Virus record (IMG/VR): IMGVR_UViG_3300030390_001024
Span: 11,861-75,860 of that record
DNA from: a virus
DNA length: 64,000 nucleotides
Direction: 5' to 3' (one strand)
In this document: positions 1 to 64,000 of the stretch, piece after piece
Layout: each line of letters begins with the position of its first letter
How positions within the stretch are numbered: position 1 is the stretch's first letter
The notes under the pieces: generated by a model
Told to the model about the DNA's origin: nothing
Database searches by the model: none
The model's input: only the letters and a program-made list of their open reading frames with translations
Position numbers and translations under genes: made by a program

Positions 1-1
1 T

Positions 2-454
2 CAGGTAGGTAGAGTTAGATTCTCTCCTTATCCTTATAAAGATGCTACATTAAATAATGGTAATGAAATCAAAAGAGACACAGAAGTTCTAAAAGCTATG
101 GTGTTTTTATCTGAAGTTGTAGGTAAAAGAAATGAGCTAGATGCTATTGAGGCTAATACAATTGAAGACTTTATGGTAAAGGCTGCAGTTGTATGTTCAG
201 AGACTGGATACATCAACGCATGCTTAGGTGCACGTGAATGGGAAAACAAAGAAGGTTATGTAAATAATGACTTGTTCTTACCAAAGATGAACAAAGAAGG
301 TGTACCTTTAGAAGCTTTAGAAATAGATAACTCTAGAATGTTGACGTTTGATAAAACAAACACACAGCACTTTAGACCATTACTAAAGAAAGAATCACCA
401 TCTGCTGCTAGTTTTGAACCAGCAAAAGCAAAAGGTGATGACTTTGATCTATAG
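2..454 (+). CDS. 5'-truncated protein, probable single-stranded DNA-binding protein (C-terminal part)
   Basis: The frame is open from the window edge (QVGRVRFSPYPYKD...). It ends in an acidic/hydrophobic tail (KGDDFDL) typical of SSBs and lies directly upstream of the primase. Confidence 0.5.
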   Translation, partial: QVGRVRFSPYPYKDATLNNGNEIKRDTEVLKAMVFLSEVVGKRNELDAIEANTIEDFMVKAAVVCSETGYINACLGAREWENKEGYVNNDLFLPKMNKEGVPLEALEIDNSRMLTFDKTNTQHFRPLLKKESPSAASFEPAKAKGDDFDL

Positions 455-463
455 ATGATAAAT

Positions 464-569
464 TATGAGGAGAGAGATGGACGAACGGCACATTGCCAAC
501 CAACATTAACAGGGTGTTTAAGAGCATCCAGTTTTTAATTAAATTTTTATATCCACCTCTCTCCTTATA
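464..569 (+). ncRNA. putative structured intergenic RNA element E1
   Basis: 18-position stem 464-481/552-569 (one G-U, one A-C mismatch). It encloses hairpins GGCA-cat-TGCC (487-497) and GGGTGTT-taag-AGCATCC (512-529). Confidence 0.5.
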
Positions 570-583
570 TTAATATAAACAAT

Positions 584-1558
584 ATGATAAGCACTAAGAA
601 CTTAGTATTACAACCTGCTGATGTTCCAAGTTATTGGGTGTTTCAATATTATTTATCTCTACCAGAAACCTTAACAGGACAAGATGTAAAGATTAAGTCT
701 GTCTTTAATCCTAATGAGAAAACTCCTAGTTTTTGTATTTATGTTGATAAATCTATAATGCAATATAAATTCAAGGATTTCTCCACCGGTAAGAGTGGTA
801 ACAAAGTTGATCTAGTTAAACACATGTTTGATATAGATTTTCCTAAAGCATCAATGAAAATAATAAATGATTACAATCAATACGTAAAGAGCACAGATTA
901 TAAAAAACAAACCTTCAAGCCCGTAGCTAAGTGGGAAGTTGACTTTATTAAAAATAGAGAATGGACAACTGATGATAGCGGGTTTTGGTTAGACTTTAAT
1001 ATAGGCAAGACTATGTTAGATAAGTTTAACGTTAGGCCAATTGAGTATTACAACTTAGTTAAAGAAGAGAACTTCAAAGTCAAATCTATGAAGATAGAGG
1101 GTAAGTATATGTACGGATACTATGATAAGAATGGTAAGGCCTATAAATTATACCAACCTCATAGTAAACACAAGTTTCATAAGATTAATCCACATCTACA
1201 AGGTTATGACCAGCTTAAATATAATAAACCATATTTAGTAATCTGCTCATCTCTTAAAGATGCAATGTGTTTAGCTAGCATTGGCTATAATATAGAAGTT
1301 ATAGCTCCTGACTCAGAGAATACTATGATTAAACCACATATAATAGAGTATCTTAAGAAGAAGTATAAAAAAGTAATAACACTTTTTGACAATGATGATG
1401 CAGGTAAAGCTGCTATCATGAAGTATGGAGATATGTATAAATTAGATGGCCTAATATTTCCTACTGCTAAAGATATTTCTGATGGTATGAAAGAAAATGG
1501 TCTTGATTATGTGCATGCTATTATACAACCAATACTAAAAAAAGTAATAAATAAATAA
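584..1558 (+). CDS. DNA primase (DnaG-like, degenerate Zn-binding domain + TOPRIM)
   Basis: N-terminal SVFNPNEKTPSF...FKDFSTG (CHC2-like fold lacking most Cys). TOPRIM motifs ICSSLKD, LFDNDDAG and KDISD. Confidence 0.85.
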   Translation: MISTKNLVLQPADVPSYWVFQYYLSLPETLTGQDVKIKSVFNPNEKTPSFCIYVDKSIMQYKFKDFSTGKSGNKVDLVKHMFDIDFPKASMKIINDYNQYVKSTDYKKQTFKPVAKWEVDFIKNREWTTDDSGFWLDFNIGKTMLDKFNVRPIEYYNLVKEENFKVKSMKIEGKYMYGYYDKNGKAYKLYQPHSKHKFHKINPHLQGYDQLKYNKPYLVICSSLKDAMCLASIGYNIEVIAPDSENTMIKPHIIEYLKKKYKKVITLFDNDDAGKAAIMKYGDMYKLDGLIFPTAKDISDGMKENGLDYVHAIIQPILKKVINK

Positions 1559-1559
1559 T

Positions 1560-1955
1560 ATGAGAAAAATAAGATGGTGGATACCAGGTAACGTACCCTC
1601 TAGTAAAAATGGAAGACGTTGGACAGGTAAATACTTTATTGCTAGCAAAGCTGTAATGAATTATAGAAAAGCTACTAAAGATATATACTTAGAATATGCT
1701 GAAGATTTTAAACAAGAATTAGAAAAGGTAAAGTTACCAGTAAAAATTTCTTTTTATTTTATTAGAGGTAGTCGTCACAAGTTTGATTATATAAATCCTG
1801 CACAAACTGTGCAAGATGATATGGTTAAATATGGATGGATTGAAGATGATAATGCTGAGTTTATAATTCCTGGCTTTGAACAATATACATATGATAAAGA
1901 AAACCCCGGTGTATGGATAGAACTAATTTTAGATGAAGAAGACAATAACAATTGA
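1560..1955 (+). CDS. RusA-like Holliday junction resolvase / endonuclease
   Basis: IPGNVPSSKN start, acidic D-x-x-N...DD...WIEDDN motif, RusA-like size and C-terminal strand. Confidence 0.7.
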   Translation: MRKIRWWIPGNVPSSKNGRRWTGKYFIASKAVMNYRKATKDIYLEYAEDFKQELEKVKLPVKISFYFIRGSRHKFDYINPAQTVQDDMVKYGWIEDDNAEFIIPGFEQYTYDKENPGVWIELILDEEDNNN

Positions 1956-2235
1956 TGAGTTCTTTAGAATTAAACAAATGCTTCAGGGTCTCCCAGAAGA
2001 TCAAGCTTTAGGATGTGTAATCTATAATAATTTAGATTATGCTGATAAAGATATACTAGATAGATTAATGTGTAAAGCATTAATGTTTGATGCTAGAGTA
2101 CAATTTTGTATAGCCGTAAAGTATGGTTTTAAAATGGGTTCACTCAAGTCTTCAAGAATATATCAGTCCTTAACAGAAAATAAATCAGATGAAGTATATA
2201 CTAATATATTAAGAAAAATAAAAAACTATGATTAA
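1933..2235 (+). CDS. hypothetical protein with helical motif shared with the 4671 and 5710 ORFs
   Basis: ORF overlaps both neighbours. Its ITIDEFFRIKQMLQGLPEDQALG segment resembles segments in two downstream proteins. Confidence 0.65.
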   Translation: MKKTITIDEFFRIKQMLQGLPEDQALGCVIYNNLDYADKDILDRLMCKALMFDARVQFCIAVKYGFKMGSLKSSRIYQSLTENKSDEVYTNILRKIKNYD

Positions 2236-3391
2236 TATACAAGATCAGGTTGCTAGAACAACTAAAACTCTAATATTTGATGAGCCCTTTTATGGGCTCT
2301 TTTTGATTGGTATCAATAAGAAGTATAGTTTACATATACCTACTGCAGGTGTAAGTAAACAAGGTATTGGTATGCAATTGACTATAAACCCTGAGTTCTA
2401 TTTAGAACTGAAAGAAGAGCATAGATATGGGCTTATAAAACATGAGCTATTACATATAGCTTTCGGACACTTAATTTTAAGGGACAGGTATTCTAATCAC
2501 AAGCTATTTAATATAGCTGCAGATTTAGAAATCAACCAATACATATTGGAAAGTAATCTTCCAGAAGGAGGATTATTATTGTCAAGTTTTCCAGAGCTTA
2601 ATCTACCAAGAAAAGCGGGTACAGATAAATACTATGAGCTCTTAGACAATGCTCAAGAGGATGGTACATCTCCTACATTAGATTCATTGATGAGTCAAAT
2701 GGACGGAACTACACCTCACTGTCATGCTACATGGGAAGAGTTTAATGATTTATCTGAAGCTGATAAGAAACTAGTTGAAAAACAAATTGAACATCAGTTA
2801 AAAGAATCTGCTGAACAAACTGTAAAAAGACAAGGTACTGTTCCAGGAGAGCTAGCTGATCTTATACATAGGCTTACACATATAGAGCCTGCAAAATTTG
2901 ATTGGAAAGGTTATTTAAGAAGATTTGTTGGTAACTCTAGTATAGTATATACAAAGAAGTTAAGACGTAAATACAACAAACGTTATGCTGCAAATCCAGG
3001 TCTTAAGATTAAGTTTAAGAATCATATACTTGTTGGTGTAGATACTAGCGGTTCTGTTAATAATGATGAGTTAACAGAGTTCTTTAGTGAGCTGGCACAT
3101 ATGCATAAGACAGGTCACAAGATTACAGTAGCACAGTGTGATACTCGGCTAGGTAGCGTGAAAGAGTTTAGTCCTAATAGAGATTGGGAAATACATGGTC
3201 GTGGTGGGACAAGCTTCCAACCAGTGATTGACCACTATAATGAAAAGAAAGGGCAATATACAGCTCTAATATATTTAACAGATGGTGAAGCTTATCCGCC
3301 TGAAGATTGTCCAAAGAATACCTTATGGTGTTTGAGTAGTATATCTCAGATGAATGATAACTTACCAGGAAAAGTAATAAAATTTAATTAA
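2228..3391 (+). CDS. DUF2201-type metallopeptidase + vWA domain protein
   Basis: HELLH zincin motif, NIAADLEIN, vWA MIDAS DTSGS, GRGGTSF, YLTDG; adjacent to a MoxR ATPase. Confidence 0.85.
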   Translation: MINIQDQVARTTKTLIFDEPFYGLFLIGINKKYSLHIPTAGVSKQGIGMQLTINPEFYLELKEEHRYGLIKHELLHIAFGHLILRDRYSNHKLFNIAADLEINQYILESNLPEGGLLLSSFPELNLPRKAGTDKYYELLDNAQEDGTSPTLDSLMSQMDGTTPHCHATWEEFNDLSEADKKLVEKQIEHQLKESAEQTVKRQGTVPGELADLIHRLTHIEPAKFDWKGYLRRFVGNSSIVYTKKLRRKYNKRYAANPGLKIKFKNHILVGVDTSGSVNNDELTEFFSELAHMHKTGHKITVAQCDTRLGSVKEFSPNRDWEIHGRGGTSFQPVIDHYNEKKGQYTALIYLTDGEAYPPEDCPKNTLWCLSSISQMNDNLPGKVIKFN

Positions 3392-3400
3392 TAAAATAAA

Positions 3401-4669
3401 ATGGCACAAGTAAATTTAAATGTAACAGAACTAAAAGGATTTGTAAATCACATAATAGAAAACAACAGATTTCTACAGAATGAAGGAAAGCATCCTGTAT
3501 CCGTAGAAGTAGTAGGTGAATCAGGTATTGGTAAAACGTCAAGTATTGTAGAGCTAGCATCAGATAATAATCTAAAATTTGTAAAGTTAAACTTAGCTCA
3601 GATAGAAGAGCTTGGTGATCTAGTTGGCTTCCCTGTACGTCAATTCCAAATGTATAAAGAAAAGATAGTAAAATCAAATAACAATAATATAAACATGGTA
3701 ACTGCAACACAAAGAGCAGCGGGTGCCAGTTTAGCTAATCTAAACTCTCAAGTTACTAAAAAAGTAGGCATGTGGGTTGATGAGCTAGCAGTACAAGAGT
3801 ATCTAAAGAATGGATACAAGATGACTGGTAAGAATAGAATGTCTTATTGTGCTCCTGAATGGATTGCTGATGCAAAGGCCGGTGGTATATTATTACTAGA
3901 TGACTGGAACCGTGCAGATACAAGATTCATTCAAGCAGTTATGGAATTGATAGACCGTCAGACTTATATCTCATGGACTCTTCCAAAAGACTGGCATATT
4001 ATATTAACAGCTAACCCGGACAATGGAGACTATATGGTTAATACTGTAGACAGTGCACAGAAGACAAGATATATTACTGCAAACTTAAAGTTTGATGTAA
4101 ATGTATGGGCGAAGTGGGCAGAGGAAGCAGGTATTGACACAAGATGTATTAACTTTCTATTGCTTCATCCTGAACTGGTAACACAAGAGACCAATGCAAG
4201 ATCTATTACAACCTTCTTTAATGCTATATCTAGCTTTGATAACTTTGAAGATAACTTAAGCATTATTCAAATGATTGGTGAAGGTAGTGTAGGTGATGCA
4301 TTTGCTTCTATGTTTACAACATTTATTAATAATAAACTAGACAAACTGGTTACTCCTAAAGATTTATTGACACATGATAATGAGTCTTATATATTAGGAG
4401 AGTTGCGTGGGTGTATTGGTAAAGATGATGACTACCGTGCAGATATTGCATCAACACTATCTACAAGACTTGCTAATTATGCAGTTGTATATTCAAAAGA
4501 AAATACAATAAATCAAAAGATTACTGAGAGACTTATAGCATTATGTACAAGAGATTACTTTACTAATGATCTTAAGTACTTAATAGTTAGAACAATCTTT
4601 AGCGGTAACAAGCAGAAGTTTAATAAGATGATGATGAATCCAGAAATAATTAAAATGACAATAAAATAA
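3401..4669 (+). CDS. MoxR-family AAA+ ATPase
   Basis: Walker A GESGIGKTS, GDLVGFP, Walker B ILLLDDWNRA, ILTANP, DSAQKTR arginine-finger region. Confidence 0.85.
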   Translation: MAQVNLNVTELKGFVNHIIENNRFLQNEGKHPVSVEVVGESGIGKTSSIVELASDNNLKFVKLNLAQIEELGDLVGFPVRQFQMYKEKIVKSNNNNINMVTATQRAAGASLANLNSQVTKKVGMWVDELAVQEYLKNGYKMTGKNRMSYCAPEWIADAKAGGILLLDDWNRADTRFIQAVMELIDRQTYISWTLPKDWHIILTANPDNGDYMVNTVDSAQKTRYITANLKFDVNVWAKWAEEAGIDTRCINFLLLHPELVTQETNARSITTFFNAISSFDNFEDNLSIIQMIGEGSVGDAFASMFTTFINNKLDKLVTPKDLLTHDNESYILGELRGCIGKDDDYRADIASTLSTRLANYAVVYSKENTINQKITERLIALCTRDYFTNDLKYLIVRTIFSGNKQKFNKMMMNPEIIKMTIK

Positions 4670-4670
4670 A

Positions 4671-5708
4671 ATGGCAAATAAATCAGTATATCAGGTTTAT
4701 GATGCTGATGCTTTAATACACTTTGATCTAGCCGGTGACCCTAAATATGGGTTACTGGTTGGTGATAAGTTTGAAGAAGTATTATGTACTCAAGACCAAA
4801 CAACATATGAAAAAGTAGAGAGTTTATTAACTACACCTACTGAAGATGCACAAACATTTAGAAATAAAAAGAAAGCTTTTATATTACCTAAGTGTGCAGT
4901 GTCTCAAGATAGATTAAAAGCAGCTCTAAGAGAGCATAGTATAACTGTAACTAATGATTATGAAAAAGCAGATCTAGTTATAGGACATGATAATATAAAG
5001 TGTGCTTCTAATAATGGTGAAAATGTACCATCTACAGCCATGATGACAAAGCTATGGAACTATGAGCTTACAGCTGGTTCAAGCAGTAATACATCTTCGC
5101 TAGCAACTAGGATTAAAAACTTGAATTGTTATGCTATAATTACAGAAAAGATAACTGAGAAAATTAACTACTATAATTTAGATACCGGAGATGCTAGTCT
5201 ATATGATAGTTGGATGTTAACAGGTATGGCTATAAACATAGCACATCTAATTGAAACAACTGACTTAAGTGTAATTGATACTGAAACTGTCTTGCGTAGT
5301 TCAGCAAATATGATTACTTTAGATGAACAATTATTGAAAGATCTTAAGTCTCAATTAAATAGTGGTTATCACTCAGAAGATAAAGCTTTAGCAGCTAAAA
5401 TTATACCTACTATAGATTATAAAACTAACTATCATTTATTGTGGGAGCTTGGTAGAGAATGTTCTAATATATTCCATGACTTCAATAGAGATAAAGACTT
5501 ATGGTTTTGGATTGAAGAATCTAAACTGCGTAAATTTAGCAATAAAACTGCACAGGATATGATACTGTGGTTAGAAGTAAATGAATTACTTAACAAAAAA
5601 AACTTCAAACATTTAGAACCTATAGTAAGACAAGAAATCACTATACATAATAGAGACCTTTATACATTTAAAGTGGCAGTAAAAAAAGAATACTTAAAAT
5701 ATTTATAA
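4671..5708 (+). CDS. hypothetical protein with BRCT-like segment
   Basis: KKAFILPKCAVSQDRLK...ITVTNDYEKADLVIG resembles a BRCT-type beta-alpha-beta unit; apparent paralog of the next ORF. Confidence 0.55.
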   Translation: MANKSVYQVYDADALIHFDLAGDPKYGLLVGDKFEEVLCTQDQTTYEKVESLLTTPTEDAQTFRNKKKAFILPKCAVSQDRLKAALREHSITVTNDYEKADLVIGHDNIKCASNNGENVPSTAMMTKLWNYELTAGSSSNTSSLATRIKNLNCYAIITEKITEKINYYNLDTGDASLYDSWMLTGMAINIAHLIETTDLSVIDTETVLRSSANMITLDEQLLKDLKSQLNSGYHSEDKALAAKIIPTIDYKTNYHLLWELGRECSNIFHDFNRDKDLWFWIEESKLRKFSNKTAQDMILWLEVNELLNKKNFKHLEPIVRQEITIHNRDLYTFKVAVKKEYLKYL

Positions 5709-5709
5709 A

Positions 5710-6867
5710 ATGAAAGAAAATCAAAATTATATAATAAAGTTTAGAACAGATACAAAATTCTGGTCTAGCGGACACCTACAGAAAGATGGTGTGGAGTTTG
5801 AAGAAGACGGCATATTCTTATTGGATGGTGCAAGTTGGCAAATATCACATGAAGACTTAAGCTTCTTAGGTATAACAAAGTTACCAGATGATTTTGACAT
5901 CACTAATAAAAAATTATACAGATATCCTAAATTAAATTTACCTAGACAAAAGGTAGATTTATTAAAAGAAAAGTATAATGTAAAAGTAATAAGAGATGTA
6001 GAAAAATCTGATATGCAAATTGTATCATTAAAGTTATTTAATACTATTGCTAGTAGCAGCTGGAATAAATCATACACTAAGAAAAATTTCTATGAGATAT
6101 GTAAAGAGCTAGTTAAAAGACATCTTTTATCTGATGATGCAAGAAAAAGAATTGGTGAAATATTACAAGATACACATTCAACTTCTAGATTTGATATTCG
6201 TTGTAACAAAGAAGATTGGAATGCTACAACAGCAACTAAGAGTAAAACTTTAGAAGAGGTTGTGCATGCAATGAAAAAAGAATTTGAAGGTGAATATCAT
6301 AAGACATATGTAATTAAAGAGACTAAACACATTGATACATATAATCAACTTATGAAAGGTAAGATGATTGTTCTTGATAGAGATATAGCTAAGATATGTT
6401 CAGAGGGTCTTGCTATAATTGGTAAGGATGATTATCCGCAATTAAAAAAGATGATAGTAAGCAATGACATAGAAAATAGAACAATTGCTTTAGAAACTTT
6501 AGCTAATTGTAATCTTGAAGCTTCCTTTGATGTGGTGGCCTTATTATTTTATTATTTCTTTGAGTGGTGTAAATCAACAAATAACTGGAATACAGTTAAT
6601 GTTAAAACTTTAAGAAATAGATTTAGTGATATGTCAACCTATGGAAATGAGAGTAATGGTAATTATCATACGCAGATAGTTAAATATTTATATGATGAAG
6701 GTTACTTAACTGAATTTGCTATAGAGACTATAAAGAAAAAGATCTTTGATAAAGTTATAACATCTGCAGGTATAAACCAAGAACGCTCAGCATTTGAAAT
6801 ATCTCTTGAAGATATAAAAATTAAAACACCATTTAAAGAATCAATAATAGAAAACATATGTTTATAA
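5710..6867 (+). CDS. hypothetical protein with BRCT-like segment, paralog of the 4671 ORF
   Basis: KKLYRYPKLNLPRQKVD...VKVIRDVEKSDMQIVS, plus the C-terminal helical motif QLKKMIVSNDIENRTIALE. Confidence 0.55.
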   Translation: MKENQNYIIKFRTDTKFWSSGHLQKDGVEFEEDGIFLLDGASWQISHEDLSFLGITKLPDDFDITNKKLYRYPKLNLPRQKVDLLKEKYNVKVIRDVEKSDMQIVSLKLFNTIASSSWNKSYTKKNFYEICKELVKRHLLSDDARKRIGEILQDTHSTSRFDIRCNKEDWNATTATKSKTLEEVVHAMKKEFEGEYHKTYVIKETKHIDTYNQLMKGKMIVLDRDIAKICSEGLAIIGKDDYPQLKKMIVSNDIENRTIALETLANCNLEASFDVVALLFYYFFEWCKSTNNWNTVNVKTLRNRFSDMSTYGNESNGNYHTQIVKYLYDEGYLTEFAIETIKKKIFDKVITSAGINQERSAFEISLEDIKIKTPFKESIIENICL

Positions 6868-7850
6868 CAAATACTGAAAAGGAAGAGCAGTTCTATGCAA
6901 ATAAAGATTTTTGCTTTAGCTATTCTTCCTTAAATAAATTATTATTTTCACCATCTTTATTCTATAAAGATTATATACTATTTGACCGTGAGGTTAGAAC
7001 AGATAAACATCTGATTGAAGGAAAGCTTATACACTGCCTGCTATTTGAAGCAGAGAACGTTGACAAAAAGTTCAGCGTTGTTCCAGGTAAGAGCCCAAGT
7101 GATAACATTAGGAAAGTGTTAAAGGACATGTCTATACATACTGATTCAGATACACTAGCAAGTTGTGAAGACTTTGTAATTTTAGATTCACTTAAGAATC
7201 TAAACCTGTATCAGTCTTTAAAAGCTGATGAGTCAAGGATTGCTAAGATAAGAACTACAGATAATGAACCATACTGGAAATTCTTAGGTAATAGTAATGT
7301 AGATGTTGTTGACCAAGATACTTTATCAAGATGTACAGAAAGAGTAGAGGTACTAAAGCAGAATAAAGATGTGATGTCTTTGTTTAGTGAAGTAAAAACA
7401 GACTTTGATTTAGACCCTATTGAAACATTTAGTGAGAAGTACCTTAAGTCTGAACTAATTGATTGTGATTTTGGCCTTCATGGTTACATAGATTATTATT
7501 CAGTAGACACAGATAAAAAAGAAGTTGTTATATGTGATCTTAAAACAACCGGGAAGACAGTCTCTGAGTTCAAAGACACTGTAGACTTTTATAACTATTG
7601 GCTTCAAGCAGCTATTTATATGAAGCTTGTCTATGATACTTTAGGTGATGATAAGGAACAATATAATATAGACTTTAAGTTTATTGTAATAGATAAATAT
7701 GATCAAGTTTACGTATTTGATGTGTCAAATAACACAGTAAATGACTGGGCGGATGGTCTTGGTGGTGCAATAAATACTGCAAAATTCCATTATAATAGTA
7801 GAAATTACTCATTACCTATTGAATTCTTAACAAATAAGATTAAATTATAG
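6858..7850 (+). CDS. PD-(D/E)XK exonuclease (RecE/ExoVIII-like)
   Basis: FSYSSL, GKLIHCLL, HGYID, ICDLKTT, YWLQAAIY motifs. Confidence 0.8.
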   Translation: MFITNTEKEEQFYANKDFCFSYSSLNKLLFSPSLFYKDYILFDREVRTDKHLIEGKLIHCLLFEAENVDKKFSVVPGKSPSDNIRKVLKDMSIHTDSDTLASCEDFVILDSLKNLNLYQSLKADESRIAKIRTTDNEPYWKFLGNSNVDVVDQDTLSRCTERVEVLKQNKDVMSLFSEVKTDFDLDPIETFSEKYLKSELIDCDFGLHGYIDYYSVDTDKKEVVICDLKTTGKTVSEFKDTVDFYNYWLQAAIYMKLVYDTLGDDKEQYNIDFKFIVIDKYDQVYVFDVSNNTVNDWADGLGGAINTAKFHYNSRNYSLPIEFLTNKIKL

Positions 7851-7851
7851 T

Positions 7852-8436
7852 ATGGGTAATGTATACACAGAATATTTTCAGAAGAGTAAAGTCTTCCTGT
7901 ATCCTTTACTAGCTTTAGGCAGGGGTATAAAGTATGTACCTAGGGAAACCTATTGTGCATGGGAAGATGTATACTCTACTGATGATATGATGTTATTATG
8001 TGTATATAAATGTAAACTGACTGCTGATTTTAAAAAGTTTGCAAATAGACATTTAATAGCACACCCATTATTCAGGGATCATATATCATTAGATGACAAA
8101 AGACAAATGTTTATATTCAACTTTGATAAACATTCTCATGATTATAAAAATTTTATAAAGGGTAAGTACTCTCAATACTCAATTAACGCAAAGATTTCAA
8201 TACTTGAATTCTTTGAAACAGCTGAGGAAGAGCAGATACAATATATACAAGGGTTTTTGCAGCCAGATGAAGTACATGAAGCATACGCTGAAGACTTAAA
8301 TGTAAACATAGAAATACTAGAAGATGTTTATGAAGTCTGTTCTGCACCAAACATGGAAAAGGAAATATTAATTGATAATAATGTTATTTTGACTCAATTA
8401 TTAAAAGAAAGTTCCATATATTTGACATCTAAATAA
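7852..8436 (+). CDS. conserved phage hypothetical protein
   Basis: 194-aa ORF tightly tiled in the operon; FIKGKYS motif of the type seen next to crAss-like exonucleases. Confidence 0.7.
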   Translation: MGNVYTEYFQKSKVFLYPLLALGRGIKYVPRETYCAWEDVYSTDDMMLLCVYKCKLTADFKKFANRHLIAHPLFRDHISLDDKRQMFIFNFDKHSHDYKNFIKGKYSQYSINAKISILEFFETAEEEQIQYIQGFLQPDEVHEAYAEDLNVNIEILEDVYEVCSAPNMEKEILIDNNVILTQLLKESSIYLTSK

Positions 8437-8444
8437 TAAATAAA

Positions 8445-8861
8445 ATGGCACAAATAGGACAAAATATGATGTTAGTAAATTCTACATTTAGAAATGCTAA
8501 ATCATTTACATTAATCCCAGTGAGTATGGACTCACCGTATACAGAAGCTATGTTTGACCCTGCGTCAGGCATCTTAGCAGTCATCAGTAAGGTAATGAAA
8601 CAATCATATCATATGGTTCCAAAACTAGATGATGATGGACAGCCCCTGAGACTTAAGAAACCTAATCCACAAACAGGAAAGACACACAAGGAAGAGAGAA
8701 GATTGGTAGACACCTTCTCTGAGTTTTATTTAAGTGATAGAGCAGATATTGAAACATTTATTCATATGTTTGCTGTTAATGCAGAAAACTTCTCAGTAGA
8801 AGAATTCTTTGTTGACTTAAAGAAAACGGAACCTTCTAAAATTATATTACCTGGTCAGTAG
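8445..8861 (+). CDS. hypothetical protein
   Basis: 138-aa ORF with an AT-rich translation initiation region; followed by a terminator. Confidence 0.7.
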   Translation: MAQIGQNMMLVNSTFRNAKSFTLIPVSMDSPYTEAMFDPASGILAVISKVMKQSYHMVPKLDDDGQPLRLKKPNPQTGKTHKEERRLVDTFSEFYLSDRADIETFIHMFAVNAENFSVEEFFVDLKKTEPSKIILPGQ

Positions 8862-8899
8862 TGTTGAGTTGAGTAATATCCTTATTGACTAAAAAAAAG

Positions 8900-8925
8900 A
8901 AAGCTCATTGATTTGGGCTTTTTTT
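8900..8925 (+). terminator. intrinsic terminator, possibly bidirectional
   Basis: AAAGCTCA-ttgatt-TGGGCTTT hairpin followed by a T-run and preceded by an A-run. Confidence 0.7.
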
Positions 8926-8945
8926 GGCTCTATTAAATAAATACT

Positions 8946-9233
8946 ATGCCTGAAGAAATAACAAGAGAACAAATAATGGATGTCAACATACTATTAGCAA
9001 TGAATAGATGTATGGCTGAAATTGCACATAATTTACAATATATACATACTCAACAAGTCAAACAGAGAATAAAGCACGTTATAAAAACTGTAGACTTATA
9101 TGATAGAGAAGTTAAGAAGAAACTAACAGATGATCAGTCAGCAGCTATAGAAGACATATATGACTGTATAATGGATCTAGTTTTAGAAGCTAAAGAAGTT
9201 ACTATAAAAAATACTAAAGATGAAAGAATATAA
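8946..9233 (+). CDS. hypothetical protein
   Basis: 95-aa helical ORF, tiled with neighbours. Confidence 0.65.
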   Translation: MPEEITREQIMDVNILLAMNRCMAEIAHNLQYIHTQQVKQRIKHVIKTVDLYDREVKKKLTDDQSAAIEDIYDCIMDLVLEAKEVTIKNTKDERI

Positions 9234-9393
9234 TCCTTATGCAATGTTAGTTGGCTATAGTATGGCCGGAGCTAATACACCTTTGGAAAAGAAAAAATAT
9301 ATAAGAATAGATAAGAGGACCAAAAAATATGGTAATCCTAGAAAACATAGGCCTGATTGGCAAGGTATAACTTATAAAACTAAAAAAACATGA
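9220..9393 (+). CDS. small basic hypothetical protein (57 aa, not in ORF track)
   Basis: MKEYNPYAMLVGY...KTKKT*. It fills the gap exactly, and its TGA overlaps the polymerase ATG (ATGA). Confidence 0.55.
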   Translation: MKEYNPYAMLVGYSMAGANTPLEKKKYIRIDKRTKKYGNPRKHRPDWQGITYKTKKT

Positions 9394-11384
9394 AGAAGCA
9401 CTGGGTGATGGACTATGAAACTTTATTTGATTGTTTTACTGCAGTGTTTGAGCATTATAAAACTAATGAAACAAAAATCTTTGTAGTATGCAGGCTAAAA
9501 AATGATCTAACTGAGTTTATACAGTTCCTAAAACAAAACATAGAAAATAAAGAATGGCATATATCATACAATGGTTTAGGATTTGATGCACAAGTAACAC
9601 ATTATATCTTAGATCATTATGAAAGTTTTGAAAACATAGACGGTAATGATGTTGCATATAATATATATAAATACGCACAGAGAACAATTGAGAAGAGTAA
9701 TAATAGAGAGTTTAGTGATTATCCTCAATGGAAAATGGTAATAGGTCAAATAGATCTGTTTAAGTTACATCATTGGGACAACCCTGCTAAACGTTCTAGT
9801 CTGAAATGGATACAGTATAGCATGGATTGGGAGAATATTCTAGATATGCCTATTCACCATACATCTAAGATAGATAATCAAGAAGACTTAGATACTATTC
9901 TAGAGTATTGTGTCAATGACGTAAGGTCAACTAAAGAAATATTTAATAGGTCTACTGATTTAATAAAGCTAAGGAAAGAACTAACTAATACATATGGTAT
10001 TAATATGTTTAGTGCATCAGAGCCAAGAATTAGTAAAGAAGTATTTGGTTATTTCTTAACAAATATGTTAAATATACAGAAGAGAGATCTAAGGAATATG
10101 AAAACATATCGTGATACTATAAAGGTTAAAGATATTATATTACCTTATGTGAAGTTTACATCTGCTGATTTTAATCTATTACTACAAAGGTTTAAATCTT
10201 TAGAAGTCAGTGGAGATAAACTTAAAGGAAGTTTTAAATATAGTGTAAACTATAAAAATGTCAAGACTGACTTTGGTACAGGTGGTGTACATGGTGCAGC
10301 CAAGAAAGGTGTATATGAAAGTACAGAAGACATGGTTATAATGTCTTCAGATGTTACTAGTTATTATCCTAATCTAGCTATAAAGAATCAATGGTCACCT
10401 GGTCATTTTCCAAAGAAAGAATTCTGTGATCAATATGAATGGTTCTTTACTGAGAGAAAGAAGATACCTAAAAGTAACCCTATGAATTATGTATATAAAA
10501 TTATACTTAACTCAACCTTTGGTCTTAGTAATGATGAAAATAGTTTCTTCTATGATCCTGAGCTCTTTTGTAGAATAACTATTAATGGTCAATTGACTCT
10601 TATGATGCTATATGAGATGATAATGGAAAGAATTCCTGGAGCTATAGCTTTACTACAGAATACAGATGGCGTAGAAACCTTAATACCAAGGCCTTATATA
10701 GATGAGTATATGGAAATATGTAAAGAATGGGAAGATATAACTAACCTTAATCTAGAACATGATGAATATCAAAAGCTAGTATTATCTGATGTCAACAATT
10801 ATATTGGTGTGAATAACTTTATAGATGTTGACATTACTAAGTGGAGAGAAGTTAAACAGAGTCAGCCTCACTATCTATTTAAGGTAGAGAATGATAAGTT
10901 TAGCTTTGCTCCAGTTAAATTAAAGGGACGTTTTGATTTTCATAACTTACAATTGCATAAGAATAAGTCCAAATTAGTTATACCAAAAGCTATATATCAA
11001 TACTTTGTTAACAATGTACTACCTGAAGACTATCTAGAAGAAAACAAAAACATTCTAGATTACTGTATAGGTGGTAAATCCAAAGGTGATTGGCAACAGG
11101 TAGCTAGATATATTAAGGATGGCGCATTTGCTGAAGATAAATTACAAAAGATAAATAGATATTTTATCTCTAATGATGGAGTAAAGATCATCAAAGTAAA
11201 TAAGAAAGACAACAGAGAGATACAACTGGAGTCTGGTAGATGGGTTCAAACTATCTTTAATGTATTAAAGGTAGAGCCTAAATGGGAAAACTATAATATT
11301 AATAAAGCATACTACATGCAAGCAATAGAGACAGAGATCAATAGTATCTTAACAGTCTCTACTAATCAATTAAAACTATTTTAA
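9390..11384 (+). CDS. DNA polymerase family B with 3'-5' exonuclease
   Basis: ExoI DYE, ExoII YNGLGFD, ExoIII YCVND; polymerase motifs SSDVTSYYPN, KIILNSTFG and NTDG. Confidence 0.93.
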   Translation: MKKHWVMDYETLFDCFTAVFEHYKTNETKIFVVCRLKNDLTEFIQFLKQNIENKEWHISYNGLGFDAQVTHYILDHYESFENIDGNDVAYNIYKYAQRTIEKSNNREFSDYPQWKMVIGQIDLFKLHHWDNPAKRSSLKWIQYSMDWENILDMPIHHTSKIDNQEDLDTILEYCVNDVRSTKEIFNRSTDLIKLRKELTNTYGINMFSASEPRISKEVFGYFLTNMLNIQKRDLRNMKTYRDTIKVKDIILPYVKFTSADFNLLLQRFKSLEVSGDKLKGSFKYSVNYKNVKTDFGTGGVHGAAKKGVYESTEDMVIMSSDVTSYYPNLAIKNQWSPGHFPKKEFCDQYEWFFTERKKIPKSNPMNYVYKIILNSTFGLSNDENSFFYDPELFCRITINGQLTLMMLYEMIMERIPGAIALLQNTDGVETLIPRPYIDEYMEICKEWEDITNLNLEHDEYQKLVLSDVNNYIGVNNFIDVDITKWREVKQSQPHYLFKVENDKFSFAPVKLKGRFDFHNLQLHKNKSKLVIPKAIYQYFVNNVLPEDYLEENKNILDYCIGGKSKGDWQQVARYIKDGAFAEDKLQKINRYFISNDGVKIIKVNKKDNREIQLESGRWVQTIFNVLKVEPKWENYNINKAYYMQAIETEINSILTVSTNQLKLF

Positions 11385-11385
11385 A

Positions 11386-11703
11386 ATGACGTACAGACCA
11401 TTGCCAGAAGGGACCACAATTAAAGAGTCCCTTCTTCATGGCCTTGGATTGCATTCTACTAAATCTATTAGTAAGGATACTGTCCTAGGCATATCACATA
11501 TCAAGAACACAAATTATGAAGATAATTATATTAGAACTCCTTTAGGTGGGTTTATAAACCATAGTGACACACCTAACTTAAGAAAGATTGGTAGTGCTGA
11601 ATCAAGAGACATAGAAACAGGAACTTTAATGATTATAACTATTAGAGATATATCACCTGGAGAAGAGTTAACACTTAAATATGATTTATATGCATTTGAA
11701 TGA
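11386..11703 (+). CDS. SET-domain protein (putative lysine methyltransferase)
   Basis: HGLGL, GFINHSDTPN and ISPGEELTLKY are the canonical SET motifs (GxG, NHS, ELxxxY). Confidence 0.85.
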   Translation: MTYRPLPEGTTIKESLLHGLGLHSTKSISKDTVLGISHIKNTNYEDNYIRTPLGGFINHSDTPNLRKIGSAESRDIETGTLMIITIRDISPGEELTLKYDLYAFE

Positions 11704-11917
11704 AGTCAAGAAAGGGACCAAATTAAAATTAATTAAAAGAAAGCATTACATAGGCAACAAGCCTGAGACAATGAATATATTAGATGATGAGGTTTTAATA
11801 TATGAAGCTAATGATGGTCTTATTTCTATTTGTACAGATAAGGAAGGTAACCAATATAACATTCCTGGCTGGTATAAAGTAGAAATAATTGAAGAACCCT
11901 TGTCTGACTCAGAATAA
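11690..11917 (+). CDS. hypothetical protein
   Basis: Small beta-rich ORF overlapping the SET gene end; start is 11681 or 11690. Confidence 0.55.
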   Translation: MHLNEVKKGTKLKLIKRKHYIGNKPETMNILDDEVLIYEANDGLISICTDKEGNQYNIPGWYKVEIIEEPLSDSE

Positions 11918-11930
11918 TTTATTATATTTA
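11899..11930 (+). promoter_or_regulatory. putative Bacteroidota sigma70-type promoter
   Basis: CTTG-N20-TATATTTA, close to the TTTG-N19-21-TAnnTTTG consensus, 22 nt upstream of the 11953 ATG. Confidence 0.45.
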
Positions 11931-11952
11931 CACTTTAAAAGTTTAAACAATT

Positions 11953-12807
11953 ATGGGATACAAAAAACCAAAGGAAACAACCAGATGGCATTTAGAAAAT
12001 GCACCCTTACCTAACCACGGTGAGTCATATACAGTTATATCACATGGAGAAGTGATAGAAAACACATATAAATTATTATCAAAAAGTGGATTTATGGTCT
12101 CTAGAGAGATGTATAGATCTAGTAAGAATGCTAACATAGCTCAAGGAGTATATCATATATACCCAACCAATCCAACAGATGGAGACATTATAATGGAAAA
12201 AGAACTTGGAATGATGTTTGCTTGGACCAATTCATATGATAAAACAAAAAGCTTTGCTTCAGCAATTGGAGCTTATGTTGCAGTATGTAACAACGGTATG
12301 ATAGCCGGAGACATGATGAACTATAAAAGAAAACATAGATGGTCTGCTTCACATGATATACATGTTCACATGAGTGATCAGATGAAGTCAGCAGAAAAGT
12401 ACTACAAGAGATTAATAAAAGATAAAGAGGCGCTTAAGAATGTAACAGTTACAGCAAAAGAAGCAGCTGAACTAGCTGGCCGTTTATTTATTGAAGAGGA
12501 TTTGCTTGATTCACAACAGTTGTCTTGTGTAAAGCAAGAACTAATTAAACCTTCTTATAACTATTCAGTAGGTAAAGAGTCAGGGTGGGCCTTTTATAAT
12601 CATGTAACACATGCATTAAAGAAAGCACATCCACGGGACTGGGTAAATGACCAGCAGAACTTTCATGATTTTATAACAGTAGAATTATTAGGATCACCTG
12701 CATCTAAACCTATGTTTGAAAAACCTGTAGAGTATGTAGACATGGGTCAACTTAGTATTGATGTGGATTTAGTAGAGCAAGATAAGTTTACATTTGATAT
12801 ATCATAG
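11953..12807 (+). CDS. DUF932-like domain protein
   Basis: YTVISH, WTNSYDKT...IGAYVAVCNNGMI...KH, WAFYNHVT are characteristic DUF932-family motifs. Confidence 0.7.
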   Translation: MGYKKPKETTRWHLENAPLPNHGESYTVISHGEVIENTYKLLSKSGFMVSREMYRSSKNANIAQGVYHIYPTNPTDGDIIMEKELGMMFAWTNSYDKTKSFASAIGAYVAVCNNGMIAGDMMNYKRKHRWSASHDIHVHMSDQMKSAEKYYKRLIKDKEALKNVTVTAKEAAELAGRLFIEEDLLDSQQLSCVKQELIKPSYNYSVGKESGWAFYNHVTHALKKAHPRDWVNDQQNFHDFITVELLGSPASKPMFEKPVEYVDMGQLSIDVDLVEQDKFTFDIS

Positions 12808-12810
12808 GGT

Positions 12811-12888
12811 ATGCTAGAGGACATGTTATTATTTTTTTTATTTATATTCCTCTTATGGTTTGCTTTAACAGATCAAATGGACAAATAG
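12811..12888 (+). CDS. putative 25-aa membrane peptide (not in ORF track)
   Basis: MLEDMLLFFLFIFLLWFALTDQMDK*, starting 3 nt after the previous stop. Confidence 0.35.
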   Translation: MLEDMLLFFLFIFLLWFALTDQMDK

Positions 12889-12939
12889 GGAGAAACCAAT
12901 CAGGGTCTGAGTTTTTGCATTCTTGGGCCCTGCTCTCTC
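12888..12939 (+). ncRNA. putative structured element E2 (extended hairpin)
   Basis: GGGAGA/TCTCTC outer stem, AACCAAT internal loop, 11-bp stem 12901-12911/12922-12932 with three G-U pairs. Confidence 0.4.
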
Positions 12940-12943
12940 AAGT

Positions 12944-13009
12944 TATTACGGGGAGGGCATAAAGGCATATGCCAACAATAAGTTAATACTGTTGCCCTCC
13001 TTTGTAATA
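12944..13009 (+). ncRNA. putative structured intergenic RNA element E3
   Basis: 16-bp stem 12944-12959/12993-13009 (two G-U, one bulge) enclosing GGCA-ta-TGCC-AAC, as in E1. Confidence 0.5.
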
Positions 13010-13047
13010 TTTAAAACAAATTAATATCTGTAAAGATTTAGTAACAC

Positions 13048-13239
13048 ATGAAAAAATTTATTGAGTTTGCTCTGATCTGGTACAGTCAACAGATGGCCAT
13101 ACCGTTTTGGATCGTTGGACATATACATCTAAGCGTAAATATATATCAAGACATACATGAAATACTAGCTAGCATGGGGTTAAATCTAATCGTACTAATT
13201 GGTTTTATCATAGACTACAAAAAAAATAAAGACAAATGA
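13048..13239 (+). CDS. small membrane protein (2 TM)
   Basis: Two hydrophobic segments and a basic C-terminus; ATGA overlap with the next gene. Confidence 0.65.
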   Translation: MKKFIEFALIWYSQQMAIPFWIVGHIHLSVNIYQDIHEILASMGLNLIVLIGFIIDYKKNKDK

Positions 13240-13517
13240 ATTCTAAACAAAGAAAAGAAACACCTGTATACTCTGGTGTACTAAAATATTTTCCTGATGC
13301 AATCATGGAAGTAGCAAGAGTATCGTTAGCTGGGAATAAACAACATCATCCTGATAAGCCTTTACACTGGGATCGTAGTAAGTCAACTGATGAACTAGAT
13401 GCTTTATCTAGACATCTTATTGATGCTGGTAAAATTGACTCAGATGGTATACGCCACTCTGCTAAAGTAGCATGGAGAGCGTTAGCCAACTTACAAAAAG
13501 AAATAGAAAAATTATGA
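13236..13517 (+). CDS. DUF5664-like dATP/dGTP diphosphohydrolase domain protein
   Basis: YFPDAIMEVARVSLAGNKQH...W...DALSRHL...HSAKVAWRALA matches the DUF5664 pattern. Confidence 0.7.
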   Translation: MNSKQRKETPVYSGVLKYFPDAIMEVARVSLAGNKQHHPDKPLHWDRSKSTDELDALSRHLIDAGKIDSDGIRHSAKVAWRALANLQKEIEKL

Positions 13518-13696
13518 TATACTGGGACATATACTATATACCATGGGATAAAATGTTATTAGAAGATCCTGCTCGTCATACTAAATGGATGGTAATAATG
13601 GCACATGATAAAGGAAGTGCTAAAGAAGCAGGAAAGAAAGAAGGTATGGTAACTAGAGTAACTCATTTAAATAAAAATAGAGATACAAGATTCTAA
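13514..13696 (+). CDS. hypothetical protein
   Basis: The ATG at 13514 overlaps the upstream TGA; last gene of the + strand block. Confidence 0.55.
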   Translation: MIYWDIYYIPWDKMLLEDPARHTKWMVIMAHDKGSAKEAGKKEGMVTRVTHLNKNRDTRF

Positions 13697-13697
13697 T

Positions 13698-13776
13698 AAA
13701 TGAGGAGGGGGGTGGACACAACGTCCAAAAAATAATAATGTTAAATGTTTTTAATTTGTAACTCTCCTCCTTATTT
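13698..13776 (+). ncRNA. putative structured intergenic RNA element E4 at the convergence of the two modules
   Basis: 16-bp stem 13698-13713/13761-13776 (three G-U) and inner GGAC-acaac-GTCC hairpin. Its 5' end is 15/18 identical to E1. Confidence 0.5.
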
Positions 13777-13788
13777 TATTTTTAATTA

Positions 13789-16700
13789 TTATACATTAAA
13801 CCCTATAGATATTAGCTCTGATTTTACAAGACCGTAGTAATATGTTTGTGCCTGTGTAGCTGAACCAAAACTTGCACCATCTGATACATTACCAACATAA
13901 GTTATTCTTTTTGGTGCTCCATTTGAAAATGATTTGAAACTTCTTTCTGGACTATTTTCACTATACGCAAATGCTTGTGGTGCAAAGCTATTACTATAAG
14001 GTGTTGTTCCAGGAGGAGATGGACTAAAACGTCCTCCTGTTTGAGCAAAACCACCTGGACCCATTATTTCTTCTAAGTCATTATTTGCAGTACTACCATC
14101 AGCATTAACTTTTGTTACCCTAAAGGCTATACCTCTATACATATCTGATGAAGAGAGTCCTGCATTTGCAGCTTGTGCTTCTATTATAGTAATAAAAGAT
14201 CTTGTTTTACTTATATCGTCAAGTAATGTTGCATTTGTAGTGTTTACTCTATCATTCCAAGTACCAGAACCAGATTCACTAGGACTGGCTTCATAAGTAG
14301 TACCTCCACCTGCAGATACACCACCTGATTCATCAGCCCATGCCATTACAACAATATTTTTTGCACTTGGAAAAAAAGGATTAGGATAGGTTCCTGCACC
14401 TATTGTTGCTACAAGAGCACCACCTTGTGCTTGGAAACCTAAATAACCAAGAGGTCTTTCTTGACCATTGTGGAACCAATATAAATGATTATCATAATCA
14501 TCTTGACCATTAGTTGCTGTATTTGTATTATTGTTAGCAGCTGTACCACCTGTTGCATAGAAATCTTGAAGTAAGTTTCTAAAGCTAGTAGTATTAGTAT
14601 AGTCTGCTGTTTTTTGAGCTTGAGTTCTAGTAAATGTTATAATATCACCAGTTTGTGAAGTTAGTGTAGTACCTGAAGGGAGACTTAACGTTAGCGCCCT
14701 TAGCCCACTAGAAGGAGCTCCATCATTAAGTACTGTAGTACCCACAGGAACTCCAGGTCCTGAAACTAACATATCATCTACAATACATAAATGGGCTTGA
14801 TCTGTTTCTCCATTTGCATCATTAACTCTTCCTGCTTGATTTCCCCTAGCCATTACCATAGTAACACCCGAAGCATTTTGATGGAGTTTAGCTTTTACTT
14901 CAGGTACACTACTCATTATTGCTGTCGTTATAATTGTACTATTCATAGATCCTGAAGTATCACTATAGAAACAAAAGTATGTATCTTTTGATACTAGTAT
15001 TCCACCAATAGTAAAAGTTTGTGAATTAAAATTAGGATCTGGATCCTCAACTGTCATTACAACTTCAAAGTTACCACCAGTAGCTGGATAAGTTCCTGAT
15101 AAAGTTCCTGTACAGTTATTGTTTGGATCAGGAGTAAAAGTTAACCAACTTACTCCAGCTACAGGTCCATTTTGTGTAGTAAATATTGTAACAGGTCCGG
15201 TGTTATTTTCATTTACTGTAATAGTATACTTCAAGTCACTACATGGATGATCTGCATCAGATGTAGTCCAAGTATATGTCCAAGCATCTCCACCTGTTAA
15301 GGCTGGATATGTGTTTAAAGTTACTGGATCATCTGAAGTCCATATTGGAGCTTCAGCTACTGGTAAAACATTTATAGTAATTGTAGCTGGATCACTCTCA
15401 CAGTAACCATCATTATAAGTAAATGTAAATGTTATACTTCCATAAAAATTTAGAGCAGGTATAAATAACCATGTACCTGTACCTGTATCAAAAGTAAATG
15501 TCCCTGCTGCAGGGTTAGATAATGCACTTGCTGTAAATACTCCTGTATAATTTCCATAACCATCATCTACGAAAGTAACAGTATCACCTACACCTCCTGC
15601 ATCATCTTCATTGACATTATAGTTTCCACCACTAACAGTTGGACATGTATTTAAAGAAAATAATTTACAACAAGACTCCCAGTATAATATATACTTATAT
15701 GTAAAACCTCCTCCAGCAACCTCGTAGTTATGATATTTGAATTTAAGTGACTCACCATATTTAAGTGTTGATGTAGGATAACCGTTATCAACTCCTGCTG
15801 CCCAGCTTATTTTACTATCATATAGATTACCAGGAGTACCCCATCCAATAGGAAATCTTAGTACATTATCTGCTAGAAATGTTGTTTGCTTTACATTTTC
15901 TACTATAACAACTCCTGTCTGACCATCAGTTAGTGTAGTCATGCCTTTAATTGATCTATACGGTACTGTAGTATCATCTAGTGATATGTATGCGTTTAAA
16001 AATGTCTGATTCCAATCTGCTGTAGTACTCATTGGAAGAGTATCAAATCCTACAGGAGGAACAATTGTAGCAACATCTCTAAATTTAACTTCATTAGCAG
16101 CACTTGGATGTCTTACTAATACTTCAGTAAGTGTGTCATCTTGTGCTACAGTATCTAGATATAGTTCTTTTGTTTGTTGTAGACTACCATCATTAGTAAG
16201 TTTTTGTTCAGTAAAATTAGGATCAGCTGCTGGATAATTTGCAGGAGGTTGAATTATATCACTTTGTATTAATAGTGAATTTTGTATATTATCTCCATCT
16301 GGAGACCATAAAGGCACTCTCCTAAGTGTACCACTACCTTGAACACCCATGCTATTTGCAAATCTAAATTTAACTAAACCTGTACTTGCATCTAGTACAA
16401 GAACCTTTTCTTGTGTAGCATCCTGAGCTACATCTAGTAATTTCATTGTACCTGTATTTATCCACTTACCATCATTTGTAACTGTAGTAGCTGGAGTAAA
16501 TGCGTTTCCATCTTGAATCATTAATGAGTTTGCTATAGTAACACCATCTGGTGTAAACATAGATATTCTAAAATTTGTACCACTACCATTAATTCCTGGA
16601 TTGGGAGCCCAGCTAGGGAAACCACTTGGTCCTCCAGATGTTAAAACATCATTATTATTACCTGTTCCAAGTGCTCCAGAAGTAAAAGATCCAACTGCTG

Positions 16701-17490
16701 GAACAATAGTACCAGGAGCTGGCTGAGGATTTTGATATCCTATAACTAATTCACCAAATTGTAAATCTGGTAATGATTTCTGCTCTTCCCATCTAAGTCT
16801 TCCACAAGTTGTTTGTACCATTATTTGTCCTTGTGCTCCATCAGAATTTGGTCCTTGAAAGTGTACACTTCCATATAAATTTAGTCTTGACCACATTGTG
16901 AAACTCTGTTGTGGAGGAAAACATGGTGATCCTATAGTTGTGTTCTGTGTACCAAAGATTGCATCTTGCCTGTTTTCTAAAAAGGTTCCAGCAGTACCAA
17001 ATTTTGGGCCATATGTTAAGTCTTCAGTACCACTTAGTAAACCATCCTGTCCCGCAATCATTACTTGTCTGTCAGTTAAGCTAGTAACATAAGCTTTACC
17101 ATAAGTAATAAACTCTGCTTGTTTATTAGGTTGTCCTATAAATATTAAAGGTGAGGCTGTATCTTGAGTTATTATAGAATCTTTTAATGAGTGCCATGAA
17201 CATTGTCCTTGCTTAAGCCAAAACATAGGAATTACACCAACCTCATCTCCACTGTTTTTTACTGTACTAACAAATCTACCAAGACCTTGGGGTCCTGTTT
17301 GACTACACAACCAGCTTCCAGCACTAATTGATAATGCTTGACCTTGAGGAGCAAACCCTCCTGCTGAAGTTTTTGCTCTAGACAAAGCACCTTTTCTAAC
17401 AAACTGAAAATAGTCATCAGTTGGATTTAATGTTTTCTTAACAAAATTCCTTTTTAGTAGACCTAATACCTCTTGTACAAATATGCTCAT
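13789..17490 (-). CDS. tail fibre / adhesin with Ig/cadherin-like repeats and C-terminal vWA-like domain
   Basis: G/T/S-rich fibre repeats; NVNED...FYGSITFTFTYNDG...ITINVLPVAEAP cadherin/Ig-like units; YSDTSGSM MIDAS-like motif. Confidence 0.65.
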   Translation of the reverse strand: MSIFVQEVLGLLKRNFVKKTLNPTDDYFQFVRKGALSRAKTSAGGFAPQGQALSISAGSWLCSQTGPQGLGRFVSTVKNSGDEVGVIPMFWLKQGQCSWHSLKDSIITQDTASPLIFIGQPNKQAEFITYGKAYVTSLTDRQVMIAGQDGLLSGTEDLTYGPKFGTAGTFLENRQDAIFGTQNTTIGSPCFPPQQSFTMWSRLNLYGSVHFQGPNSDGAQGQIMVQTTCGRLRWEEQKSLPDLQFGELVIGYQNPQPAPGTIVPAVGSFTSGALGTGNNNDVLTSGGPSGFPSWAPNPGINGSGTNFRISMFTPDGVTIANSLMIQDGNAFTPATTVTNDGKWINTGTMKLLDVAQDATQEKVLVLDASTGLVKFRFANSMGVQGSGTLRRVPLWSPDGDNIQNSLLIQSDIIQPPANYPAADPNFTEQKLTNDGSLQQTKELYLDTVAQDDTLTEVLVRHPSAANEVKFRDVATIVPPVGFDTLPMSTTADWNQTFLNAYISLDDTTVPYRSIKGMTTLTDGQTGVVIVENVKQTTFLADNVLRFPIGWGTPGNLYDSKISWAAGVDNGYPTSTLKYGESLKFKYHNYEVAGGGFTYKYILYWESCCKLFSLNTCPTVSGGNYNVNEDDAGGVGDTVTFVDDGYGNYTGVFTASALSNPAAGTFTFDTGTGTWLFIPALNFYGSITFTFTYNDGYCESDPATITINVLPVAEAPIWTSDDPVTLNTYPALTGGDAWTYTWTTSDADHPCSDLKYTITVNENNTGPVTIFTTQNGPVAGVSWLTFTPDPNNNCTGTLSGTYPATGGNFEVVMTVEDPDPNFNSQTFTIGGILVSKDTYFCFYSDTSGSMNSTIITTAIMSSVPEVKAKLHQNASGVTMVMARGNQAGRVNDANGETDQAHLCIVDDMLVSGPGVPVGTTVLNDGAPSSGLRALTLSLPSGTTLTSQTGDIITFTRTQAQKTADYTNTTSFRNLLQDFYATGGTAANNNTNTATNGQDDYDNHLYWFHNGQERPLGYLGFQAQGGALVATIGAGTYPNPFFPSAKNIVVMAWADESGGVSAGGGTTYEASPSESGSGTWNDRVNTTNATLLDDISKTRSFITIIEAQAANAGLSSSDMYRGIAFRVTKVNADGSTANNDLEEIMGPGGFAQTGGRFSPSPPGTTPYSNSFAPQAFAYSENSPERSFKSFSNGAPKRITYVGNVSDGASFGSATQAQTYYYGLVKSELISIGFNV

Positions 17491-17518
17491 AATGTTTTTT
17501 TAACAAATATATTAAATT

Positions 17519-20500
17519 CTATGCATATATTGTGCAGTTGATAGTTGGGTTCTTTCCGGTTGGTACACCATTAGCACAAGTTTTTAATTCTACAACAAAA
17601 CCTGTTGTAGCTTTACTTCTTACTTCACAATACATACATCCATCTCCTGATCCTATCTCAGGTACAACCATAGCTAAATAATCAGTATTAGCTCTTGTAG
17701 TATTAAAAACTACATCATACACAAAACCACTATTAGATACACTATTGTTTCCTGCAGTTGCAGATTGTCCTTGATTTACAATACCACCCTGTCTAAAAGA
17801 AAAATAATCAGTTGGTTGTCTATTAACTGCTACTGCAGCTCCACTTGATGCAGCAGTAAGTCTTCCTTGTTGGTCTACTGTAAGAGTAGTATTAGTATAA
17901 GTACCTGGTGTTACAGCTGTATCAGCTAACTTAACTGTTACTATATCTGTAGCAGATGCTTCAGTACCAATACCTGTTCCTCCTAATAAAGATAATGTGT
18001 TTCCGTCTGTAACTGAAAATCCTGAACCACTAGATGCAGCAACATTAAATGAAGTTGTTGATACATCTGTCCAAGGAACATTAACTACTAATTGTTCAGC
18101 AGCGTTAAGTTGTAATCCATATGTTCTACCAGCTGTACCACTTATTGCATTTGCTGCAACAGATTGAGGATCACTTGAAAAAAGCTCAGCACCACCACGT
18201 ACAGTAGATGTCATTAAAGGTAATGTGTAAGCTGTCCATGGTACGTTAACTACCATCTGACCTGCAGGATTTAATTGAATACCATATGTTCTAAGTGCAG
18301 TAGTACTTACTGAAACAGAAGCAACTGTTTGCACTGTATCTGAGAATAACTCAACTCCACCAAGTACGGTTGATGTTGCAACTGGTAGCGTATAAGCTCC
18401 AGCATACTGTGGTATATTAAGAACACCACCACTTAACGTAGCTGCACCTGAAGTTCCTGTTGTAGTTAAACTCACAAATGTTGGTGCTGATCCTGCTACA
18501 ATGCTAGTAACATGTCCTTGTGCATCTGTAATTACTGAACTTGGATAAGCAAATGTACCTGCTGTACCAAACGCATCATGATTTATTGTAATTGTATCTG
18601 GAGCTGAAGTAACTGAAGTTAATGCAGTTCCTCCTAATACCTTAACAGCATTTCCACTTGCAACAGTTTGTGCAAGCCCTGAATCTCCTTGTATAGTAAA
18701 GCCTTCATAGTAACCAGGCATAGTATTAATTGCAACCTTATAAACATTAGTATCAGTTATATCACTAAATGCTATAAAGTCTCCAGCTGCTGCTACTACT
18801 GTAGATCTTAAGTTAATGTAGTTATCAGGGCCTAAATAATCCAAGTTAAAATTAATTCCGGTTGCTGCATTTCCTGTTGTTATACCTGCTCCTCCTGCAA
18901 AATCTACTATGTCACCACTATTTATAGTAACATTTGATCCTGCATCTGCTTGACTTATCCAAGTATAACCACCTGCAGAACCATTTGCTGCCAAGGTAAT
19001 TCTACCTTGTGCGTCAACTGTTATATTAGCATTTGTATATGAACCAGCTGTTACTGCTGTGTTATCTAAATCAAGTGTAAGATTTCTTGTACCTGATAAA
19101 GTTGATGTTAAACCAACCCCTCCTAAAACTTCTAATATTTCACCATTAGCTACTGTTTGATTTGTTCCTACATCAGAACCAACAGTCCATGATGTCATTC
19201 CAGCACCACCACTACTTGCTGTAGTTATTCTTCCATATATATCAACAGTTACATTTGCATTTGTATAAGATCCTGCTACTACACCACTTGCTGTACTATT
19301 TATATTAATTGTGTCTCCTCCTGAATTAACAGTAGTTAAGGTACCTGTTGTATTTCTAAATTTGATTATTTCATCACCTAAAACCTCTATATTAGTACCT
19401 GTTACTGAATCTGCAAACCATCTATAGTTAGTTGGAAAGCTTGATAGTAATGATTTTTTAATAGTGCTGTCTGTTGCATCACTAAACCAAAAGAAATCAT
19501 CTTTATCTGGTGCAGCTGTTTGTGCATATAATATTGCATTAGTTGCACTAGCATATGTTATATTTACTGTAGGAGTTACCGCTGGTGCTCCCGTTACAGT
19601 TATCCCATTTCCACCTGATACTGAAGTTACTGTACCAGCAGATGCATAGTTAGGAACATTTAATACTCCTGAAACTAATGTTGCAGCTCCGGTTGTTCCT
19701 GTAGTTGTTAAACTTGTAAAAGGAATTGTTGGGAATGTAGCTAAATTACCTTGACCTGTTATATATTGAGCTGCAGTTCCTGCCCAAGTAAATCCTAAAG
19801 CTGGGGTAGTTGTTGGGTTTACAACAGCTACATCAAAAGCATCTCCTGCAATTGTTGCACTTACTGTAGTCACACTACCAGATCCTGCTGGTACCGCCCA
19901 TGTATTATCTCCTCTTAAGAATGTAGTATTACCTGGAGAACCTGTAGCTGATAGATCTCCTGTAATTGTACCTGTAGCTGTTATTGTTCCACCAGTTACA
20001 TTTACAAATGTCCCATTAGATGTTGCTACAGAAGTAACTCCATCAACTGGTAATGCTGCTAATGATAAATTTCCTAAGATTACTTGTGAAGCTGTACCTG
20101 CTCCTGCTATATTAAAAGTTCCTGACCCAGTTATTGGAGAACCTGTTATTGTTAATGCAGTTCCTGTTTCTGTTAATGCAACAGAAGTTACTGTTCCTAC
20201 ATTAAGAGTTGGGAAAGTAACTAAATCACCCTCTCCATTTATATATTGGGAAGTTGTACCTGCCATTGTAAAAGATACATTTCCTGCAGTTGTTACAGCA
20301 TTGCCATCAATAAACGCATTACCATCAGTTTGTAAACCAACGCTTGTTACTGTTCCTCCACCACTAGTAGCAGCAATTGTAACTTGACCTGATCCATTAT
20401 CTGTTAAACTAATAAATGCACCAGCAACTAACTTTACTGTATCTACACTAGCATCTGATCCTGTAAGTTTTAAATCTACATTAGCTCCAACCTGTATGCT

Positions 20501-20725
20501 ACTTAAATCATAAGTAGTATTTACACTTACTACAATAGCATCCGCAAATTGTTTAGCTGAAATTAAATTTTGATCCACTTTTGGTAAGTAGGCCATTGTG
20601 TTTAGTGAACTATCCCCTTTATTAGATAGTACAAAGTAATCGTCCTCACTTAGTACGTAAGGTAAAGGTTTTACAAATTTTTTCTTAGCAAATAATCCTA
20701 AGACATCTTGAAGTAGTGAGCCCAT
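17519..20725 (-). CDS. long tail/head fibre protein with internal repeats
   Basis: Very G/T/A/V-rich, with repeated GTVTSV, GSYTNANITVDxxGRITxA and YTLP...GGxELF modules and a beta-rich tip domain. Confidence 0.75.
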   Translation of the reverse strand: MGSLLQDVLGLFAKKKFVKPLPYVLSEDDYFVLSNKGDSSLNTMAYLPKVDQNLISAKQFADAIVVSVNTTYDLSSIQVGANVDLKLTGSDASVDTVKLVAGAFISLTDNGSGQVTIAATSGGGTVTSVGLQTDGNAFIDGNAVTTAGNVSFTMAGTTSQYINGEGDLVTFPTLNVGTVTSVALTETGTALTITGSPITGSGTFNIAGAGTASQVILGNLSLAALPVDGVTSVATSNGTFVNVTGGTITATGTITGDLSATGSPGNTTFLRGDNTWAVPAGSGSVTTVSATIAGDAFDVAVVNPTTTPALGFTWAGTAAQYITGQGNLATFPTIPFTSLTTTGTTGAATLVSGVLNVPNYASAGTVTSVSGGNGITVTGAPAVTPTVNITYASATNAILYAQTAAPDKDDFFWFSDATDSTIKKSLLSSFPTNYRWFADSVTGTNIEVLGDEIIKFRNTTGTLTTVNSGGDTININSTASGVVAGSYTNANVTVDIYGRITTASSGGAGMTSWTVGSDVGTNQTVANGEILEVLGGVGLTSTLSGTRNLTLDLDNTAVTAGSYTNANITVDAQGRITLAANGSAGGYTWISQADAGSNVTINSGDIVDFAGGAGITTGNAATGINFNLDYLGPDNYINLRSTVVAAAGDFIAFSDITDTNVYKVAINTMPGYYEGFTIQGDSGLAQTVASGNAVKVLGGTALTSVTSAPDTITINHDAFGTAGTFAYPSSVITDAQGHVTSIVAGSAPTFVSLTTTGTSGAATLSGGVLNIPQYAGAYTLPVATSTVLGGVELFSDTVQTVASVSVSTTALRTYGIQLNPAGQMVVNVPWTAYTLPLMTSTVRGGAELFSSDPQSVAANAISGTAGRTYGLQLNAAEQLVVNVPWTDVSTTSFNVAASSGSGFSVTDGNTLSLLGGTGIGTEASATDIVTVKLADTAVTPGTYTNTTLTVDQQGRLTAASSGAAVAVNRQPTDYFSFRQGGIVNQGQSATAGNNSVSNSGFVYDVVFNTTRANTDYLAMVVPEIGSGDGCMYCEVRSKATTGFVVELKTCANGVPTGKNPTINCTIYA

Positions 20726-20735
20726 TTTTTATTTT

Positions 20736-21080
20736 TTATAAGAACAGAGCAGATAGCTTTACGCTTGTCTGTGCTGAACATGTTATTGTTATATTACCAC
20801 TAGCATCATTAAAAGCATCAACTTCAAAAGGTCCTAAAAAACCTTCCTCACCAGCCGCTAAGCTAAGTACTGCATTTTCTTTTTTAAGTGTACCCAATAA
20901 AGGATCTACTACTGTTGTAACAACTGGAACTACTGTAGCCGTGATAGCTACACCTCCACCATTAACAACATGAAAAAATTGGATTGCTGTATTTGCAAGT
21001 GTATCACCACTTGCAGCTGGAGTAACCGTTGTAGGTTCCAAACCAGCTTGAGTTATTTGTTGTGCTGTTAATACTGCCAT
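20736..21080 (-). CDS. putative small virion structural / decoration protein
   Basis: 114 aa, T/A/V-rich, predicted all-beta, located in the structural block. Confidence 0.5.
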   Translation of the reverse strand: MAVLTAQQITQAGLEPTTVTPAASGDTLANTAIQFFHVVNGGGVAITATVVPVVTTVVDPLLGTLKKENAVLSLAAGEEGFLGPFEVDAFNDASGNITITCSAQTSVKLSALFL

Positions 21081-21090
21081 AATATTTTAT

Positions 21091-21336
21091 TTATTTTCCG
21101 TTTCTATATCCACTTCTAAAAGCAGCTGACTGAACTGGTTCTGCAGCTCTAGTAGACTTTTGTGGTGGATTTAAATTTGTTTTCTTTGCTAGCTTAATTC
21201 TAGCTGCAACCTTTTTCTTGTTCTCAGCATTCTGCAATGCTTGTTGAACAGAGGTAGGATTATAATATCCATTAGTTGTTTCTCTTTTAAAAGCCTCTCC
21301 CTGCATAGGAAAAGATGCTTTATTTGCTTTACCCAT
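21091..21336 (-). CDS. small basic hypothetical protein
   Basis: 81-aa K/R-rich ORF tiled in the - strand operon. Confidence 0.6.
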   Translation of the reverse strand: MGKANKASFPMQGEAFKRETTNGYYNPTSVQQALQNAENKKKVAARIKLAKKTNLNPPQKSTRAAEPVQSAAFRSGYRNGK

Positions 21337-21341
21337 AATTT

Positions 21342-21428
21342 TTATTTTTTAAGTGCATGGGAACCATCACAGCTTCCATCAGAATTCTGCGTGTTACCAC
21401 ATACACATTGTTGTCTATTATTATTCAT
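21342..21428 (-). CDS. 28-aa CDGSH-type iron-sulfur microprotein (not in ORF track)
   Basis: Manual translation gives MNNNRQQCVCGNTQNSDGSCDGSHALKK*, with CxC...CDGSH 3Cys-1His ligands. It sits 5 nt from both neighbours. Confidence 0.75.
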   Translation of the reverse strand: MNNNRQQCVCGNTQNSDGSCDGSHALKK

Positions 21429-21433
21429 ATCTT

Positions 21434-21775
21434 TTATTTTTTATAAGCTCTACGTGCAGTTTTTCTCATCATTCCTTTCTTAGTACCACCACCTTTTTTC
21501 ATCTTATTCATCATAGGATCTAATACTGAACCACTACCATTACTAAACATTTCTAAACCACCTGCTGCAGCCATTGTTTCCATAGCCATTGCTTGTGGAG
21601 TAAGATCTCTCATTCCATCATCTGATGATGTAAAACCTCCAGCTCCAGTCGCCATTAAGGTATCTCCTCCCATATTATATCTTTTCATTTTATTTTCTTT
21701 TTTCTTTTTTTTCTTTGCTGAGGAGCTTCCTCCTATTTTGTAATTCATTCCAGCTCTTGACATATTGTTTGGCAT
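21434..21775 (-). CDS. small K/M/G-rich protein with repeated xxGG motifs (probable internal virion protein)
   Basis: YKIGG, YNMGG, AAAGG, MKKGG motifs and a poly-Lys tract. Confidence 0.65.
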   Translation of the reverse strand: MPNNMSRAGMNYKIGGSSSAKKKKKKENKMKRYNMGGDTLMATGAGGFTSSDDGMRDLTPQAMAMETMAAAGGLEMFSNGSGSVLDPMMNKMKKGGGTKKGMMRKTARRAYKK

Positions 21776-21787
21776 AATTTCTAATTT

Positions 21788-22189
21788 TTATTTGTTATTG
21801 TTTTTTACTTTTTCTAATGAACGTCCTCCAAAGTATGCACCTATTACTGTAATTAAAACTAATTGTAATAGATCAACCCAGGAAGCTTTGACATCAAATG
21901 CTATAAAGCCTGCATCAACAAATACTAACAATACTGTTGATACTACTAAAAATATTAATGTCATTGGTCTTACGTTTTTACTTAACCAACTATCTGAATT
22001 CATATCTGAACTCCATCTTGTTGTTATTTCTTTCTCCATGTTTGCTTCATGCTTGGAGATTAATTCTTTTATCTTTAACTCAGCAGCTAGCTTTTCTTCA
22101 TCAGAAGTATGTAGCCCATCTATAACACTACCAATACCAACAACTAATTCTTTAGCTCCACTTGAAAATATTTTACTTAGTATACTCAT
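21788..22189 (-). CDS. holin (GTA 3TM-holin-like)
   Basis: TSDEEKL...RWSSDMNSDSWLSKNVRP, then TM helices and YFGGRSLEK. Confidence 0.8.
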   Translation of the reverse strand: MSILSKIFSSGAKELVVGIGSVIDGLHTSDEEKLAAELKIKELISKHEANMEKEITTRWSSDMNSDSWLSKNVRPMTLIFLVVSTVLLVFVDAGFIAFDVKASWVDLLQLVLITVIGAYFGGRSLEKVKNNNK

Positions 22190-22193
22190 AACT

Positions 22194-23555
22194 TTATGTT
22201 TGTTGAACTGCTACACTCCAAATTACATTTAACTCATCTGATTTTACTACCCCATCAAAATTGAAACCAAACATAGCATATCCAACACCTGAAATTGCTG
22301 ATGACAGTGTAACAACCACTGCACCACATTCAAGCTGTCTTTGATTACCAGATGGCCCTACAGGACCATTGGGAGCTGCACTTAATGCTACATCTCTTAA
22401 ATTTACTGGCCAGTTGCTTGTACCAGTGTCACTACAAGTATACCATCCTAATACAGCTTTATAAGTTTGTCCACCAGAAGCCCTTTTATTAGTAATCCTA
22501 TAAGAAAGCGTTATTGTATCACCAATTTTTAAGTCTTTTTCTATAGGTATACCAGCACTAAATACTGCATCTGTAGGTACTTGCCAGGATGCTGCTGCAT
22601 TCATAGATTGTGTTACATTTGTCCAATCAAGTAAATATGGTGAGTATTGAGTTGTAGTACCTGCTAAATTAGCTACAACTTCTTGACCCATCATTTTAAA
22701 ATTATCACCGGTCATAGCTAAAGTATAAGCATCATTAGTTAGATCACCCATCATCATAAAAGCTCTACCAGAACCTACAATACTATCTATAGTACCACCA
22801 CCTCCACCTGATCCACTACTTGCTGCAGTTAATCTACCCTGTTGATCTACAGTAATATTTGCATTAGTGTAAGATCCCGGTGTAACAACAGTGTCATCTA
22901 AGTCAATTTCTAACGTACCATTTAGACCTGATGCAGCCATACTAGTTGTAATTCCTGTATCTCCACTAATCAATAAATTAAATCCTGACCCTACACTTAT
23001 ACTAGGATTTAATCCAGCATCTGATTTTACTACCCAATTATATGTGTTGGTAATTGTTAGCTCATTAGCAGTTTGCCCAATAGTAATATTAGTACCCTCA
23101 ACTAATGTTCTAAAGTTAAGTGTCTCACCAACTTTATCTTTCCACACTTCTTTACCTGTTCCTACATTAGCTGCAAGATTAGGCTCTCCTAATGTTGTTA
23201 TTTCTATATAATCATCATCAGATGAAACAGCAAGAGTAAGATTACTACTCATTGATTTAAGAGATCTATAAAATATAGTACATACTTGTGTAGTTGGATC
23301 AACTACAGTTTTTTGATACACCCCTACTGTACCAGCAGCTGGTTTAGCTGGAGAGTTTGCATGGTCACAATGTTCTGCAGCAACATTTAAATCTCTTACC
23401 TTTATTACTTTTATACTTTTATAAGGAATAGGTGAGGCAACACCAGTCATGTCTGGTTCTTCGTTTACACCTAGAACCAATACATCATCAAGGCCTGCTT
23501 TCTTTGCATATACAGATCTTCTTATTAAACTTAATACATCAGTTAAAATGTTCAT
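22194..23555 (-). CDS. short tail fibre protein
   Basis: ANVGTG...LNFRTL fibre motif and a VTPGSYTNANITVDQQGRLTAASSG module shared with the 1068-aa fibre; shared N-terminal motif. Confidence 0.65.
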   Translation of the reverse strand: MNILTDVLSLIRRSVYAKKAGLDDVLVLGVNEEPDMTGVASPIPYKSIKVIKVRDLNVAAEHCDHANSPAKPAAGTVGVYQKTVVDPTTQVCTIFYRSLKSMSSNLTLAVSSDDDYIEITTLGEPNLAANVGTGKEVWKDKVGETLNFRTLVEGTNITIGQTANELTITNTYNWVVKSDAGLNPSISVGSGFNLLISGDTGITTSMAASGLNGTLEIDLDDTVVTPGSYTNANITVDQQGRLTAASSGSGGGGGTIDSIVGSGRAFMMMGDLTNDAYTLAMTGDNFKMMGQEVVANLAGTTTQYSPYLLDWTNVTQSMNAAASWQVPTDAVFSAGIPIEKDLKIGDTITLSYRITNKRASGGQTYKAVLGWYTCSDTGTSNWPVNLRDVALSAAPNGPVGPSGNQRQLECGAVVVTLSSAISGVGYAMFGFNFDGVVKSDELNVIWSVAVQQT

Positions 23556-23686
23556 CGTCCTTGTCCTCTATATTTTTTATTATAATTCTTACTGCTAGTT
23601 AAGTTTGAGCTTTTAGATTTGGAGTGTACTCCTGGTCTTTTAGCTCTCCTAGGTTTTACATAAGTACTATGTAATATTCTAGCCAT
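23552..23686 (-). CDS. 44-aa basic protein ending in YRGQGR (not in ORF track)
   Basis: MARILHSTYVKPRRAKRPGVHSKSKSSNLTSSKNYNKKYRGQGR*; overlaps both neighbours at start/stop. Confidence 0.75.
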   Translation of the reverse strand: MARILHSTYVKPRRAKRPGVHSKSKSSNLTSSKNYNKKYRGQGR

Positions 23687-23940
23687 TACTTAACTTCTTT
23701 CTTTTTTCTACCTTTTCTAGCTTTACCTTTTACTGCTCCGCCTACATCACCTATTTGATTAGCTACTTCTTTTAATGCTTTAGTTACATCTTTAATTTCT
23801 TCAACTGTTAAACCATATCTATACTGCAAATCAGAAGCTAATGCTTTTGCTTTTTCATCTACAGAAGTCTTTGACCATAGCTTTAGCCAATAGTCTTGTG
23901 GACTAAATGTCCATAATATACTCACAAATTTTTTAAACAT
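23686..23940 (-). CDS. hypothetical protein (amphipathic N-terminus, basic C-terminus)
   Basis: 84-aa ORF, first gene downstream of the TTTGTATATTA motifs. Confidence 0.65.
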   Translation of the reverse strand: MFKKFVSILWTFSPQDYWLKLWSKTSVDEKAKALASDLQYRYGLTVEEIKDVTKALKEVANQIGDVGGAVKGKARKGRKKKEVK

Positions 23941-23968
23941 AATAATTTATTTTAATACACTATATTAA

Positions 23969-24054
23969 TAATATACAAAATTTGAAGCACCCAGTCAAAT
24001 ATTATATTATATTTGTTCTATCTGGATGATTAGTGTATAATAATAATATACAAA
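23969..24054 (-). promoter_or_regulatory. two copies of putative phage promoter motif TTTGTATATTA
   Basis: Exact copies at 23969-23979 and 24044-24054; a third at 56581-56591. Confidence 0.5.
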
Positions 24055-24161
24055 ATATATTGCAATTATAAAATCATTAAGTAAGTAAATACAAAATATG
24101 AAAATATCATCCGTAAGGTTTTTTTGTCTTACCAATTTTTATTAAATTATAATTACTCAAT

Positions 24162-24194
24162 GGCTACATTTCTTACTCAGAAGGTGTGGCTTTT
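24162..24194 (+). terminator. hairpin + short T-run in the nrdB leader
   Basis: GGCTACATTTCT-tactc-AGAAGGTGTGGCT followed by TTT; G-U rich, so it folds on the + strand. Confidence 0.4.
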
Positions 24195-24225
24195 GTGTCC
24201 TTAACAACTAAATACATATAAAAAC

Positions 24226-25203
24226 ATGAAAGACATTTTTAAGCCTAGACTAAATATACTACCTTATCAATACCCACAACTATTAGCATACAAAGATGCA
24301 ATCAGACATTCTTATTGGATAGATACAGAATTTAATTTTACAGAAGACATACAAGACTTTAAAATTACTATTACACCTGAACAAAAAGATGTAATCAAAA
24401 AAACAATGTTGGCCATTGCTCAGATAGAAGTAAATGTAAAAACATTCTGGGGTGATTTATATAAACGTATGCCCATTACAGAAATTGGTGATGTGGGTTT
24501 TACATTTGCAGAATCTGAAGTAAGACATAAAGATGCTTATGCTAGACTGCTGAGAATCTTAGGGTTAGAAAAAGAATTTGAAACAGTTGTTGAGGTACCA
24601 GCTATTAAAGGAAGGATTAAATACTTAAAAAAATACTTAGATGGAACAAGAAGTAGTGATGATAAAATGTATACTAAGTCTGTTCTTTTGTTCTCTCTAT
24701 TTATAGAACACGTTAGTTTATTTAGTCAGTTTCTTATAATGATGTCATTTAATAAAGAACTTAATTTATTTAAAGGCATTTCAAATGTTGTTGAAGCCAC
24801 CAGTAAAGAAGAAGAAATACATGGAAACTTTGGTGCTGAACTAATAAATATAATAAAAAAAGAAAATCCACACTGGTTTAACTCTCAGTTCAAACAATTG
24901 ATTTATTCTGCATGTCAAAAGGCCTATGAAGCAGAATGTAAAATATTAGATTGGATATTTGAGAAAGGTGAACTATCTTTTCTTTCTAAAGAAGTAATTG
25001 AAAACTTTATAATGAATAGGTTTAACAACTCATTACAAAAAATAGGGATGAAAAGTATATTTGAGGTTGATAAAACAATGTTAAAACAAGTAGAGTGGTT
25101 TGATATAGAAATAACAGCCACTAAAGAAGGAGACTTCTTTTATAAAAAAAGTGTAGACTATAATAAAAAAAGTAAAAGTATAACTGAAGATGATCTCTTC
25201 TAA
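24226..25203 (+). CDS. nrdB: ribonucleotide reductase class Ia beta subunit
   Basis: Di-iron ExxH motifs ESEVRH and EEEIHG, YARLL radical-Tyr region, C-terminal DFFYKKSVDY. Confidence 0.93.
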   Translation: MKDIFKPRLNILPYQYPQLLAYKDAIRHSYWIDTEFNFTEDIQDFKITITPEQKDVIKKTMLAIAQIEVNVKTFWGDLYKRMPITEIGDVGFTFAESEVRHKDAYARLLRILGLEKEFETVVEVPAIKGRIKYLKKYLDGTRSSDDKMYTKSVLLFSLFIEHVSLFSQFLIMMSFNKELNLFKGISNVVEATSKEEEIHGNFGAELINIIKKENPHWFNSQFKQLIYSACQKAYEAECKILDWIFEKGELSFLSKEVIENFIMNRFNNSLQKIGMKSIFEVDKTMLKQVEWFDIEITATKEGDFFYKKSVDYNKKSKSITEDDLF

Positions 25204-25213
25204 AAAACCAAAC

Positions 25214-26839
25214 ATGGAATACAAAAAATATTACTGGCTTAATAATGATAGCAGAACGTTTCTGTCTAGAGGATATATAACTGAAACACCAGAACAAAGA
25301 ATAAAAGACATTGCTATTAAGGCAGAAAAATATTTAAATATTAAAGGGTTTGCAGAAAAGTTTGAAGACTATATGGCACGTGGGTTTTACTCTCTATCTA
25401 CACCTGTATGGATTAACTTTGGTAAACAAAAGGGGTTACCTATTAGTTGTTATGGTTCTAATATAGATGATAACTTAGATAGTATACTTAACGCAGGCCG
25501 TGAAATAGGAATGATGAGTAAGTATGGTGGAGGCACAAGTGCTTTCCTAGGAAACATCAGGCCAAGAGGTAGTGAAATATCTACAGGTGGTCATGCTGAT
25601 GGGCCTATTCACTATGCTAGAATGTATGACACAGTAGTTGATGTATGTAAACAATCAGAAGCTAGACGTGGTGCTTGTGCAGTGTACTTACCTGTAGAGC
25701 ATGCAGATATACTAGAGTTCTTAGATATAGGTACTGAAGGTAACCCTATACAAAACTTGCAGTATGGTGTTACCGTTACTGACCAATGGATGGAAGAGAT
25801 GAAAACAGGAGACAGGAAGAAGCGTAAAGTATGGGCTAAGATCATACAACGTAGGTCTGAGTTTGGTTATCCTTATATAATGTTTAAAGATAATAGTAAT
25901 AATAACTCTCCATACAAAGATATAGGGCTTGAAATTACAGCATCAAATCTATGCTCAGAGATTCAGCTACCAACAGATAGTTATAATTCTTTTGTGTGTT
26001 GCTTAGGATCTATTAACCTGTTACACTGGGATGAAATTAAAGAGACGGATGCAGTACAAACCTATGTTTACTTTTTGAATGCTGTTATGGATGAGTTCAT
26101 TATCAAGTCAGAAACAATGCCTGGGATGAAGAGAGCCTATAATTTTGCTGAAAAACATAGAGCAATTGGTTTAGGTGTATTAGGATACCATTCTTTATTT
26201 CAATCAAAGCTTATTGACTTTGAATCATTAGAAGCTAAACAACTTAACTCAGAAATATTTAGAACAATAAAAGATAGAAGTGAGATAGCCTCAAGAAAAC
26301 TAAATTCAGAATATGGATATAGATCTTTAAGAGAAGGTTATGCTAATACTACACTCATGGCTATAGCTCCTACTAAGTCTAGTTCATTTATACATGGTGC
26401 TGTATCTATGGGTATTGAGCCTATTAAGTCTAACTACTTTATCAAAGATCTTGCTAAGTCTAAAACAGTTTATAAAAATCCTTTTTTAGAGTGTGAGTTA
26501 GAAAAGCATGGTATAAACAATGATAAAACATGGAAGTCTATACTTAAAAAAGATGGGAGTGTACAACACTTAGACTTTCCTACTAAGACTGTCTTTAAGT
26601 CATTTGTAGAAATAACACCAAAGGAGTTAGTATTACAAGCTGCACAAAGACAAAAGTATATTGATCAATCACAATCACTTAACTTAATGATAGATCCCTC
26701 TGTATCAGCTAAACAAATCAATCAGTTATATTTGTATGCACATGAAGAAGGAGTAAAAACTTTATACTATCAGTTTAGTAAAAGTTCTGCACAGGACTTT
26801 GCAAGAAACATTCTAGAGTGTACTAGCTGTGAGGGTTAG
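25214..26839 (+). CDS. nrdA: ribonucleotide reductase class Ia alpha subunit (no ATP cone)
   Basis: PISC, ASNLCSEI, VCCLGSIN, APTKSSS, KTLYY and C-terminal CTSCEG. Start is probably 25214 (alternative 25190). Confidence 0.95.
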   Translation: MEYKKYYWLNNDSRTFLSRGYITETPEQRIKDIAIKAEKYLNIKGFAEKFEDYMARGFYSLSTPVWINFGKQKGLPISCYGSNIDDNLDSILNAGREIGMMSKYGGGTSAFLGNIRPRGSEISTGGHADGPIHYARMYDTVVDVCKQSEARRGACAVYLPVEHADILEFLDIGTEGNPIQNLQYGVTVTDQWMEEMKTGDRKKRKVWAKIIQRRSEFGYPYIMFKDNSNNNSPYKDIGLEITASNLCSEIQLPTDSYNSFVCCLGSINLLHWDEIKETDAVQTYVYFLNAVMDEFIIKSETMPGMKRAYNFAEKHRAIGLGVLGYHSLFQSKLIDFESLEAKQLNSEIFRTIKDRSEIASRKLNSEYGYRSLREGYANTTLMAIAPTKSSSFIHGAVSMGIEPIKSNYFIKDLAKSKTVYKNPFLECELEKHGINNDKTWKSILKKDGSVQHLDFPTKTVFKSFVEITPKELVLQAAQRQKYIDQSQSLNLMIDPSVSAKQINQLYLYAHEEGVKTLYYQFSKSSAQDFARNILECTSCEG

Positions 26840-26943
26840 TCTTTAATAAAGACTACAATATCACAACTATGACAAAAGTAATATTTGTCATCACCTGCAC
26901 CAGAATAATAAGTCATTGCTGAATTGCATTTTTTACATCTCAT
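26836..26943 (-). CDS. 35-aa zinc-ribbon microprotein (not in ORF track)
   Basis: MRCKKCNSAMTYYSGAGDDKYYFCHSCDIVVFIKD*, with two CxxC; its stop overlaps the nrdA stop. Confidence 0.6.
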   Translation of the reverse strand: MRCKKCNSAMTYYSGAGDDKYYFCHSCDIVVFIKD

Positions 26944-26945
26944 AT

Positions 26946-27032
26946 TTACTTTTGCTTTAAATCATCTATTAATAGTTGACAAACTGTAAAAATAATAAAT
27001 ATATAAAATACTAAAAGTGTATATTTTTCCAC
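26946..27032 (-). CDS. putative 28-aa membrane peptide (GTG start, not in ORF track)
   Basis: MEKYTLLVFYIFIIFTVCQLLIDDLKQK*; abuts the upstream TAG and fills the gap. Confidence 0.4.
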   Translation of the reverse strand: MEKYTLLVFYIFIIFTVCQLLIDDLKQK

Positions 27033-27452
27033 CTAGTAACTTGCTTCACGCCTAACCACCTCTATAGCCCTGACCATTTTGTTATAGTCTACAGGACATA
27101 ATAGATCAAGCTTTGCTCTTGCTGTAAATTTAATGTATGCATCACCCTTTAAATATAACAGTAAAGTTGGTGCCATTCTAATTCTAAGTTCTTTTTTTAA
27201 TTTTGGTGAGGTAGCAATATCACATCTATAATATGTGACTCCCTCAAGATTGTTGATTTTTTTCCAGTCTGGAAATGCATTGTCTTTATTAAAGTCTGCC
27301 CAAAACTCTACTACAATAACATTATCTTCTCCATCTTCGTCAAATGCAGATGCTCCTGTAACCTTCTCCTCAAAGTCTTTATCTGTGATCCATTCCTGAG
27401 ACAGTACAGTTGTTGTTGTTAAAAGCAATAATACTGTAAGAATGTACTTCAT
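27033..27452 (-). CDS. secreted thioredoxin-fold protein lacking CxxC
   Basis: Signal peptide (VLS|Q). VIVVEFWADFN replaces VVDFWAxWCxxC; cis-Pro motif IRMAPTLLLY retained. Confidence 0.75.
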   Translation of the reverse strand: MKYILTVLLLLTTTTVLSQEWITDKDFEEKVTGASAFDEDGEDNVIVVEFWADFNKDNAFPDWKKINNLEGVTYYRCDIATSPKLKKELRIRMAPTLLLYLKGDAYIKFTARAKLDLLCPVDYNKMVRAIEVVRREASY

Positions 27453-27453
27453 C

Positions 27454-27744
27454 TTATTTCTTTTTAGTTAACTCGTAGATTCTCTCTTCCATTTTGTCAA
27501 ACTTTTCTAATAATGATTCTACATCTTCTTGAGTATCCATAATGGTTTGTCTAATTAACTCATCTTTTAAATCATACTCTACTCTTTCTATTGGAGGTTT
27601 TGGGTTCTCCATTGCAGTAGCTATATCTGCTTTTAATGTAAACCACATTGTTGATAATGAAATTACAAATCCCACAATCATTCCAATTGTCTTAAGGTCT
27701 AAGGTTACTTGTGTTTTTTCTCCTATCTCTGGTACTCCCGCCAT
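27454..27744 (-). CDS. single-TM membrane protein with C-terminal coiled coil
   Basis: TM IGMIVGFVISLSTMWFTL followed by a heptad-like acidic helix. Confidence 0.7.
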   Translation of the reverse strand: MAGVPEIGEKTQVTLDLKTIGMIVGFVISLSTMWFTLKADIATAMENPKPPIERVEYDLKDELIRQTIMDTQEDVESLLEKFDKMEERIYELTKKK

Positions 27745-27756
27745 TGTTTTATTTTT

Positions 27757-28974
27757 TTACTTGAATGTATAATTTAATCCTAATGTTGTTTGAAACAACT
27801 CACTGTCCCACATCTTTGAGTATTCTCCTTCCATAAACACTCCTATATTTTTATTTATCTTCCAACCTAAGTTAGCACCAAAAGAATAGTCTGCCCATTG
27901 TTCTGGATCATTATCTAAAATTAAGCCACCCTTACCCCAGTTATTTCTATTTAAATAAGAAACAACCTCATCTCCTTTTAAGTATCTGTGGTATGGTAGT
28001 ATATAGTTAGCATATGCATGTATCCAAAAGTTTCTTTTGTAATGATAGAAGTCCATTCCTAGTATAGGTGCTACCTCACCAAATGCAGGTATCTCTGATA
28101 ATGATTCTCTATTAAAGCGGTTCATCAAATCTGTAAATACAGTTTCTCTGAAATCAATATCAGAATAAGCTACAATAGTTCCATCTTGATCTTTCCATAT
28201 CCAGTCTTGCATCTCTTCTCCTGTATTTGCATCTGTATATGTAGTAAGATGATCAGTATAACCGTATTCAAATCCTAAAGTATACCATGGATGTACAGGA
28301 AACTCAAACTCATTCCCGTCTTGATCCATATATATTTCTGTTTCATTAAGCCATATCTCAACTGGGTTATAACCATATGCACGGCTATGAGTTCTATAGA
28401 TTGCACCTGCAGAGATACTAAACTTTTCTCCTAAAGGTAACCTTAATCTTGCTTCTGCTGATTCATAGGCTAAATTTATCTTTCCTACCTCTCTTGACTC
28501 AACTTTAAAGATGTGATGATCTCCTGTATGCTTTATAAAGAACCTGTGGTTTCTAAACATCTCACCTCTCCAACGTTCTTTTTCCCAATGTAATTGATAT
28601 TCTAAACCTTTTAATGCAGAACTTGGGGCACTAAATGCAAGCTGTTCTTCTGTACCATCATAAAAATTTCTTGGCTTTCTCTCATAACTAAACCTTGCTA
28701 GCTTTCTAATACCAAAACCAATTCTATAATCAAATGGGTAGTCAGGCGTATTATCTACTACAACAGGTATATCATAAAGACCATCGCCATCCCCTGTTCT
28801 TACAAAATAGGTTGACACATCTTCTTCTATAGAGTTGTTTAGATCAGCAGCTCCATATATAGTACCATATTTAATAAAGTCTTTATATAAGGATTTAAAA
28901 AATGGTGAACTATCTTGAGCAGAAGCACCATTTATAACCAATATACATACTAATAAACTTACATATCTTTTCAT
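27757..28974 (-). CDS. putative outer-membrane beta-barrel protein
   Basis: Signal peptide (ASA|Q), alternating aromatic beta-strands, C-terminal beta-signal-like LGLNYTFK. Confidence 0.65.
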   Translation of the reverse strand: MKRYVSLLVCILVINGASAQDSSPFFKSLYKDFIKYGTIYGAADLNNSIEEDVSTYFVRTGDGDGLYDIPVVVDNTPDYPFDYRIGFGIRKLARFSYERKPRNFYDGTEEQLAFSAPSSALKGLEYQLHWEKERWRGEMFRNHRFFIKHTGDHHIFKVESREVGKINLAYESAEARLRLPLGEKFSISAGAIYRTHSRAYGYNPVEIWLNETEIYMDQDGNEFEFPVHPWYTLGFEYGYTDHLTTYTDANTGEEMQDWIWKDQDGTIVAYSDIDFRETVFTDLMNRFNRESLSEIPAFGEVAPILGMDFYHYKRNFWIHAYANYILPYHRYLKGDEVVSYLNRNNWGKGGLILDNDPEQWADYSFGANLGWKINKNIGVFMEGEYSKMWDSELFQTTLGLNYTFK

Positions 28975-29068
28975 AGTGTAGTTTTGTTATGTTAATACGT
29001 ATTGGTTTATATAATAATATAAGAACTTTTTATGAATCTAAGAAGAACTTAACCTGAAAATTTGACAT

Positions 29069-32000
29069 TTAATCAGAAATACGGAAAGTCTTAAGTTTCT
29101 CAAAGTTTTTCCATTTATTAAATGTTGATAAAATTGGCATTGCATCAGCCATGTTTTTATAAAACTTTAACTGTCCTTTTCTTGGTTTATTCTGATATAC
29201 AAGATCACTATCTCCTCTAAATTCTGCACTATCAAAACCATAAAGTCCTCCATATAGTAGAGTACTTAGACCTACAGAAAATGCTTCTGCCAACTCACCA
29301 AGCGTTCTTGTAGAAGCTATTGGACTACCTATCATAGCAAAGAGTTCTTGTACACCAGCAGGAGATACTGGAACAAACATTACCATTTCTTTATATGTTC
29401 TTTCTGTTTGATATCTAGCAAAGTTCTTTACTTTCCTAACCCACATTGCTTCATCACTTTCATCATCACCCCATGCAGCATCTAGTAATGACATCATCAT
29501 CATACTAAGTATAATCATAGATAGTTCACCAACAGTTCTGTTTATATTACCAACTTTATTTTGTACTAAAGCCTCCATATCTGATGCAGCAATCTCTCCA
29601 CCACTATCCGTTTGGTTGTTATCCCTAATAGATTGTTTGTATTCTGATACTATCTCACCCATCTTTACCTTACCTGTTGCTACTGTTTTAGTTGCATGTA
29701 TTAAAAACTGCATAGTTGATCTATATCTTCCTTCCATCCAACCTAAATTCTGGTCATAGTACTGCTTTTGACCTCTGGCTCTCATAGCAGGCGGAAACCA
29801 TTTATGAAATTGAAATACTAATTGACCTAACCAATGGTTCTGAGCAACAGTTCTATCTATTCTAGCATAGTTACCATGCGTCTGTTTATTTACTTCTCTT
29901 ATTTCATTTCTTATATCAGCAAAAGCTTTACTACTTTGTGTAAGTGGTCCGTTTAGAGGAACTTTTATTCCTGTTACTTTATTAGGAACATACCTTGTCC
30001 ATTTTTTTGGATATGTAATTTCTTTTTTAACAGTATCCCATACTCCAGCATCATATATGGTTGTGCTTTCCCCACCATCTTCTGTAAAAAGCATAGTATC
30101 AAGCAATACAGCAGTTCCAATTTTAGTTTGTACAGCATATTCAAATCCATCCTGTAATGTATAACCTATTGCTTTAAATCTTTCCCATATAGTTTTTCCT
30201 CCAGATGATTCTTTACCTGATTCTCTTATGTCTATATCGTCATCCATCATTCTCCAAAACTCATTGGTTCCTTCATACTTATTTGTAGGCTTATTTGGGT
30301 TGTATGATCTTCCTGTGAATTTTGTTCCTCCTAAAGTAACTACATCAGTAACTTCAGGGATACCAAACATAGCTGTTCTTTTAATAATTCCAGCCATTCC
30401 TTCTGTGTTAAACTCTTTTTCTGCCCGTAAATATGCTCTTCTTGAAAAGAATCTACCTCCTATACCTTCTATTGTATTGTTAATTTGACCTAGCACAACG
30501 TTGTTTATATTACCAAAAGGGTTGAAGGCAACATAAGATAATGATGACCATGAAATTAAAAAGCTAGCAAATTTATCTACAAAGCCTTTACTATCTTTAG
30601 CATTATCATATAACACCATCTTTTGCCACATTCTTGCTCTACGTACTACATTTTTTTGAAGACCCTCGTTACCAGCCTCACCTTTAATATTCCATTTTTC
30701 TGGTGTAACTTTATCTAACATTCCTGTAATTAAATTTCCTCCTGGTGCAATGTATGATCTTTTTTCTAGTACTTTAATCAGTGCATTGATTGTATCTTCT
30801 ACAGCACCCATAGTCTCAAAATGTTCAGCCATTCTGTTAAACTGTAATAAACTATCTGTTAAATCAGTGCTTACCTCTCCTATTGTAGGTTGGCTTCTTT
30901 GTTTTTGTACTTCAGCTTCTAATATATTTCTTTTTTTATTATACTCATTTAGCTTTATCTTTTTGTTTTTATAGTCTTCTTTAAGCTCTGTAATTTTATT
31001 TTCTAACTCAGTAAGTTTCTTTTCTACTCTAGGGCTACCAGTAAAAAATATTGGCAGGCTATCCATTCTTTCTCCTAATTCATTAACAACTACAGTTTTT
31101 TGTTGCGTAGTAGATGTAAATAAGTTTTTCAGACTCCTGCTTGATCTAGCCCATAGTCTAGTAAGTAATCCTCCATAAGAATTTTTTCTCAAATCAGCTG
31201 CAATATTACTTCTTACTAAAGGAACCTGTCCACTCATTTTCTGTCTTTGCTGTGGAGGTATTTTACCAAGCATATCTTGTACATATACTTTCTGAACCAT
31301 ATCGTAGTATTCTCTACGTGCTACAGCTAATGCATCATTTACCTTAGGCTCCATTATATCTATATACTTTTGACTTCTCATATCCTCTGGCTTACCTGTT
31401 TTTGGATCTATAGGCCTAGCTATTAATCTAGGTTCAACGTATTCATTTTTTACAGATGAAAAAATTTCATCTCTTTTTATTTGACCTGTAGGTACAAACA
31501 CACCATTTACTTTTTTCTTAAAAGCTTTTACATAATCTGTAGTTCTATAGTATTTAGATTTGTATTTGATATAATCATTTTTTGATACACCACTACGTTG
31601 TTCCCAACTAAAAGTCCTAGGATTCCACTCTTCATAAACATTACGCACATCTTTAAACTCTTGTGTATATCTATGATAATCACCATCTATTGGTTGATTC
31701 TTATCATTTAACATCTCACCTCTCATGAAATTTCTTACCTCAGTTTTCTTTTTAGATAACTCTTTATTCCATTTTATATTTTCTCTTCCCTCCTCTGTCT
31801 TTTTTGCTTCTTCTATATCTGTAACATCTGCATATAAAAAAGGTACACCTCCCTCATCTTGTGTAGAACGAAATAAATCTCTACGTCTTTTACGGAACTT
31901 TAAACCTAATGGCTGTACTAATGAATCTTCAGACAATACACCATTCTCATCATAATTTAACATATAGTCATAAAGCCTATCTTTAGATACACCAGGTTGA

Positions 32001-34867
32001 AGTAATCTAAGTTTTTCAGCTGCAGCTATAAGTACCTGATCACGTGCAGCAATATTACTTAATACCTTTTGTAACTGAGCTTTATAAACCTTATCTATTG
32101 TTGATAGTATAGCATCTTTACTTGTTGCCATATCTTTTGTAAATAAAGCTGATAAACTTATATCAGGAACTGTAGTCAAGAGATCTTGAAAATCAGCTAA
32201 AGTAAATGTCATACCTGAATGATCTTGAATAATTCTTTTGTCACTTGGATCACCACCCTCTCTCATATTTACCCTAACAATTTCTTCAGCAAAATCAAAC
32301 AGTGCTCTATTTACTAACCCTTGTCTATCAATCTTTTTATTAATTACTGACGCAGGCCCATTTAGTTCAATCAGTGTTGCATTGATATTATTTATTAAAT
32401 ATCTTTGTGTAGCATTTAATTGTTCTATTAGTCCTTCATTATTTTTAAAGTTATATAGACCTTCAAAGGTTGACATAAACCTATCAAAACCTAATACTTT
32501 ATTTATAAACTCCATCTCTTTAACATTATCTGGGTTAGTAATGTAATCTTTGTATTCTTTCATTTGTCTTAAAGAATCCTGTAAGAGCTTTGTAAATGCC
32601 TGAGAAATATCTTTATTATTATCAGGATCAAGCAATGCTGTATCTATAAGAGCTAAAGTATTCTCTATTTGTTCTTTAGCTTCTGCCTTACTTCTCTCCA
32701 TATAGACGTTGCTCTTTAGCTTATCTAACATTTCTTGTTTAGTAATAATAGCCAACCTATAGTCTTTAATTGCACCAAATACAGCTCCTAATGCTACATT
32801 TTCATATGGATCTATAATATCTTCCATCAATGCATCTTCTACCTCTTCTTTTCTTGAATCATATACAATTCCATCAGCACCACCCTCCTCTAATTTTTTG
32901 TCTAGCATTTCTCCTTCAACATTATAAACTGTTTCAGGAATTAAAAAGTCTACGTTCTCACCATTATCCATTTCATTATGTGGAACTATACTTGTATATT
33001 CTAGTTTAGGGAGTGTTGATATATCATCATTTATTTCAATATTTATAGTTGATCTAGCAAACCTATCCATATCCATTTTATATCCCATGTTGGTAGCCAT
33101 TCTAGCTATAAGATTTATCTGAATTGCATCTTGCACTCTTATTGGTAACTCAGTTATGTTATTATTTTTTAATCTGTTTCCTGATTCTAAAGGAACCAAA
33201 ACATCATCATATCCAGATGCTTGATCAGAATTAATTATATTAATTTTTATAATTTTTAAATTACCAAACTTATCAATCAATACTATCTCTGCCTTTTCTG
33301 CAATATCTTTTTTAGGGTCAGAAAAAATAACATTACTTAATGTAACATCAGTATCATTTTTAATTGTTATGATATCAGCTTTAATATTATCAAATGTTTC
33401 TTTTGCTGTTTCTTTGTTCAATGACAAACTTTCAGATATTTCTTCAAAAGTTTTATATGATACAATTGCATCAACTATTGTGCTAATATCATTTTTAATT
33501 TTTGAAGAAAATTTATCAGCTTTACCTATTACCTCACCAGATGATGGATATGCTTTTCTAGTATTTATATCATAAAAAGTATTATTATCTTTATTAAGAA
33601 CCACCAAGTTGTTTATAAAGTTATTAGGTGTATTAGCAGATAATGAATCTGATAAAGCAGCCGTTTCTTTTATATTATGAGTCATCTCATTAATGACTGT
33701 TTTTTGTTGATCTGTTCTAGAAGACTTTAAAGCTTGATTTACTAAACTTTGTTTTTCCGGTGTAAGATTATATCTTACTCTACCGTTTATAGACTTACCT
33801 GTTTCAAAAGATATACCTGAAGTATTTAATAACTTAGCTACGTCAGACAAAGTTAGATCAGATCTTATTGCTTGTACTGGTAATTTTCTACCAGTTATAT
33901 ATTGATTAAGGTTTTCAATTATATTTTTAAACCACTTAAGCAATTCTTCTATACTACTTAAGAAAGACTGCGTAGGACTTTCTTCATACTCTTTATTAAA
34001 ATGTCTTGACAAAGCCTGAGTAATTACTTCCATTTCTCTTTCCTCTGCAGTTATATTTCTTTTCTTATTATATGCATCTTCTATTTGTTGGGTCATCTCA
34101 GGAAACATACGTCTAGATTCATCTAATAAAGTTTCGTACAGTGGTATGTTATCTACCTTTACTGCATCTATAAAAGGATGTAGCATCTCCTCAATTAGTA
34201 TTTCATCAGTGACCCTACCCTTAATTAAAATAGCATTATTAGCAACATAAAAAGAATTAACCTCTGCAAAAGGCACTTTAGCTTTTCTCCACTGTGGTAA
34301 TAAATCATACCTTTTTTTTGCTTCTGTAGGTGTAAGTAATTTTACACTTACATCAGGAAACATCCTCATTAAATGTTTTACTACTTGTCTTGCTCTAGGA
34401 GTGTCCCAAGATCTTGATTGAGGAAGCATGTCTTTTGCCGTAAATAAATTACTATTAACTGACACTGCAAATGTTTTAGGAGTCTTATCTATATTTAATG
34501 AGTTTGCTGGTAAATTATTAGCCTCTAAATATCTTTTTGCTCTTCTAACATTTGAATCTATTAATGAATCACTTATCTGTAATGTATCTTGATCAGTGTT
34601 ATTTATATAATAAGAACCTTGATGACTATGAATAATCTTTTCTCTACTTAGATTATTTAATAAGGCTTGTCCAAATTCTTTTTGCTTTAAATTGTTCAAA
34701 GCTCTTTTATCTTTAACATATGAAGCAGCTTCTACTACAGTAGGAATTGCATCACTGTCAGTTGAATCTTGCCAACTATTAATAACGTTAGTAGTTATAA
34801 GATCTGTTTTATAAACTTCTAATAATGCTATATACTCTGCTGTATTTTTATTGGGACATTTTGCCAT
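29069..34867 (-). CDS. large virion cargo (ejection) protein
   Basis: 1932 aa, directly downstream of the vRNAP. MAKCPNK N-terminus, IEEMLHPF zincin-like motif, degenerate nuclease-like segment, hydrophobic C-terminal helices. Confidence 0.65.
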   Translation of the reverse strand: MAKCPNKNTAEYIALLEVYKTDLITTNVINSWQDSTDSDAIPTVVEAASYVKDKRALNNLKQKEFGQALLNNLSREKIIHSHQGSYYINNTDQDTLQISDSLIDSNVRRAKRYLEANNLPANSLNIDKTPKTFAVSVNSNLFTAKDMLPQSRSWDTPRARQVVKHLMRMFPDVSVKLLTPTEAKKRYDLLPQWRKAKVPFAEVNSFYVANNAILIKGRVTDEILIEEMLHPFIDAVKVDNIPLYETLLDESRRMFPEMTQQIEDAYNKKRNITAEEREMEVITQALSRHFNKEYEESPTQSFLSSIEELLKWFKNIIENLNQYITGRKLPVQAIRSDLTLSDVAKLLNTSGISFETGKSINGRVRYNLTPEKQSLVNQALKSSRTDQQKTVINEMTHNIKETAALSDSLSANTPNNFINNLVVLNKDNNTFYDINTRKAYPSSGEVIGKADKFSSKIKNDISTIVDAIVSYKTFEEISESLSLNKETAKETFDNIKADIITIKNDTDVTLSNVIFSDPKKDIAEKAEIVLIDKFGNLKIIKINIINSDQASGYDDVLVPLESGNRLKNNNITELPIRVQDAIQINLIARMATNMGYKMDMDRFARSTINIEINDDISTLPKLEYTSIVPHNEMDNGENVDFLIPETVYNVEGEMLDKKLEEGGADGIVYDSRKEEVEDALMEDIIDPYENVALGAVFGAIKDYRLAIITKQEMLDKLKSNVYMERSKAEAKEQIENTLALIDTALLDPDNNKDISQAFTKLLQDSLRQMKEYKDYITNPDNVKEMEFINKVLGFDRFMSTFEGLYNFKNNEGLIEQLNATQRYLINNINATLIELNGPASVINKKIDRQGLVNRALFDFAEEIVRVNMREGGDPSDKRIIQDHSGMTFTLADFQDLLTTVPDISLSALFTKDMATSKDAILSTIDKVYKAQLQKVLSNIAARDQVLIAAAEKLRLLQPGVSKDRLYDYMLNYDENGVLSEDSLVQPLGLKFRKRRRDLFRSTQDEGGVPFLYADVTDIEEAKKTEEGRENIKWNKELSKKKTEVRNFMRGEMLNDKNQPIDGDYHRYTQEFKDVRNVYEEWNPRTFSWEQRSGVSKNDYIKYKSKYYRTTDYVKAFKKKVNGVFVPTGQIKRDEIFSSVKNEYVEPRLIARPIDPKTGKPEDMRSQKYIDIMEPKVNDALAVARREYYDMVQKVYVQDMLGKIPPQQRQKMSGQVPLVRSNIAADLRKNSYGGLLTRLWARSSRSLKNLFTSTTQQKTVVVNELGERMDSLPIFFTGSPRVEKKLTELENKITELKEDYKNKKIKLNEYNKKRNILEAEVQKQRSQPTIGEVSTDLTDSLLQFNRMAEHFETMGAVEDTINALIKVLEKRSYIAPGGNLITGMLDKVTPEKWNIKGEAGNEGLQKNVVRRARMWQKMVLYDNAKDSKGFVDKFASFLISWSSLSYVAFNPFGNINNVVLGQINNTIEGIGGRFFSRRAYLRAEKEFNTEGMAGIIKRTAMFGIPEVTDVVTLGGTKFTGRSYNPNKPTNKYEGTNEFWRMMDDDIDIRESGKESSGGKTIWERFKAIGYTLQDGFEYAVQTKIGTAVLLDTMLFTEDGGESTTIYDAGVWDTVKKEITYPKKWTRYVPNKVTGIKVPLNGPLTQSSKAFADIRNEIREVNKQTHGNYARIDRTVAQNHWLGQLVFQFHKWFPPAMRARGQKQYYDQNLGWMEGRYRSTMQFLIHATKTVATGKVKMGEIVSEYKQSIRDNNQTDSGGEIAASDMEALVQNKVGNINRTVGELSMIILSMMMMSLLDAAWGDDESDEAMWVRKVKNFARYQTERTYKEMVMFVPVSPAGVQELFAMIGSPIASTRTLGELAEAFSVGLSTLLYGGLYGFDSAEFRGDSDLVYQNKPRKGQLKFYKNMADAMPILSTFNKWKNFEKLKTFRISD

Positions 34868-34869
34868 AA

Positions 34870-37800
34870 CTATAAATTACATTTTTTAATTTGATCAATT
34901 AAATCTTGAGGACTACTCCACATAGAATTAGGGTTGGTATCATACAAATCTAATAAATCTTCTAAACTATTAATATTATTTTCTCTTTTAAAGTTCTTAA
35001 CTTCTGTTTTAAATGAACCATCTTCTATATTGTTATCCCAAAACTCTGTTATTTCAGGATGGCTAATAGAAGGATCAAACATATCTAATTGACCTATTAA
35101 CTCTTGTCTTTGCTCACTAATGTTAAACTCTTCTGTTTCTAATATACCTAATTCTTCAGAAGTAATATTTTCTGTTGCCTCTGCAATTGATGCTTGAGCA
35201 GCATCTAATTCTTTAGTGTCTTTTATATTTATACTGTTAAAAGATATCTCTTCATTTGTTATATCCATATTAACAGATTGATTACGGAATATTTCTGGTA
35301 CCTTAGTAGTTTGTTCTATTGGTTTATCACTTTCAACAACCTCTGAATTTTTTTCAGACACTTCAGGCTTAGCTAACATTTGATTAAAAGTAGGTCTGTT
35401 TCCAAACATAAATCCTGCACCAAACTGCAGAGGAGAACCCTTCAACTCAGCTGGTGTCTTTTCTGCATCATTTCTTTCAAACACTGTTGTTATCCTGCCT
35501 GTCTGTTCATCAGTAATATCTATCCTTCTTATTGCTATCTCTTTATCAGATGCTTCTGAAAACTTTGCTGGCAGCAACTTAGCATTAGATGCAGATAGTA
35601 AATAATTTTGTACAAAACCTCTATTAGCTCCTGAATCTATATATGCTTGAGATGCCAAATATTTTTCTGTAGAATTAATTGCTGATAAATAATCTCCTAA
35701 AACATAAGGACTCATTGATTCTAATAAACTTCCTGTTGCTAACTGTAAACCATCTTTAACCATTATATAATCTATAATAGTTTTTGCATATCCTCTTGTA
35801 TCAGGATCGTTATATAATTTATTAAATGAAGTTTGTAAATCATATTTTTGTAATCTATTTAATCTTCTCCATGTATTTGCTAGAGCTAAATATAAACCTG
35901 ATGCATTACCTTTATCATTTGGTTTATATGTTGTAACAAAATTAAACAAAAAGAAATTACCAGGATCACTTATTCTAAGCTGTTGCACTGCATTCCATAC
36001 ACTGCCTTGTTCATTGTCCTGTCCAGGATATAATACACCATTGCTTAATGGATTATTTTCATCTATATTTTGATATGCACCAAAGGTTATAAAAGCCAAA
36101 ATATCTTTTTTAACTTTTGATCTAGCATACTCACTATTCTTATATGTTTCTGGGTCTAAATTTCTAACTAAAGCTGTTGTAATTAACTTTACTCTTGGTG
36201 TCTGTGATAAAAACATTTTTGGTAATATGTTTTTATTTAGGTCTTCTAGTTGCTCACCTAAACCAGATACATAAGAATTACTTAACATATTTCTAACCTT
36301 TATATAATAAGGGTTGTTTACAAATTCATCCATGGTTTCTACTCTCAAAGATATAGAATCAATGTTTTTTCCTAACCCATTATTAAGACTCACCCAACTA
36401 TTTAACTTAACAGTAAAGTCAGATATATTCATTATAGTACTAAAAGTTTGTACAACCCCCTGTAACTCAGCTCCTTCTAAGTTTACACCTACTCCTCTTT
36501 TTAAAATTTCATAATTAGGAACTTGACCTTTTACTATTTTCCCTTTATCATCTCTTTCTATAAGGTTGTTTATAGATTTTTTGATACCTTGAATAGATTG
36601 GCTATCATCATTTTCAATTTTTGTATATATATCTTGTATAACTTTTTGATTTAAAAGTAATATAGAAGTCTCTAATGGTACACCAATCTGAATCATGTTT
36701 GACAACATACGTGTAGCATGAGCATTTAAACCTAACTTGCTTACCAAAAACTCTTTAGCATTGTCTGTCATAGCAACTATTAAAGAAGACATTAAATCTT
36801 GTTTTCTTTTTCCTTCTTTATTTAAAGTCCCACCAAAAGTAGTATAACTTTCATTATCAAGTTCAAACTTTAAAGTACCTAAGCTTATTTTATATTCTTT
36901 AAATAAAGATAAATATAAATTTGGTGAAACTACTGAACCAATTGAAGCACCTTTGTTGTTTGTAAAAGCAATAGTTTGTCCTGTAAGTGTATCTATATCT
37001 TTTCCTAGTTGATTAATTCTTTCTGAAAAACCAGCAAAACCTTGTACACTAGCCCAAACATCATTTAATAAATCTAAGTTAGATGGTCTATAAGCTATAG
37101 GCTCTGTACCTGATGTTAAATAATCATTACTTACTAAATAACGTTTTTGATCTACTAATTCATTGCTTACAGGAGCTTCATAAGGAGCTTGTTTATTCTT
37201 TTTTATATACTTATTAAAATCATTTTGAGTAATAGGCATTCCTAATACTTTTAAAGCACCAATAGCATTCTTACTAAAACCTGCATTTTCAGCAGGTGTT
37301 TGATCTATATCAACCAATGAATCAGATATAATTACTCCTTGTAATTTATATAACTTTATAGCCTCAGAATATTGATTTCCTGTTTCATTAACTTTTTTAT
37401 TTACATAATTAATATAGCTAGAATAATTTTTTTCATATGCTTTAAACTCACCGTTTTCTACATAAAACTCTTTCATGTGAATGTATGCTTGATCTATATC
37501 AAAATCTGCACCGGATACTTCTATTAGTTCATTAGAAAACATTGCTGATCCACCCATAAAGTTTGGTAAAAAATCAACAACCTTTACATTAAAAGCAGAA
37601 TGATAGTCCTCACTAGGTATACGTACAGCATACATCTCACTAACTACATCAGGTATATTATTTTTATATCTTCTAGATTTACTCTTATAAGCTAATAAGT
37701 CATTTACTTCTTTTGATTGAGGAGGCATAATTGCTTCAGAATATCTTTGACCTTGATATTTACCATCTTTATATTCTTTTAGATTATATCTTAAACGGTC

Positions 37801-40800
37801 TAATATAATAACTCCTCCTGCCGGTAAAGGATCACCAGTATTTAAATCATCCAAGTTTCTATTATCTAATACAAAGTTCCCATTAAGAAATTCATTTTCT
37901 CTTATTACTTCTTGTCTATCAGGAGTAACCTTACCATTAACTTCTTCTATACTAAATACTCTTCTATATATATTCTTTCCTAAAGATGAAACTAATGCAA
38001 CACTAGTTCCGTTTACTTTTTCTTGAAATACCCCTTGACTAAAATATGTTAAGAATAACTGTTCATACTTAACTATTGTATATGGGTTGTCTAAGTTATA
38101 TTTAAGTTGGTTGTTTTCATCAGAACTAAAAAATTCAATTAAATTGCTGTTTGATTGACTAGCCTGTAAAGAATTAACTGCATACTTAGAAAACAACGCT
38201 AAATTAGGACTTACTATATTATTTAATTTTGATGCATCTATTTCTGATTTTATATCTTCTACATTAAATGTTAATCTAACCTTAGCATTGTATTTTAATC
38301 TTGATCTATGTTTTAGATTCTTGTTATAACTTGTAATTATTTTTTGACTAACAGGATTATTAGGATCTTGTTCAGATGTATTTATAGTTTTCATCTGACT
38401 TTGTAACGTAATTTGCTTTTTGTTTGATGGGTTAATTTGTTGTAACCCAAAGTACTTAGCATAGATAGTTGTAGCATCCTGTGTAAAGCCATCTGGTTGA
38501 CCATTTAAATCACTAATAGGATTTAAGTTCTTTCTCATCATTTTCAATGCTGACTCAGGTGCTGCTATACTTATACTTTCATTTTCTTTGTCTAATGCTT
38601 CTAGATTAACTCTTAAATTGTGTAATTTTTCTTGACCTGTTTTAGCAACCCACATTCCATCAGAGTCCTGCATTGATGTTAACTCTTTGGTCAAAGTTGT
38701 ATAAGACATTTTTATATATGTTTCACCATCAAAGTAAGCATACTTTTTAGAGTTTAACATATTGCCTTGAGATACAAGCCCGTCAATTTCATCCCACTGT
38801 AAAACTTCACCTGCTTCAATCTTGTTTAATGCAGAAGCTAATGCTGGTGTCATATTACCAATACCAAATTCAATGTGTCTTGTTGTTTTTACTGTACCAT
38901 ATGCTTGTGCATCTGCAATCTTAATATTTTTAGGACTCAACGCAGACTCTAGTGTTGGTTCATAAAAAGATACTAGATTTATTTTGTTTGTCTCATGCAT
39001 TACACCAGAAGAAGGATCAGTTAAATATGTTTCAGCAGGTAAAAAAGAGTTGTTGTTACCTTTTGCTCTCTTGCTTTTATTAGTAAAGCCTTCTAAAACC
39101 TTAGCCTGATCACTTAAATAAAGTTCATTCAATGATTTAACATTTAAATAATTGCTTAAGAATACTTGTTTAAGATTATAAAGAGAATCTGAACTAATTA
39201 AATTATACATAGCTGCAGTTGACTCAGCAGTTTCTTTAACAGCTCCAACGGCACCTGCAGTTAATCCACGTATAATTTTTTTATTTATTCTATTTCTGAT
39301 ATTTAGTTTATCAATTAAACTATTAAAATCCTTAAACTTTGCATCTAAATTAATTTCAAGTGACCTCTTAAATGACTTTTTATTTAGCTTAGCTGCTCTC
39401 AAAGCTTGTTCAAATGCAGCTGGTTCTTCTGAAAGTGCCTCTTGTATTAGTGCACTTCTAATATCTATCCTTAAAAGAGTTTCATTATTAGCAAATGTTT
39501 TTGCTCTATACTCTCCAGTATTATATCCTTCTATTACATCAGTAGTTCTATCTGGACCATTCTCTCTTACTATTCTATTGTACTCATTCTCAACAAAATT
39601 ATAAAAGGCCTCTAATACTTCATCAGTAATAACGTCTCTTCCTTGTACTTTTTCCACTGCTTTTATAATAGGTAGTGTTGTTTGATCACCAGTATTTGAA
39701 GACTCCATAACTCTAATTAAATTTGCAGATATAACAACTTCATTATCTACACCACTTACAGGATCCTTAACTACTATAGATTTTAAAGGTTTTCTGTTAA
39801 GAGTATTATAATAACCCAAGTAGTTATTAATATTATGAAGTAAAAACTCAGCAGGAGTATATTTCCCATAGTCTGTACTCTTTAATGTTAAACTAGATTT
39901 TACATCTAAGTCAGCAGATAAACTTCTTAAAACTTTTGTTCCAGATATTCTAGATGTCTTTACTTGATTATTATTTGCTAAAACATTAAATGCAGGTGAG
40001 TTCAATAAAAAGTTATTAGTTAAATAATCATCCTGTAATAATCTTGCTCTCTCACTTGTAGAGTTTAATGCTCTTGTCTTTCTTAGATTAAATGTTGGTT
40101 GTTGATGTGAATTAACTAAATCATTATTTGAATTCTTAAATACTGTAGCCCCAATTGTTTCATCAAATGATGCATTAGCTAAAGCTAATTTTTTTAATTT
40201 GCTTTCTGTACCTTGAGGTGAAAATATATCTACTTCCTTATCAACTAATTCATAAAATACATTTATATCATTGACCGTCATTGGTTGTACATCAGGATAA
40301 AAAGATAGATATTGTCTTTGTGCTTTACTAATATTTGTTCTAGCCATAAGTCTACTAAAAGATATATAACCTGGACTAATAGAAATACCTAAATTGTCAA
40401 ATAAAAGTTTAGATAGTTCACCAGAACGTTCACTTAATACATCAGCTTCTATTAATGTATCTTTAGGTGTTAAGTCTGCTTTTATTGTAACAAGTGCATT
40501 TAATGCATTCTTTCTTATATTTGAATCATCTTGCCATAACTGTAGCTTAGATGAATATCCTTCTGACCATGAATTTAATTGATTGTTAGAATCATCTCTT
40601 TGAGATGCTGAATGAATAATTGTATTACCCATCATATCTCTTTGAGTAAAAAACCACTCTACTCTAAAGTTTGTAAATGAATTAAGTATCTTAATTAAAA
40701 AATTTGGATTAGTAATACCTAGAGGAAACTGCTCAAAAGTAAAGTCTTCTACATAACTCTCTGGCATATTGATCCCTGAGTTTTCAAATATTTGATTTAC

Positions 40801-43800
40801 AACAGCCTCAGTCTGTGGATTAGTTTGGGAAAAAGCATACATAGCTTGTAACATTTCTACAGGGTCTTCTAAACCTTCCACTGATTTAAGAATTCCGTTG
40901 TATACTGTATTAGCATTAACTGGTACTGTAATAGGTGTACCATTAACTAAAGTAGTATTACCAAAATAATCTTTTTCAATATATGTTATAGTTCCTATAT
41001 ACTTTCTTACTGCAGCAGGTAAATTATCTAAACCACCACTAAGATATGTTTCTTTACCATACTGCTGTACAGTTCTTAATCCTTCATTATTTATAAAGTC
41101 ATCATTTCTTTCAACCTGTTGTGCTGATTGTAAATCTATTATATCTAAAATATCTGTAACAGATTCTTTTATTTGTGGAACAAAATCTTCAAACGCTCTT
41201 GTAAGTAATGTAAGCATATCATGCTCTTTACTTCCTGCTATAAATTGTGAGTTAGCATCACTGTATACATCATATGTCTCAGCAAACTCATCTACTATAA
41301 TATCTAATTCTTCATCTTGATCAAACTTTAACTTTTCTTCTGTAGGTATAAAATCAAATTTTCTATCTATTAATACACCAGCCATAGAAGATACTATACC
41401 ATTTGCTACAAAACTTGGTACATATAACTCACCTATACCAGCATCTCTATCTACAGTTTGATATGGAATAAGCTTGTTAGCTTCAACAGATGACCCTAAA
41501 GTTGTAAATTCGTTTGTTGCTATAGGAGCAGATTGAAATTTACCTGCATCTATATTTTTGAATAATGAAGTTAGCTCATTCTTATGGAATTGATTTAATA
41601 TACTCTTAATCCAATCTAATATTCTTGTAAACAAAGATTTTACTTCTGAAGAAGTCTTAGTATTTTTTGGTCCAGTTTTAAACAACTCAAACTGATCTGC
41701 CATATATTCTTCAAAGTATTCTCTTTCTAATCTCTCTTGACTCATATTAGTATATGTATCAGCAGAGTTTCTAAATTTTTGTAATTCAGATGCTAGACTT
41801 TTACCTTCCTTTCTTAGGTTAGCTTTTTGTTCTTTTCTAGCTATTCTTAAATACTTAGCTTGTTCTTGTGGTGTAAGTATCATTCTGTATACACCGTGAA
41901 AAGCTTCATGATATCTAAATGGGCTATTTGCTCCTGTGTATATAGTTCCTGAAACATCAAGTCCGCCAGCTATATCATTTATGTTTAAAACAAATGATCC
42001 TACACGTGTACCTGTAGTTATTAAGTTACTTCTTAGGGTAGTAATATCAGCTATACCTATATAATCAGGTAATGTTTGTGAAGCCCATACAGAAAAAGAA
42101 TCAATAGTTTCTATATTAGTAGAGTTAAAAGATCCTTCAACAATCTTATTAGCACCTCTTAATTCATCTCTTTCCTTTAATAGGTCTTGATATTCTTTAC
42201 TATCTTTAAGTGCTTTTCTTCTATTTTTATTGCCAACCCTCTGAGCTATTTCTTCTCTTAATGCTTCTATCTTATTTAAAACAAACTTTAAACTTCTTAC
42301 TTCTTCTAAAACTTCTACCTCTTCTGCTATATCTGGTAATACTTCTATATTCTCTGGTGCACTTTCTTCTATTAAAGGTGTGACAGATATGTTACCTTTA
42401 GACAATTCTCTTTGAATTGCTTTAGGACTAGCTGTTGTTAAAAGTCTATATCCTTTTCTTAATTGATTAGGATCTATAGCTGTTTCTAAGTCTGTTAGAA
42501 AATCATCTATATTAGCACCTTCATCTATAGATGTTGTAAAATTTTTGAAAGAAATTATTCCGTCTCCTGTTTCTTTATCTTCATTAATTTTATTTAGTAA
42601 AGGTTGTATTAAATCTCTTGCTGATGATCTATTTTTTTCTGCAACACCTAACTCAAGATCTGCTGGAAACAAAAATTGTTCATCTCCTACATTCTTATAT
42701 AATGTACCAGTTGACGTTCTATTTTCATTAGATATTTCATCTTTAACTCTCATCCTAATCCTACCATTCTTATCTACATCTAAGAATACTTTTCTTCCAG
42801 TTCCAGGCTTAGCTGTTATAAATATTTTACTTTGAGTTTCTTTATTAAATATTTCATTAAAGTTTATATCCTTTACTTTATTATTTTTATCAAGATTTTC
42901 ATTTACAGTTTTCTGAGCTCTATTAATAAGTCTTAAAAGCTCTATATCTAAATCTACCTTTTGTTGTACTTTTGTTTTTGAAGTAACAACTGAATAAACC
43001 CCATTAGGCTGCTTAAGAACAACCATGTATCTATTAGTTCCTCCTTCTACTTTTTCTTTCCATAGACCTTTTTTTAATGCGGCTTTAGTCTCATCTCTTA
43101 ATATATCTAATGCTTTACCATCTAGATTACTAATGACTCCTGGTGCTGCATTATTTCCTCCTACACTAATATCATAAATTATATAGTTTCCTAAATTATC
43201 AGAGCTAAATTTTAAATCTTTTAATTGAGTAAAAGTATTTGGTTTTGTATAGTTATCATAACCCTCAAAGAAATTTATTCTTATACTATCTGGTAATTGA
43301 CCAAACAACACCTGACCTCTACCGTCTTCATTAACTACTTTTTGTATTGCTTGATTTAAAATTGCAGCCTTTGCAAAATTTTCTCGTATATATTGTAGAG
43401 TCTGTACACCAGATGATAAATTAGATTGAGAATCTATATCTATTCCGGTTAAGTCTTTATCAAATTTAATTACACTCTTCATATACTCTACATCAAAGTC
43501 TTGTGACATAACTGCTTTGCCATCTTTATCTTTAAAATTAAACCTTTGACTTGGTAAATATGCAAATACATTATTAGCCTCTTCTTCAAGTGGAGTTATA
43601 TCCTTGTTTGCCTCATATAAGTCATTGATCTTTGTTATAACATCAGGATCAATAATTTGTATACCTATATTATAAGTGTTGCTGTTCTCTTGTATATATG
43701 GGTTTGGTTTTAATCCATTAGCAGGTACAACATAATTTTTTGATGGTAATTGTTCTACTGGTTTTATAAATAAATTTAATCCCTTTAATTCTTCTGTAGA

Positions 43801-46800
43801 TAGGTTGTTAATAATTAAATCTGTTCTAGCATTAGCACTTTCTTTAGGCTCAGTATAAGCATTTTTATGTGACCAAGCTTCTATCATTTCATTAGGACGC
43901 ATTTTAGAATACGTATTACCTAAGACATTAAAATTAATTGGTGCTGCTAAAACAAAATTATTTATAAAGTCTTGTTCTGAAATAGATATTGAGTTCTCTA
44001 GGTTAGTATAAAAGTCATCACTAAACTTTTTCATAGGAATAATAAATATACTTTGTTGAGCACCTTTATCAAATGATGTTTTGCCTGTATTAACTACAAA
44101 TACTTCTCCTTGTTTATTAATTATTCTTTCATTCTTACTTATAGATAGACCATTTACTCCACCAAATCTATATACCCCTCCTGTATCAACCTCTTTTTCT
44201 AATGTTTCAGCAGCTTGAAGTGCATCAGCCTTTTGGCTGTATACGCCCAAACTATTAGCACCAATAATTTGTCTATACTCTGCAGATATCTTATTGCCTT
44301 TCTTATCTAATATTGTATAAGTAGATGTATTTTCTCTATCTCTTTTATTTATAACCTTTTCTTCTACATCAACCACTGCACCCTCAAAAATAACATTTGA
44401 AGGTTTTTGTCTTACTGTTTTAAAAATAGAAAGATTTAAATTTAATTGATCAAGCACGTCTAATATAGCAGGGTTCTCTTGTGCGGGTCCGTTTATAAAA
44501 TTTTGAAAGCCTGTCTCATTTTTTACTTCACTTTCTGTTGGAACATTTTGTACTATGTCACCACTTGGCAACGCTACTGGATAACCACCTGACCATATTT
44601 TTTTGATAGCATCATAAGCTGTTTCTATGTTAATTCCAGCAGAACTCTCCTTCCATTCTTCTATACCTAAAGAATCTCTATTAGGTATAGCTTGATATTG
44701 TCTAAACTGTTCTTCTAATGTTCTATTTAATATAACAGAATTAATTGTTGGTGTTACTTCTGTATTTTTTATACCAGCATTATCTAAAATTTGTTCTACA
44801 TCTTTTGCACCCTCTTTTGCAACTTCTTCTTGTGACTTGTCTGCTTCTTCAGTTATTTCTATAAGTTTATTATATCTATTTAATACTGGATTAATTAAAT
44901 TATCAATAATTATATTATCTTCTAATACGTCTGGGTCTAATAATCTACCTGCATATAGATATGAATTTGATTGATCTATTGAAGCTGTATCTCCTGTTTC
45001 TAAAAATACTTCTGTTGCTTCTGGTGTTAAGTAAACATCTCTTGAACCTAAGGCATTTAGCATTTGGTTTTGTTTACTTAATTTTAATTGTGATTTAATT
45101 TGTGCTGTTATTATCTGTCTTTGATTAGCCTCTAACATTTTAAAATACTCTGCAGATCTATTTATTAAGTCTTCCATTTTATTAGGATCCAATAAATAAT
45201 CTATAGTATTGTTAAACAAAAATGCATCTTGAGATAAAGCTGCATAGTCTACTATTTCATTAATGGCTTTGTCTACTGCGTCAGCATCAACAAATGTTCC
45301 TTTATCAACTGCTAATGACTTTAAATAATTATCTATTGGGCCCTTTAACTTAGTCTTTTTACGCTGATCAAAAAATCCTTTTTCTGTTAGATTATCATTA
45401 TATACTTTATTAATTCTATCTAGATTCTTTTTTTTCCTTTTCTTTTCCTGGAGAGATTTTTTATTTCTTTTGATTGCAACCTTATCTAACCCAGATTGAT
45501 TATTAGTGTTTTGTTCTAGTAGTGCTATCTCTTCTTGTAATCTATCTATTTCAATTTGTAAAGATTCTTTATCTAATAAAGGTGTAACATCACTAGCAGC
45601 CATATTACCATACAATGGAGTTGACTCTAATGATTGAGCAATTTTTATTTTTCTATTTAGTGCATCTTTAAATGCACTCTGAGTAAACATATAAAACATC
45701 TCTTGATGTTCATGTGCTCTTTTTAATCTCTGTTCATCTCTATATTTTCTTGTTCCAGGTGTAAACATTTCTGGCTTGTATCTAGGTTTAAATATGGTTT
45801 GCTTGTTGTTAAACATATCACCATACTCAGAAATAAGATCTAATTGTTTCTGTATTTTAGATCTTACTTTTTGTATACTGCCAAATTCATTAGCTGGAAA
45901 AGCTTGACCTAATGTTTTATCATCTAGTTGAGAATACCCTTCCATATCTTGCTTATAAAAACCTATTGAACCCTGTTTATATAACTCATGTATATTTTTA
46001 AATTCTAAAAAAAGATTTTCATTAAAATAATCATACTTATCATTTCTTGAAATAGCATCATCCATAGCATTGGATGCTTGTTTCATAGCAGACATTTGTA
46101 ATTGTTTCTTGTTTAATAGACCATCTATACCAGTTCTACCTTTTTCAGATAAATCTTCTGTATTACGTATAATATCTGATATTACTTTTTCTTCTGCTTG
46201 TTTTGCCTGTACATAATCAGCTCTAGAAACTTTACCTCTCATTGCAAATATTTTAGGAACCTGTTGAAATAAAACATTTTGATAAGGTCCAGCTAAACCA
46301 CCCATCAAAAATCCTGATAAAAATGTATTTAACCCTTGTGCTGTAAACTGATCCTTTACACCATCCATTGCAAATGAACCATATAAATTTTTAGTAGCTG
46401 AACCGGGCTCTCTAAGCAAGGCACCATAGTAACCTTCATTAGTTGCAGCAATTGCTTCTTGTGAAACTTCTTGTAATCCCTCTGCTATTCCTGATGCTCC
46501 ATATCTTAACATCACACTTCCTAAAGCCCTTGGAGCACTTTTCCACCCAGCAGCTGCAAATGCTCCACCAATAGCTTGATAAGGTACACCTAAAGCTGTT
46601 TTACCCTTTTTATAAATTCCTTTTAAAGCTCTACCTGAAACAGCATCTACTAGTGGATTTGTTCTAAATACTTTATCAGCTAAATTTTTATATCCTCTTC
46701 TCCAACTTCCAAAAGCTCCTTTTAAAACAAACTTGTTTGATAAATATATTATACCAAAGTTTTGCATTTGTGTTCTAAATGCAGCTTGAGCAGCTTTTAC

Positions 46801-48033
46801 TTTTGTATCAGATAGTTGGACTGCTGTAAGATCCTTACCAGGATTTTGTTGTGATAAATATTTTAAATGATTTTGTTCTACTCTATTGCTAACCATACCA
46901 GATTCAAGTTTAGCTTCAGATAAAGCAATATTAAATTGTCTTATATCTCTATAGAAACCACCAAAAACATTATGGCTTTTAGTAATATTAAATAAATTTT
47001 GTGCAGCATTACCTGATGTTTGCCAATTCTTTATAGCAAAAGTAGTTTCTGGTGCAACAAATCTTCCAAAAGCTTCTGCACCACCAAAAAATAATTGTTT
47101 AGCATTATCAGCATCATTAAGTGATCTTGCTATAGTCTCACCGGCACTTGCATATCTTTTAACATCAAATAAATTAGCAATAGATTTCCCTCCTTGGTAT
47201 AAGATTCTACCTGTACCTGCTACAAAAGCAGCAAAACCTGCTGGTGCTCCTACACCTGTGGATGCTAATGCAGCTGACCCCATTGCCAACACTAACTCTT
47301 CTACTGCTATAGATGCAATAATACCTGCTGTATAACCAAAGCTTAAACCAGTATTAGTCAATAAACCAATAGCTCCACCTTTACTTGTTGAACCTATTCT
47401 CATAGCATCTTCCATAGTATTTGCTGCTACTAAATCTGGAGCTGAAAAATAACCATCTCCATCAATTAGATCTGCTATAGATCTATAGGAAGATCCAGCA
47501 CCAATCCAAAATTGACTACCTAATTGATCCCAAGCTCTACCTAAATCATCAACCTTACTACTATTAGCATTATAATTACTTTCATTATTTGCATAAACAT
47601 TAAAACCTAACTTATTATAATTAGGACTAGCATAAAATCTATCAAAATTACTATTTTTAATATTACCATAATCTGGTGAAGTAGCTACTAAATCATTTCC
47701 TGATGGTTGAATTGCTGCTGCTTTTAGTTGTTCAATTGGACCAAGATCAGATATTTGAGTTTTAGTGGGATTGTATCCTATGTCTAACAATCCCGGGTCA
47801 TTACTTGAAACATTACCAATTACTTCAGGACCATACTTAAACATATCACTTTGATACCTGTCTACGTTTAATAACGCAGCTGGGTCAGCCATGTTCAGAA
47901 AGTCTGGACCATACTGTTCTGTATCCATCAATGACTGAATTGTTTTATATGGTTTAGCATTATTTATTAAATCAACCTGAGGATTGTTATCTTTAATATT
48001 TTCCTGTAAAGATTGTGGATCTTGGTTTTCCAT
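34870..48033 (-). CDS. giant virion-packaged DNA-dependent RNA polymerase (crAss-like) with zincin domain
   Basis: SGADFDID catalytic motif (37492-37506) preceded by VRIPSE; HEAFH zincin (41896-41910) followed by EEYMADQF; hydrophobic N-terminal region. Confidence 0.85.
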   Translation of the reverse strand: MENQDPQSLQENIKDNNPQVDLINNAKPYKTIQSLMDTEQYGPDFLNMADPAALLNVDRYQSDMFKYGPEVIGNVSSNDPGLLDIGYNPTKTQISDLGPIEQLKAAAIQPSGNDLVATSPDYGNIKNSNFDRFYASPNYNKLGFNVYANNESNYNANSSKVDDLGRAWDQLGSQFWIGAGSSYRSIADLIDGDGYFSAPDLVAANTMEDAMRIGSTSKGGAIGLLTNTGLSFGYTAGIIASIAVEELVLAMGSAALASTGVGAPAGFAAFVAGTGRILYQGGKSIANLFDVKRYASAGETIARSLNDADNAKQLFFGGAEAFGRFVAPETTFAIKNWQTSGNAAQNLFNITKSHNVFGGFYRDIRQFNIALSEAKLESGMVSNRVEQNHLKYLSQQNPGKDLTAVQLSDTKVKAAQAAFRTQMQNFGIIYLSNKFVLKGAFGSWRRGYKNLADKVFRTNPLVDAVSGRALKGIYKKGKTALGVPYQAIGGAFAAAGWKSAPRALGSVMLRYGASGIAEGLQEVSQEAIAATNEGYYGALLREPGSATKNLYGSFAMDGVKDQFTAQGLNTFLSGFLMGGLAGPYQNVLFQQVPKIFAMRGKVSRADYVQAKQAEEKVISDIIRNTEDLSEKGRTGIDGLLNKKQLQMSAMKQASNAMDDAISRNDKYDYFNENLFLEFKNIHELYKQGSIGFYKQDMEGYSQLDDKTLGQAFPANEFGSIQKVRSKIQKQLDLISEYGDMFNNKQTIFKPRYKPEMFTPGTRKYRDEQRLKRAHEHQEMFYMFTQSAFKDALNRKIKIAQSLESTPLYGNMAASDVTPLLDKESLQIEIDRLQEEIALLEQNTNNQSGLDKVAIKRNKKSLQEKKRKKKNLDRINKVYNDNLTEKGFFDQRKKTKLKGPIDNYLKSLAVDKGTFVDADAVDKAINEIVDYAALSQDAFLFNNTIDYLLDPNKMEDLINRSAEYFKMLEANQRQIITAQIKSQLKLSKQNQMLNALGSRDVYLTPEATEVFLETGDTASIDQSNSYLYAGRLLDPDVLEDNIIIDNLINPVLNRYNKLIEITEEADKSQEEVAKEGAKDVEQILDNAGIKNTEVTPTINSVILNRTLEEQFRQYQAIPNRDSLGIEEWKESSAGINIETAYDAIKKIWSGGYPVALPSGDIVQNVPTESEVKNETGFQNFINGPAQENPAILDVLDQLNLNLSIFKTVRQKPSNVIFEGAVVDVEEKVINKRDRENTSTYTILDKKGNKISAEYRQIIGANSLGVYSQKADALQAAETLEKEVDTGGVYRFGGVNGLSISKNERIINKQGEVFVVNTGKTSFDKGAQQSIFIIPMKKFSDDFYTNLENSISISEQDFINNFVLAAPINFNVLGNTYSKMRPNEMIEAWSHKNAYTEPKESANARTDLIINNLSTEELKGLNLFIKPVEQLPSKNYVVPANGLKPNPYIQENSNTYNIGIQIIDPDVITKINDLYEANKDITPLEEEANNVFAYLPSQRFNFKDKDGKAVMSQDFDVEYMKSVIKFDKDLTGIDIDSQSNLSSGVQTLQYIRENFAKAAILNQAIQKVVNEDGRGQVLFGQLPDSIRINFFEGYDNYTKPNTFTQLKDLKFSSDNLGNYIIYDISVGGNNAAPGVISNLDGKALDILRDETKAALKKGLWKEKVEGGTNRYMVVLKQPNGVYSVVTSKTKVQQKVDLDIELLRLINRAQKTVNENLDKNNKVKDINFNEIFNKETQSKIFITAKPGTGRKVFLDVDKNGRIRMRVKDEISNENRTSTGTLYKNVGDEQFLFPADLELGVAEKNRSSARDLIQPLLNKINEDKETGDGIISFKNFTTSIDEGANIDDFLTDLETAIDPNQLRKGYRLLTTASPKAIQRELSKGNISVTPLIEESAPENIEVLPDIAEEVEVLEEVRSLKFVLNKIEALREEIAQRVGNKNRRKALKDSKEYQDLLKERDELRGANKIVEGSFNSTNIETIDSFSVWASQTLPDYIGIADITTLRSNLITTGTRVGSFVLNINDIAGGLDVSGTIYTGANSPFRYHEAFHGVYRMILTPQEQAKYLRIARKEQKANLRKEGKSLASELQKFRNSADTYTNMSQERLEREYFEEYMADQFELFKTGPKNTKTSSEVKSLFTRILDWIKSILNQFHKNELTSLFKNIDAGKFQSAPIATNEFTTLGSSVEANKLIPYQTVDRDAGIGELYVPSFVANGIVSSMAGVLIDRKFDFIPTEEKLKFDQDEELDIIVDEFAETYDVYSDANSQFIAGSKEHDMLTLLTRAFEDFVPQIKESVTDILDIIDLQSAQQVERNDDFINNEGLRTVQQYGKETYLSGGLDNLPAAVRKYIGTITYIEKDYFGNTTLVNGTPITVPVNANTVYNGILKSVEGLEDPVEMLQAMYAFSQTNPQTEAVVNQIFENSGINMPESYVEDFTFEQFPLGITNPNFLIKILNSFTNFRVEWFFTQRDMMGNTIIHSASQRDDSNNQLNSWSEGYSSKLQLWQDDSNIRKNALNALVTIKADLTPKDTLIEADVLSERSGELSKLLFDNLGISISPGYISFSRLMARTNISKAQRQYLSFYPDVQPMTVNDINVFYELVDKEVDIFSPQGTESKLKKLALANASFDETIGATVFKNSNNDLVNSHQQPTFNLRKTRALNSTSERARLLQDDYLTNNFLLNSPAFNVLANNNQVKTSRISGTKVLRSLSADLDVKSSLTLKSTDYGKYTPAEFLLHNINNYLGYYNTLNRKPLKSIVVKDPVSGVDNEVVISANLIRVMESSNTGDQTTLPIIKAVEKVQGRDVITDEVLEAFYNFVENEYNRIVRENGPDRTTDVIEGYNTGEYRAKTFANNETLLRIDIRSALIQEALSEEPAAFEQALRAAKLNKKSFKRSLEINLDAKFKDFNSLIDKLNIRNRINKKIIRGLTAGAVGAVKETAESTAAMYNLISSDSLYNLKQVFLSNYLNVKSLNELYLSDQAKVLEGFTNKSKRAKGNNNSFLPAETYLTDPSSGVMHETNKINLVSFYEPTLESALSPKNIKIADAQAYGTVKTTRHIEFGIGNMTPALASALNKIEAGEVLQWDEIDGLVSQGNMLNSKKYAYFDGETYIKMSYTTLTKELTSMQDSDGMWVAKTGQEKLHNLRVNLEALDKENESISIAAPESALKMMRKNLNPISDLNGQPDGFTQDATTIYAKYFGLQQINPSNKKQITLQSQMKTINTSEQDPNNPVSQKIITSYNKNLKHRSRLKYNAKVRLTFNVEDIKSEIDASKLNNIVSPNLALFSKYAVNSLQASQSNSNLIEFFSSDENNQLKYNLDNPYTIVKYEQLFLTYFSQGVFQEKVNGTSVALVSSLGKNIYRRVFSIEEVNGKVTPDRQEVIRENEFLNGNFVLDNRNLDDLNTGDPLPAGGVIILDRLRYNLKEYKDGKYQGQRYSEAIMPPQSKEVNDLLAYKSKSRRYKNNIPDVVSEMYAVRIPSEDYHSAFNVKVVDFLPNFMGGSAMFSNELIEVSGADFDIDQAYIHMKEFYVENGEFKAYEKNYSSYINYVNKKVNETGNQYSEAIKLYKLQGVIISDSLVDIDQTPAENAGFSKNAIGALKVLGMPITQNDFNKYIKKNKQAPYEAPVSNELVDQKRYLVSNDYLTSGTEPIAYRPSNLDLLNDVWASVQGFAGFSERINQLGKDIDTLTGQTIAFTNNKGASIGSVVSPNLYLSLFKEYKISLGTLKFELDNESYTTFGGTLNKEGKRKQDLMSSLIVAMTDNAKEFLVSKLGLNAHATRMLSNMIQIGVPLETSILLLNQKVIQDIYTKIENDDSQSIQGIKKSINNLIERDDKGKIVKGQVPNYEILKRGVGVNLEGAELQGVVQTFSTIMNISDFTVKLNSWVSLNNGLGKNIDSISLRVETMDEFVNNPYYIKVRNMLSNSYVSGLGEQLEDLNKNILPKMFLSQTPRVKLITTALVRNLDPETYKNSEYARSKVKKDILAFITFGAYQNIDENNPLSNGVLYPGQDNEQGSVWNAVQQLRISDPGNFFLFNFVTTYKPNDKGNASGLYLALANTWRRLNRLQKYDLQTSFNKLYNDPDTRGYAKTIIDYIMVKDGLQLATGSLLESMSPYVLGDYLSAINSTEKYLASQAYIDSGANRGFVQNYLLSASNAKLLPAKFSEASDKEIAIRRIDITDEQTGRITTVFERNDAEKTPAELKGSPLQFGAGFMFGNRPTFNQMLAKPEVSEKNSEVVESDKPIEQTTKVPEIFRNQSVNMDITNEEISFNSINIKDTKELDAAQASIAEATENITSEELGILETEEFNISEQRQELIGQLDMFDPSISHPEITEFWDNNIEDGSFKTEVKNFKRENNINSLEDLLDLYDTNPNSMWSSPQDLIDQIKKCNL

Positions 48034-48049
48034 ACTTAACTATTAATTA

Positions 48050-51000
48050 TTATTTTGATTCTTTGCTTTTTGCATCATAAGCTGCATCATTATTTATTTT
48101 CTGATTAGCTATTGTAGCTAGTACAAAATCATAATATTCATCATAGCCCATTGTGTTTTGATCTTCACCACCTAATATTGTTGAAAGTGATTCTTGTCTA
48201 TAACCATTAGGAAATTTAGTAACATCAGATTCATAAAAATTTAAATAACCATCTACATTTATTTTACCACCAACTTTTTGAAAACTAACAGATCCATGCC
48301 CAGCATTATCTTTAAAATATGGTGCAGGATAAGCTGTTGGTTCAATTGTAAGTATGTTATTATTTGTACTAGCAATTCTTTTTTCTAATGTAGTATTGCT
48401 TTGAGTAACTTCATAACCTAAAGGGTTTTCCTGTATAGTAGAATTTCTAGGAAATATATATGTAATCCCTGATCTTATAACTGATTGAATATCAGATAAT
48501 GTAACATTGTCAGGGTAAACACTATTGTCTGTATCTATTAGTGCTTTTACTAAATCATTATTAAAGTTGCTTAATTGATATGCTGCATAAGGTTCGTTTT
48601 GTAGTTTACCTGTATTATCTCTAATCTCTGGTCCAAAGCTATCAAAGAAAGTTAAGTTCATTGCTAACTTATCTGCACCTATGGTTTGTTGATTTGCTAT
48701 TCTATCATAAACATATCTAGCAGCTTTATTTTGCCTACTTGTTATATCTATAGCATCTGCAGATAAAATGTCCACCAAATCATCATTCTCTTCTGCGCTT
48801 ATTGTTGTGCCTATAAAACCAAAATTACCTGCTCCACTCTTATTATTAGCATTAATTTGTGCATAAAAATCACCTAAAAATTTATCTTGTGATGTACCTG
48901 CGGTTGGTTGTAATGACAAGTTTGATGAGTTAGCTACATTAAATCTTATATTACTAGCTTCTACAGAACCAATTCCAGAACGGTTATTCATAAATGTTCT
49001 TGAAGGGGTGTTTTTCATTAAGGTATTTATTCCACTTAAAAATCTATCATATATTAAATTTACATTCTTTTCAAGTTGGTCTTCATCTAAAGCAGGTACT
49101 GACTTATATGGACTAATATTTTTGCCACCAGAATACTTATACAGCATTTCCAATTCATCTTTTGGCCTCAATTCTTCTTTAGTAGTCATTAGATTACTAT
49201 TATTCAAAGGACCAAAAAAGTCAATTTGTTTATTTTTATCTATCTCCCCTGAATTGATTTTTGACATATGAAGCTTTAAAAAATCATCCCTACTTATAAT
49301 AGATTTAGTTTCATCATCTATTGGAAAAACATATCCATTATCTAATAATAACTGGATATTTTTTTCTGTTTGACTCATGTCTTCTTTCTTAGTATTTGAT
49401 AAAGAAAGCTCCTCTAATTTTCCTTTCTTATACTGATCTTTCATAGCTAAGTCTACAGCAGTATTATAAAGTTCAATCTGCGTTGCTAATCCAGGAGTTG
49501 ATATACTTGTTCCACTATTAAATAGTTTATTGCTTATATTCATAAAAGGACTCCTAGGAGATGTATCAATACCATTCTTATGTGCTTGAGATGCATCAGA
49601 ATAATATTTTTGTAATTCTGCAAATAGACTTTCTATACCAGCTGCATATTCATAGTTATCAGTTGGTAATTGTTCTTCATCTAATTTTTTATTACTAATC
49701 TTTTTAACAACATCTTGTAAATTACCTGTGTAATAATCTTTTGGTTCATTTGGATCAGGGTTTTCAACTAAGGGAATCTTATAATATCCTGCTCCTTTTG
49801 CAGCATCTTTATATAGCCCTGAAGTTGCTATCATCTCTTCTAACATATCAAGTCTGGAAGTCAATAAAACATTTTTATCTTCATTCATTGCAATCATATC
49901 CATTTCATACGGAGTGTCTGATCCAACTATTTGATTCTTCTTGTTTACAAAAAAAGTTGCACTTTTGCCTTTTATTGGATTTACTTGTTGATTAACATAA
50001 TTTGTATAATTTCCTCCTCCTGCCTCTATCAGTTTTAACTCTTTATCCCTAGCAGCCTTTTTGCCTGCTGCAATATCTTCTAATCTATACTTTTCTACTT
50101 GTAAATTCCAATCATGTTTATACTTTAAATTTTCTAATTCAAAGTTATTTTGTTCTTGAGTAACTTCCATTTCTCTCATACTAAATTGTCTAGCAGCTGT
50201 ACGTACATCTGTATCAATATTGTAATTAGACAAAAGAGCCATTGCTTTATTAAACAATGCTGCATCATCTGGATCTGAAGTAGCAGCAAACTGATTAATT
50301 TTAAATAATCTATCTAAATCAGCTTTCATTATTTCTGCGTCACTCAAGTTTTCATTTCTAATATTTTCATCTAAACTATTAGGAACTACACCATGATTAG
50401 CTGCATAGTTATCCCAATTTACATTTACTTGATTTTTCTTTCTTAATTCATATTCTTTTTTTGATTGAAACTCTAGATTCTTATTTTCTATTCTAGAAAT
50501 TTGTTCACTAGCCCAAGCATTTAATCCTTCTTGTTCTGTTGCAAATACACCTTTGCCTACCATAGTTTCAGCAAAATCATAAGCTTGTACATAAGACTTA
50601 GCATTATAAAACTTCTGTACTCTAGGGTCATCTATTAAAGCAGACATAATTTGTTCATATGCAGCTCCTTCTATTATGCTTCCATTCTTTTGTGTTATTA
50701 AAAAATTCCTATCTTCCATAAAAATTGGAGCTCCTGTTGTTGGATCTACTTTACCTGAATTTTTTATATTGGGCATAGGCATAGATATAGTTAAACCGGG
50801 ATCTAATTCTGATAAATACTTTTGTGCATTTTGTACTAGATCAGCATCTAAAATCAATTCAGGAAGTGGTTGACTTTGTAAATCACCTCTTTCAGATTCT
50901 ATAAACTTTCTTCTGTCTATTTCAAGTTTACGTAAACTTACTTCACTATTTGCTAACTCTCTTGTTTCTTGATTTCTACTTGAAGCTAGATTCTGGTATT

Positions 51001-51361
51001 CTTTTATAGCATCATTATATGCTCCAGTCCATACCATATCATATACTACTTCATCATCCTCAAAAAATGGTGCAAATGCTGACTTAGCAGCTTGTACATT
51101 TTGTTCTAAAGAAAGATCCATACCAGATATTTTTTCTAGTGATGGTCCTAATTTTTCAGCATATTGTCTTTGATACTCTAAGCTGTTTGGGTTAGTAAGT
51201 GGTGAATACACAACTTTATTATATAAATCATTCTGTGCTTTCCATCCTGCATTATATTTAGCCTGACGTGCATCTAATGTAGCAGACAAAAACTTATAGT
51301 CTGGTGTAAATGCTTTAATGTCTGGATAAAAATTCTTTTGTCCTTTAATGTATGTTGCCAT
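48050..51361 (-). CDS. virion cargo / internal protein
   Basis: 1103 aa, helical N-terminus (FTPDYKFL...Q..Y), positioned immediately upstream of the vRNAP as in crAss-like cargo clusters. Confidence 0.6.
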   Translation of the reverse strand: MATYIKGQKNFYPDIKAFTPDYKFLSATLDARQAKYNAGWKAQNDLYNKVVYSPLTNPNSLEYQRQYAEKLGPSLEKISGMDLSLEQNVQAAKSAFAPFFEDDEVVYDMVWTGAYNDAIKEYQNLASSRNQETRELANSEVSLRKLEIDRRKFIESERGDLQSQPLPELILDADLVQNAQKYLSELDPGLTISMPMPNIKNSGKVDPTTGAPIFMEDRNFLITQKNGSIIEGAAYEQIMSALIDDPRVQKFYNAKSYVQAYDFAETMVGKGVFATEQEGLNAWASEQISRIENKNLEFQSKKEYELRKKNQVNVNWDNYAANHGVVPNSLDENIRNENLSDAEIMKADLDRLFKINQFAATSDPDDAALFNKAMALLSNYNIDTDVRTAARQFSMREMEVTQEQNNFELENLKYKHDWNLQVEKYRLEDIAAGKKAARDKELKLIEAGGGNYTNYVNQQVNPIKGKSATFFVNKKNQIVGSDTPYEMDMIAMNEDKNVLLTSRLDMLEEMIATSGLYKDAAKGAGYYKIPLVENPDPNEPKDYYTGNLQDVVKKISNKKLDEEQLPTDNYEYAAGIESLFAELQKYYSDASQAHKNGIDTSPRSPFMNISNKLFNSGTSISTPGLATQIELYNTAVDLAMKDQYKKGKLEELSLSNTKKEDMSQTEKNIQLLLDNGYVFPIDDETKSIISRDDFLKLHMSKINSGEIDKNKQIDFFGPLNNSNLMTTKEELRPKDELEMLYKYSGGKNISPYKSVPALDEDQLEKNVNLIYDRFLSGINTLMKNTPSRTFMNNRSGIGSVEASNIRFNVANSSNLSLQPTAGTSQDKFLGDFYAQINANNKSGAGNFGFIGTTISAEENDDLVDILSADAIDITSRQNKAARYVYDRIANQQTIGADKLAMNLTFFDSFGPEIRDNTGKLQNEPYAAYQLSNFNNDLVKALIDTDNSVYPDNVTLSDIQSVIRSGITYIFPRNSTIQENPLGYEVTQSNTTLEKRIASTNNNILTIEPTAYPAPYFKDNAGHGSVSFQKVGGKINVDGYLNFYESDVTKFPNGYRQESLSTILGGEDQNTMGYDEYYDFVLATIANQKINNDAAYDAKSKESK

Positions 51362-51420
51362 AATTCAAAATTAATATAATTTATTAAGTTTACTAATATT
51401 AAATAATAAACCTTTATTGT

Positions 51421-54222
51421 TTATCTTCCCATCTTTCCTACTGTCATCCAATATGGGTATGCTGTACGTTTAAGCTTACTCATTTCTCTACCTTTTTTAC
51501 TGTTTGTTGGTGGATTTACTACACTAGGCACAGTATTATTATATTGCTCATAAGGACTATCATCATTATTTGCAGTCTTATTACTGTTCTCTCCCATAAT
51601 AAGTTCTATATACTTCATTCTATCCTTTTCATCTTTTGGTCCTTTTGGATCTTGAAATAATCTAAGCACCTCCGCTTCTCTTTTCTCCATATCACTTCTT
51701 TGATCTGTTTCCATATTTGGATTATTAGTAGAATCAGTAAATGTATTTAAACCATATAGTTCAGGTCTAACTTGGAACTCAGGAGATTTAGTTTTATTAA
51801 GATTAGAAGTGTTAGCCATATTAGTTTGCATAGTATTCCATAACTCATTACTCTTAACAGTATCCCAATTTTGGAAATCAGTAAATCTTTGTAATGCTAA
51901 ATTAGTTCCTTCATCTTGCAATTCTCTTTGCTTCATGTTAAACTGATTGTTTCTCATGTTTAAATCAGCATTTACTCTTCCTGCTTGATTAATAATATTA
52001 ATATTATTTGTATTAGTTCTATTAATAGCATCTTCACTTAATTGTACTGCTTTACCAAAGTCTGATCCAGCTACTGCACCTTTACCAAAAGATTTCATAG
52101 CATCTAGCTTAGAGGTTAAAGCAGCATTAATGTTATTTACTTTTCCTGTCCAGTCATCTAAAGCTATATCTAATTGTACTGGTGGAGCTTGTCCTATTAC
52201 TGGTAGTATTAAAGGATTATTTAATCTGTTTTGTGCTGAAATGTTATTAACATCTTGCATCCAAGGCATAGGTTTTTCAGGAACAAATTCATCAGGATCT
52301 TTAGGATCTGGTGTTTCTATTTCATCATCTAATGTACCAATTATAGTATTAGGTTGTGGATTAGCAAGATACCTTCTGTCTACATTAAATGTATGTAAAC
52401 CTAATACACCATCTATATTAGTTCCACCTCTATCTCCAGGAAATAAGTTTCTTGGTTGCAAACCGTTTTTTTCTGAAAAGTCATTATCTAATTTCTGCAT
52501 GTTTTCTTGAACAGCAGTCCATTGTTTTGTATATGCTGGATTCTTTCTACCTGCTGTTCTGTCTGCCTCATTTAAATATATAGGTGTGTTATAATCAAAA
52601 CCGTCTACATCTTTTACAGCATCTCCCCATCTTAATTCAAAATCTTCTTTAAACTTTGGATCAGATAAATCTGCACCTGCACTCATTTGTCCTGCAGAAG
52701 ACTGTTGCTCAGGTCTATTACCTCCAGAAGCTATACCTCTTCTTACTTTAACTTGTGGATAATCTTCTAATACTGCTATAACTTCATTGTCATTTTCTGT
52801 ATATATAGGAGTTTCACCTGTACCAGAAGTAATTACTTCTACTTGTTCTGATTGTCCAATTTCATCTAATGGATTTTTTACCTTTTCAACTAATTTAAAT
52901 TCTCTTTTTTTCTTAACCTCATCATAGTATGAGTTTATACTTACTACATTACCTCTTTCTATAGCATCATAAAATTGTTGATAATTGGGGTGTCCTTCTG
53001 GAAAAGGATTATCATCCTGAGTAAATGTCATAACGTCTGCTGTTTCATTAACAACCACATCATTACCATTCTCAGTGGTCTCTTCCTCTATACTTTCTCT
53101 TATAGATAAATCTCCTACAAATCTTTGATCATTAGTTTCAAAATCCAATGGATCATAATTTTCTATATCTTTTAAAGCTTTACCATATAAAAGTCTTTCT
53201 TCATCAGTTAACTTGTCAACAAAACCTTGATCAAGTTCACCTCTCATATTTATATGCATACCCCTTCTAATTGTACCTTCTACCCATTGTTCTCTGTTTA
53301 CTGGTTGTCCGTCAAGAGTATAAGTTTTAGTTACCTCGTTATTACCTTCTTGAGCTTTATTTAACTCAGTACCATACATTGCCATTTGTTCTACTGGCCC
53401 TACATTACCTTGTGGATTACCTTCTTGTGGTTGTTCTTGACCTTCCATCTGTGCCATCATCTCCTGAAGCATAATTACTTGTGCTTGTTGTTCTGGTGGT
53501 AAACTAGCTATTGCATTAAGTTCTGCTTGTTTCTTAGTAATCTCTTCTACTTGAGCAGTAAATTGAATAGGGTCTATACCCTTTTCAACTAAATAAGGAT
53601 ATGCAGCTAACGGCACTCCTTCTTCAAAATTCTTTTTAAGTTCTTGACCAAATGCTAATTTAGACAAGTTGCCCATATTCTTTTTCAGCATAAGCTCTGC
53701 ACTCATAGTAGATATGTCATCTGCATACTGATCATTGATTGCTGCTAAAAATGGGTTAAGTTGATACCTTTTAGATATGTTAGCAGGTGTTTTTCTTTTT
53801 CCTGACTCTATACCAAATTCAGCCATCTCATCTTTATTAAACTTCATCTTACTTGTATCTGAATAAATAAATGATTGTTCTGGTAAAAACATAGGTACAC
53901 CACCACCTGTATGTCTTGGTCCACTAATATTATATAAACCAAACTGACCATTACTATTTAAATCAGTTAGTACTGTTTCTCCACCTTCTGCTTCAACATT
54001 AGCATCCTCTCTAGGTACTGACGTTAAACTATATCTTACATCACTATCTAAGTTGTTATTAAAATTAGTAGATCCATAATACTCTTGTGGAGTAGTAACC
54101 AATCCATAATCATCTTGATCACCTGTTACATACCCTCCTGATTTTTTGACCTGAACTTTTTTAACTGTTCCATCAACTAATTCAAAACCATCAGGTAGTT
54201 TGTTTATTTTTACTTTTGCCAT
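51421..54222 (-). CDS. crAss-like structural/cargo protein
   Basis: NVEAEGGETV...GPRHTGGGVP...FIYSD N-terminal domain, Q-rich linker, KSGG/MYG/KAQEG motifs. Confidence 0.65.
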   Translation of the reverse strand: MAKVKINKLPDGFELVDGTVKKVQVKKSGGYVTGDQDDYGLVTTPQEYYGSTNFNNNLDSDVRYSLTSVPREDANVEAEGGETVLTDLNSNGQFGLYNISGPRHTGGGVPMFLPEQSFIYSDTSKMKFNKDEMAEFGIESGKRKTPANISKRYQLNPFLAAINDQYADDISTMSAELMLKKNMGNLSKLAFGQELKKNFEEGVPLAAYPYLVEKGIDPIQFTAQVEEITKKQAELNAIASLPPEQQAQVIMLQEMMAQMEGQEQPQEGNPQGNVGPVEQMAMYGTELNKAQEGNNEVTKTYTLDGQPVNREQWVEGTIRRGMHINMRGELDQGFVDKLTDEERLLYGKALKDIENYDPLDFETNDQRFVGDLSIRESIEEETTENGNDVVVNETADVMTFTQDDNPFPEGHPNYQQFYDAIERGNVVSINSYYDEVKKKREFKLVEKVKNPLDEIGQSEQVEVITSGTGETPIYTENDNEVIAVLEDYPQVKVRRGIASGGNRPEQQSSAGQMSAGADLSDPKFKEDFELRWGDAVKDVDGFDYNTPIYLNEADRTAGRKNPAYTKQWTAVQENMQKLDNDFSEKNGLQPRNLFPGDRGGTNIDGVLGLHTFNVDRRYLANPQPNTIIGTLDDEIETPDPKDPDEFVPEKPMPWMQDVNNISAQNRLNNPLILPVIGQAPPVQLDIALDDWTGKVNNINAALTSKLDAMKSFGKGAVAGSDFGKAVQLSEDAINRTNTNNINIINQAGRVNADLNMRNNQFNMKQRELQDEGTNLALQRFTDFQNWDTVKSNELWNTMQTNMANTSNLNKTKSPEFQVRPELYGLNTFTDSTNNPNMETDQRSDMEKREAEVLRLFQDPKGPKDEKDRMKYIELIMGENSNKTANNDDSPYEQYNNTVPSVVNPPTNSKKGREMSKLKRTAYPYWMTVGKMGR

Positions 54223-54224
54223 AA

Positions 54225-56570
54225 TTATAATATTTCTATATCAGCTCCTGCTGCAATTAATTCTGCAATCATATCTTGTGATAAATTTATTGTTTCTCCT
54301 CCTTCTTTGTTTTTTGGTATAGGCATAAATGATATACCACTCATGTTATAAGGATCATTACCTATAATATCAAAAATATTATTGTAATCTACAGTACCAT
54401 CAAATCCAGCTTCATACATTTTATTATTAAGTGCACGGATTCTACCTGAACTTGGTTTAGAAGACCCACTACTAATAATAGTATCATTATCACTATTAAA
54501 ATTATACATATCAATCATATTTTGTATAATATTTTTTGTTTCTTTTTTATTAAAATCACCACCTGCATTATTAAATGCTTCTCTATATTCTTTATTGCCA
54601 TCTTTAGCTTTAGCCATTTCTCTTTTAATAACCCTATCTCTATTTGCTAAGTATGCTTCTTCTCCTTCACCACCAAATCTTGCTTGACCTTGTTCAGCTA
54701 TTGCTGCTTTAATTACTCTATCTTTATTAGCCAAGTATGCAGCTTCACCTCCTGTTCTCATACCAGCAAGTATTTGATTTTGTACAGGTATAGGTAGATT
54801 TCTAAACCCATCATTATCTGTTCCTGTTGATCCACCTGCTTTACCAAACTGTGTTGTCATAAAAGGATTAAATGTAGCTTCATCTAAACCTACTACTCTG
54901 TCCTTTGTGCTTCTTAACTGTCCTGTATTTTTTTTATAGTTACCTTTTGAACCAGGAGAATCAGTTACAACACTTGCCCAATTATCTGCCATAAACAATT
55001 CTTGTCTATCTTCATTAGCTTTTGCTTGATTTATTTGTTTATAAAAATTGTTATTTGCAAAATTTGCAACATCATATCCTACTTTACCTGTACTAGTAAG
55101 TCCTCTAAAAAGTGGACTATCACCTATCTCAGTTAACGTACCGGTTAAACTATTTATACGTTCTGACTCAGGTATGTTGATACTATTATATGCTTCTTGA
55201 AGTTCCTTGTTCATTACATTTTGTGCACCTAACCCTTCTGGGAACGGATCTATGTCATCTTCTTCTTCTTCTTCAAACATTTCGTAACCATCTACAGCTT
55301 TAGGATATGTTTGATTATAAGACTCTAAATATTGATCATATAATCTTTTGTTAAAATCACTACCCTGCATTTTATTATCTGGGTCAAGACCAATAGATTC
55401 AAAATATGTTTCTTCATCCATTAACTCAGCTGGTATACCTGTTGCGTCAGCAGTGCTATTATCATAATTTTCTCTTGCAACTTGTAGTCTTGTTTGTTCG
55501 TCTAATAATTTCAGAGACTTGTAATCATTTATATTCTGAAGATTCTCATCTGATAAATCATATGTTGTTTTATTACCGTAGTACAAAGGTTCAGCAGCAT
55601 CAGCATAAGCCCTCTTCTCCTTAAGGCCTTTAAATGCACCTTTCTTTAAACCGTTTTCTCCTATCTCATTACTAAATAATTCATTCTTTATATTAGTACC
55701 TAACTTTAACCCTTCCAATAGTATATTACCATCTGGGTTTATGTTCTGTAAAAAATCAGACATATTATAACTTGTGTTTGATATAGGTTTAGAAAATTGA
55801 GTAGGGTTATCTATAAACTGACTTATATTGCCCTCACTAATTTCATCTCCAGTAGCTTTATTACCATACCATTCCATAAAACTTCTTGGATCACCACCAT
55901 AATCTCTGAACCTTGGATCTAAAGTATACTTTCTATTAGGAGGGTTATATGAGCCTTCTCTTTGTCTCATACCTTCTACTCCTTCTCCGCCATCAATTTT
56001 TTTCCAACCAGCTGCATTCTTTGCAAAATTAGCCATCTTTACAACAGATGGAGGGTATTGGTCTTTATTAGCCATAACCATCTTAGCTGCTGCTGAAACA
56101 CTCATGCCACGCTTCTTAGCCCACGCAGTAAACTTACCTTTATTCTCAGGCTTAATCTCTATTCCTGATTTAGCAAAGCCAGGCATGGTATCTTGTTCTG
56201 GTGCCATATTTTCTAATTCTTCATTTCTAGCTAAAAGCTGTGGGCTTGAATTAACTTCTTCTGGACTAGATGGTCCAGGAGGTTGTGCCTTTACACTTAC
56301 TTGTTGAAATAAAACTGTTATATCTTCTTCTTGCATACCACCCATCATAAGTGCTTGTGCAATAACTTGTTGATCAACTTGTTGTAGTGAAAGTTCTAAT
56401 ACAACATCAACAATATCCTTACCTTGATTTACTGATGAAGATATCATTTCTGTAACTTGTTGAACCATTGGGTCCACCATAGACTGCTGATTACTCATAG
56501 CTGGTTGACTAGGAATCATCTGACCCCCTTGCTCTTTTACACTTATTTTGTTTAATTTCACTTTGCTCAT
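54225..56570 (-). CDS. modular internal virion protein with many xxGG motifs
   Basis: Q/M-rich N-terminus, small basic domain IKPENKGKFT...ANFAKNAAGWK, duplicated AYLANxDRVIK motif. Confidence 0.6.
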   Translation of the reverse strand: MSKVKLNKISVKEQGGQMIPSQPAMSNQQSMVDPMVQQVTEMISSSVNQGKDIVDVVLELSLQQVDQQVIAQALMMGGMQEEDITVLFQQVSVKAQPPGPSSPEEVNSSPQLLARNEELENMAPEQDTMPGFAKSGIEIKPENKGKFTAWAKKRGMSVSAAAKMVMANKDQYPPSVVKMANFAKNAAGWKKIDGGEGVEGMRQREGSYNPPNRKYTLDPRFRDYGGDPRSFMEWYGNKATGDEISEGNISQFIDNPTQFSKPISNTSYNMSDFLQNINPDGNILLEGLKLGTNIKNELFSNEIGENGLKKGAFKGLKEKRAYADAAEPLYYGNKTTYDLSDENLQNINDYKSLKLLDEQTRLQVARENYDNSTADATGIPAELMDEETYFESIGLDPDNKMQGSDFNKRLYDQYLESYNQTYPKAVDGYEMFEEEEEDDIDPFPEGLGAQNVMNKELQEAYNSINIPESERINSLTGTLTEIGDSPLFRGLTSTGKVGYDVANFANNNFYKQINQAKANEDRQELFMADNWASVVTDSPGSKGNYKKNTGQLRSTKDRVVGLDEATFNPFMTTQFGKAGGSTGTDNDGFRNLPIPVQNQILAGMRTGGEAAYLANKDRVIKAAIAEQGQARFGGEGEEAYLANRDRVIKREMAKAKDGNKEYREAFNNAGGDFNKKETKNIIQNMIDMYNFNSDNDTIISSGSSKPSSGRIRALNNKMYEAGFDGTVDYNNIFDIIGNDPYNMSGISFMPIPKNKEGGETINLSQDMIAELIAAGADIEIL

Positions 56571-56580
56571 ATTATATTAT

Positions 56581-56591
56581 TAATATACAAA
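56581..56591 (-). promoter_or_regulatory. putative phage promoter motif TTTGTATATTA
   Basis: Same 11-mer as at 23969 and 24044, 10 nt upstream of the 56570 start. Confidence 0.5.
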
Positions 56592-56633
56592 TAATTAAGG
56601 AGATTCACTAATATTTAAGGTTTAACAATCATC

Positions 56634-59600
56634 TTAAAGATGTGTCATTATATAGTTTGGTACAGTCATACCCATTCTCCTTGCATCATTTAAATGTATT
56701 CTGTTTAGTTTATCATATATATCAACAGCCTTCTGACTTTTTACTTTGCCGTTTATATAGTTCTTATAAGTACTTAGCATATCTGGCTCACCCCCTTCTT
56801 TTTCTTTTCCTATAAGCTCATTATAAAACTGTGTAAATCTATCTTTATGGTCTGCATCTGTCTTATTGTAGTATTTCATATAATAATTATACATGCCATC
56901 TAAGTCACTAGATTTTGGTAATGGATCAGTTACTCTACTATATTGTAATCTTGCAGTAGCAATATTAGCTAATGGATCATTACTACGTAATTTTTGATCT
57001 ATATTTTTATAATCTAATCCTAAACTTTCTAACCATTTATAATTTTGTAATTGTTTTGCTGAGTACTTTCCTTTCTCCCCTCTTGGTTTATAAAGATCAT
57101 CATATGCTATATCATCAATAGACATCATACCTCTTGTATAACTTCTAGGCTCACCTGTTTCTGCATTTTCGTATGCTGTAGAATCTGCTCCATGTGAATT
57201 CTCCATTGCAGATGTCATAAGTAATATTGAACTTAAATCATTACTTCCGCCTTGTGATGTCACTACTGTTTCTATTGCCTTATTAAGAGCATCTCTTCTT
57301 TGAGCTGATACCTTATCTAAATTATTCATTACAGCTTCCCCATTACCATCTTGTTCTTTAGTTAATTGATCTCCTAATCCTAGAGTTCCTATTACTGAAA
57401 ACATTTTTTTAAGATAAGGTCCAAGTTGTTCAGGCTTATAATATTGCCTAAGATCTAATATTTCACTAGGAATTTTTCTTTGCATTTTACCTGTTACTAT
57501 TTTATCATAGCTTATATTTAAAAAGTCATCTATTGTTATATTATTTTTCTTTATAAAATCTAAAGCAACTAAACCTCTTTGTCTAATCTCATCTGGTGTA
57601 GAATAATAGTCTATTAAATCTTTATTATTTTTACTCCAAGTTTTTATAGTACGTTCCTGTAAATCTAATTTAGGAAACTGTTGTGATAAAAGTTTATTAT
57701 TTCCAGCTTTTAAATAACTTCCTACGTGACCTAACTCATGTCTTATTAATCCATCTAGTTGTTCAGGTGAAGTATTATTTACAACATCAGTAAATGTTAT
57801 TTTTGCATTATCAAACTTTGTTAATGGCCCTGTTGCCAATGCACCATATTTATCAGAACCTACATTGTTAAACGTAAATTTAGTTTCATTTATCTGCTTT
57901 ATCATGTTACTAACTATATCATCAGCTTCTTTTGTAGATATATTCAATCCATTAACTAATCTTTGTTTATACTCAGGACTATTAAAAAATGTAGCCATTT
58001 CTTTTTGAGTTTTTTCAATAGCAGGCATTACATTATCATTAGGTTTAAACATACCCTTATATTGCTTAATAAGTCTATCTTTATACTCAGGAGTCCTTTT
58101 TTGTATAAGCTTCCAATGATCTTTACTAACATCACTAAACTTAGCAAACTCATCATCTGGCAAGTTTATTAAATCATCAAAATTATTTACATCAAAACTT
58201 TTAGATATATTTTTACTAGATCCAAATAAATCATTGTAATACTTAATGCCTTTTTGACCCACTTTACTTTTAACAATTGGTGTAAAAAGTTTGCGTAACT
58301 GACCAAGTCCAGATTGAGCTTCAGGTAAATCTCCACCGTATTTTTTAAGTGTTCTTAAATAATCCGTAAATTCTTTAATGCTTTTTTTACCAAATTCTTT
58401 ATCTGCAAATACTGAAGGTATTCCTTCAGATAGCCTAAATTCTTTAAAATTTGTTTTAGAATTTTGAAAATATTTTGGATCAAAACCTGGTAGCTTACCT
58501 GCCTGTGCATCTGCATTATTTACAATACCTCTATAAGATTCTTTTAAAATATTATTGGGTACATCTACTTTAAAAACTCCATCACCTCTTCCATATGCCT
58601 TATATCTTAATGGATCTCCTAAGTCAGAAGAATACCAAGAACCACCTGGCATATCTTTGTCAAAACCATATCTATATACACTAGTAACATCATCACTCTG
58701 TTTATTATAATGATTTACTAAATCTTCAAGTCTAGGTGGATTTTTAGCATTATACAATTCGTAACCGGGTATTCTAGGTGCATCATTAATCTGCTGCTTA
58801 TAAACATTATCCATAAAATTAACTTCTGAACTTGGGCCAACAGTTGGTTTAATATTGTTAAACTTATTTGTTACCTTCATAAAAGATTTTAGAGCCTTAG
58901 GTCCAAGTTTTTTTGCTAAACTTCTTAGAGCCCCCACTCCAACATAAGTAGCTGGATCTAGTGCAAGATCTGTAGCTAACGCACCCCAAGGATTATCTAT
59001 ACCTAATGTTTTAGAAACATATTCTTGTTTTTTATCTTCATCAAAAATATTAGTATTTCTTATATCAGGTATAATATTACCCCAATTAAATTCTCCATCT
59101 CCTTTGCCAGTTGAACCTTGTATACTTTCTCTAACTAAATTAGCTGGTGACTGCAAAAATTGAAGAATATCATCTATTTTATTTAAAGGATTTGCATTAT
59201 ATAAAAGAGCATCTTTCATATTTTTTATATATCTTTCTTCTTTAGAAAGTTCAATTCCTTCTTGTCCTTGTGGTCTTCTTTCATTGTTACCAAATTGAGC
59301 CATTACAGACTCATTAGGATCATCTTGATTAATATTATCCATAGCTACCTCATTCATAAACTTAATTAAATTAGGAGATATCTTTTGATTTAATTCTGTA
59401 TTTTTTAATAGATCATTATTAAGTTGCTTTTCTTGTTCTATTTTATATTCTTGATTGCTTTGGTCAATAAACTTATCATTATTATTTTTTGCATTCTGTA
59501 TAAAATTTTTAACTTCAGGCATGTTTTCTCTAAGTGTTCTAACTAAGTTTCTTTGATTTCTTATATCAGCTTTAGTTACAAATCTTTGATCTTTATCTTG

Positions 59601-64000: not shown

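Follow-up and report, generated by a model that had tools for sequence, protein, structure and literature searches.

Terminator-like RNA structures with a conserved loop module appear to form an undescribed family in marine phages

An uncultured marine crAss-like phage carries three long-stemmed elements, E1, E3 and E4, at the ends of its genes. This raises the question of whether the three belong to one family, whether they act as RNA or as DNA, and what they could do in the transcripts that contain them. We examined them in a 64,000-nt stretch of the phage contig, hereafter the window, and in their relatives in other phage genomes. The elements look like members of an undescribed, phage-only family that resembles terminators and has a conserved extra module in the loop.

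Architecture and genomic setting of E1, E3 and E4

The three elements were all present on the + strand with the parts claimed for them in an earlier note, including an inner GC hairpin in each, and the strings said to be shared, ATGAGGAG..TGGAC, GTTTTTAATT and GGCA..TGCC-AAC, were all found in the sequence. E1 (464-569) lies between a gene ending at 454 and the primase gene (584-1558) and is a long form that folds into a three-way junction. Its closing stem pairs 464-481 with 552-569 over 17 bp, with one G·U and one A·C mismatch; the 5' arm (464-481) is rich in purines and the 3' arm (552-569) in pyrimidines. The mismatch, 477 opposite 556, shows that G·U does not account for all non-Watson-Crick positions. 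Within the stem lie hairpin H1 (487-497, GGCA-cat-TGCC; alignment columns 27-30 pair with 35-38), hairpin H2 (512-529, GGGTGTT-TAAG-AGCATCC), which is optional across the family, and the AU-rich stretch GTTTTTAATTAAATTTTTA (531-549), a degenerate version of the family motif TATTAAATGTTTT that has no ATG. The weakly U-rich tail TTATATTA (566-573) begins after the last C of the arm (565) and thus inside the 3' arm, so that its first four bases are still paired.

E3 (12944-13009) and E4 (13698-13776) are short forms. E3 is located between E2 and a 63-aa gene (13048-13239); its closing stem (12944-12959 with 12993-13009) has 16 bp and one bulge and encloses the GC hairpin H1 (12964-12973). E4 ends the rightward replication module and is convergent with a minus-strand gene (13789-17490). 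The 16-bp closing stem of E4 (13698-13713 with 13761-13776) includes three G·U pairs, and is followed inwards by H1 (13714-13726, GGAC-acaac-GTCC) and a copy of the conserved motif, TTAAATGTTTTT (13741-13752). The 3' arm (13761-13776) continues directly into the U-rich tail, arm and tail together reading CTCCTCCTTATTTTATTTTTAA (13761-13786). The predicted + strand folds had energies of -36.6 kcal/mol for E1 (z = -7.1; equalled by 0/200 shuffles), -25.2 kcal/mol for E3 (z = -3.6; 1/200) and -28.6 kcal/mol for E4 (z = -5.6; 0/200). On the minus strand E4 reached a z of only -1.6; E1 and E3 can fold on that strand too, because both contain few G·U pairs.

A phage family selected as sense-strand RNA

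A covariance model (R2) based on 43 homologues from other contigs, and on neither E1 nor E3, was run unfiltered on both strands of the entire window. The best three matches were E4 (64.8 bits; 85.9 bits with model R1), E1 (31.6 bits, E = 4e-5) and E3 (20.8 bits, E = 0.03), and the same three ranked first when the entire 75.9-kb contig was searched. The next matches, at 20.4 and 19.4 bits, presumably reflect chance, and the membership of E3 is borderline. At least 50 distinct copies were found in IMG/VR marine phage contigs. These share a plan in which an A-rich purine 5' arm is followed by a 4-bp GC hairpin (usually GGCA-n3/4-TGCC), an A-rich linker, an optional second hairpin, the conserved UAUUAAAUGUUUU, a pyrimidine 3' arm and a U-tract. 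Some carriers are crAss-like relatives, and others are phages of 34-38 kb with no detected proteins in common with the contig; such proteins were detected at only 7 of 55 element-bearing loci. Genomes hold one to three copies. The 34-38 kb genomes hold a single one, directly upstream of replication-initiator and helicase-loader genes.

In 43 distinct copies, the positions of the closing stem and H1 were paired in 97.2% of cells vs 77.9 ± 0.9% after shuffling (0/500 shuffles), and 149 cells had changes on both sides vs 44 ± 6 in shuffles. Slid controls gave pairing of 50-65%. RNAalifold independently predicted three helices from a plain MAFFT alignment of 11 long forms, with 13 of 20 pairs remaining paired after two-sided changes; the MAFFT alignment of all 50 copies puts the arms of the subfamilies out of register and was therefore not used for pair counts. 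Across the 50 distinct copies, non-Watson-Crick pairs comprised 65 G·U and one A·C, which points to selection on the sense-strand RNA, and bit scores were 50-97 in sense and 20-28 in antisense. With this bias and the strong covariation, the proposal of selection on + strand RNA is supported.

The family also appears to be new, as had been supposed. Rfam 15 gave no matches at gathering thresholds over the window (by E-value, the best reached 14-22 bits vs thresholds of 45-107), and scans for tRNA and tmRNA found none. A closing stem of at least 12 pairs was present in 0 of the first 120 pattern matches listed from a bacterial and archaeal genome collection, compared with 49 of the 119 listed from viral contigs, and the matches in 401 genomes sampled from the class to which a Flavobacterium MAG belongs were all chance-like. 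An origin in the host was rejected, as the family had no copy in the bacterial genomes searched, among the matches listed. Cultured phages (INPHARED) gave partial matches at chance level only, and positions 1-50,000 of phi14:2 contained no E-type element. A metagenome scan returned five true elements among the 120 matches listed, none of them new. An exact scan of viral contigs for the 5'-arm string of E1 and E4 gave 28 scattered matches, probably due to chance. In two marine metatranscriptome runs, 5-7% of sampled words were present, as assembled contigs only.

Two further candidates for the nature of the elements were tried and rejected. The inverted arms recall a MITE-like mobile element, but E3 has no target-site duplication and genomes hold only one to three copies. 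Small protein-coding genes fared no better: a 14-aa ORF in the E1 5' arm is reduced to 6 aa in the orthologue L039, and ORFs opened by the ATG of the motif vary in frame and length, the ATG being missing in E1, L039, L166b and E3.

Gene ends, U-tracts and exchange at orthologous slots

The elements fill the intergenic gap directly behind a gene, which shares their strand in 45 of 46 cases. The eight nucleotides past the last C of the 3' arm contain a mean of 6.75 T, with at least six T in 47 of 51 copies, against a background T frequency of 0.35; E1 and E3 have the weakest U-tracts of the family (5/8). Eight copies are situated at convergent module ends. The following gene begins 10-20 nt past the stem in 35 of 50 copies, leaving no space for a promoter of its own.

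In relatives, the same slots often hold plain terminators. At the E1 slot, a plain GC hairpin and T-run is found in most of 80 relatives; L142, L150, L154, L171 and L073 have plain terminators built in the same purine/pyrimidine style, and in cultured phi14:2 the E4 slot is taken by a plain bidirectional terminator. The E1 orthologue in L039-L045 contains a compensatory change, U-A to A-U in H2 of L039, and the E4 orthologue (L187:2010-2096) has an H1 of GGGC/GTCC in which pairing is kept via G·U. Three different cassettes occupy the E1 slot among close relatives with 94-96% primase identity, and one co-occurring strain has a 39-nt plain hairpin in place of 457-564. E3 is present in L113 at 97% identity and missing from L114 and L187, with its region replaced in another co-occurring strain. 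Orthologous slots hold the short form in L199 and the long form in L272, L266 and L286, and in L179 the module is borne on an E2-type stem. The loop is not a mere spacer, and carries a conserved, portable module.

Intrinsic (Rho-independent) terminators, including branched and A-tract bidirectional ones, resemble the family in having a G/C-rich stem directly followed by a U-tract, in sense orientation at the 3' ends of genes or operons, and in an A-run 5' of the stem that mirrors the U-run. The family differs in its loop, which spans 45-75 nt (about 3-8 nt in canonical terminators) and contains conserved sequence and one or two hairpins, in how often it abuts the next start codon, and in a module common to phage groups without detected proteins in common. 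The earlier note had argued that such loops are too large for terminators and had proposed RNase III-excised small RNAs. As stated, that proposal is unsupported, since nearly every member has a canonical U-tract and plain terminators occur in the same slots, a combination more in keeping with a terminator or attenuator whose loop has been elaborated.

We give somewhat better than even weight to the reading that the family comprises sense-strand intrinsic terminators or leaky attenuators that double as protecting hairpins for 3' ends, with the loop module tuning their action via a trans-acting factor. The element would form the 3' end of the transcript of the gene before it. Its two small inner hairpins would fold first and draw the distant arms together, and the G-rich 5' arm would then zip onto the C/U-rich 3' arm while the polymerase is on the U-tract, where a fraction of transcripts would be released. 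The GC hairpin, A-rich linker, UAUUAAAUGUUUU and optional second hairpin may form the recognition site of a factor that tunes termination, processing or RNA stability. The fold and its covariation, the strand specificity, the U-tract, the genomic position and distribution, and the sharing of slots with plain terminators are observed here; from them we infer termination itself, its leakiness and any factor binding as most likely. Since most copies abut the next start codon, some read-through would be needed for the downstream gene, which points to graded or regulated termination; the same module in phages without detected proteins in common makes a host-encoded factor probable.

Several observations weigh against termination. 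The loop far exceeds the canonical size and would slow hairpin closure, and a consensus terminator scan detected none of the three closing stems, its sole flag being H2 of E1. An efficient terminator would silence the next gene in the copies that leave no space for its promoter. The U-tracts of E1 and E3 are the weakest in the family, and termination leaves the sequence conservation of the module without explanation. By analogy with phi14:2, the rightward module may also be transcribed by a virion RNA polymerase (10.1101/2020.03.07.982082).

Alternative roles for the transcript structure

The elements could instead be sites of RNA processing or stability, in which RNase III would cut the stem, or an enzyme of the RNase E/G or Y type the AU-rich loop, separating cistrons and, in the manner of the T7 R sites, leaving the upstream mRNA with a protective hairpin. 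We regard this as possible but unlikely. The T7 RNase III sites (R0.3, R1.1 and others) are likewise homologous families of intergenic stem-loops in polycistronic early phage mRNA, with sequence conserved beyond the needs of pairing, and both they and this family probably leave a stabilising 3' hairpin. Copies between co-directional genes of one operon fit such a role, as do stems of 13-17 bp and the single-stranded GUUUU of the conserved motif, which suits the known preference of RNase E; processing would also permit expression of the downstream gene, unlike a strong terminator. However, the T7 sites have about 20 bp broken by an internal loop and no U-tract, whereas here the stem closes a multi-branch loop and precedes a U-tract. 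The stems, intergenic as they are, fall below the roughly two helical turns of double-stranded RNA preferred by RNase III, and processing needs neither a near-universal U-tract nor plain terminators in the same slots of relatives.

A more doubtful possibility is a conditional terminator with a platform for antitermination or attenuation, in which H1 and the linear motif would together serve as a counterpart of a nut site (with a boxB-like hairpin and a boxA-like stretch) or as a protein-binding attenuator, and a factor would switch on read-through into delayed genes such as the primase or replication initiator. Lambda nut sites with tR1 similarly combine a small GC hairpin and a conserved linear stretch, in early transcripts, beside a terminator upstream of replication genes, and the lone copies before replication-initiator and helicase-loader genes recall the position of tR1. 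The sequence conservation and portability of the module and the lack of promoter space downstream are consistent with such a switch. Against it, the family has no sequence similarity to nut; its parts are nested within the terminator, not placed upstream of it or competing with it; no N-like protein or other candidate factor was identified; the phage groups that bear the element have no detected protein in common; and the E4 slot has no downstream gene to activate.

It is very unlikely that the module mainly serves, or spreads by, homologous exchange between co-infecting phages, as a selfish or PeSL-like recombination cassette. PeSL motifs of T4-like phages are also small conserved intergenic regulatory cassettes in early regions, with replacements or indels between close relatives at the motif sites (PMC2839356, PMC4122927), and such changes were found at E1 and E3. 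The cassettes at the E1 slot, the strain replacements, the variable presence of E3 and the occurrence of the module in phage groups without detected proteins in common all accord with exchange. PeSLs differ in containing an early promoter and in flanking variable genes in many copies (PMC2839356, PMC4122927), whereas no promoter part was found here by a sigma-70-like scan and inspection, copies are few, the E3 indel has no target-site duplication, and the strong RNA-level selection shows that the elements function in the transcript.

A signal at the level of DNA, either a replication origin or a hairpin promoter of the N4 type used by the virion RNA polymerase, is highly improbable: H1 looks like the small GC hairpins of N4 early promoters and copies adjoin primase or replication-initiator genes, but the G·U bias is a signature of RNA, not of duplex or cruciform DNA, nothing lies downstream of the E4 slot to transcribe, the 34-38 kb carriers have no giant polymerase gene in the inspected loci, and there are no iterons. 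In its favour, the early promoters of phi14:2 are undefined (10.1101/2020.03.07.982082). A promoter role was rejected, as the scan found no sigma-70-like site at the elements and no excess of such sites across the window, and inspection found no Bacteroidetes -7 motif (TAnnTTTG) in the conserved stretch.

Implications for transcription control in marine phages

Transcription control in crAss-like and Bacteroidota phages is in general poorly understood, and for phi14:2 neither early promoters nor the signals at which the virion polymerase terminates have been defined. A conserved, covarying RNA element found at gene ends of the early/replication arm offers a concrete handle on this control. The presence of the same module in phage groups without common detected proteins, and not in the bacterial genomes searched (among the matches listed), hints at a shared host factor or at regulatory RNA that is exchanged horizontally. 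As a tentative extension that we think improbable as a whole, the apical module (GGCA-n3/4-UGCC hairpin, A-rich linker, UAUUAAAUGUUUU and optional hairpin with a UAAGAG loop) might be a portable recognition platform, swapped horizontally between these marine phage groups, which probably are phages of Flavobacteriia. Recruiting a host factor to the terminator stem, it would form a compact, regulated switch for entry into the replication genes, through antitermination, attenuation or targeted processing. The family could be added to RNA-family libraries for the annotation of operon ends in marine phage contigs. If true, the recognition platform would add a new class of cis-regulatory RNA to a phylum in which little is known of regulation by RNA.

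Position and folding of the elements

The 75.9-kb IMG/VR viral contig is ~66% complete with a G+C content of 32%, and the window corresponds to its bases 11861-75860. It carries leftward giant genes of 4387, 2117 and 1932 aa and a rightward replication arm whose genes include a primase and a DNA polymerase. The sole cultured relative at the DNA level is the crAss-like Cellulophaga phage phi14:2, whose entire rightward replication module is of the early class, transcribed by the injected virion RNA polymerase, with no common promoter motif found in this early module (10.1101/2020.03.07.982082). The three structured elements, E1, E3 and E4, are all on the coding strand of the arm corresponding to that module. 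E1 (464-569, +) separates the primase gene (584-1558) from a gene that ends at 454, E3 (12944-13009, +) falls within a 240-nt gap (12808-13047), and E4 (13698-13776, +) occupies the space separating the last rightward gene, which ends at 13696, from the first leftward one (13789-17490). A search for promoter motifs at the elements gave none. Plain hairpin-plus-T-run terminators are also present in the rightward arm, at ~8892-8926 (+) and at G000:C1:4415-4465 (+), the latter with G·U pairs on the + strand only, as in the E elements. The 63-aa gene at 13048-13239 (+), between E3 and the gene for a 93-aa protein, is missing in the close relative L187.

All sequences and sub-motifs that the earlier note had quoted for E1, E3 and E4 were found in the window, and folding of the + strand reproduced the closing stem claimed for each, as a 16-17 bp stem around a multi-branch loop. 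The fold z-scores on this strand were -7.1 for E1, -3.6 for E3 and -5.6 for E4. The three G·U pairs of E4 cost it most of its stability on the - strand (z = -1.6). Rfam had no match in the window at gathering thresholds, nor was there one near the elements when E-value thresholds were used, in keeping with the proposed undescribed family, and a tRNA scan of the window found none. A second covariance model, with E1 and E3 left out of the building set, ranked E4, E1 and E3 as the top three in both the window and the whole contig, with the E3 score (20.8 bits) barely exceeding the first chance matches.

Family anatomy and the strand under selection

From the 5' end, family members consist of an A-run, then a 5' arm of purines, frequently with GGAG; H1, a GC hairpin of 3-4 bp with a loop of 3-5 nt; an A-rich linker (ACCAAC or ACAAC in the crAss-like group); H2, an optional hairpin of 5-7 bp with a UAAGA(G) loop; the conserved stretch UAUUAAAUGUUUU; and a pyrimidine 3' arm followed by a U-tract. 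Orthologous slots hold either the short form lacking H2 (L199) or the long form containing it (L272, L266, L286). In the pattern-derived set, the finding that GGCA/TGCC and TTAAATGTTT are conserved is partly circular; among 16 copies found by synteny only, the motif was exact in nine and near-exact in four. The 5' arms of E1, E3, E4 and most family members are Shine-Dalgarno-like (AGGAG, GGAGG), and the 3' arms are similar to the anti-Shine-Dalgarno tail of 16S rRNA (CCUCCUU). Shine-Dalgarno sequences are largely avoided in the phylum of the presumed hosts, and these arms may be a mere purine/pyrimidine terminator style of these phages.

When 43 distinct sense copies were aligned to the covariance model, an alignment that is model-fitted and hence leans towards the model, the 16 modelled pairs were paired in 97.2% of cells compared to 77.9 ± 0.9% in shuffles. 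Both sides had changed in 149 cells (44 ± 6 in shuffles), and the covariation score was 0.643, a value attained by none of 500 shuffles (0.263 in shuffles). Sliding the partner lowered pairing to 50-65%. When 11 long forms were aligned with MAFFT alone, RNAalifold independently predicted the same closing stem, H1 and H2, with pairing retained after both-sides changes in 13 of 20 pairs. Across 50 distinct copies there were 673 Watson-Crick pairs, 65 G·U and one A·C, and sense matches scored 50-97 bits compared to 20-28 bits for antisense matches. Selection therefore acts on the coding-strand transcript. The earlier claim that nearly all non-Watson-Crick pairs are G·U and reflect selection on RNA thus stood for the family as a whole, with the small correction that E1 itself has one A·C mismatch.

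Directly 5' of E3 is E2 (12888-12939, +), a distinct conserved hairpin with an outer stem (GGGAGA/TCTCTC), an internal loop AAACCAAC, an inner stem of 10-13 bp and a conserved loop TTTTTGCATT, and with no U-tract. Its inner stem has many compensatory changes over 12 distinct variants in crAss-like relatives, and E2 looks like a separate undescribed RNA motif. The start of E2 coincides with the end of a 25-aa hydrophobic mini-gene (12811-12888, +; MLEDMLLFFLFIFLLWFALTDQMDK), which probably encodes a real small membrane protein, since L113, L114 and L187 conserve it with synonymous changes. In one strain variant from the public sequencing run X3, 9 nt are inserted after 12938, which is also the case in L113. 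At L179:1223-1295, an E2-type scaffold comprising the outer stem, the AAACCAAC internal loop and the inner stem has an E-type apical module, made up of a GGC hairpin and ATATTAAATGTTTA, where E2 would usually have its loop. This module thus behaves as a portable unit and appears to swap between stems.

Slots in relatives and distribution among phages

Two sets of 80 loci were retrieved, one centred on primase relatives and the other on relatives of the 93-aa protein (13236-13517). The E1 slot holds a hairpin and then a T-run in nearly all relatives, with the hairpin itself highly variable, and phages whose primases are 94-96% identical have three different cassettes there: a 39-nt plain hairpin in L033, a plain hairpin with the basal stem alone in common with E1 in L038, and a true E1 orthologue with a compensatory U-A to A-U change in H2 in L039-L045. 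In L046-L054, the stretch from the hairpin to the primase gene is a hot spot for indels; this E1-slot gap contains an extra 15-aa ORF in some relatives and a ~48-aa ORF with two CxxC pairs in others. At the E4 slot, L187 carries an E4 orthologue whose 5'-arm changes are A/G swaps only, with pairing kept via G·U. L134 has an E4-like start with E1-like H1 and H2 inside, and therefore links E1 and E4 as one family. Further E4-slot variants were observed in L114, L113 and L166, additional copies at other slots in L138, L161, L166 and L128, and a plain bidirectional terminator at the E4 slot of phi14:2. A simple structural descriptor matched 20 times on the gene strand and once on the opposite strand. 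Plain terminators of the same purine/pyrimidine style stand in for the element in relatives.

Scanning IMG/VR with a pattern from two conserved parts (GGCA-n3/4-TGCC ... TTAAATGTTT) revealed at least 119 loci, at least 49 of which combined a T-run with a closing stem of 12 or more pairs. With this pattern, none of the 120 matches listed from bacterial and archaeal genomes was a stem-plus-T-run case, 401 sampled genomes from the class of a Flavobacterium MAG had chance-like matches only, and five of the 120 matches listed from general metagenome contigs were true elements. The cultured phage genomes searched had no real match, and phi14:2 had no E-type element within its first 50 kb. Because the viral, genome and metagenome figures cover listed matches, absence from hosts is to be read as not found in what was searched. 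Only seven of 55 element-bearing loci have proteins in common with this contig. The remainder are AT-rich phages with small co-directional genes, whose few DNA-level matches are phages of Flavobacteriia, such as those of Nonlabens, Cellulophaga and Flavobacterium. Near-complete genomes carry one copy in 34-38 kb phages and one to three in 108-114 kb crAss-like phages; in a 38-kb phage that has terminal repeats, the only copy immediately precedes the replication-initiator and helicase-loader genes.

Termination, read-through and the role of the module

Beyond the final C of the 3' arm, the next 8 nt contain a mean of 6.75 T, with at least six in 47 of 51 copies (background T 0.35). The upstream gene is on the same strand in 45 of 46 cases, the element fills the intergenic gap, and eight copies close a convergent module. 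Because a U-tract and a gene-end position are combined with plain terminators in the same slots, the elements have, as judged from sequence, the signature of an intrinsic terminator with an elaborated loop. The next start codon is within ~10-20 nt of the element in 35 of 50 copies, and read-through is therefore needed. A simple strong terminator does not fit the very large loop, these close start codons, or the conservation of the loop-module sequence across phage groups with no detected common proteins.

Among other readings, an RNase III or RNase E-like processing site is unlikely, and a nut-like antitermination platform is quite improbable. A recombination cassette, suggested by other strain variants in run X3 in which 457-564 is replaced by 39 nt with a short L033-type hairpin in place of E1, and 12933-13041 (the E3 region) by 29 nt of unrelated sequence, is very improbable given the low copy number and the lack of a detected target-site duplication. 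Coding readings of the element failed on ORF comparison.

Since the large loop, the need for read-through and the conserved module are a poor match to a strong terminator, we infer that the elements are probably leaky or regulated terminators that also provide 3'-end hairpins, with the module recruiting a putative factor, probably of host origin.

What the first reader, a model, noticed from the sequence alone, without database searches (positions are those of the whole stretch)
26836..29025. Phage-encoded trans-envelope operon: OM beta-barrel + inner-membrane coiled-coil + periplasmic Cys-less thioredoxin (+2 micro-ORFs)
Seen: a unit with its own upstream motif (29015-29025) and gaps of 12, 1, 0 and 2 nt. 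It encodes a signal-peptide barrel with a large acidic loop region, a single-TM coiled-coil protein, a secreted Trx-fold protein, a TM peptide and a CxxC-CxxC peptide. Both secreted proteins have Gln right after the predicted cleavage site (ASA|Q, VLS|Q), matching the Bacteroidota Q-rule. Inference: components for all three envelope compartments suggest an undescribed complex, such as superinfection exclusion or receptor masking, a nutrient or metal uptake channel, or a non-canonical spanin substitute (no lipoprotein o-spanin is seen near the holin).
Basis: partly seen in the sequence, partly recalled or inferred. Interest (0 to 1): 0.7.

Follow-up and report, generated by a model that had tools for sequence, protein, structure and literature searches.

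The report
Phage outer-membrane barrel trio, lysis-linked
An uncultured marine phage of Bacteroidota carries three always-linked genes (an outer-membrane barrel, an inner-membrane helical protein and an exported thioredoxin without its active site); many relatives keep them beside the cell-bursting genes, so they may be an undescribed way of opening the host's outer membrane, though nothing has been tested.

Summary
Five abutting minus-strand ORFs (405, 96, 139, 28 and 35 aa; gaps 12, 1, 0 and 2 nt) lie at 26836-28974.

- **405-aa protein:** it has a signal peptide and folds as a roughly 12-stranded outer-membrane barrel. Its family is found only in viruses and has no Pfam, PDB or cultured-phage relative.
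- **96-aa protein:** one membrane helix followed by a helical tail.
- **139-aa protein:** an exported thioredoxin fold in which the CxxC site is replaced by an invariant NxxN. It is not literally Cys-less.
- **Core unit:** the first three genes stay together, in the same order, in all 34 IMG/VR loci that reach past the barrel gene and in a clade only about 31% identical. The two micro-ORFs occur only in close lineages.
- **Lysis link:** in several lineages the trio directly abuts endolysins of three unrelated families and holins of two families.
- **This window:** the holin is 4.8 kb away, and the endolysin is not on this 66%-complete contig.

The best reading, at about 0.4, is an envelope-spanning module that does or assists the outer-membrane step of lysis. 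This scan has noted the same trio before on other DNA (at least 51 genomes), and follow-up agents reached the same reading. I re-tested the lysis linkage independently.

The parts
29004..29064 (-). Conserved upstream element in the 94-nt gap after the 1932-aa gene. It consists of CAAATTTTCAG (29054-29064) and TATATTATTATATAAACC (29004-29021), and is promoter-like.
   Evidence: Both boxes are conserved at the same place upstream of the barrel gene in L002, L005-L008 and L013. The second box is also conserved in L028. The full boxes are unique in the window. The core is a variant, one base shorter, of a motif that recurs at 23961, 24036 and 56573. Promoter function is inferred.
27757..28974 (-). 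405-aa exported protein predicted to be an outer-membrane beta-barrel of about 12 strands. It carries an acidic insert of about 100 aa (residues 197-297) in a predicted surface loop.
   Evidence: AlphaFold2 model: pLDDT 74, pTM 0.69. All significant Foldseek PDB hits are outer-membrane barrels. The top VIA-align hits, Z 10.1-10.8, are 10-14-stranded barrels: Tsx, OpcA, EstA, NanC, CymA, KdgM, NalP. Most strands alternate polar and hydrophobic residues. The family has 2273 homologues, all unnamed. No Pfam family matches any of 32 members.
27454..27744 (-). 96-aa single-pass inner-membrane protein. The N-terminus is inferred to be cytoplasmic and the 58-aa helical acidic tail periplasmic.
   Evidence: One hydrophobic helix at about residues 20-38. 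The family is very conserved, with 66% mean column identity. Longer homologues carry an N-terminal domain that matches the cytoplasmic c-di-GMP-binding MshE N-domain: 5htl, rmsd 1.8 A over 57 aligned columns, 30% identity. That places the N-terminus inside the cell.
27033..27452 (-). 139-aa exported thioredoxin-fold protein. The CxxC site is replaced by invariant Asn55...Asn58, and the cis-Pro loop is kept.
   Evidence: Pfam Thioredoxin E 4.9e-6, 26.9 bits against a cut-off of 23.5. The family profile matches solved thioredoxins down to E 2e-10 and aligns its FNxxN stretch (Phe54, Asn55...Asn58) with WCGPC. E49, F50, F54, N55, N58, P95 and Q19 are invariant in 21 orthologues.
26946..27032 (-). 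28-aa ORF with one hydrophobic helix. It is lineage-specific and not part of the core.
   Evidence: Present only in L002-L004, with identical protein sequence and 4 synonymous codon changes.
26836..26943 (-). 35-aa CxxC...CxxC zinc-ribbon-like micro-protein. It is lineage-specific and not part of the core.
   Evidence: Weak zinc-ribbon Pfam matches. The Cys pattern is kept in L002-L004, L006/L026 and L007. Absent elsewhere.
21788..22189 (-). 133-aa holin. It is context, not part of the cassette, and is the nearest recognisable lysis gene in this window, 4.8 kb downstream on the same strand.
   Evidence: phrog_3427 'holin', E 1.3e-30. Weak Pfam GTA_holin_3TM match. Homologues lie 0.5-1.6 kb from the trio in L033, L036, L041, L042 and L046.

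Best explanation
The three genes encode one envelope-spanning module that the phage installs in its Bacteroidota host late in infection.

**Proposed placement.** The 405-aa barrel would be inserted in the outer membrane. The 96-aa protein sits in the inner membrane with its helical tail in the periplasm. The exported thioredoxin fold, which lacks its redox site but keeps the substrate-binding face (NxxN plus cis-Pro), would act as a periplasmic adaptor between the other two.

**Proposed function.** The module does or assists the last step of lysis, breaching the outer membrane once the holin and endolysin have removed the cell wall. It would take the role that an inner-membrane/lipoprotein spanin pair plays in other phages.

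**Shown here:** the folds, the export signals, the strict three-gene linkage, and the position inside lysis cassettes of relatives.

**Inferred:** the topology of the 96-aa protein, the contacts among the three proteins, and the lytic function itself.
For: 1. **Strict linkage.** Barrel, membrane-helix and thioredoxin-fold genes occur in this order, nearly always abutting, in all 34 IMG/VR loci that reach past the barrel gene. One further locus ends inside the second gene. This holds even where the flanks differ. In L014/L015 the unit is inverted as a block between the RNR genes and the giant virion-protein gene.
2. **Deep conservation.** A clade whose barrel is only about 31% identical keeps all three in 9 of 9 loci with enough sequence.
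3. **Strong constraint.** Against L005 the 1932-aa neighbour is 37% identical, while the barrel is 82% and the 96-aa protein 89% identical.
4. **Lysis linkage in relatives.**
   - A PG_binding_1 + Amidase_2 endolysin starts 12-27 nt after the thioredoxin gene, with a Phage_holin_4_1 holin 0.9 kb on, in L021, L023, L024 and L029.
   - A Peptidase_M15_3 endolysin (phrog_894) lies 11-1430 nt downstream in 8 loci.
   - A phrog_33083 endolysin-like gene plus a holin lie downstream in L016-L020 and L025.
   - A phrog_3427 holin lies 0.5-1.6 kb away in 5 loci.
   - Three unrelated endolysin families beside the same trio argue for a maintained functional link, not one inherited arrangement.
5. **Architecture fits a periplasm-spanning set.** Export signals follow the Bacteroidota Gln+1 rule (PMC5837995). 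The barrel is predicted with outer-membrane barrel neighbours only. N-in topology follows from the MshE-type domain in long homologues.
6. **No lipoprotein near the holin.** My crude lipobox scan of this contig found no credible lipoprotein gene. Its single pattern match, in the 100-aa ORF at 1933-2235, has no N-terminal hydrophobic segment.
Against: - In this window, and in its close relatives, the trio is not beside the endolysin. The Amidase_2 gene lies 36-45 kb away in near-complete relatives and has no membrane-protein neighbours.
- Neighbourhood is not function. From my own knowledge, lambda bor sits beside the lysis genes without acting in lysis.
- The 55-92% identity of the barrel is far higher than is usual for spanins, which evolve fast (own knowledge). 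It would suit an enzyme or a channel as well.
- A 58-aa periplasmic helix is too short to span the periplasm alone.
- Some lineages add lipoproteins and a paralogue of the 96-aa protein. These could be the true spanin pair there.
- One near-complete relative has a 36-aa lipobox ORF 0.9 kb from its endolysin.
- No interaction test could be run.
Confidence: 0.4

Rival explanations
1. Superinfection exclusion or receptor masking. The barrel, with its acidic surface loop, is displayed on the infected cell and blocks or hides the receptor. This protects the infected cell, or keeps progeny from sticking to debris.
For: There is a precedent for phage-encoded barrels acting this way. Lambda Lom is reported to bind LamB, as cited in the preprint 10.64898/2026.10.24.761521. 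The large acidic insert, predicted to face outward, carries DxDG-like motifs.
Against: Exclusion genes are usually variable accessories (own knowledge). This trio is kept as a unit down to 31% identity, and the loop region itself is well conserved. It is repeatedly placed beside endolysin and holin genes. This reading gives no role to the inner-membrane protein or the thioredoxin fold.
Confidence: 0.15
2. A regulator or sensor of lysis timing rather than the membrane-breaching device. The inner-membrane protein would relay an envelope or second-messenger signal to the holin or endolysin step.
For: In the distant clade the homologue of the 96-aa protein carries a cytoplasmic MshE-type c-di-GMP-binding domain. 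In L037 an H-NOX gene (PF07700, E 2.3e-45) lies within the module. The linkage to lysis genes fits this reading too.
Against: The protein in this window, and in most lineages, lacks any sensor domain and has only about 19 cytoplasmic residues. A 405-aa barrel is a costly part for a timer.
Confidence: 0.15
3. A solute channel used as an auxiliary metabolic gene, for example uptake of nucleosides or another anionic nutrient to feed the neighbouring ribonucleotide reductase.
For: The trio lies next to nrdA/nrdB in the window group and in L014-L027, in either orientation. Tsx, NanC and KdgM are among the top structural neighbours, Z 10.2-10.8. Many conserved Arg, Lys and His residues sit on the polar faces of the strands.
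Against: Those Z-scores tie with autotransporter and adhesin barrels, so no specific channel family is indicated. The link to RNR is lost in the M15-endolysin lineages and in the distant clade. A single-pass protein cannot carry solutes across the inner membrane.
Confidence: 0.1
4. Three exported proteins that are merely co-transcribed and act separately, with no complex.
For: No interaction evidence exists. The only fused forms found are singleton ORFs that still contain the internal signal peptide, so they look like sequencing or gene-calling errors.
Against: Order and near-abutting spacing are kept in 34 of 34 and 9 of 9 loci across deep divergence. The set is inverted as one block in L014/L015.
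Confidence: 0.1

Closest known systems
Two-component spanins (lambda Rz/Rz1 type; survey in PMC6139136)
   Same: Both have an inner-membrane protein with an N-in single helix and a helical periplasmic tail, encoded immediately before a second exported protein. In many relatives both lie inside the lysis cassette. Both would need an outer-membrane partner to bridge the periplasm.
   Different: There is no lipoprotein o-spanin. The gene after the membrane protein is a signal-peptidase-I thioredoxin fold, and the outer-membrane part is a 405-aa integral barrel. The periplasmic helix is only 58 aa. Conservation is much higher than in spanins. There are three parts instead of two. Function is untested.
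Phage-encoded outer-membrane barrels (lambda Lom; barrels of huge phages, preprint 10.64898/2026.10.24.761521)
   Same: Both are phage genes with a signal peptide and a predicted transmembrane barrel, expressed in the infected cell's envelope.
   Different: There is no sequence relation to Lom/Ail, OmpA or porin families: no Pfam hit in 32 members. The barrel is larger, about 12 strands against 8 for Lom. It is always coupled to two further envelope genes, it occurs in genomes of about 100 kb, and it is linked to lysis genes.
Thioredoxin family (PF00085)
   Same: Clear profile match, a conserved cis-Pro loop and the FWA motif before the active site.
   Different: The protein is exported, and both catalytic Cys are replaced by invariant Asn. 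Redox activity in the manner of thioredoxin is therefore excluded, and a binding or adaptor role is inferred.
MshE N-terminal (MshEN / GSPII) c-di-GMP-binding domain
   Same: The N-terminal extension of the long homologues (L037 and 7 others) superposes on 5htl and on PilF GSPII-B at rmsd 1.6-2.2 A with 30-38% identity.
   Different: The extension is absent from the protein in this window. Foldseek E-values are weak (0.011 at best), Pfam does not call the domain, and ligand binding is untested.

Membership tests
Two-component spanin | i-spanin: single N-terminal membrane helix, N-in, with a helical periplasmic domain | tested here: met
   There is one hydrophobic helix at about residues 20-38, followed by a helical tail. 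N-in is inferred from the cytoplasmic MshE-type domain of long homologues. The heptad pattern is only modest.
Two-component spanin | o-spanin: small outer-membrane lipoprotein with a lipobox Cys, encoded within or just after the i-spanin gene | tested here: not met
   The next gene is a 139-aa thioredoxin fold with a signal-peptidase-I type signal (VLS|Q) and no lipobox. My crude scan found no credible lipobox ORF on this contig.
Two-component spanin | Encoded beside the holin and endolysin | tested here: inconclusive
   Not so in this window: the holin is 4.8 kb away and no endolysin is on the contig. It is so in L011, L012, L016-L021, L023-L025, L028-L032, L034 and L035.
Two-component spanin | The two subunits bind and are required for outer-membrane disruption | not testable with these tools
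No cultured phage carrying the trio was found.
Thioredoxin (PF00085) | Thioredoxin fold by profile | tested here: met
   Pfam gives 26.9 bits against a cut-off of 23.5. The family profile matches solved thioredoxins down to E 2e-10.
Thioredoxin (PF00085) | CxxC redox site | tested here: not met
   WCGPC is replaced by an FNxxN stretch (Phe54, Asn55...Asn58). N55 and N58 are invariant in 21 orthologues.
Outer-membrane beta-barrel protein (generic) | Cleavable signal peptide and a closed transmembrane beta-barrel | tested here: met
   A signal-like N-terminus is present in family members that have an N-terminus. The AlphaFold2 model has about 12 long strands. All strong Foldseek and VIA-align neighbours are outer-membrane barrels. 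No dedicated signal-peptide or barrel-topology predictor was available.
Outer-membrane beta-barrel protein (generic) | C-terminal beta-signal ending in an aromatic residue | tested here: inconclusive
   The last strand ends ...NYTFK, with an aromatic residue at -2 but Lys as the final residue. Other members end in F, I, R or K.
Lom/Ail, OmpA or porin families of known phage barrels | Sequence membership (Pfam) | tested here: not met
   No Pfam family matches any of 32 members. A profile search of PDB sequences found nothing at E up to 10.
Specific 12-stranded channels (Tsx, NanC/KdgM) | Fold and pore-lining similarity that stands above other barrels | tested here: inconclusive
   Z is 10.8 (Tsx), 10.4 (NanC) and 10.2 (KdgM). 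These tie with OpcA at 10.7, EstA at 10.6 and NalP at 10.1.

The most novel reading that the evidence does not exclude
A third kind of outer-membrane-breaching device in phage lysis, after spanins and the membrane-active peptide of phiKT. It would be a lipoprotein-free, three-part machine made of an integral outer-membrane barrel, a thioredoxin fold lacking its active site used as a periplasmic adaptor, and a short inner-membrane helical protein. It would be specific to phages of Bacteroidota and widespread in marine viromes. In one clade it would be wired to c-di-GMP or H-NOX sensing.
Probability: 0.3. Interest if true: 0.85.

Novelty: new variant of a known kind. Interest (0 to 1): 0.65.

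Why it matters
- **An open question in lysis.** How phages without recognisable spanins open the outer membrane is unresolved. In the survey PMC6139136, 91 of 677 phages had no spanin. For phages of Bacteroidota this step has not, to my knowledge, been studied experimentally.
- **How common the trio is.** It is abundant: 2273 barrel homologues, found in marine metagenomes from about 10 studies. It is found only in viruses and is under strong constraint.
- **If it is the missing lysis component.** It would show a new protein architecture for membrane disruption and a new use for a thioredoxin fold without its redox site. It would also help annotate a major group of ocean phages.
- **If it is not.** It remains a conserved, unexplained way in which phages rebuild the host envelope.

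Tried and rejected
- **No cultured relatives.** Barrel proteins of four sub-lineages, the 96-aa protein and its long homologue all gave no match in the INPHARED phage collection.
- **No cellular relatives found.** A pattern scan of GTDB species genomes found none. That method finds close relatives only.
- **No family name for the barrel.** Pfam, PHROGs and NCBIfam gave nothing. PDB sequence search gave nothing. ESM Atlas neighbours are unnamed viral clusters. The one strong BFVD hit (A0A516LKJ4, E 3.8e-26, 22% identity) is unnamed.
- **96-aa protein.** Only a weak match to phrog_1009, of unknown function. The Atlas leads (DUF2730 and others, scores 0.81-0.87) are below a usable level.
- **Fusions as evidence of contact.** The two 227-229-aa forms that join the membrane helix to the thioredoxin fold are singletons that keep the internal signal peptide. 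I rejected them as probable errors.
- **Expression.** Contigs from three marine RNA libraries (two studies) resemble the trio and the RNR genes at 85-99%. Contigs cannot show transcription, strand or timing, and DNA carry-over is possible. I do not use this as evidence.
- **Endolysin on this contig.** Amidase_2, Phage_lysozyme and SLT were not found. The contig is only 66% complete.
- **Accessory genes of relatives.** The two lipoprotein families, a PAP2-like gene and H-NOX are absent from this genome.
- **Membrane-protein scan.** My own hydrophobicity scan is crude and missed known cases. I drew no conclusions from it beyond the lack of lipobox ORFs.

Full report
**What is there.** The window is part of a 75,860-bp IMG/VR virus record that CheckV rates 66% complete. 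G+C is about 31%.

The minus strand carries a long run of giant genes (4387, 2117, 1932, 1103, 933 and 781 aa). The run ends in the five ORFs of the finding: 405, 96, 139, 28 and 35 aa, with gaps of 12, 1, 0 and 2 nt. They converge on nrdB/nrdA, which lie on the plus strand.

The plus-strand block upstream holds a primase and a DNA polymerase. The 781-aa protein has a short match to gut crAss-like phages. 'crAss-like' is therefore a weakly supported label here.

**The three core proteins.**

*The 405-aa protein.*
- It begins with a signal-peptide-like segment ending ASA|Q.
- AlphaFold2, run on a 32-sequence alignment, gives pLDDT 74 and pTM 0.69 with about 12 long strands.
- Every Foldseek PDB hit at E <= 0.001 is an outer-membrane barrel.
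- An exhaustive structural comparison puts 10-14-stranded barrels on top at Z 10.1-10.8: Tsx, OpcA, EstA, NanC, CymA, KdgM, NalP. These are tied, so no particular barrel family is indicated.
- Most strands alternate polar and hydrophobic residues. Residues 197-297 form an acidic insert with 21 acidic and 5 basic residues.

*The 96-aa protein.* It has one membrane helix and a 58-aa acidic helical tail.

*The 139-aa protein.*
- It has a signal peptide ending VLS|Q and matches Pfam Thioredoxin above the curated cut-off.
- A profile of 21 orthologues matches solved thioredoxins down to E 2e-10. Its FNxxN stretch (Phe54, Asn55...Asn58) aligns with the WCGPC site. Both Asn and the cis-Pro are invariant.
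- It carries two non-conserved Cys, so it lacks CxxC but is not Cys-less.

*Host signal.* Gln right after the predicted cleavage site is invariant in the thioredoxin family and near-universal in the barrel family. This fits the Bacteroidota Q-rule (PMC5837995, PMC10653852) and points to a Bacteroidota host.

**Is it a unit?**
- The barrel family has 2273 homologues in the large protein collection, all unnamed, on contigs up to about 125 kb and often from Tara or other marine data.
- At 50% clustering there are 252 clusters.
- A scan of IMG/VR gave 35 loci. All 34 that reach past the barrel gene have barrel, membrane-helix and thioredoxin genes in that order, nearly always abutting. The remaining locus, L022, ends inside the second gene.
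- The flanks vary. In L014/L015 the trio is inverted as a block between the RNR genes and the giant gene.
- A second scan, seeded with a 31%-identical barrel, found another clade. All 9 of its loci with enough sequence keep the three genes, with extra genes interleaved.
- Constraint is strong. Against L005 the neighbouring 1932-aa protein is 37% identical, while the barrel is 82%, the 96-aa protein 89% and the thioredoxin fold 55% identical.
- The two micro-ORFs are probably real genes but are confined to close lineages.
- The 94-nt gap upstream holds two boxes conserved at the orthologous site in related phages. The second box is a variant, one base shorter, of a motif that recurs in other intergenic regions of the window.

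**Link to lysis.** I first noticed that the distant clade keeps the module among membrane-protein genes, including a homologue of the window's 133-aa protein. PHROGs files that protein as a holin at E 1.3e-30. After reading earlier notes of this scan I tested the endolysin link directly.

- In L021, L023, L024 and L029 a PG_binding_1 + Amidase_2 endolysin starts 12-27 nt after the thioredoxin gene. A Phage_holin_4_1 holin follows 0.9 kb on.
- In L011, L012, L028, L030-L032, L034 and L035 a Peptidase_M15_3 endolysin lies 11-1430 nt downstream.
- In L016-L020 and L025 a phrog_33083 endolysin-like gene and a holin follow.
- In five further loci the phrog_3427 holin is 0.5-1.6 kb away.
- So three unrelated endolysin families and two holin families sit next to the same trio. 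This is hard to explain without a functional tie.

In the window's own lineage the lysis genes are scattered. The holin is 4.8 kb downstream, with the RNR genes and a fibre gene in between. In four larger relatives (76-100% complete) the Amidase_2 endolysin lies 36-45 kb away, among genes for soluble proteins.

**Topology.**
- The homologues in the distant clade are 186-222 aa long, with an N-terminal extension.
- A model of the L037 protein places a small helical domain in that extension.
- Its best matches in the PDB are the c-di-GMP-binding N-domain of MshE (5htl; rmsd 1.8 A over 57 aligned columns, 30% identity) and PilF GSPII-B.
- These are cytoplasmic domains, so the family is N-in and the helical tail is periplasmic.
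- This is an inference for the window's protein, which lacks the extension.

**Reading.** An outer-membrane barrel, an exported adaptor-like fold and an N-in membrane protein with a periplasmic helix are inherited as one unit and repeatedly placed in lysis cassettes. The most economical reading is a periplasm-spanning module for the outer-membrane step of lysis, a functional analogue of spanins built from different parts. I put this at about 0.4.

Points against this reading:
- the scattered arrangement in this very genome;
- conservation far above what spanins show;
- the short periplasmic helix;
- the presence in some lineages of lipoproteins and of a paralogue of the 96-aa protein, which could be the real spanins there;
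- the complete lack of interaction or functional data.

Rival readings are a lysis-timing sensor, superinfection exclusion, a solute channel tied to the RNR genes, and three independent genes. None is excluded.

**Novelty.** I found no description of this trio in the searched literature. Phage-encoded barrels as a class are known: Lom, and the barrels of huge phages in the preprint 10.64898/2026.10.24.761521. Spanins as a class are known too (PMC6139136). I therefore rate this a new variant of a known kind, with a categorically new mechanism still possible. Within this scan the trio has already been noted in at least 51 genomes, and follow-up agents reached the same reading. My lysis-linkage test used my own loci and agrees with them.

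**Limits.**
- The contig is incomplete.

Noticed in passing
L037:8413-9632 (also L039, L041, L043, L045, L046, L049, L051): In the distant clade the homologue of the 96-aa protein carries an N-terminal MshE-type, c-di-GMP-binding-like domain. In L037 an H-NOX gene (PF07700, E 2.3e-45) sits directly upstream of it. This is a possible second-messenger or gas-sensing input to a phage envelope module.
   Followed up: partly
L014:7893-9213; L019:7230-7781; L007:7173-7588; L031:8550-8960; L041:7301-7876: Two unrelated lipoprotein families (about 180-200 aa and about 130-145 aa) are inserted in or next to the trio in some lineages. A paralogue of the 96-aa protein is also present in L011 and L014/L015. 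None of these is in this window's genome.
   Followed up: partly
window 23961-23975, 24036-24050, 56573-56587: The motif TATATTATTAWTATA recurs in intergenic regions: 6 matches counting both strands, against 0.54 expected. It is probably a phage promoter element. The cassette carries a variant one base shorter.
   Followed up: partly
G001:C1:12580-12690 (L056:6581-6691, minus strand): The closest near-complete relative has a 36-aa ORF with a classical lipobox and a Cys-rich 20-aa mature part. It is wedged between small basic-protein genes 0.9 kb upstream of the Amidase_2 endolysin. It could be a mini o-spanin. It was not found in the other amidase loci or in this contig.
   Followed up: partly
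L027:7962-8219: In one lineage an ordinary cytoplasmic thioredoxin with an intact WCGPC site is encoded 44 nt after the exported thioredoxin fold that lacks CxxC. It is followed by what look like queuosine-pathway genes.
   Followed up: no
L039:9927-10565; L043:9091-9747; L039:9520-9780: The distant clade keeps further envelope-related genes beside the module. By eye these are a PAP2-like phosphatase motif, a membrane protein with a cyclic-nucleotide-binding-like C-terminus, and a 2-helix holin-like protein.
   Followed up: no
window 21342-21775: Just downstream of the holin lie a very basic, Gly/Met/Lys-rich 113-aa ORF and a 28-aa Cys/His micro-ORF. Another reader has already noted them. Their function is unknown.
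   Followed up: no
P0393, P0395, P0391: Some singleton database proteins read through from the 96-aa gene into the thioredoxin gene, or from the paralogue into the 96-aa gene. They may be assembly or gene-calling errors, or read-through of a stop codon.
   Followed up: partly
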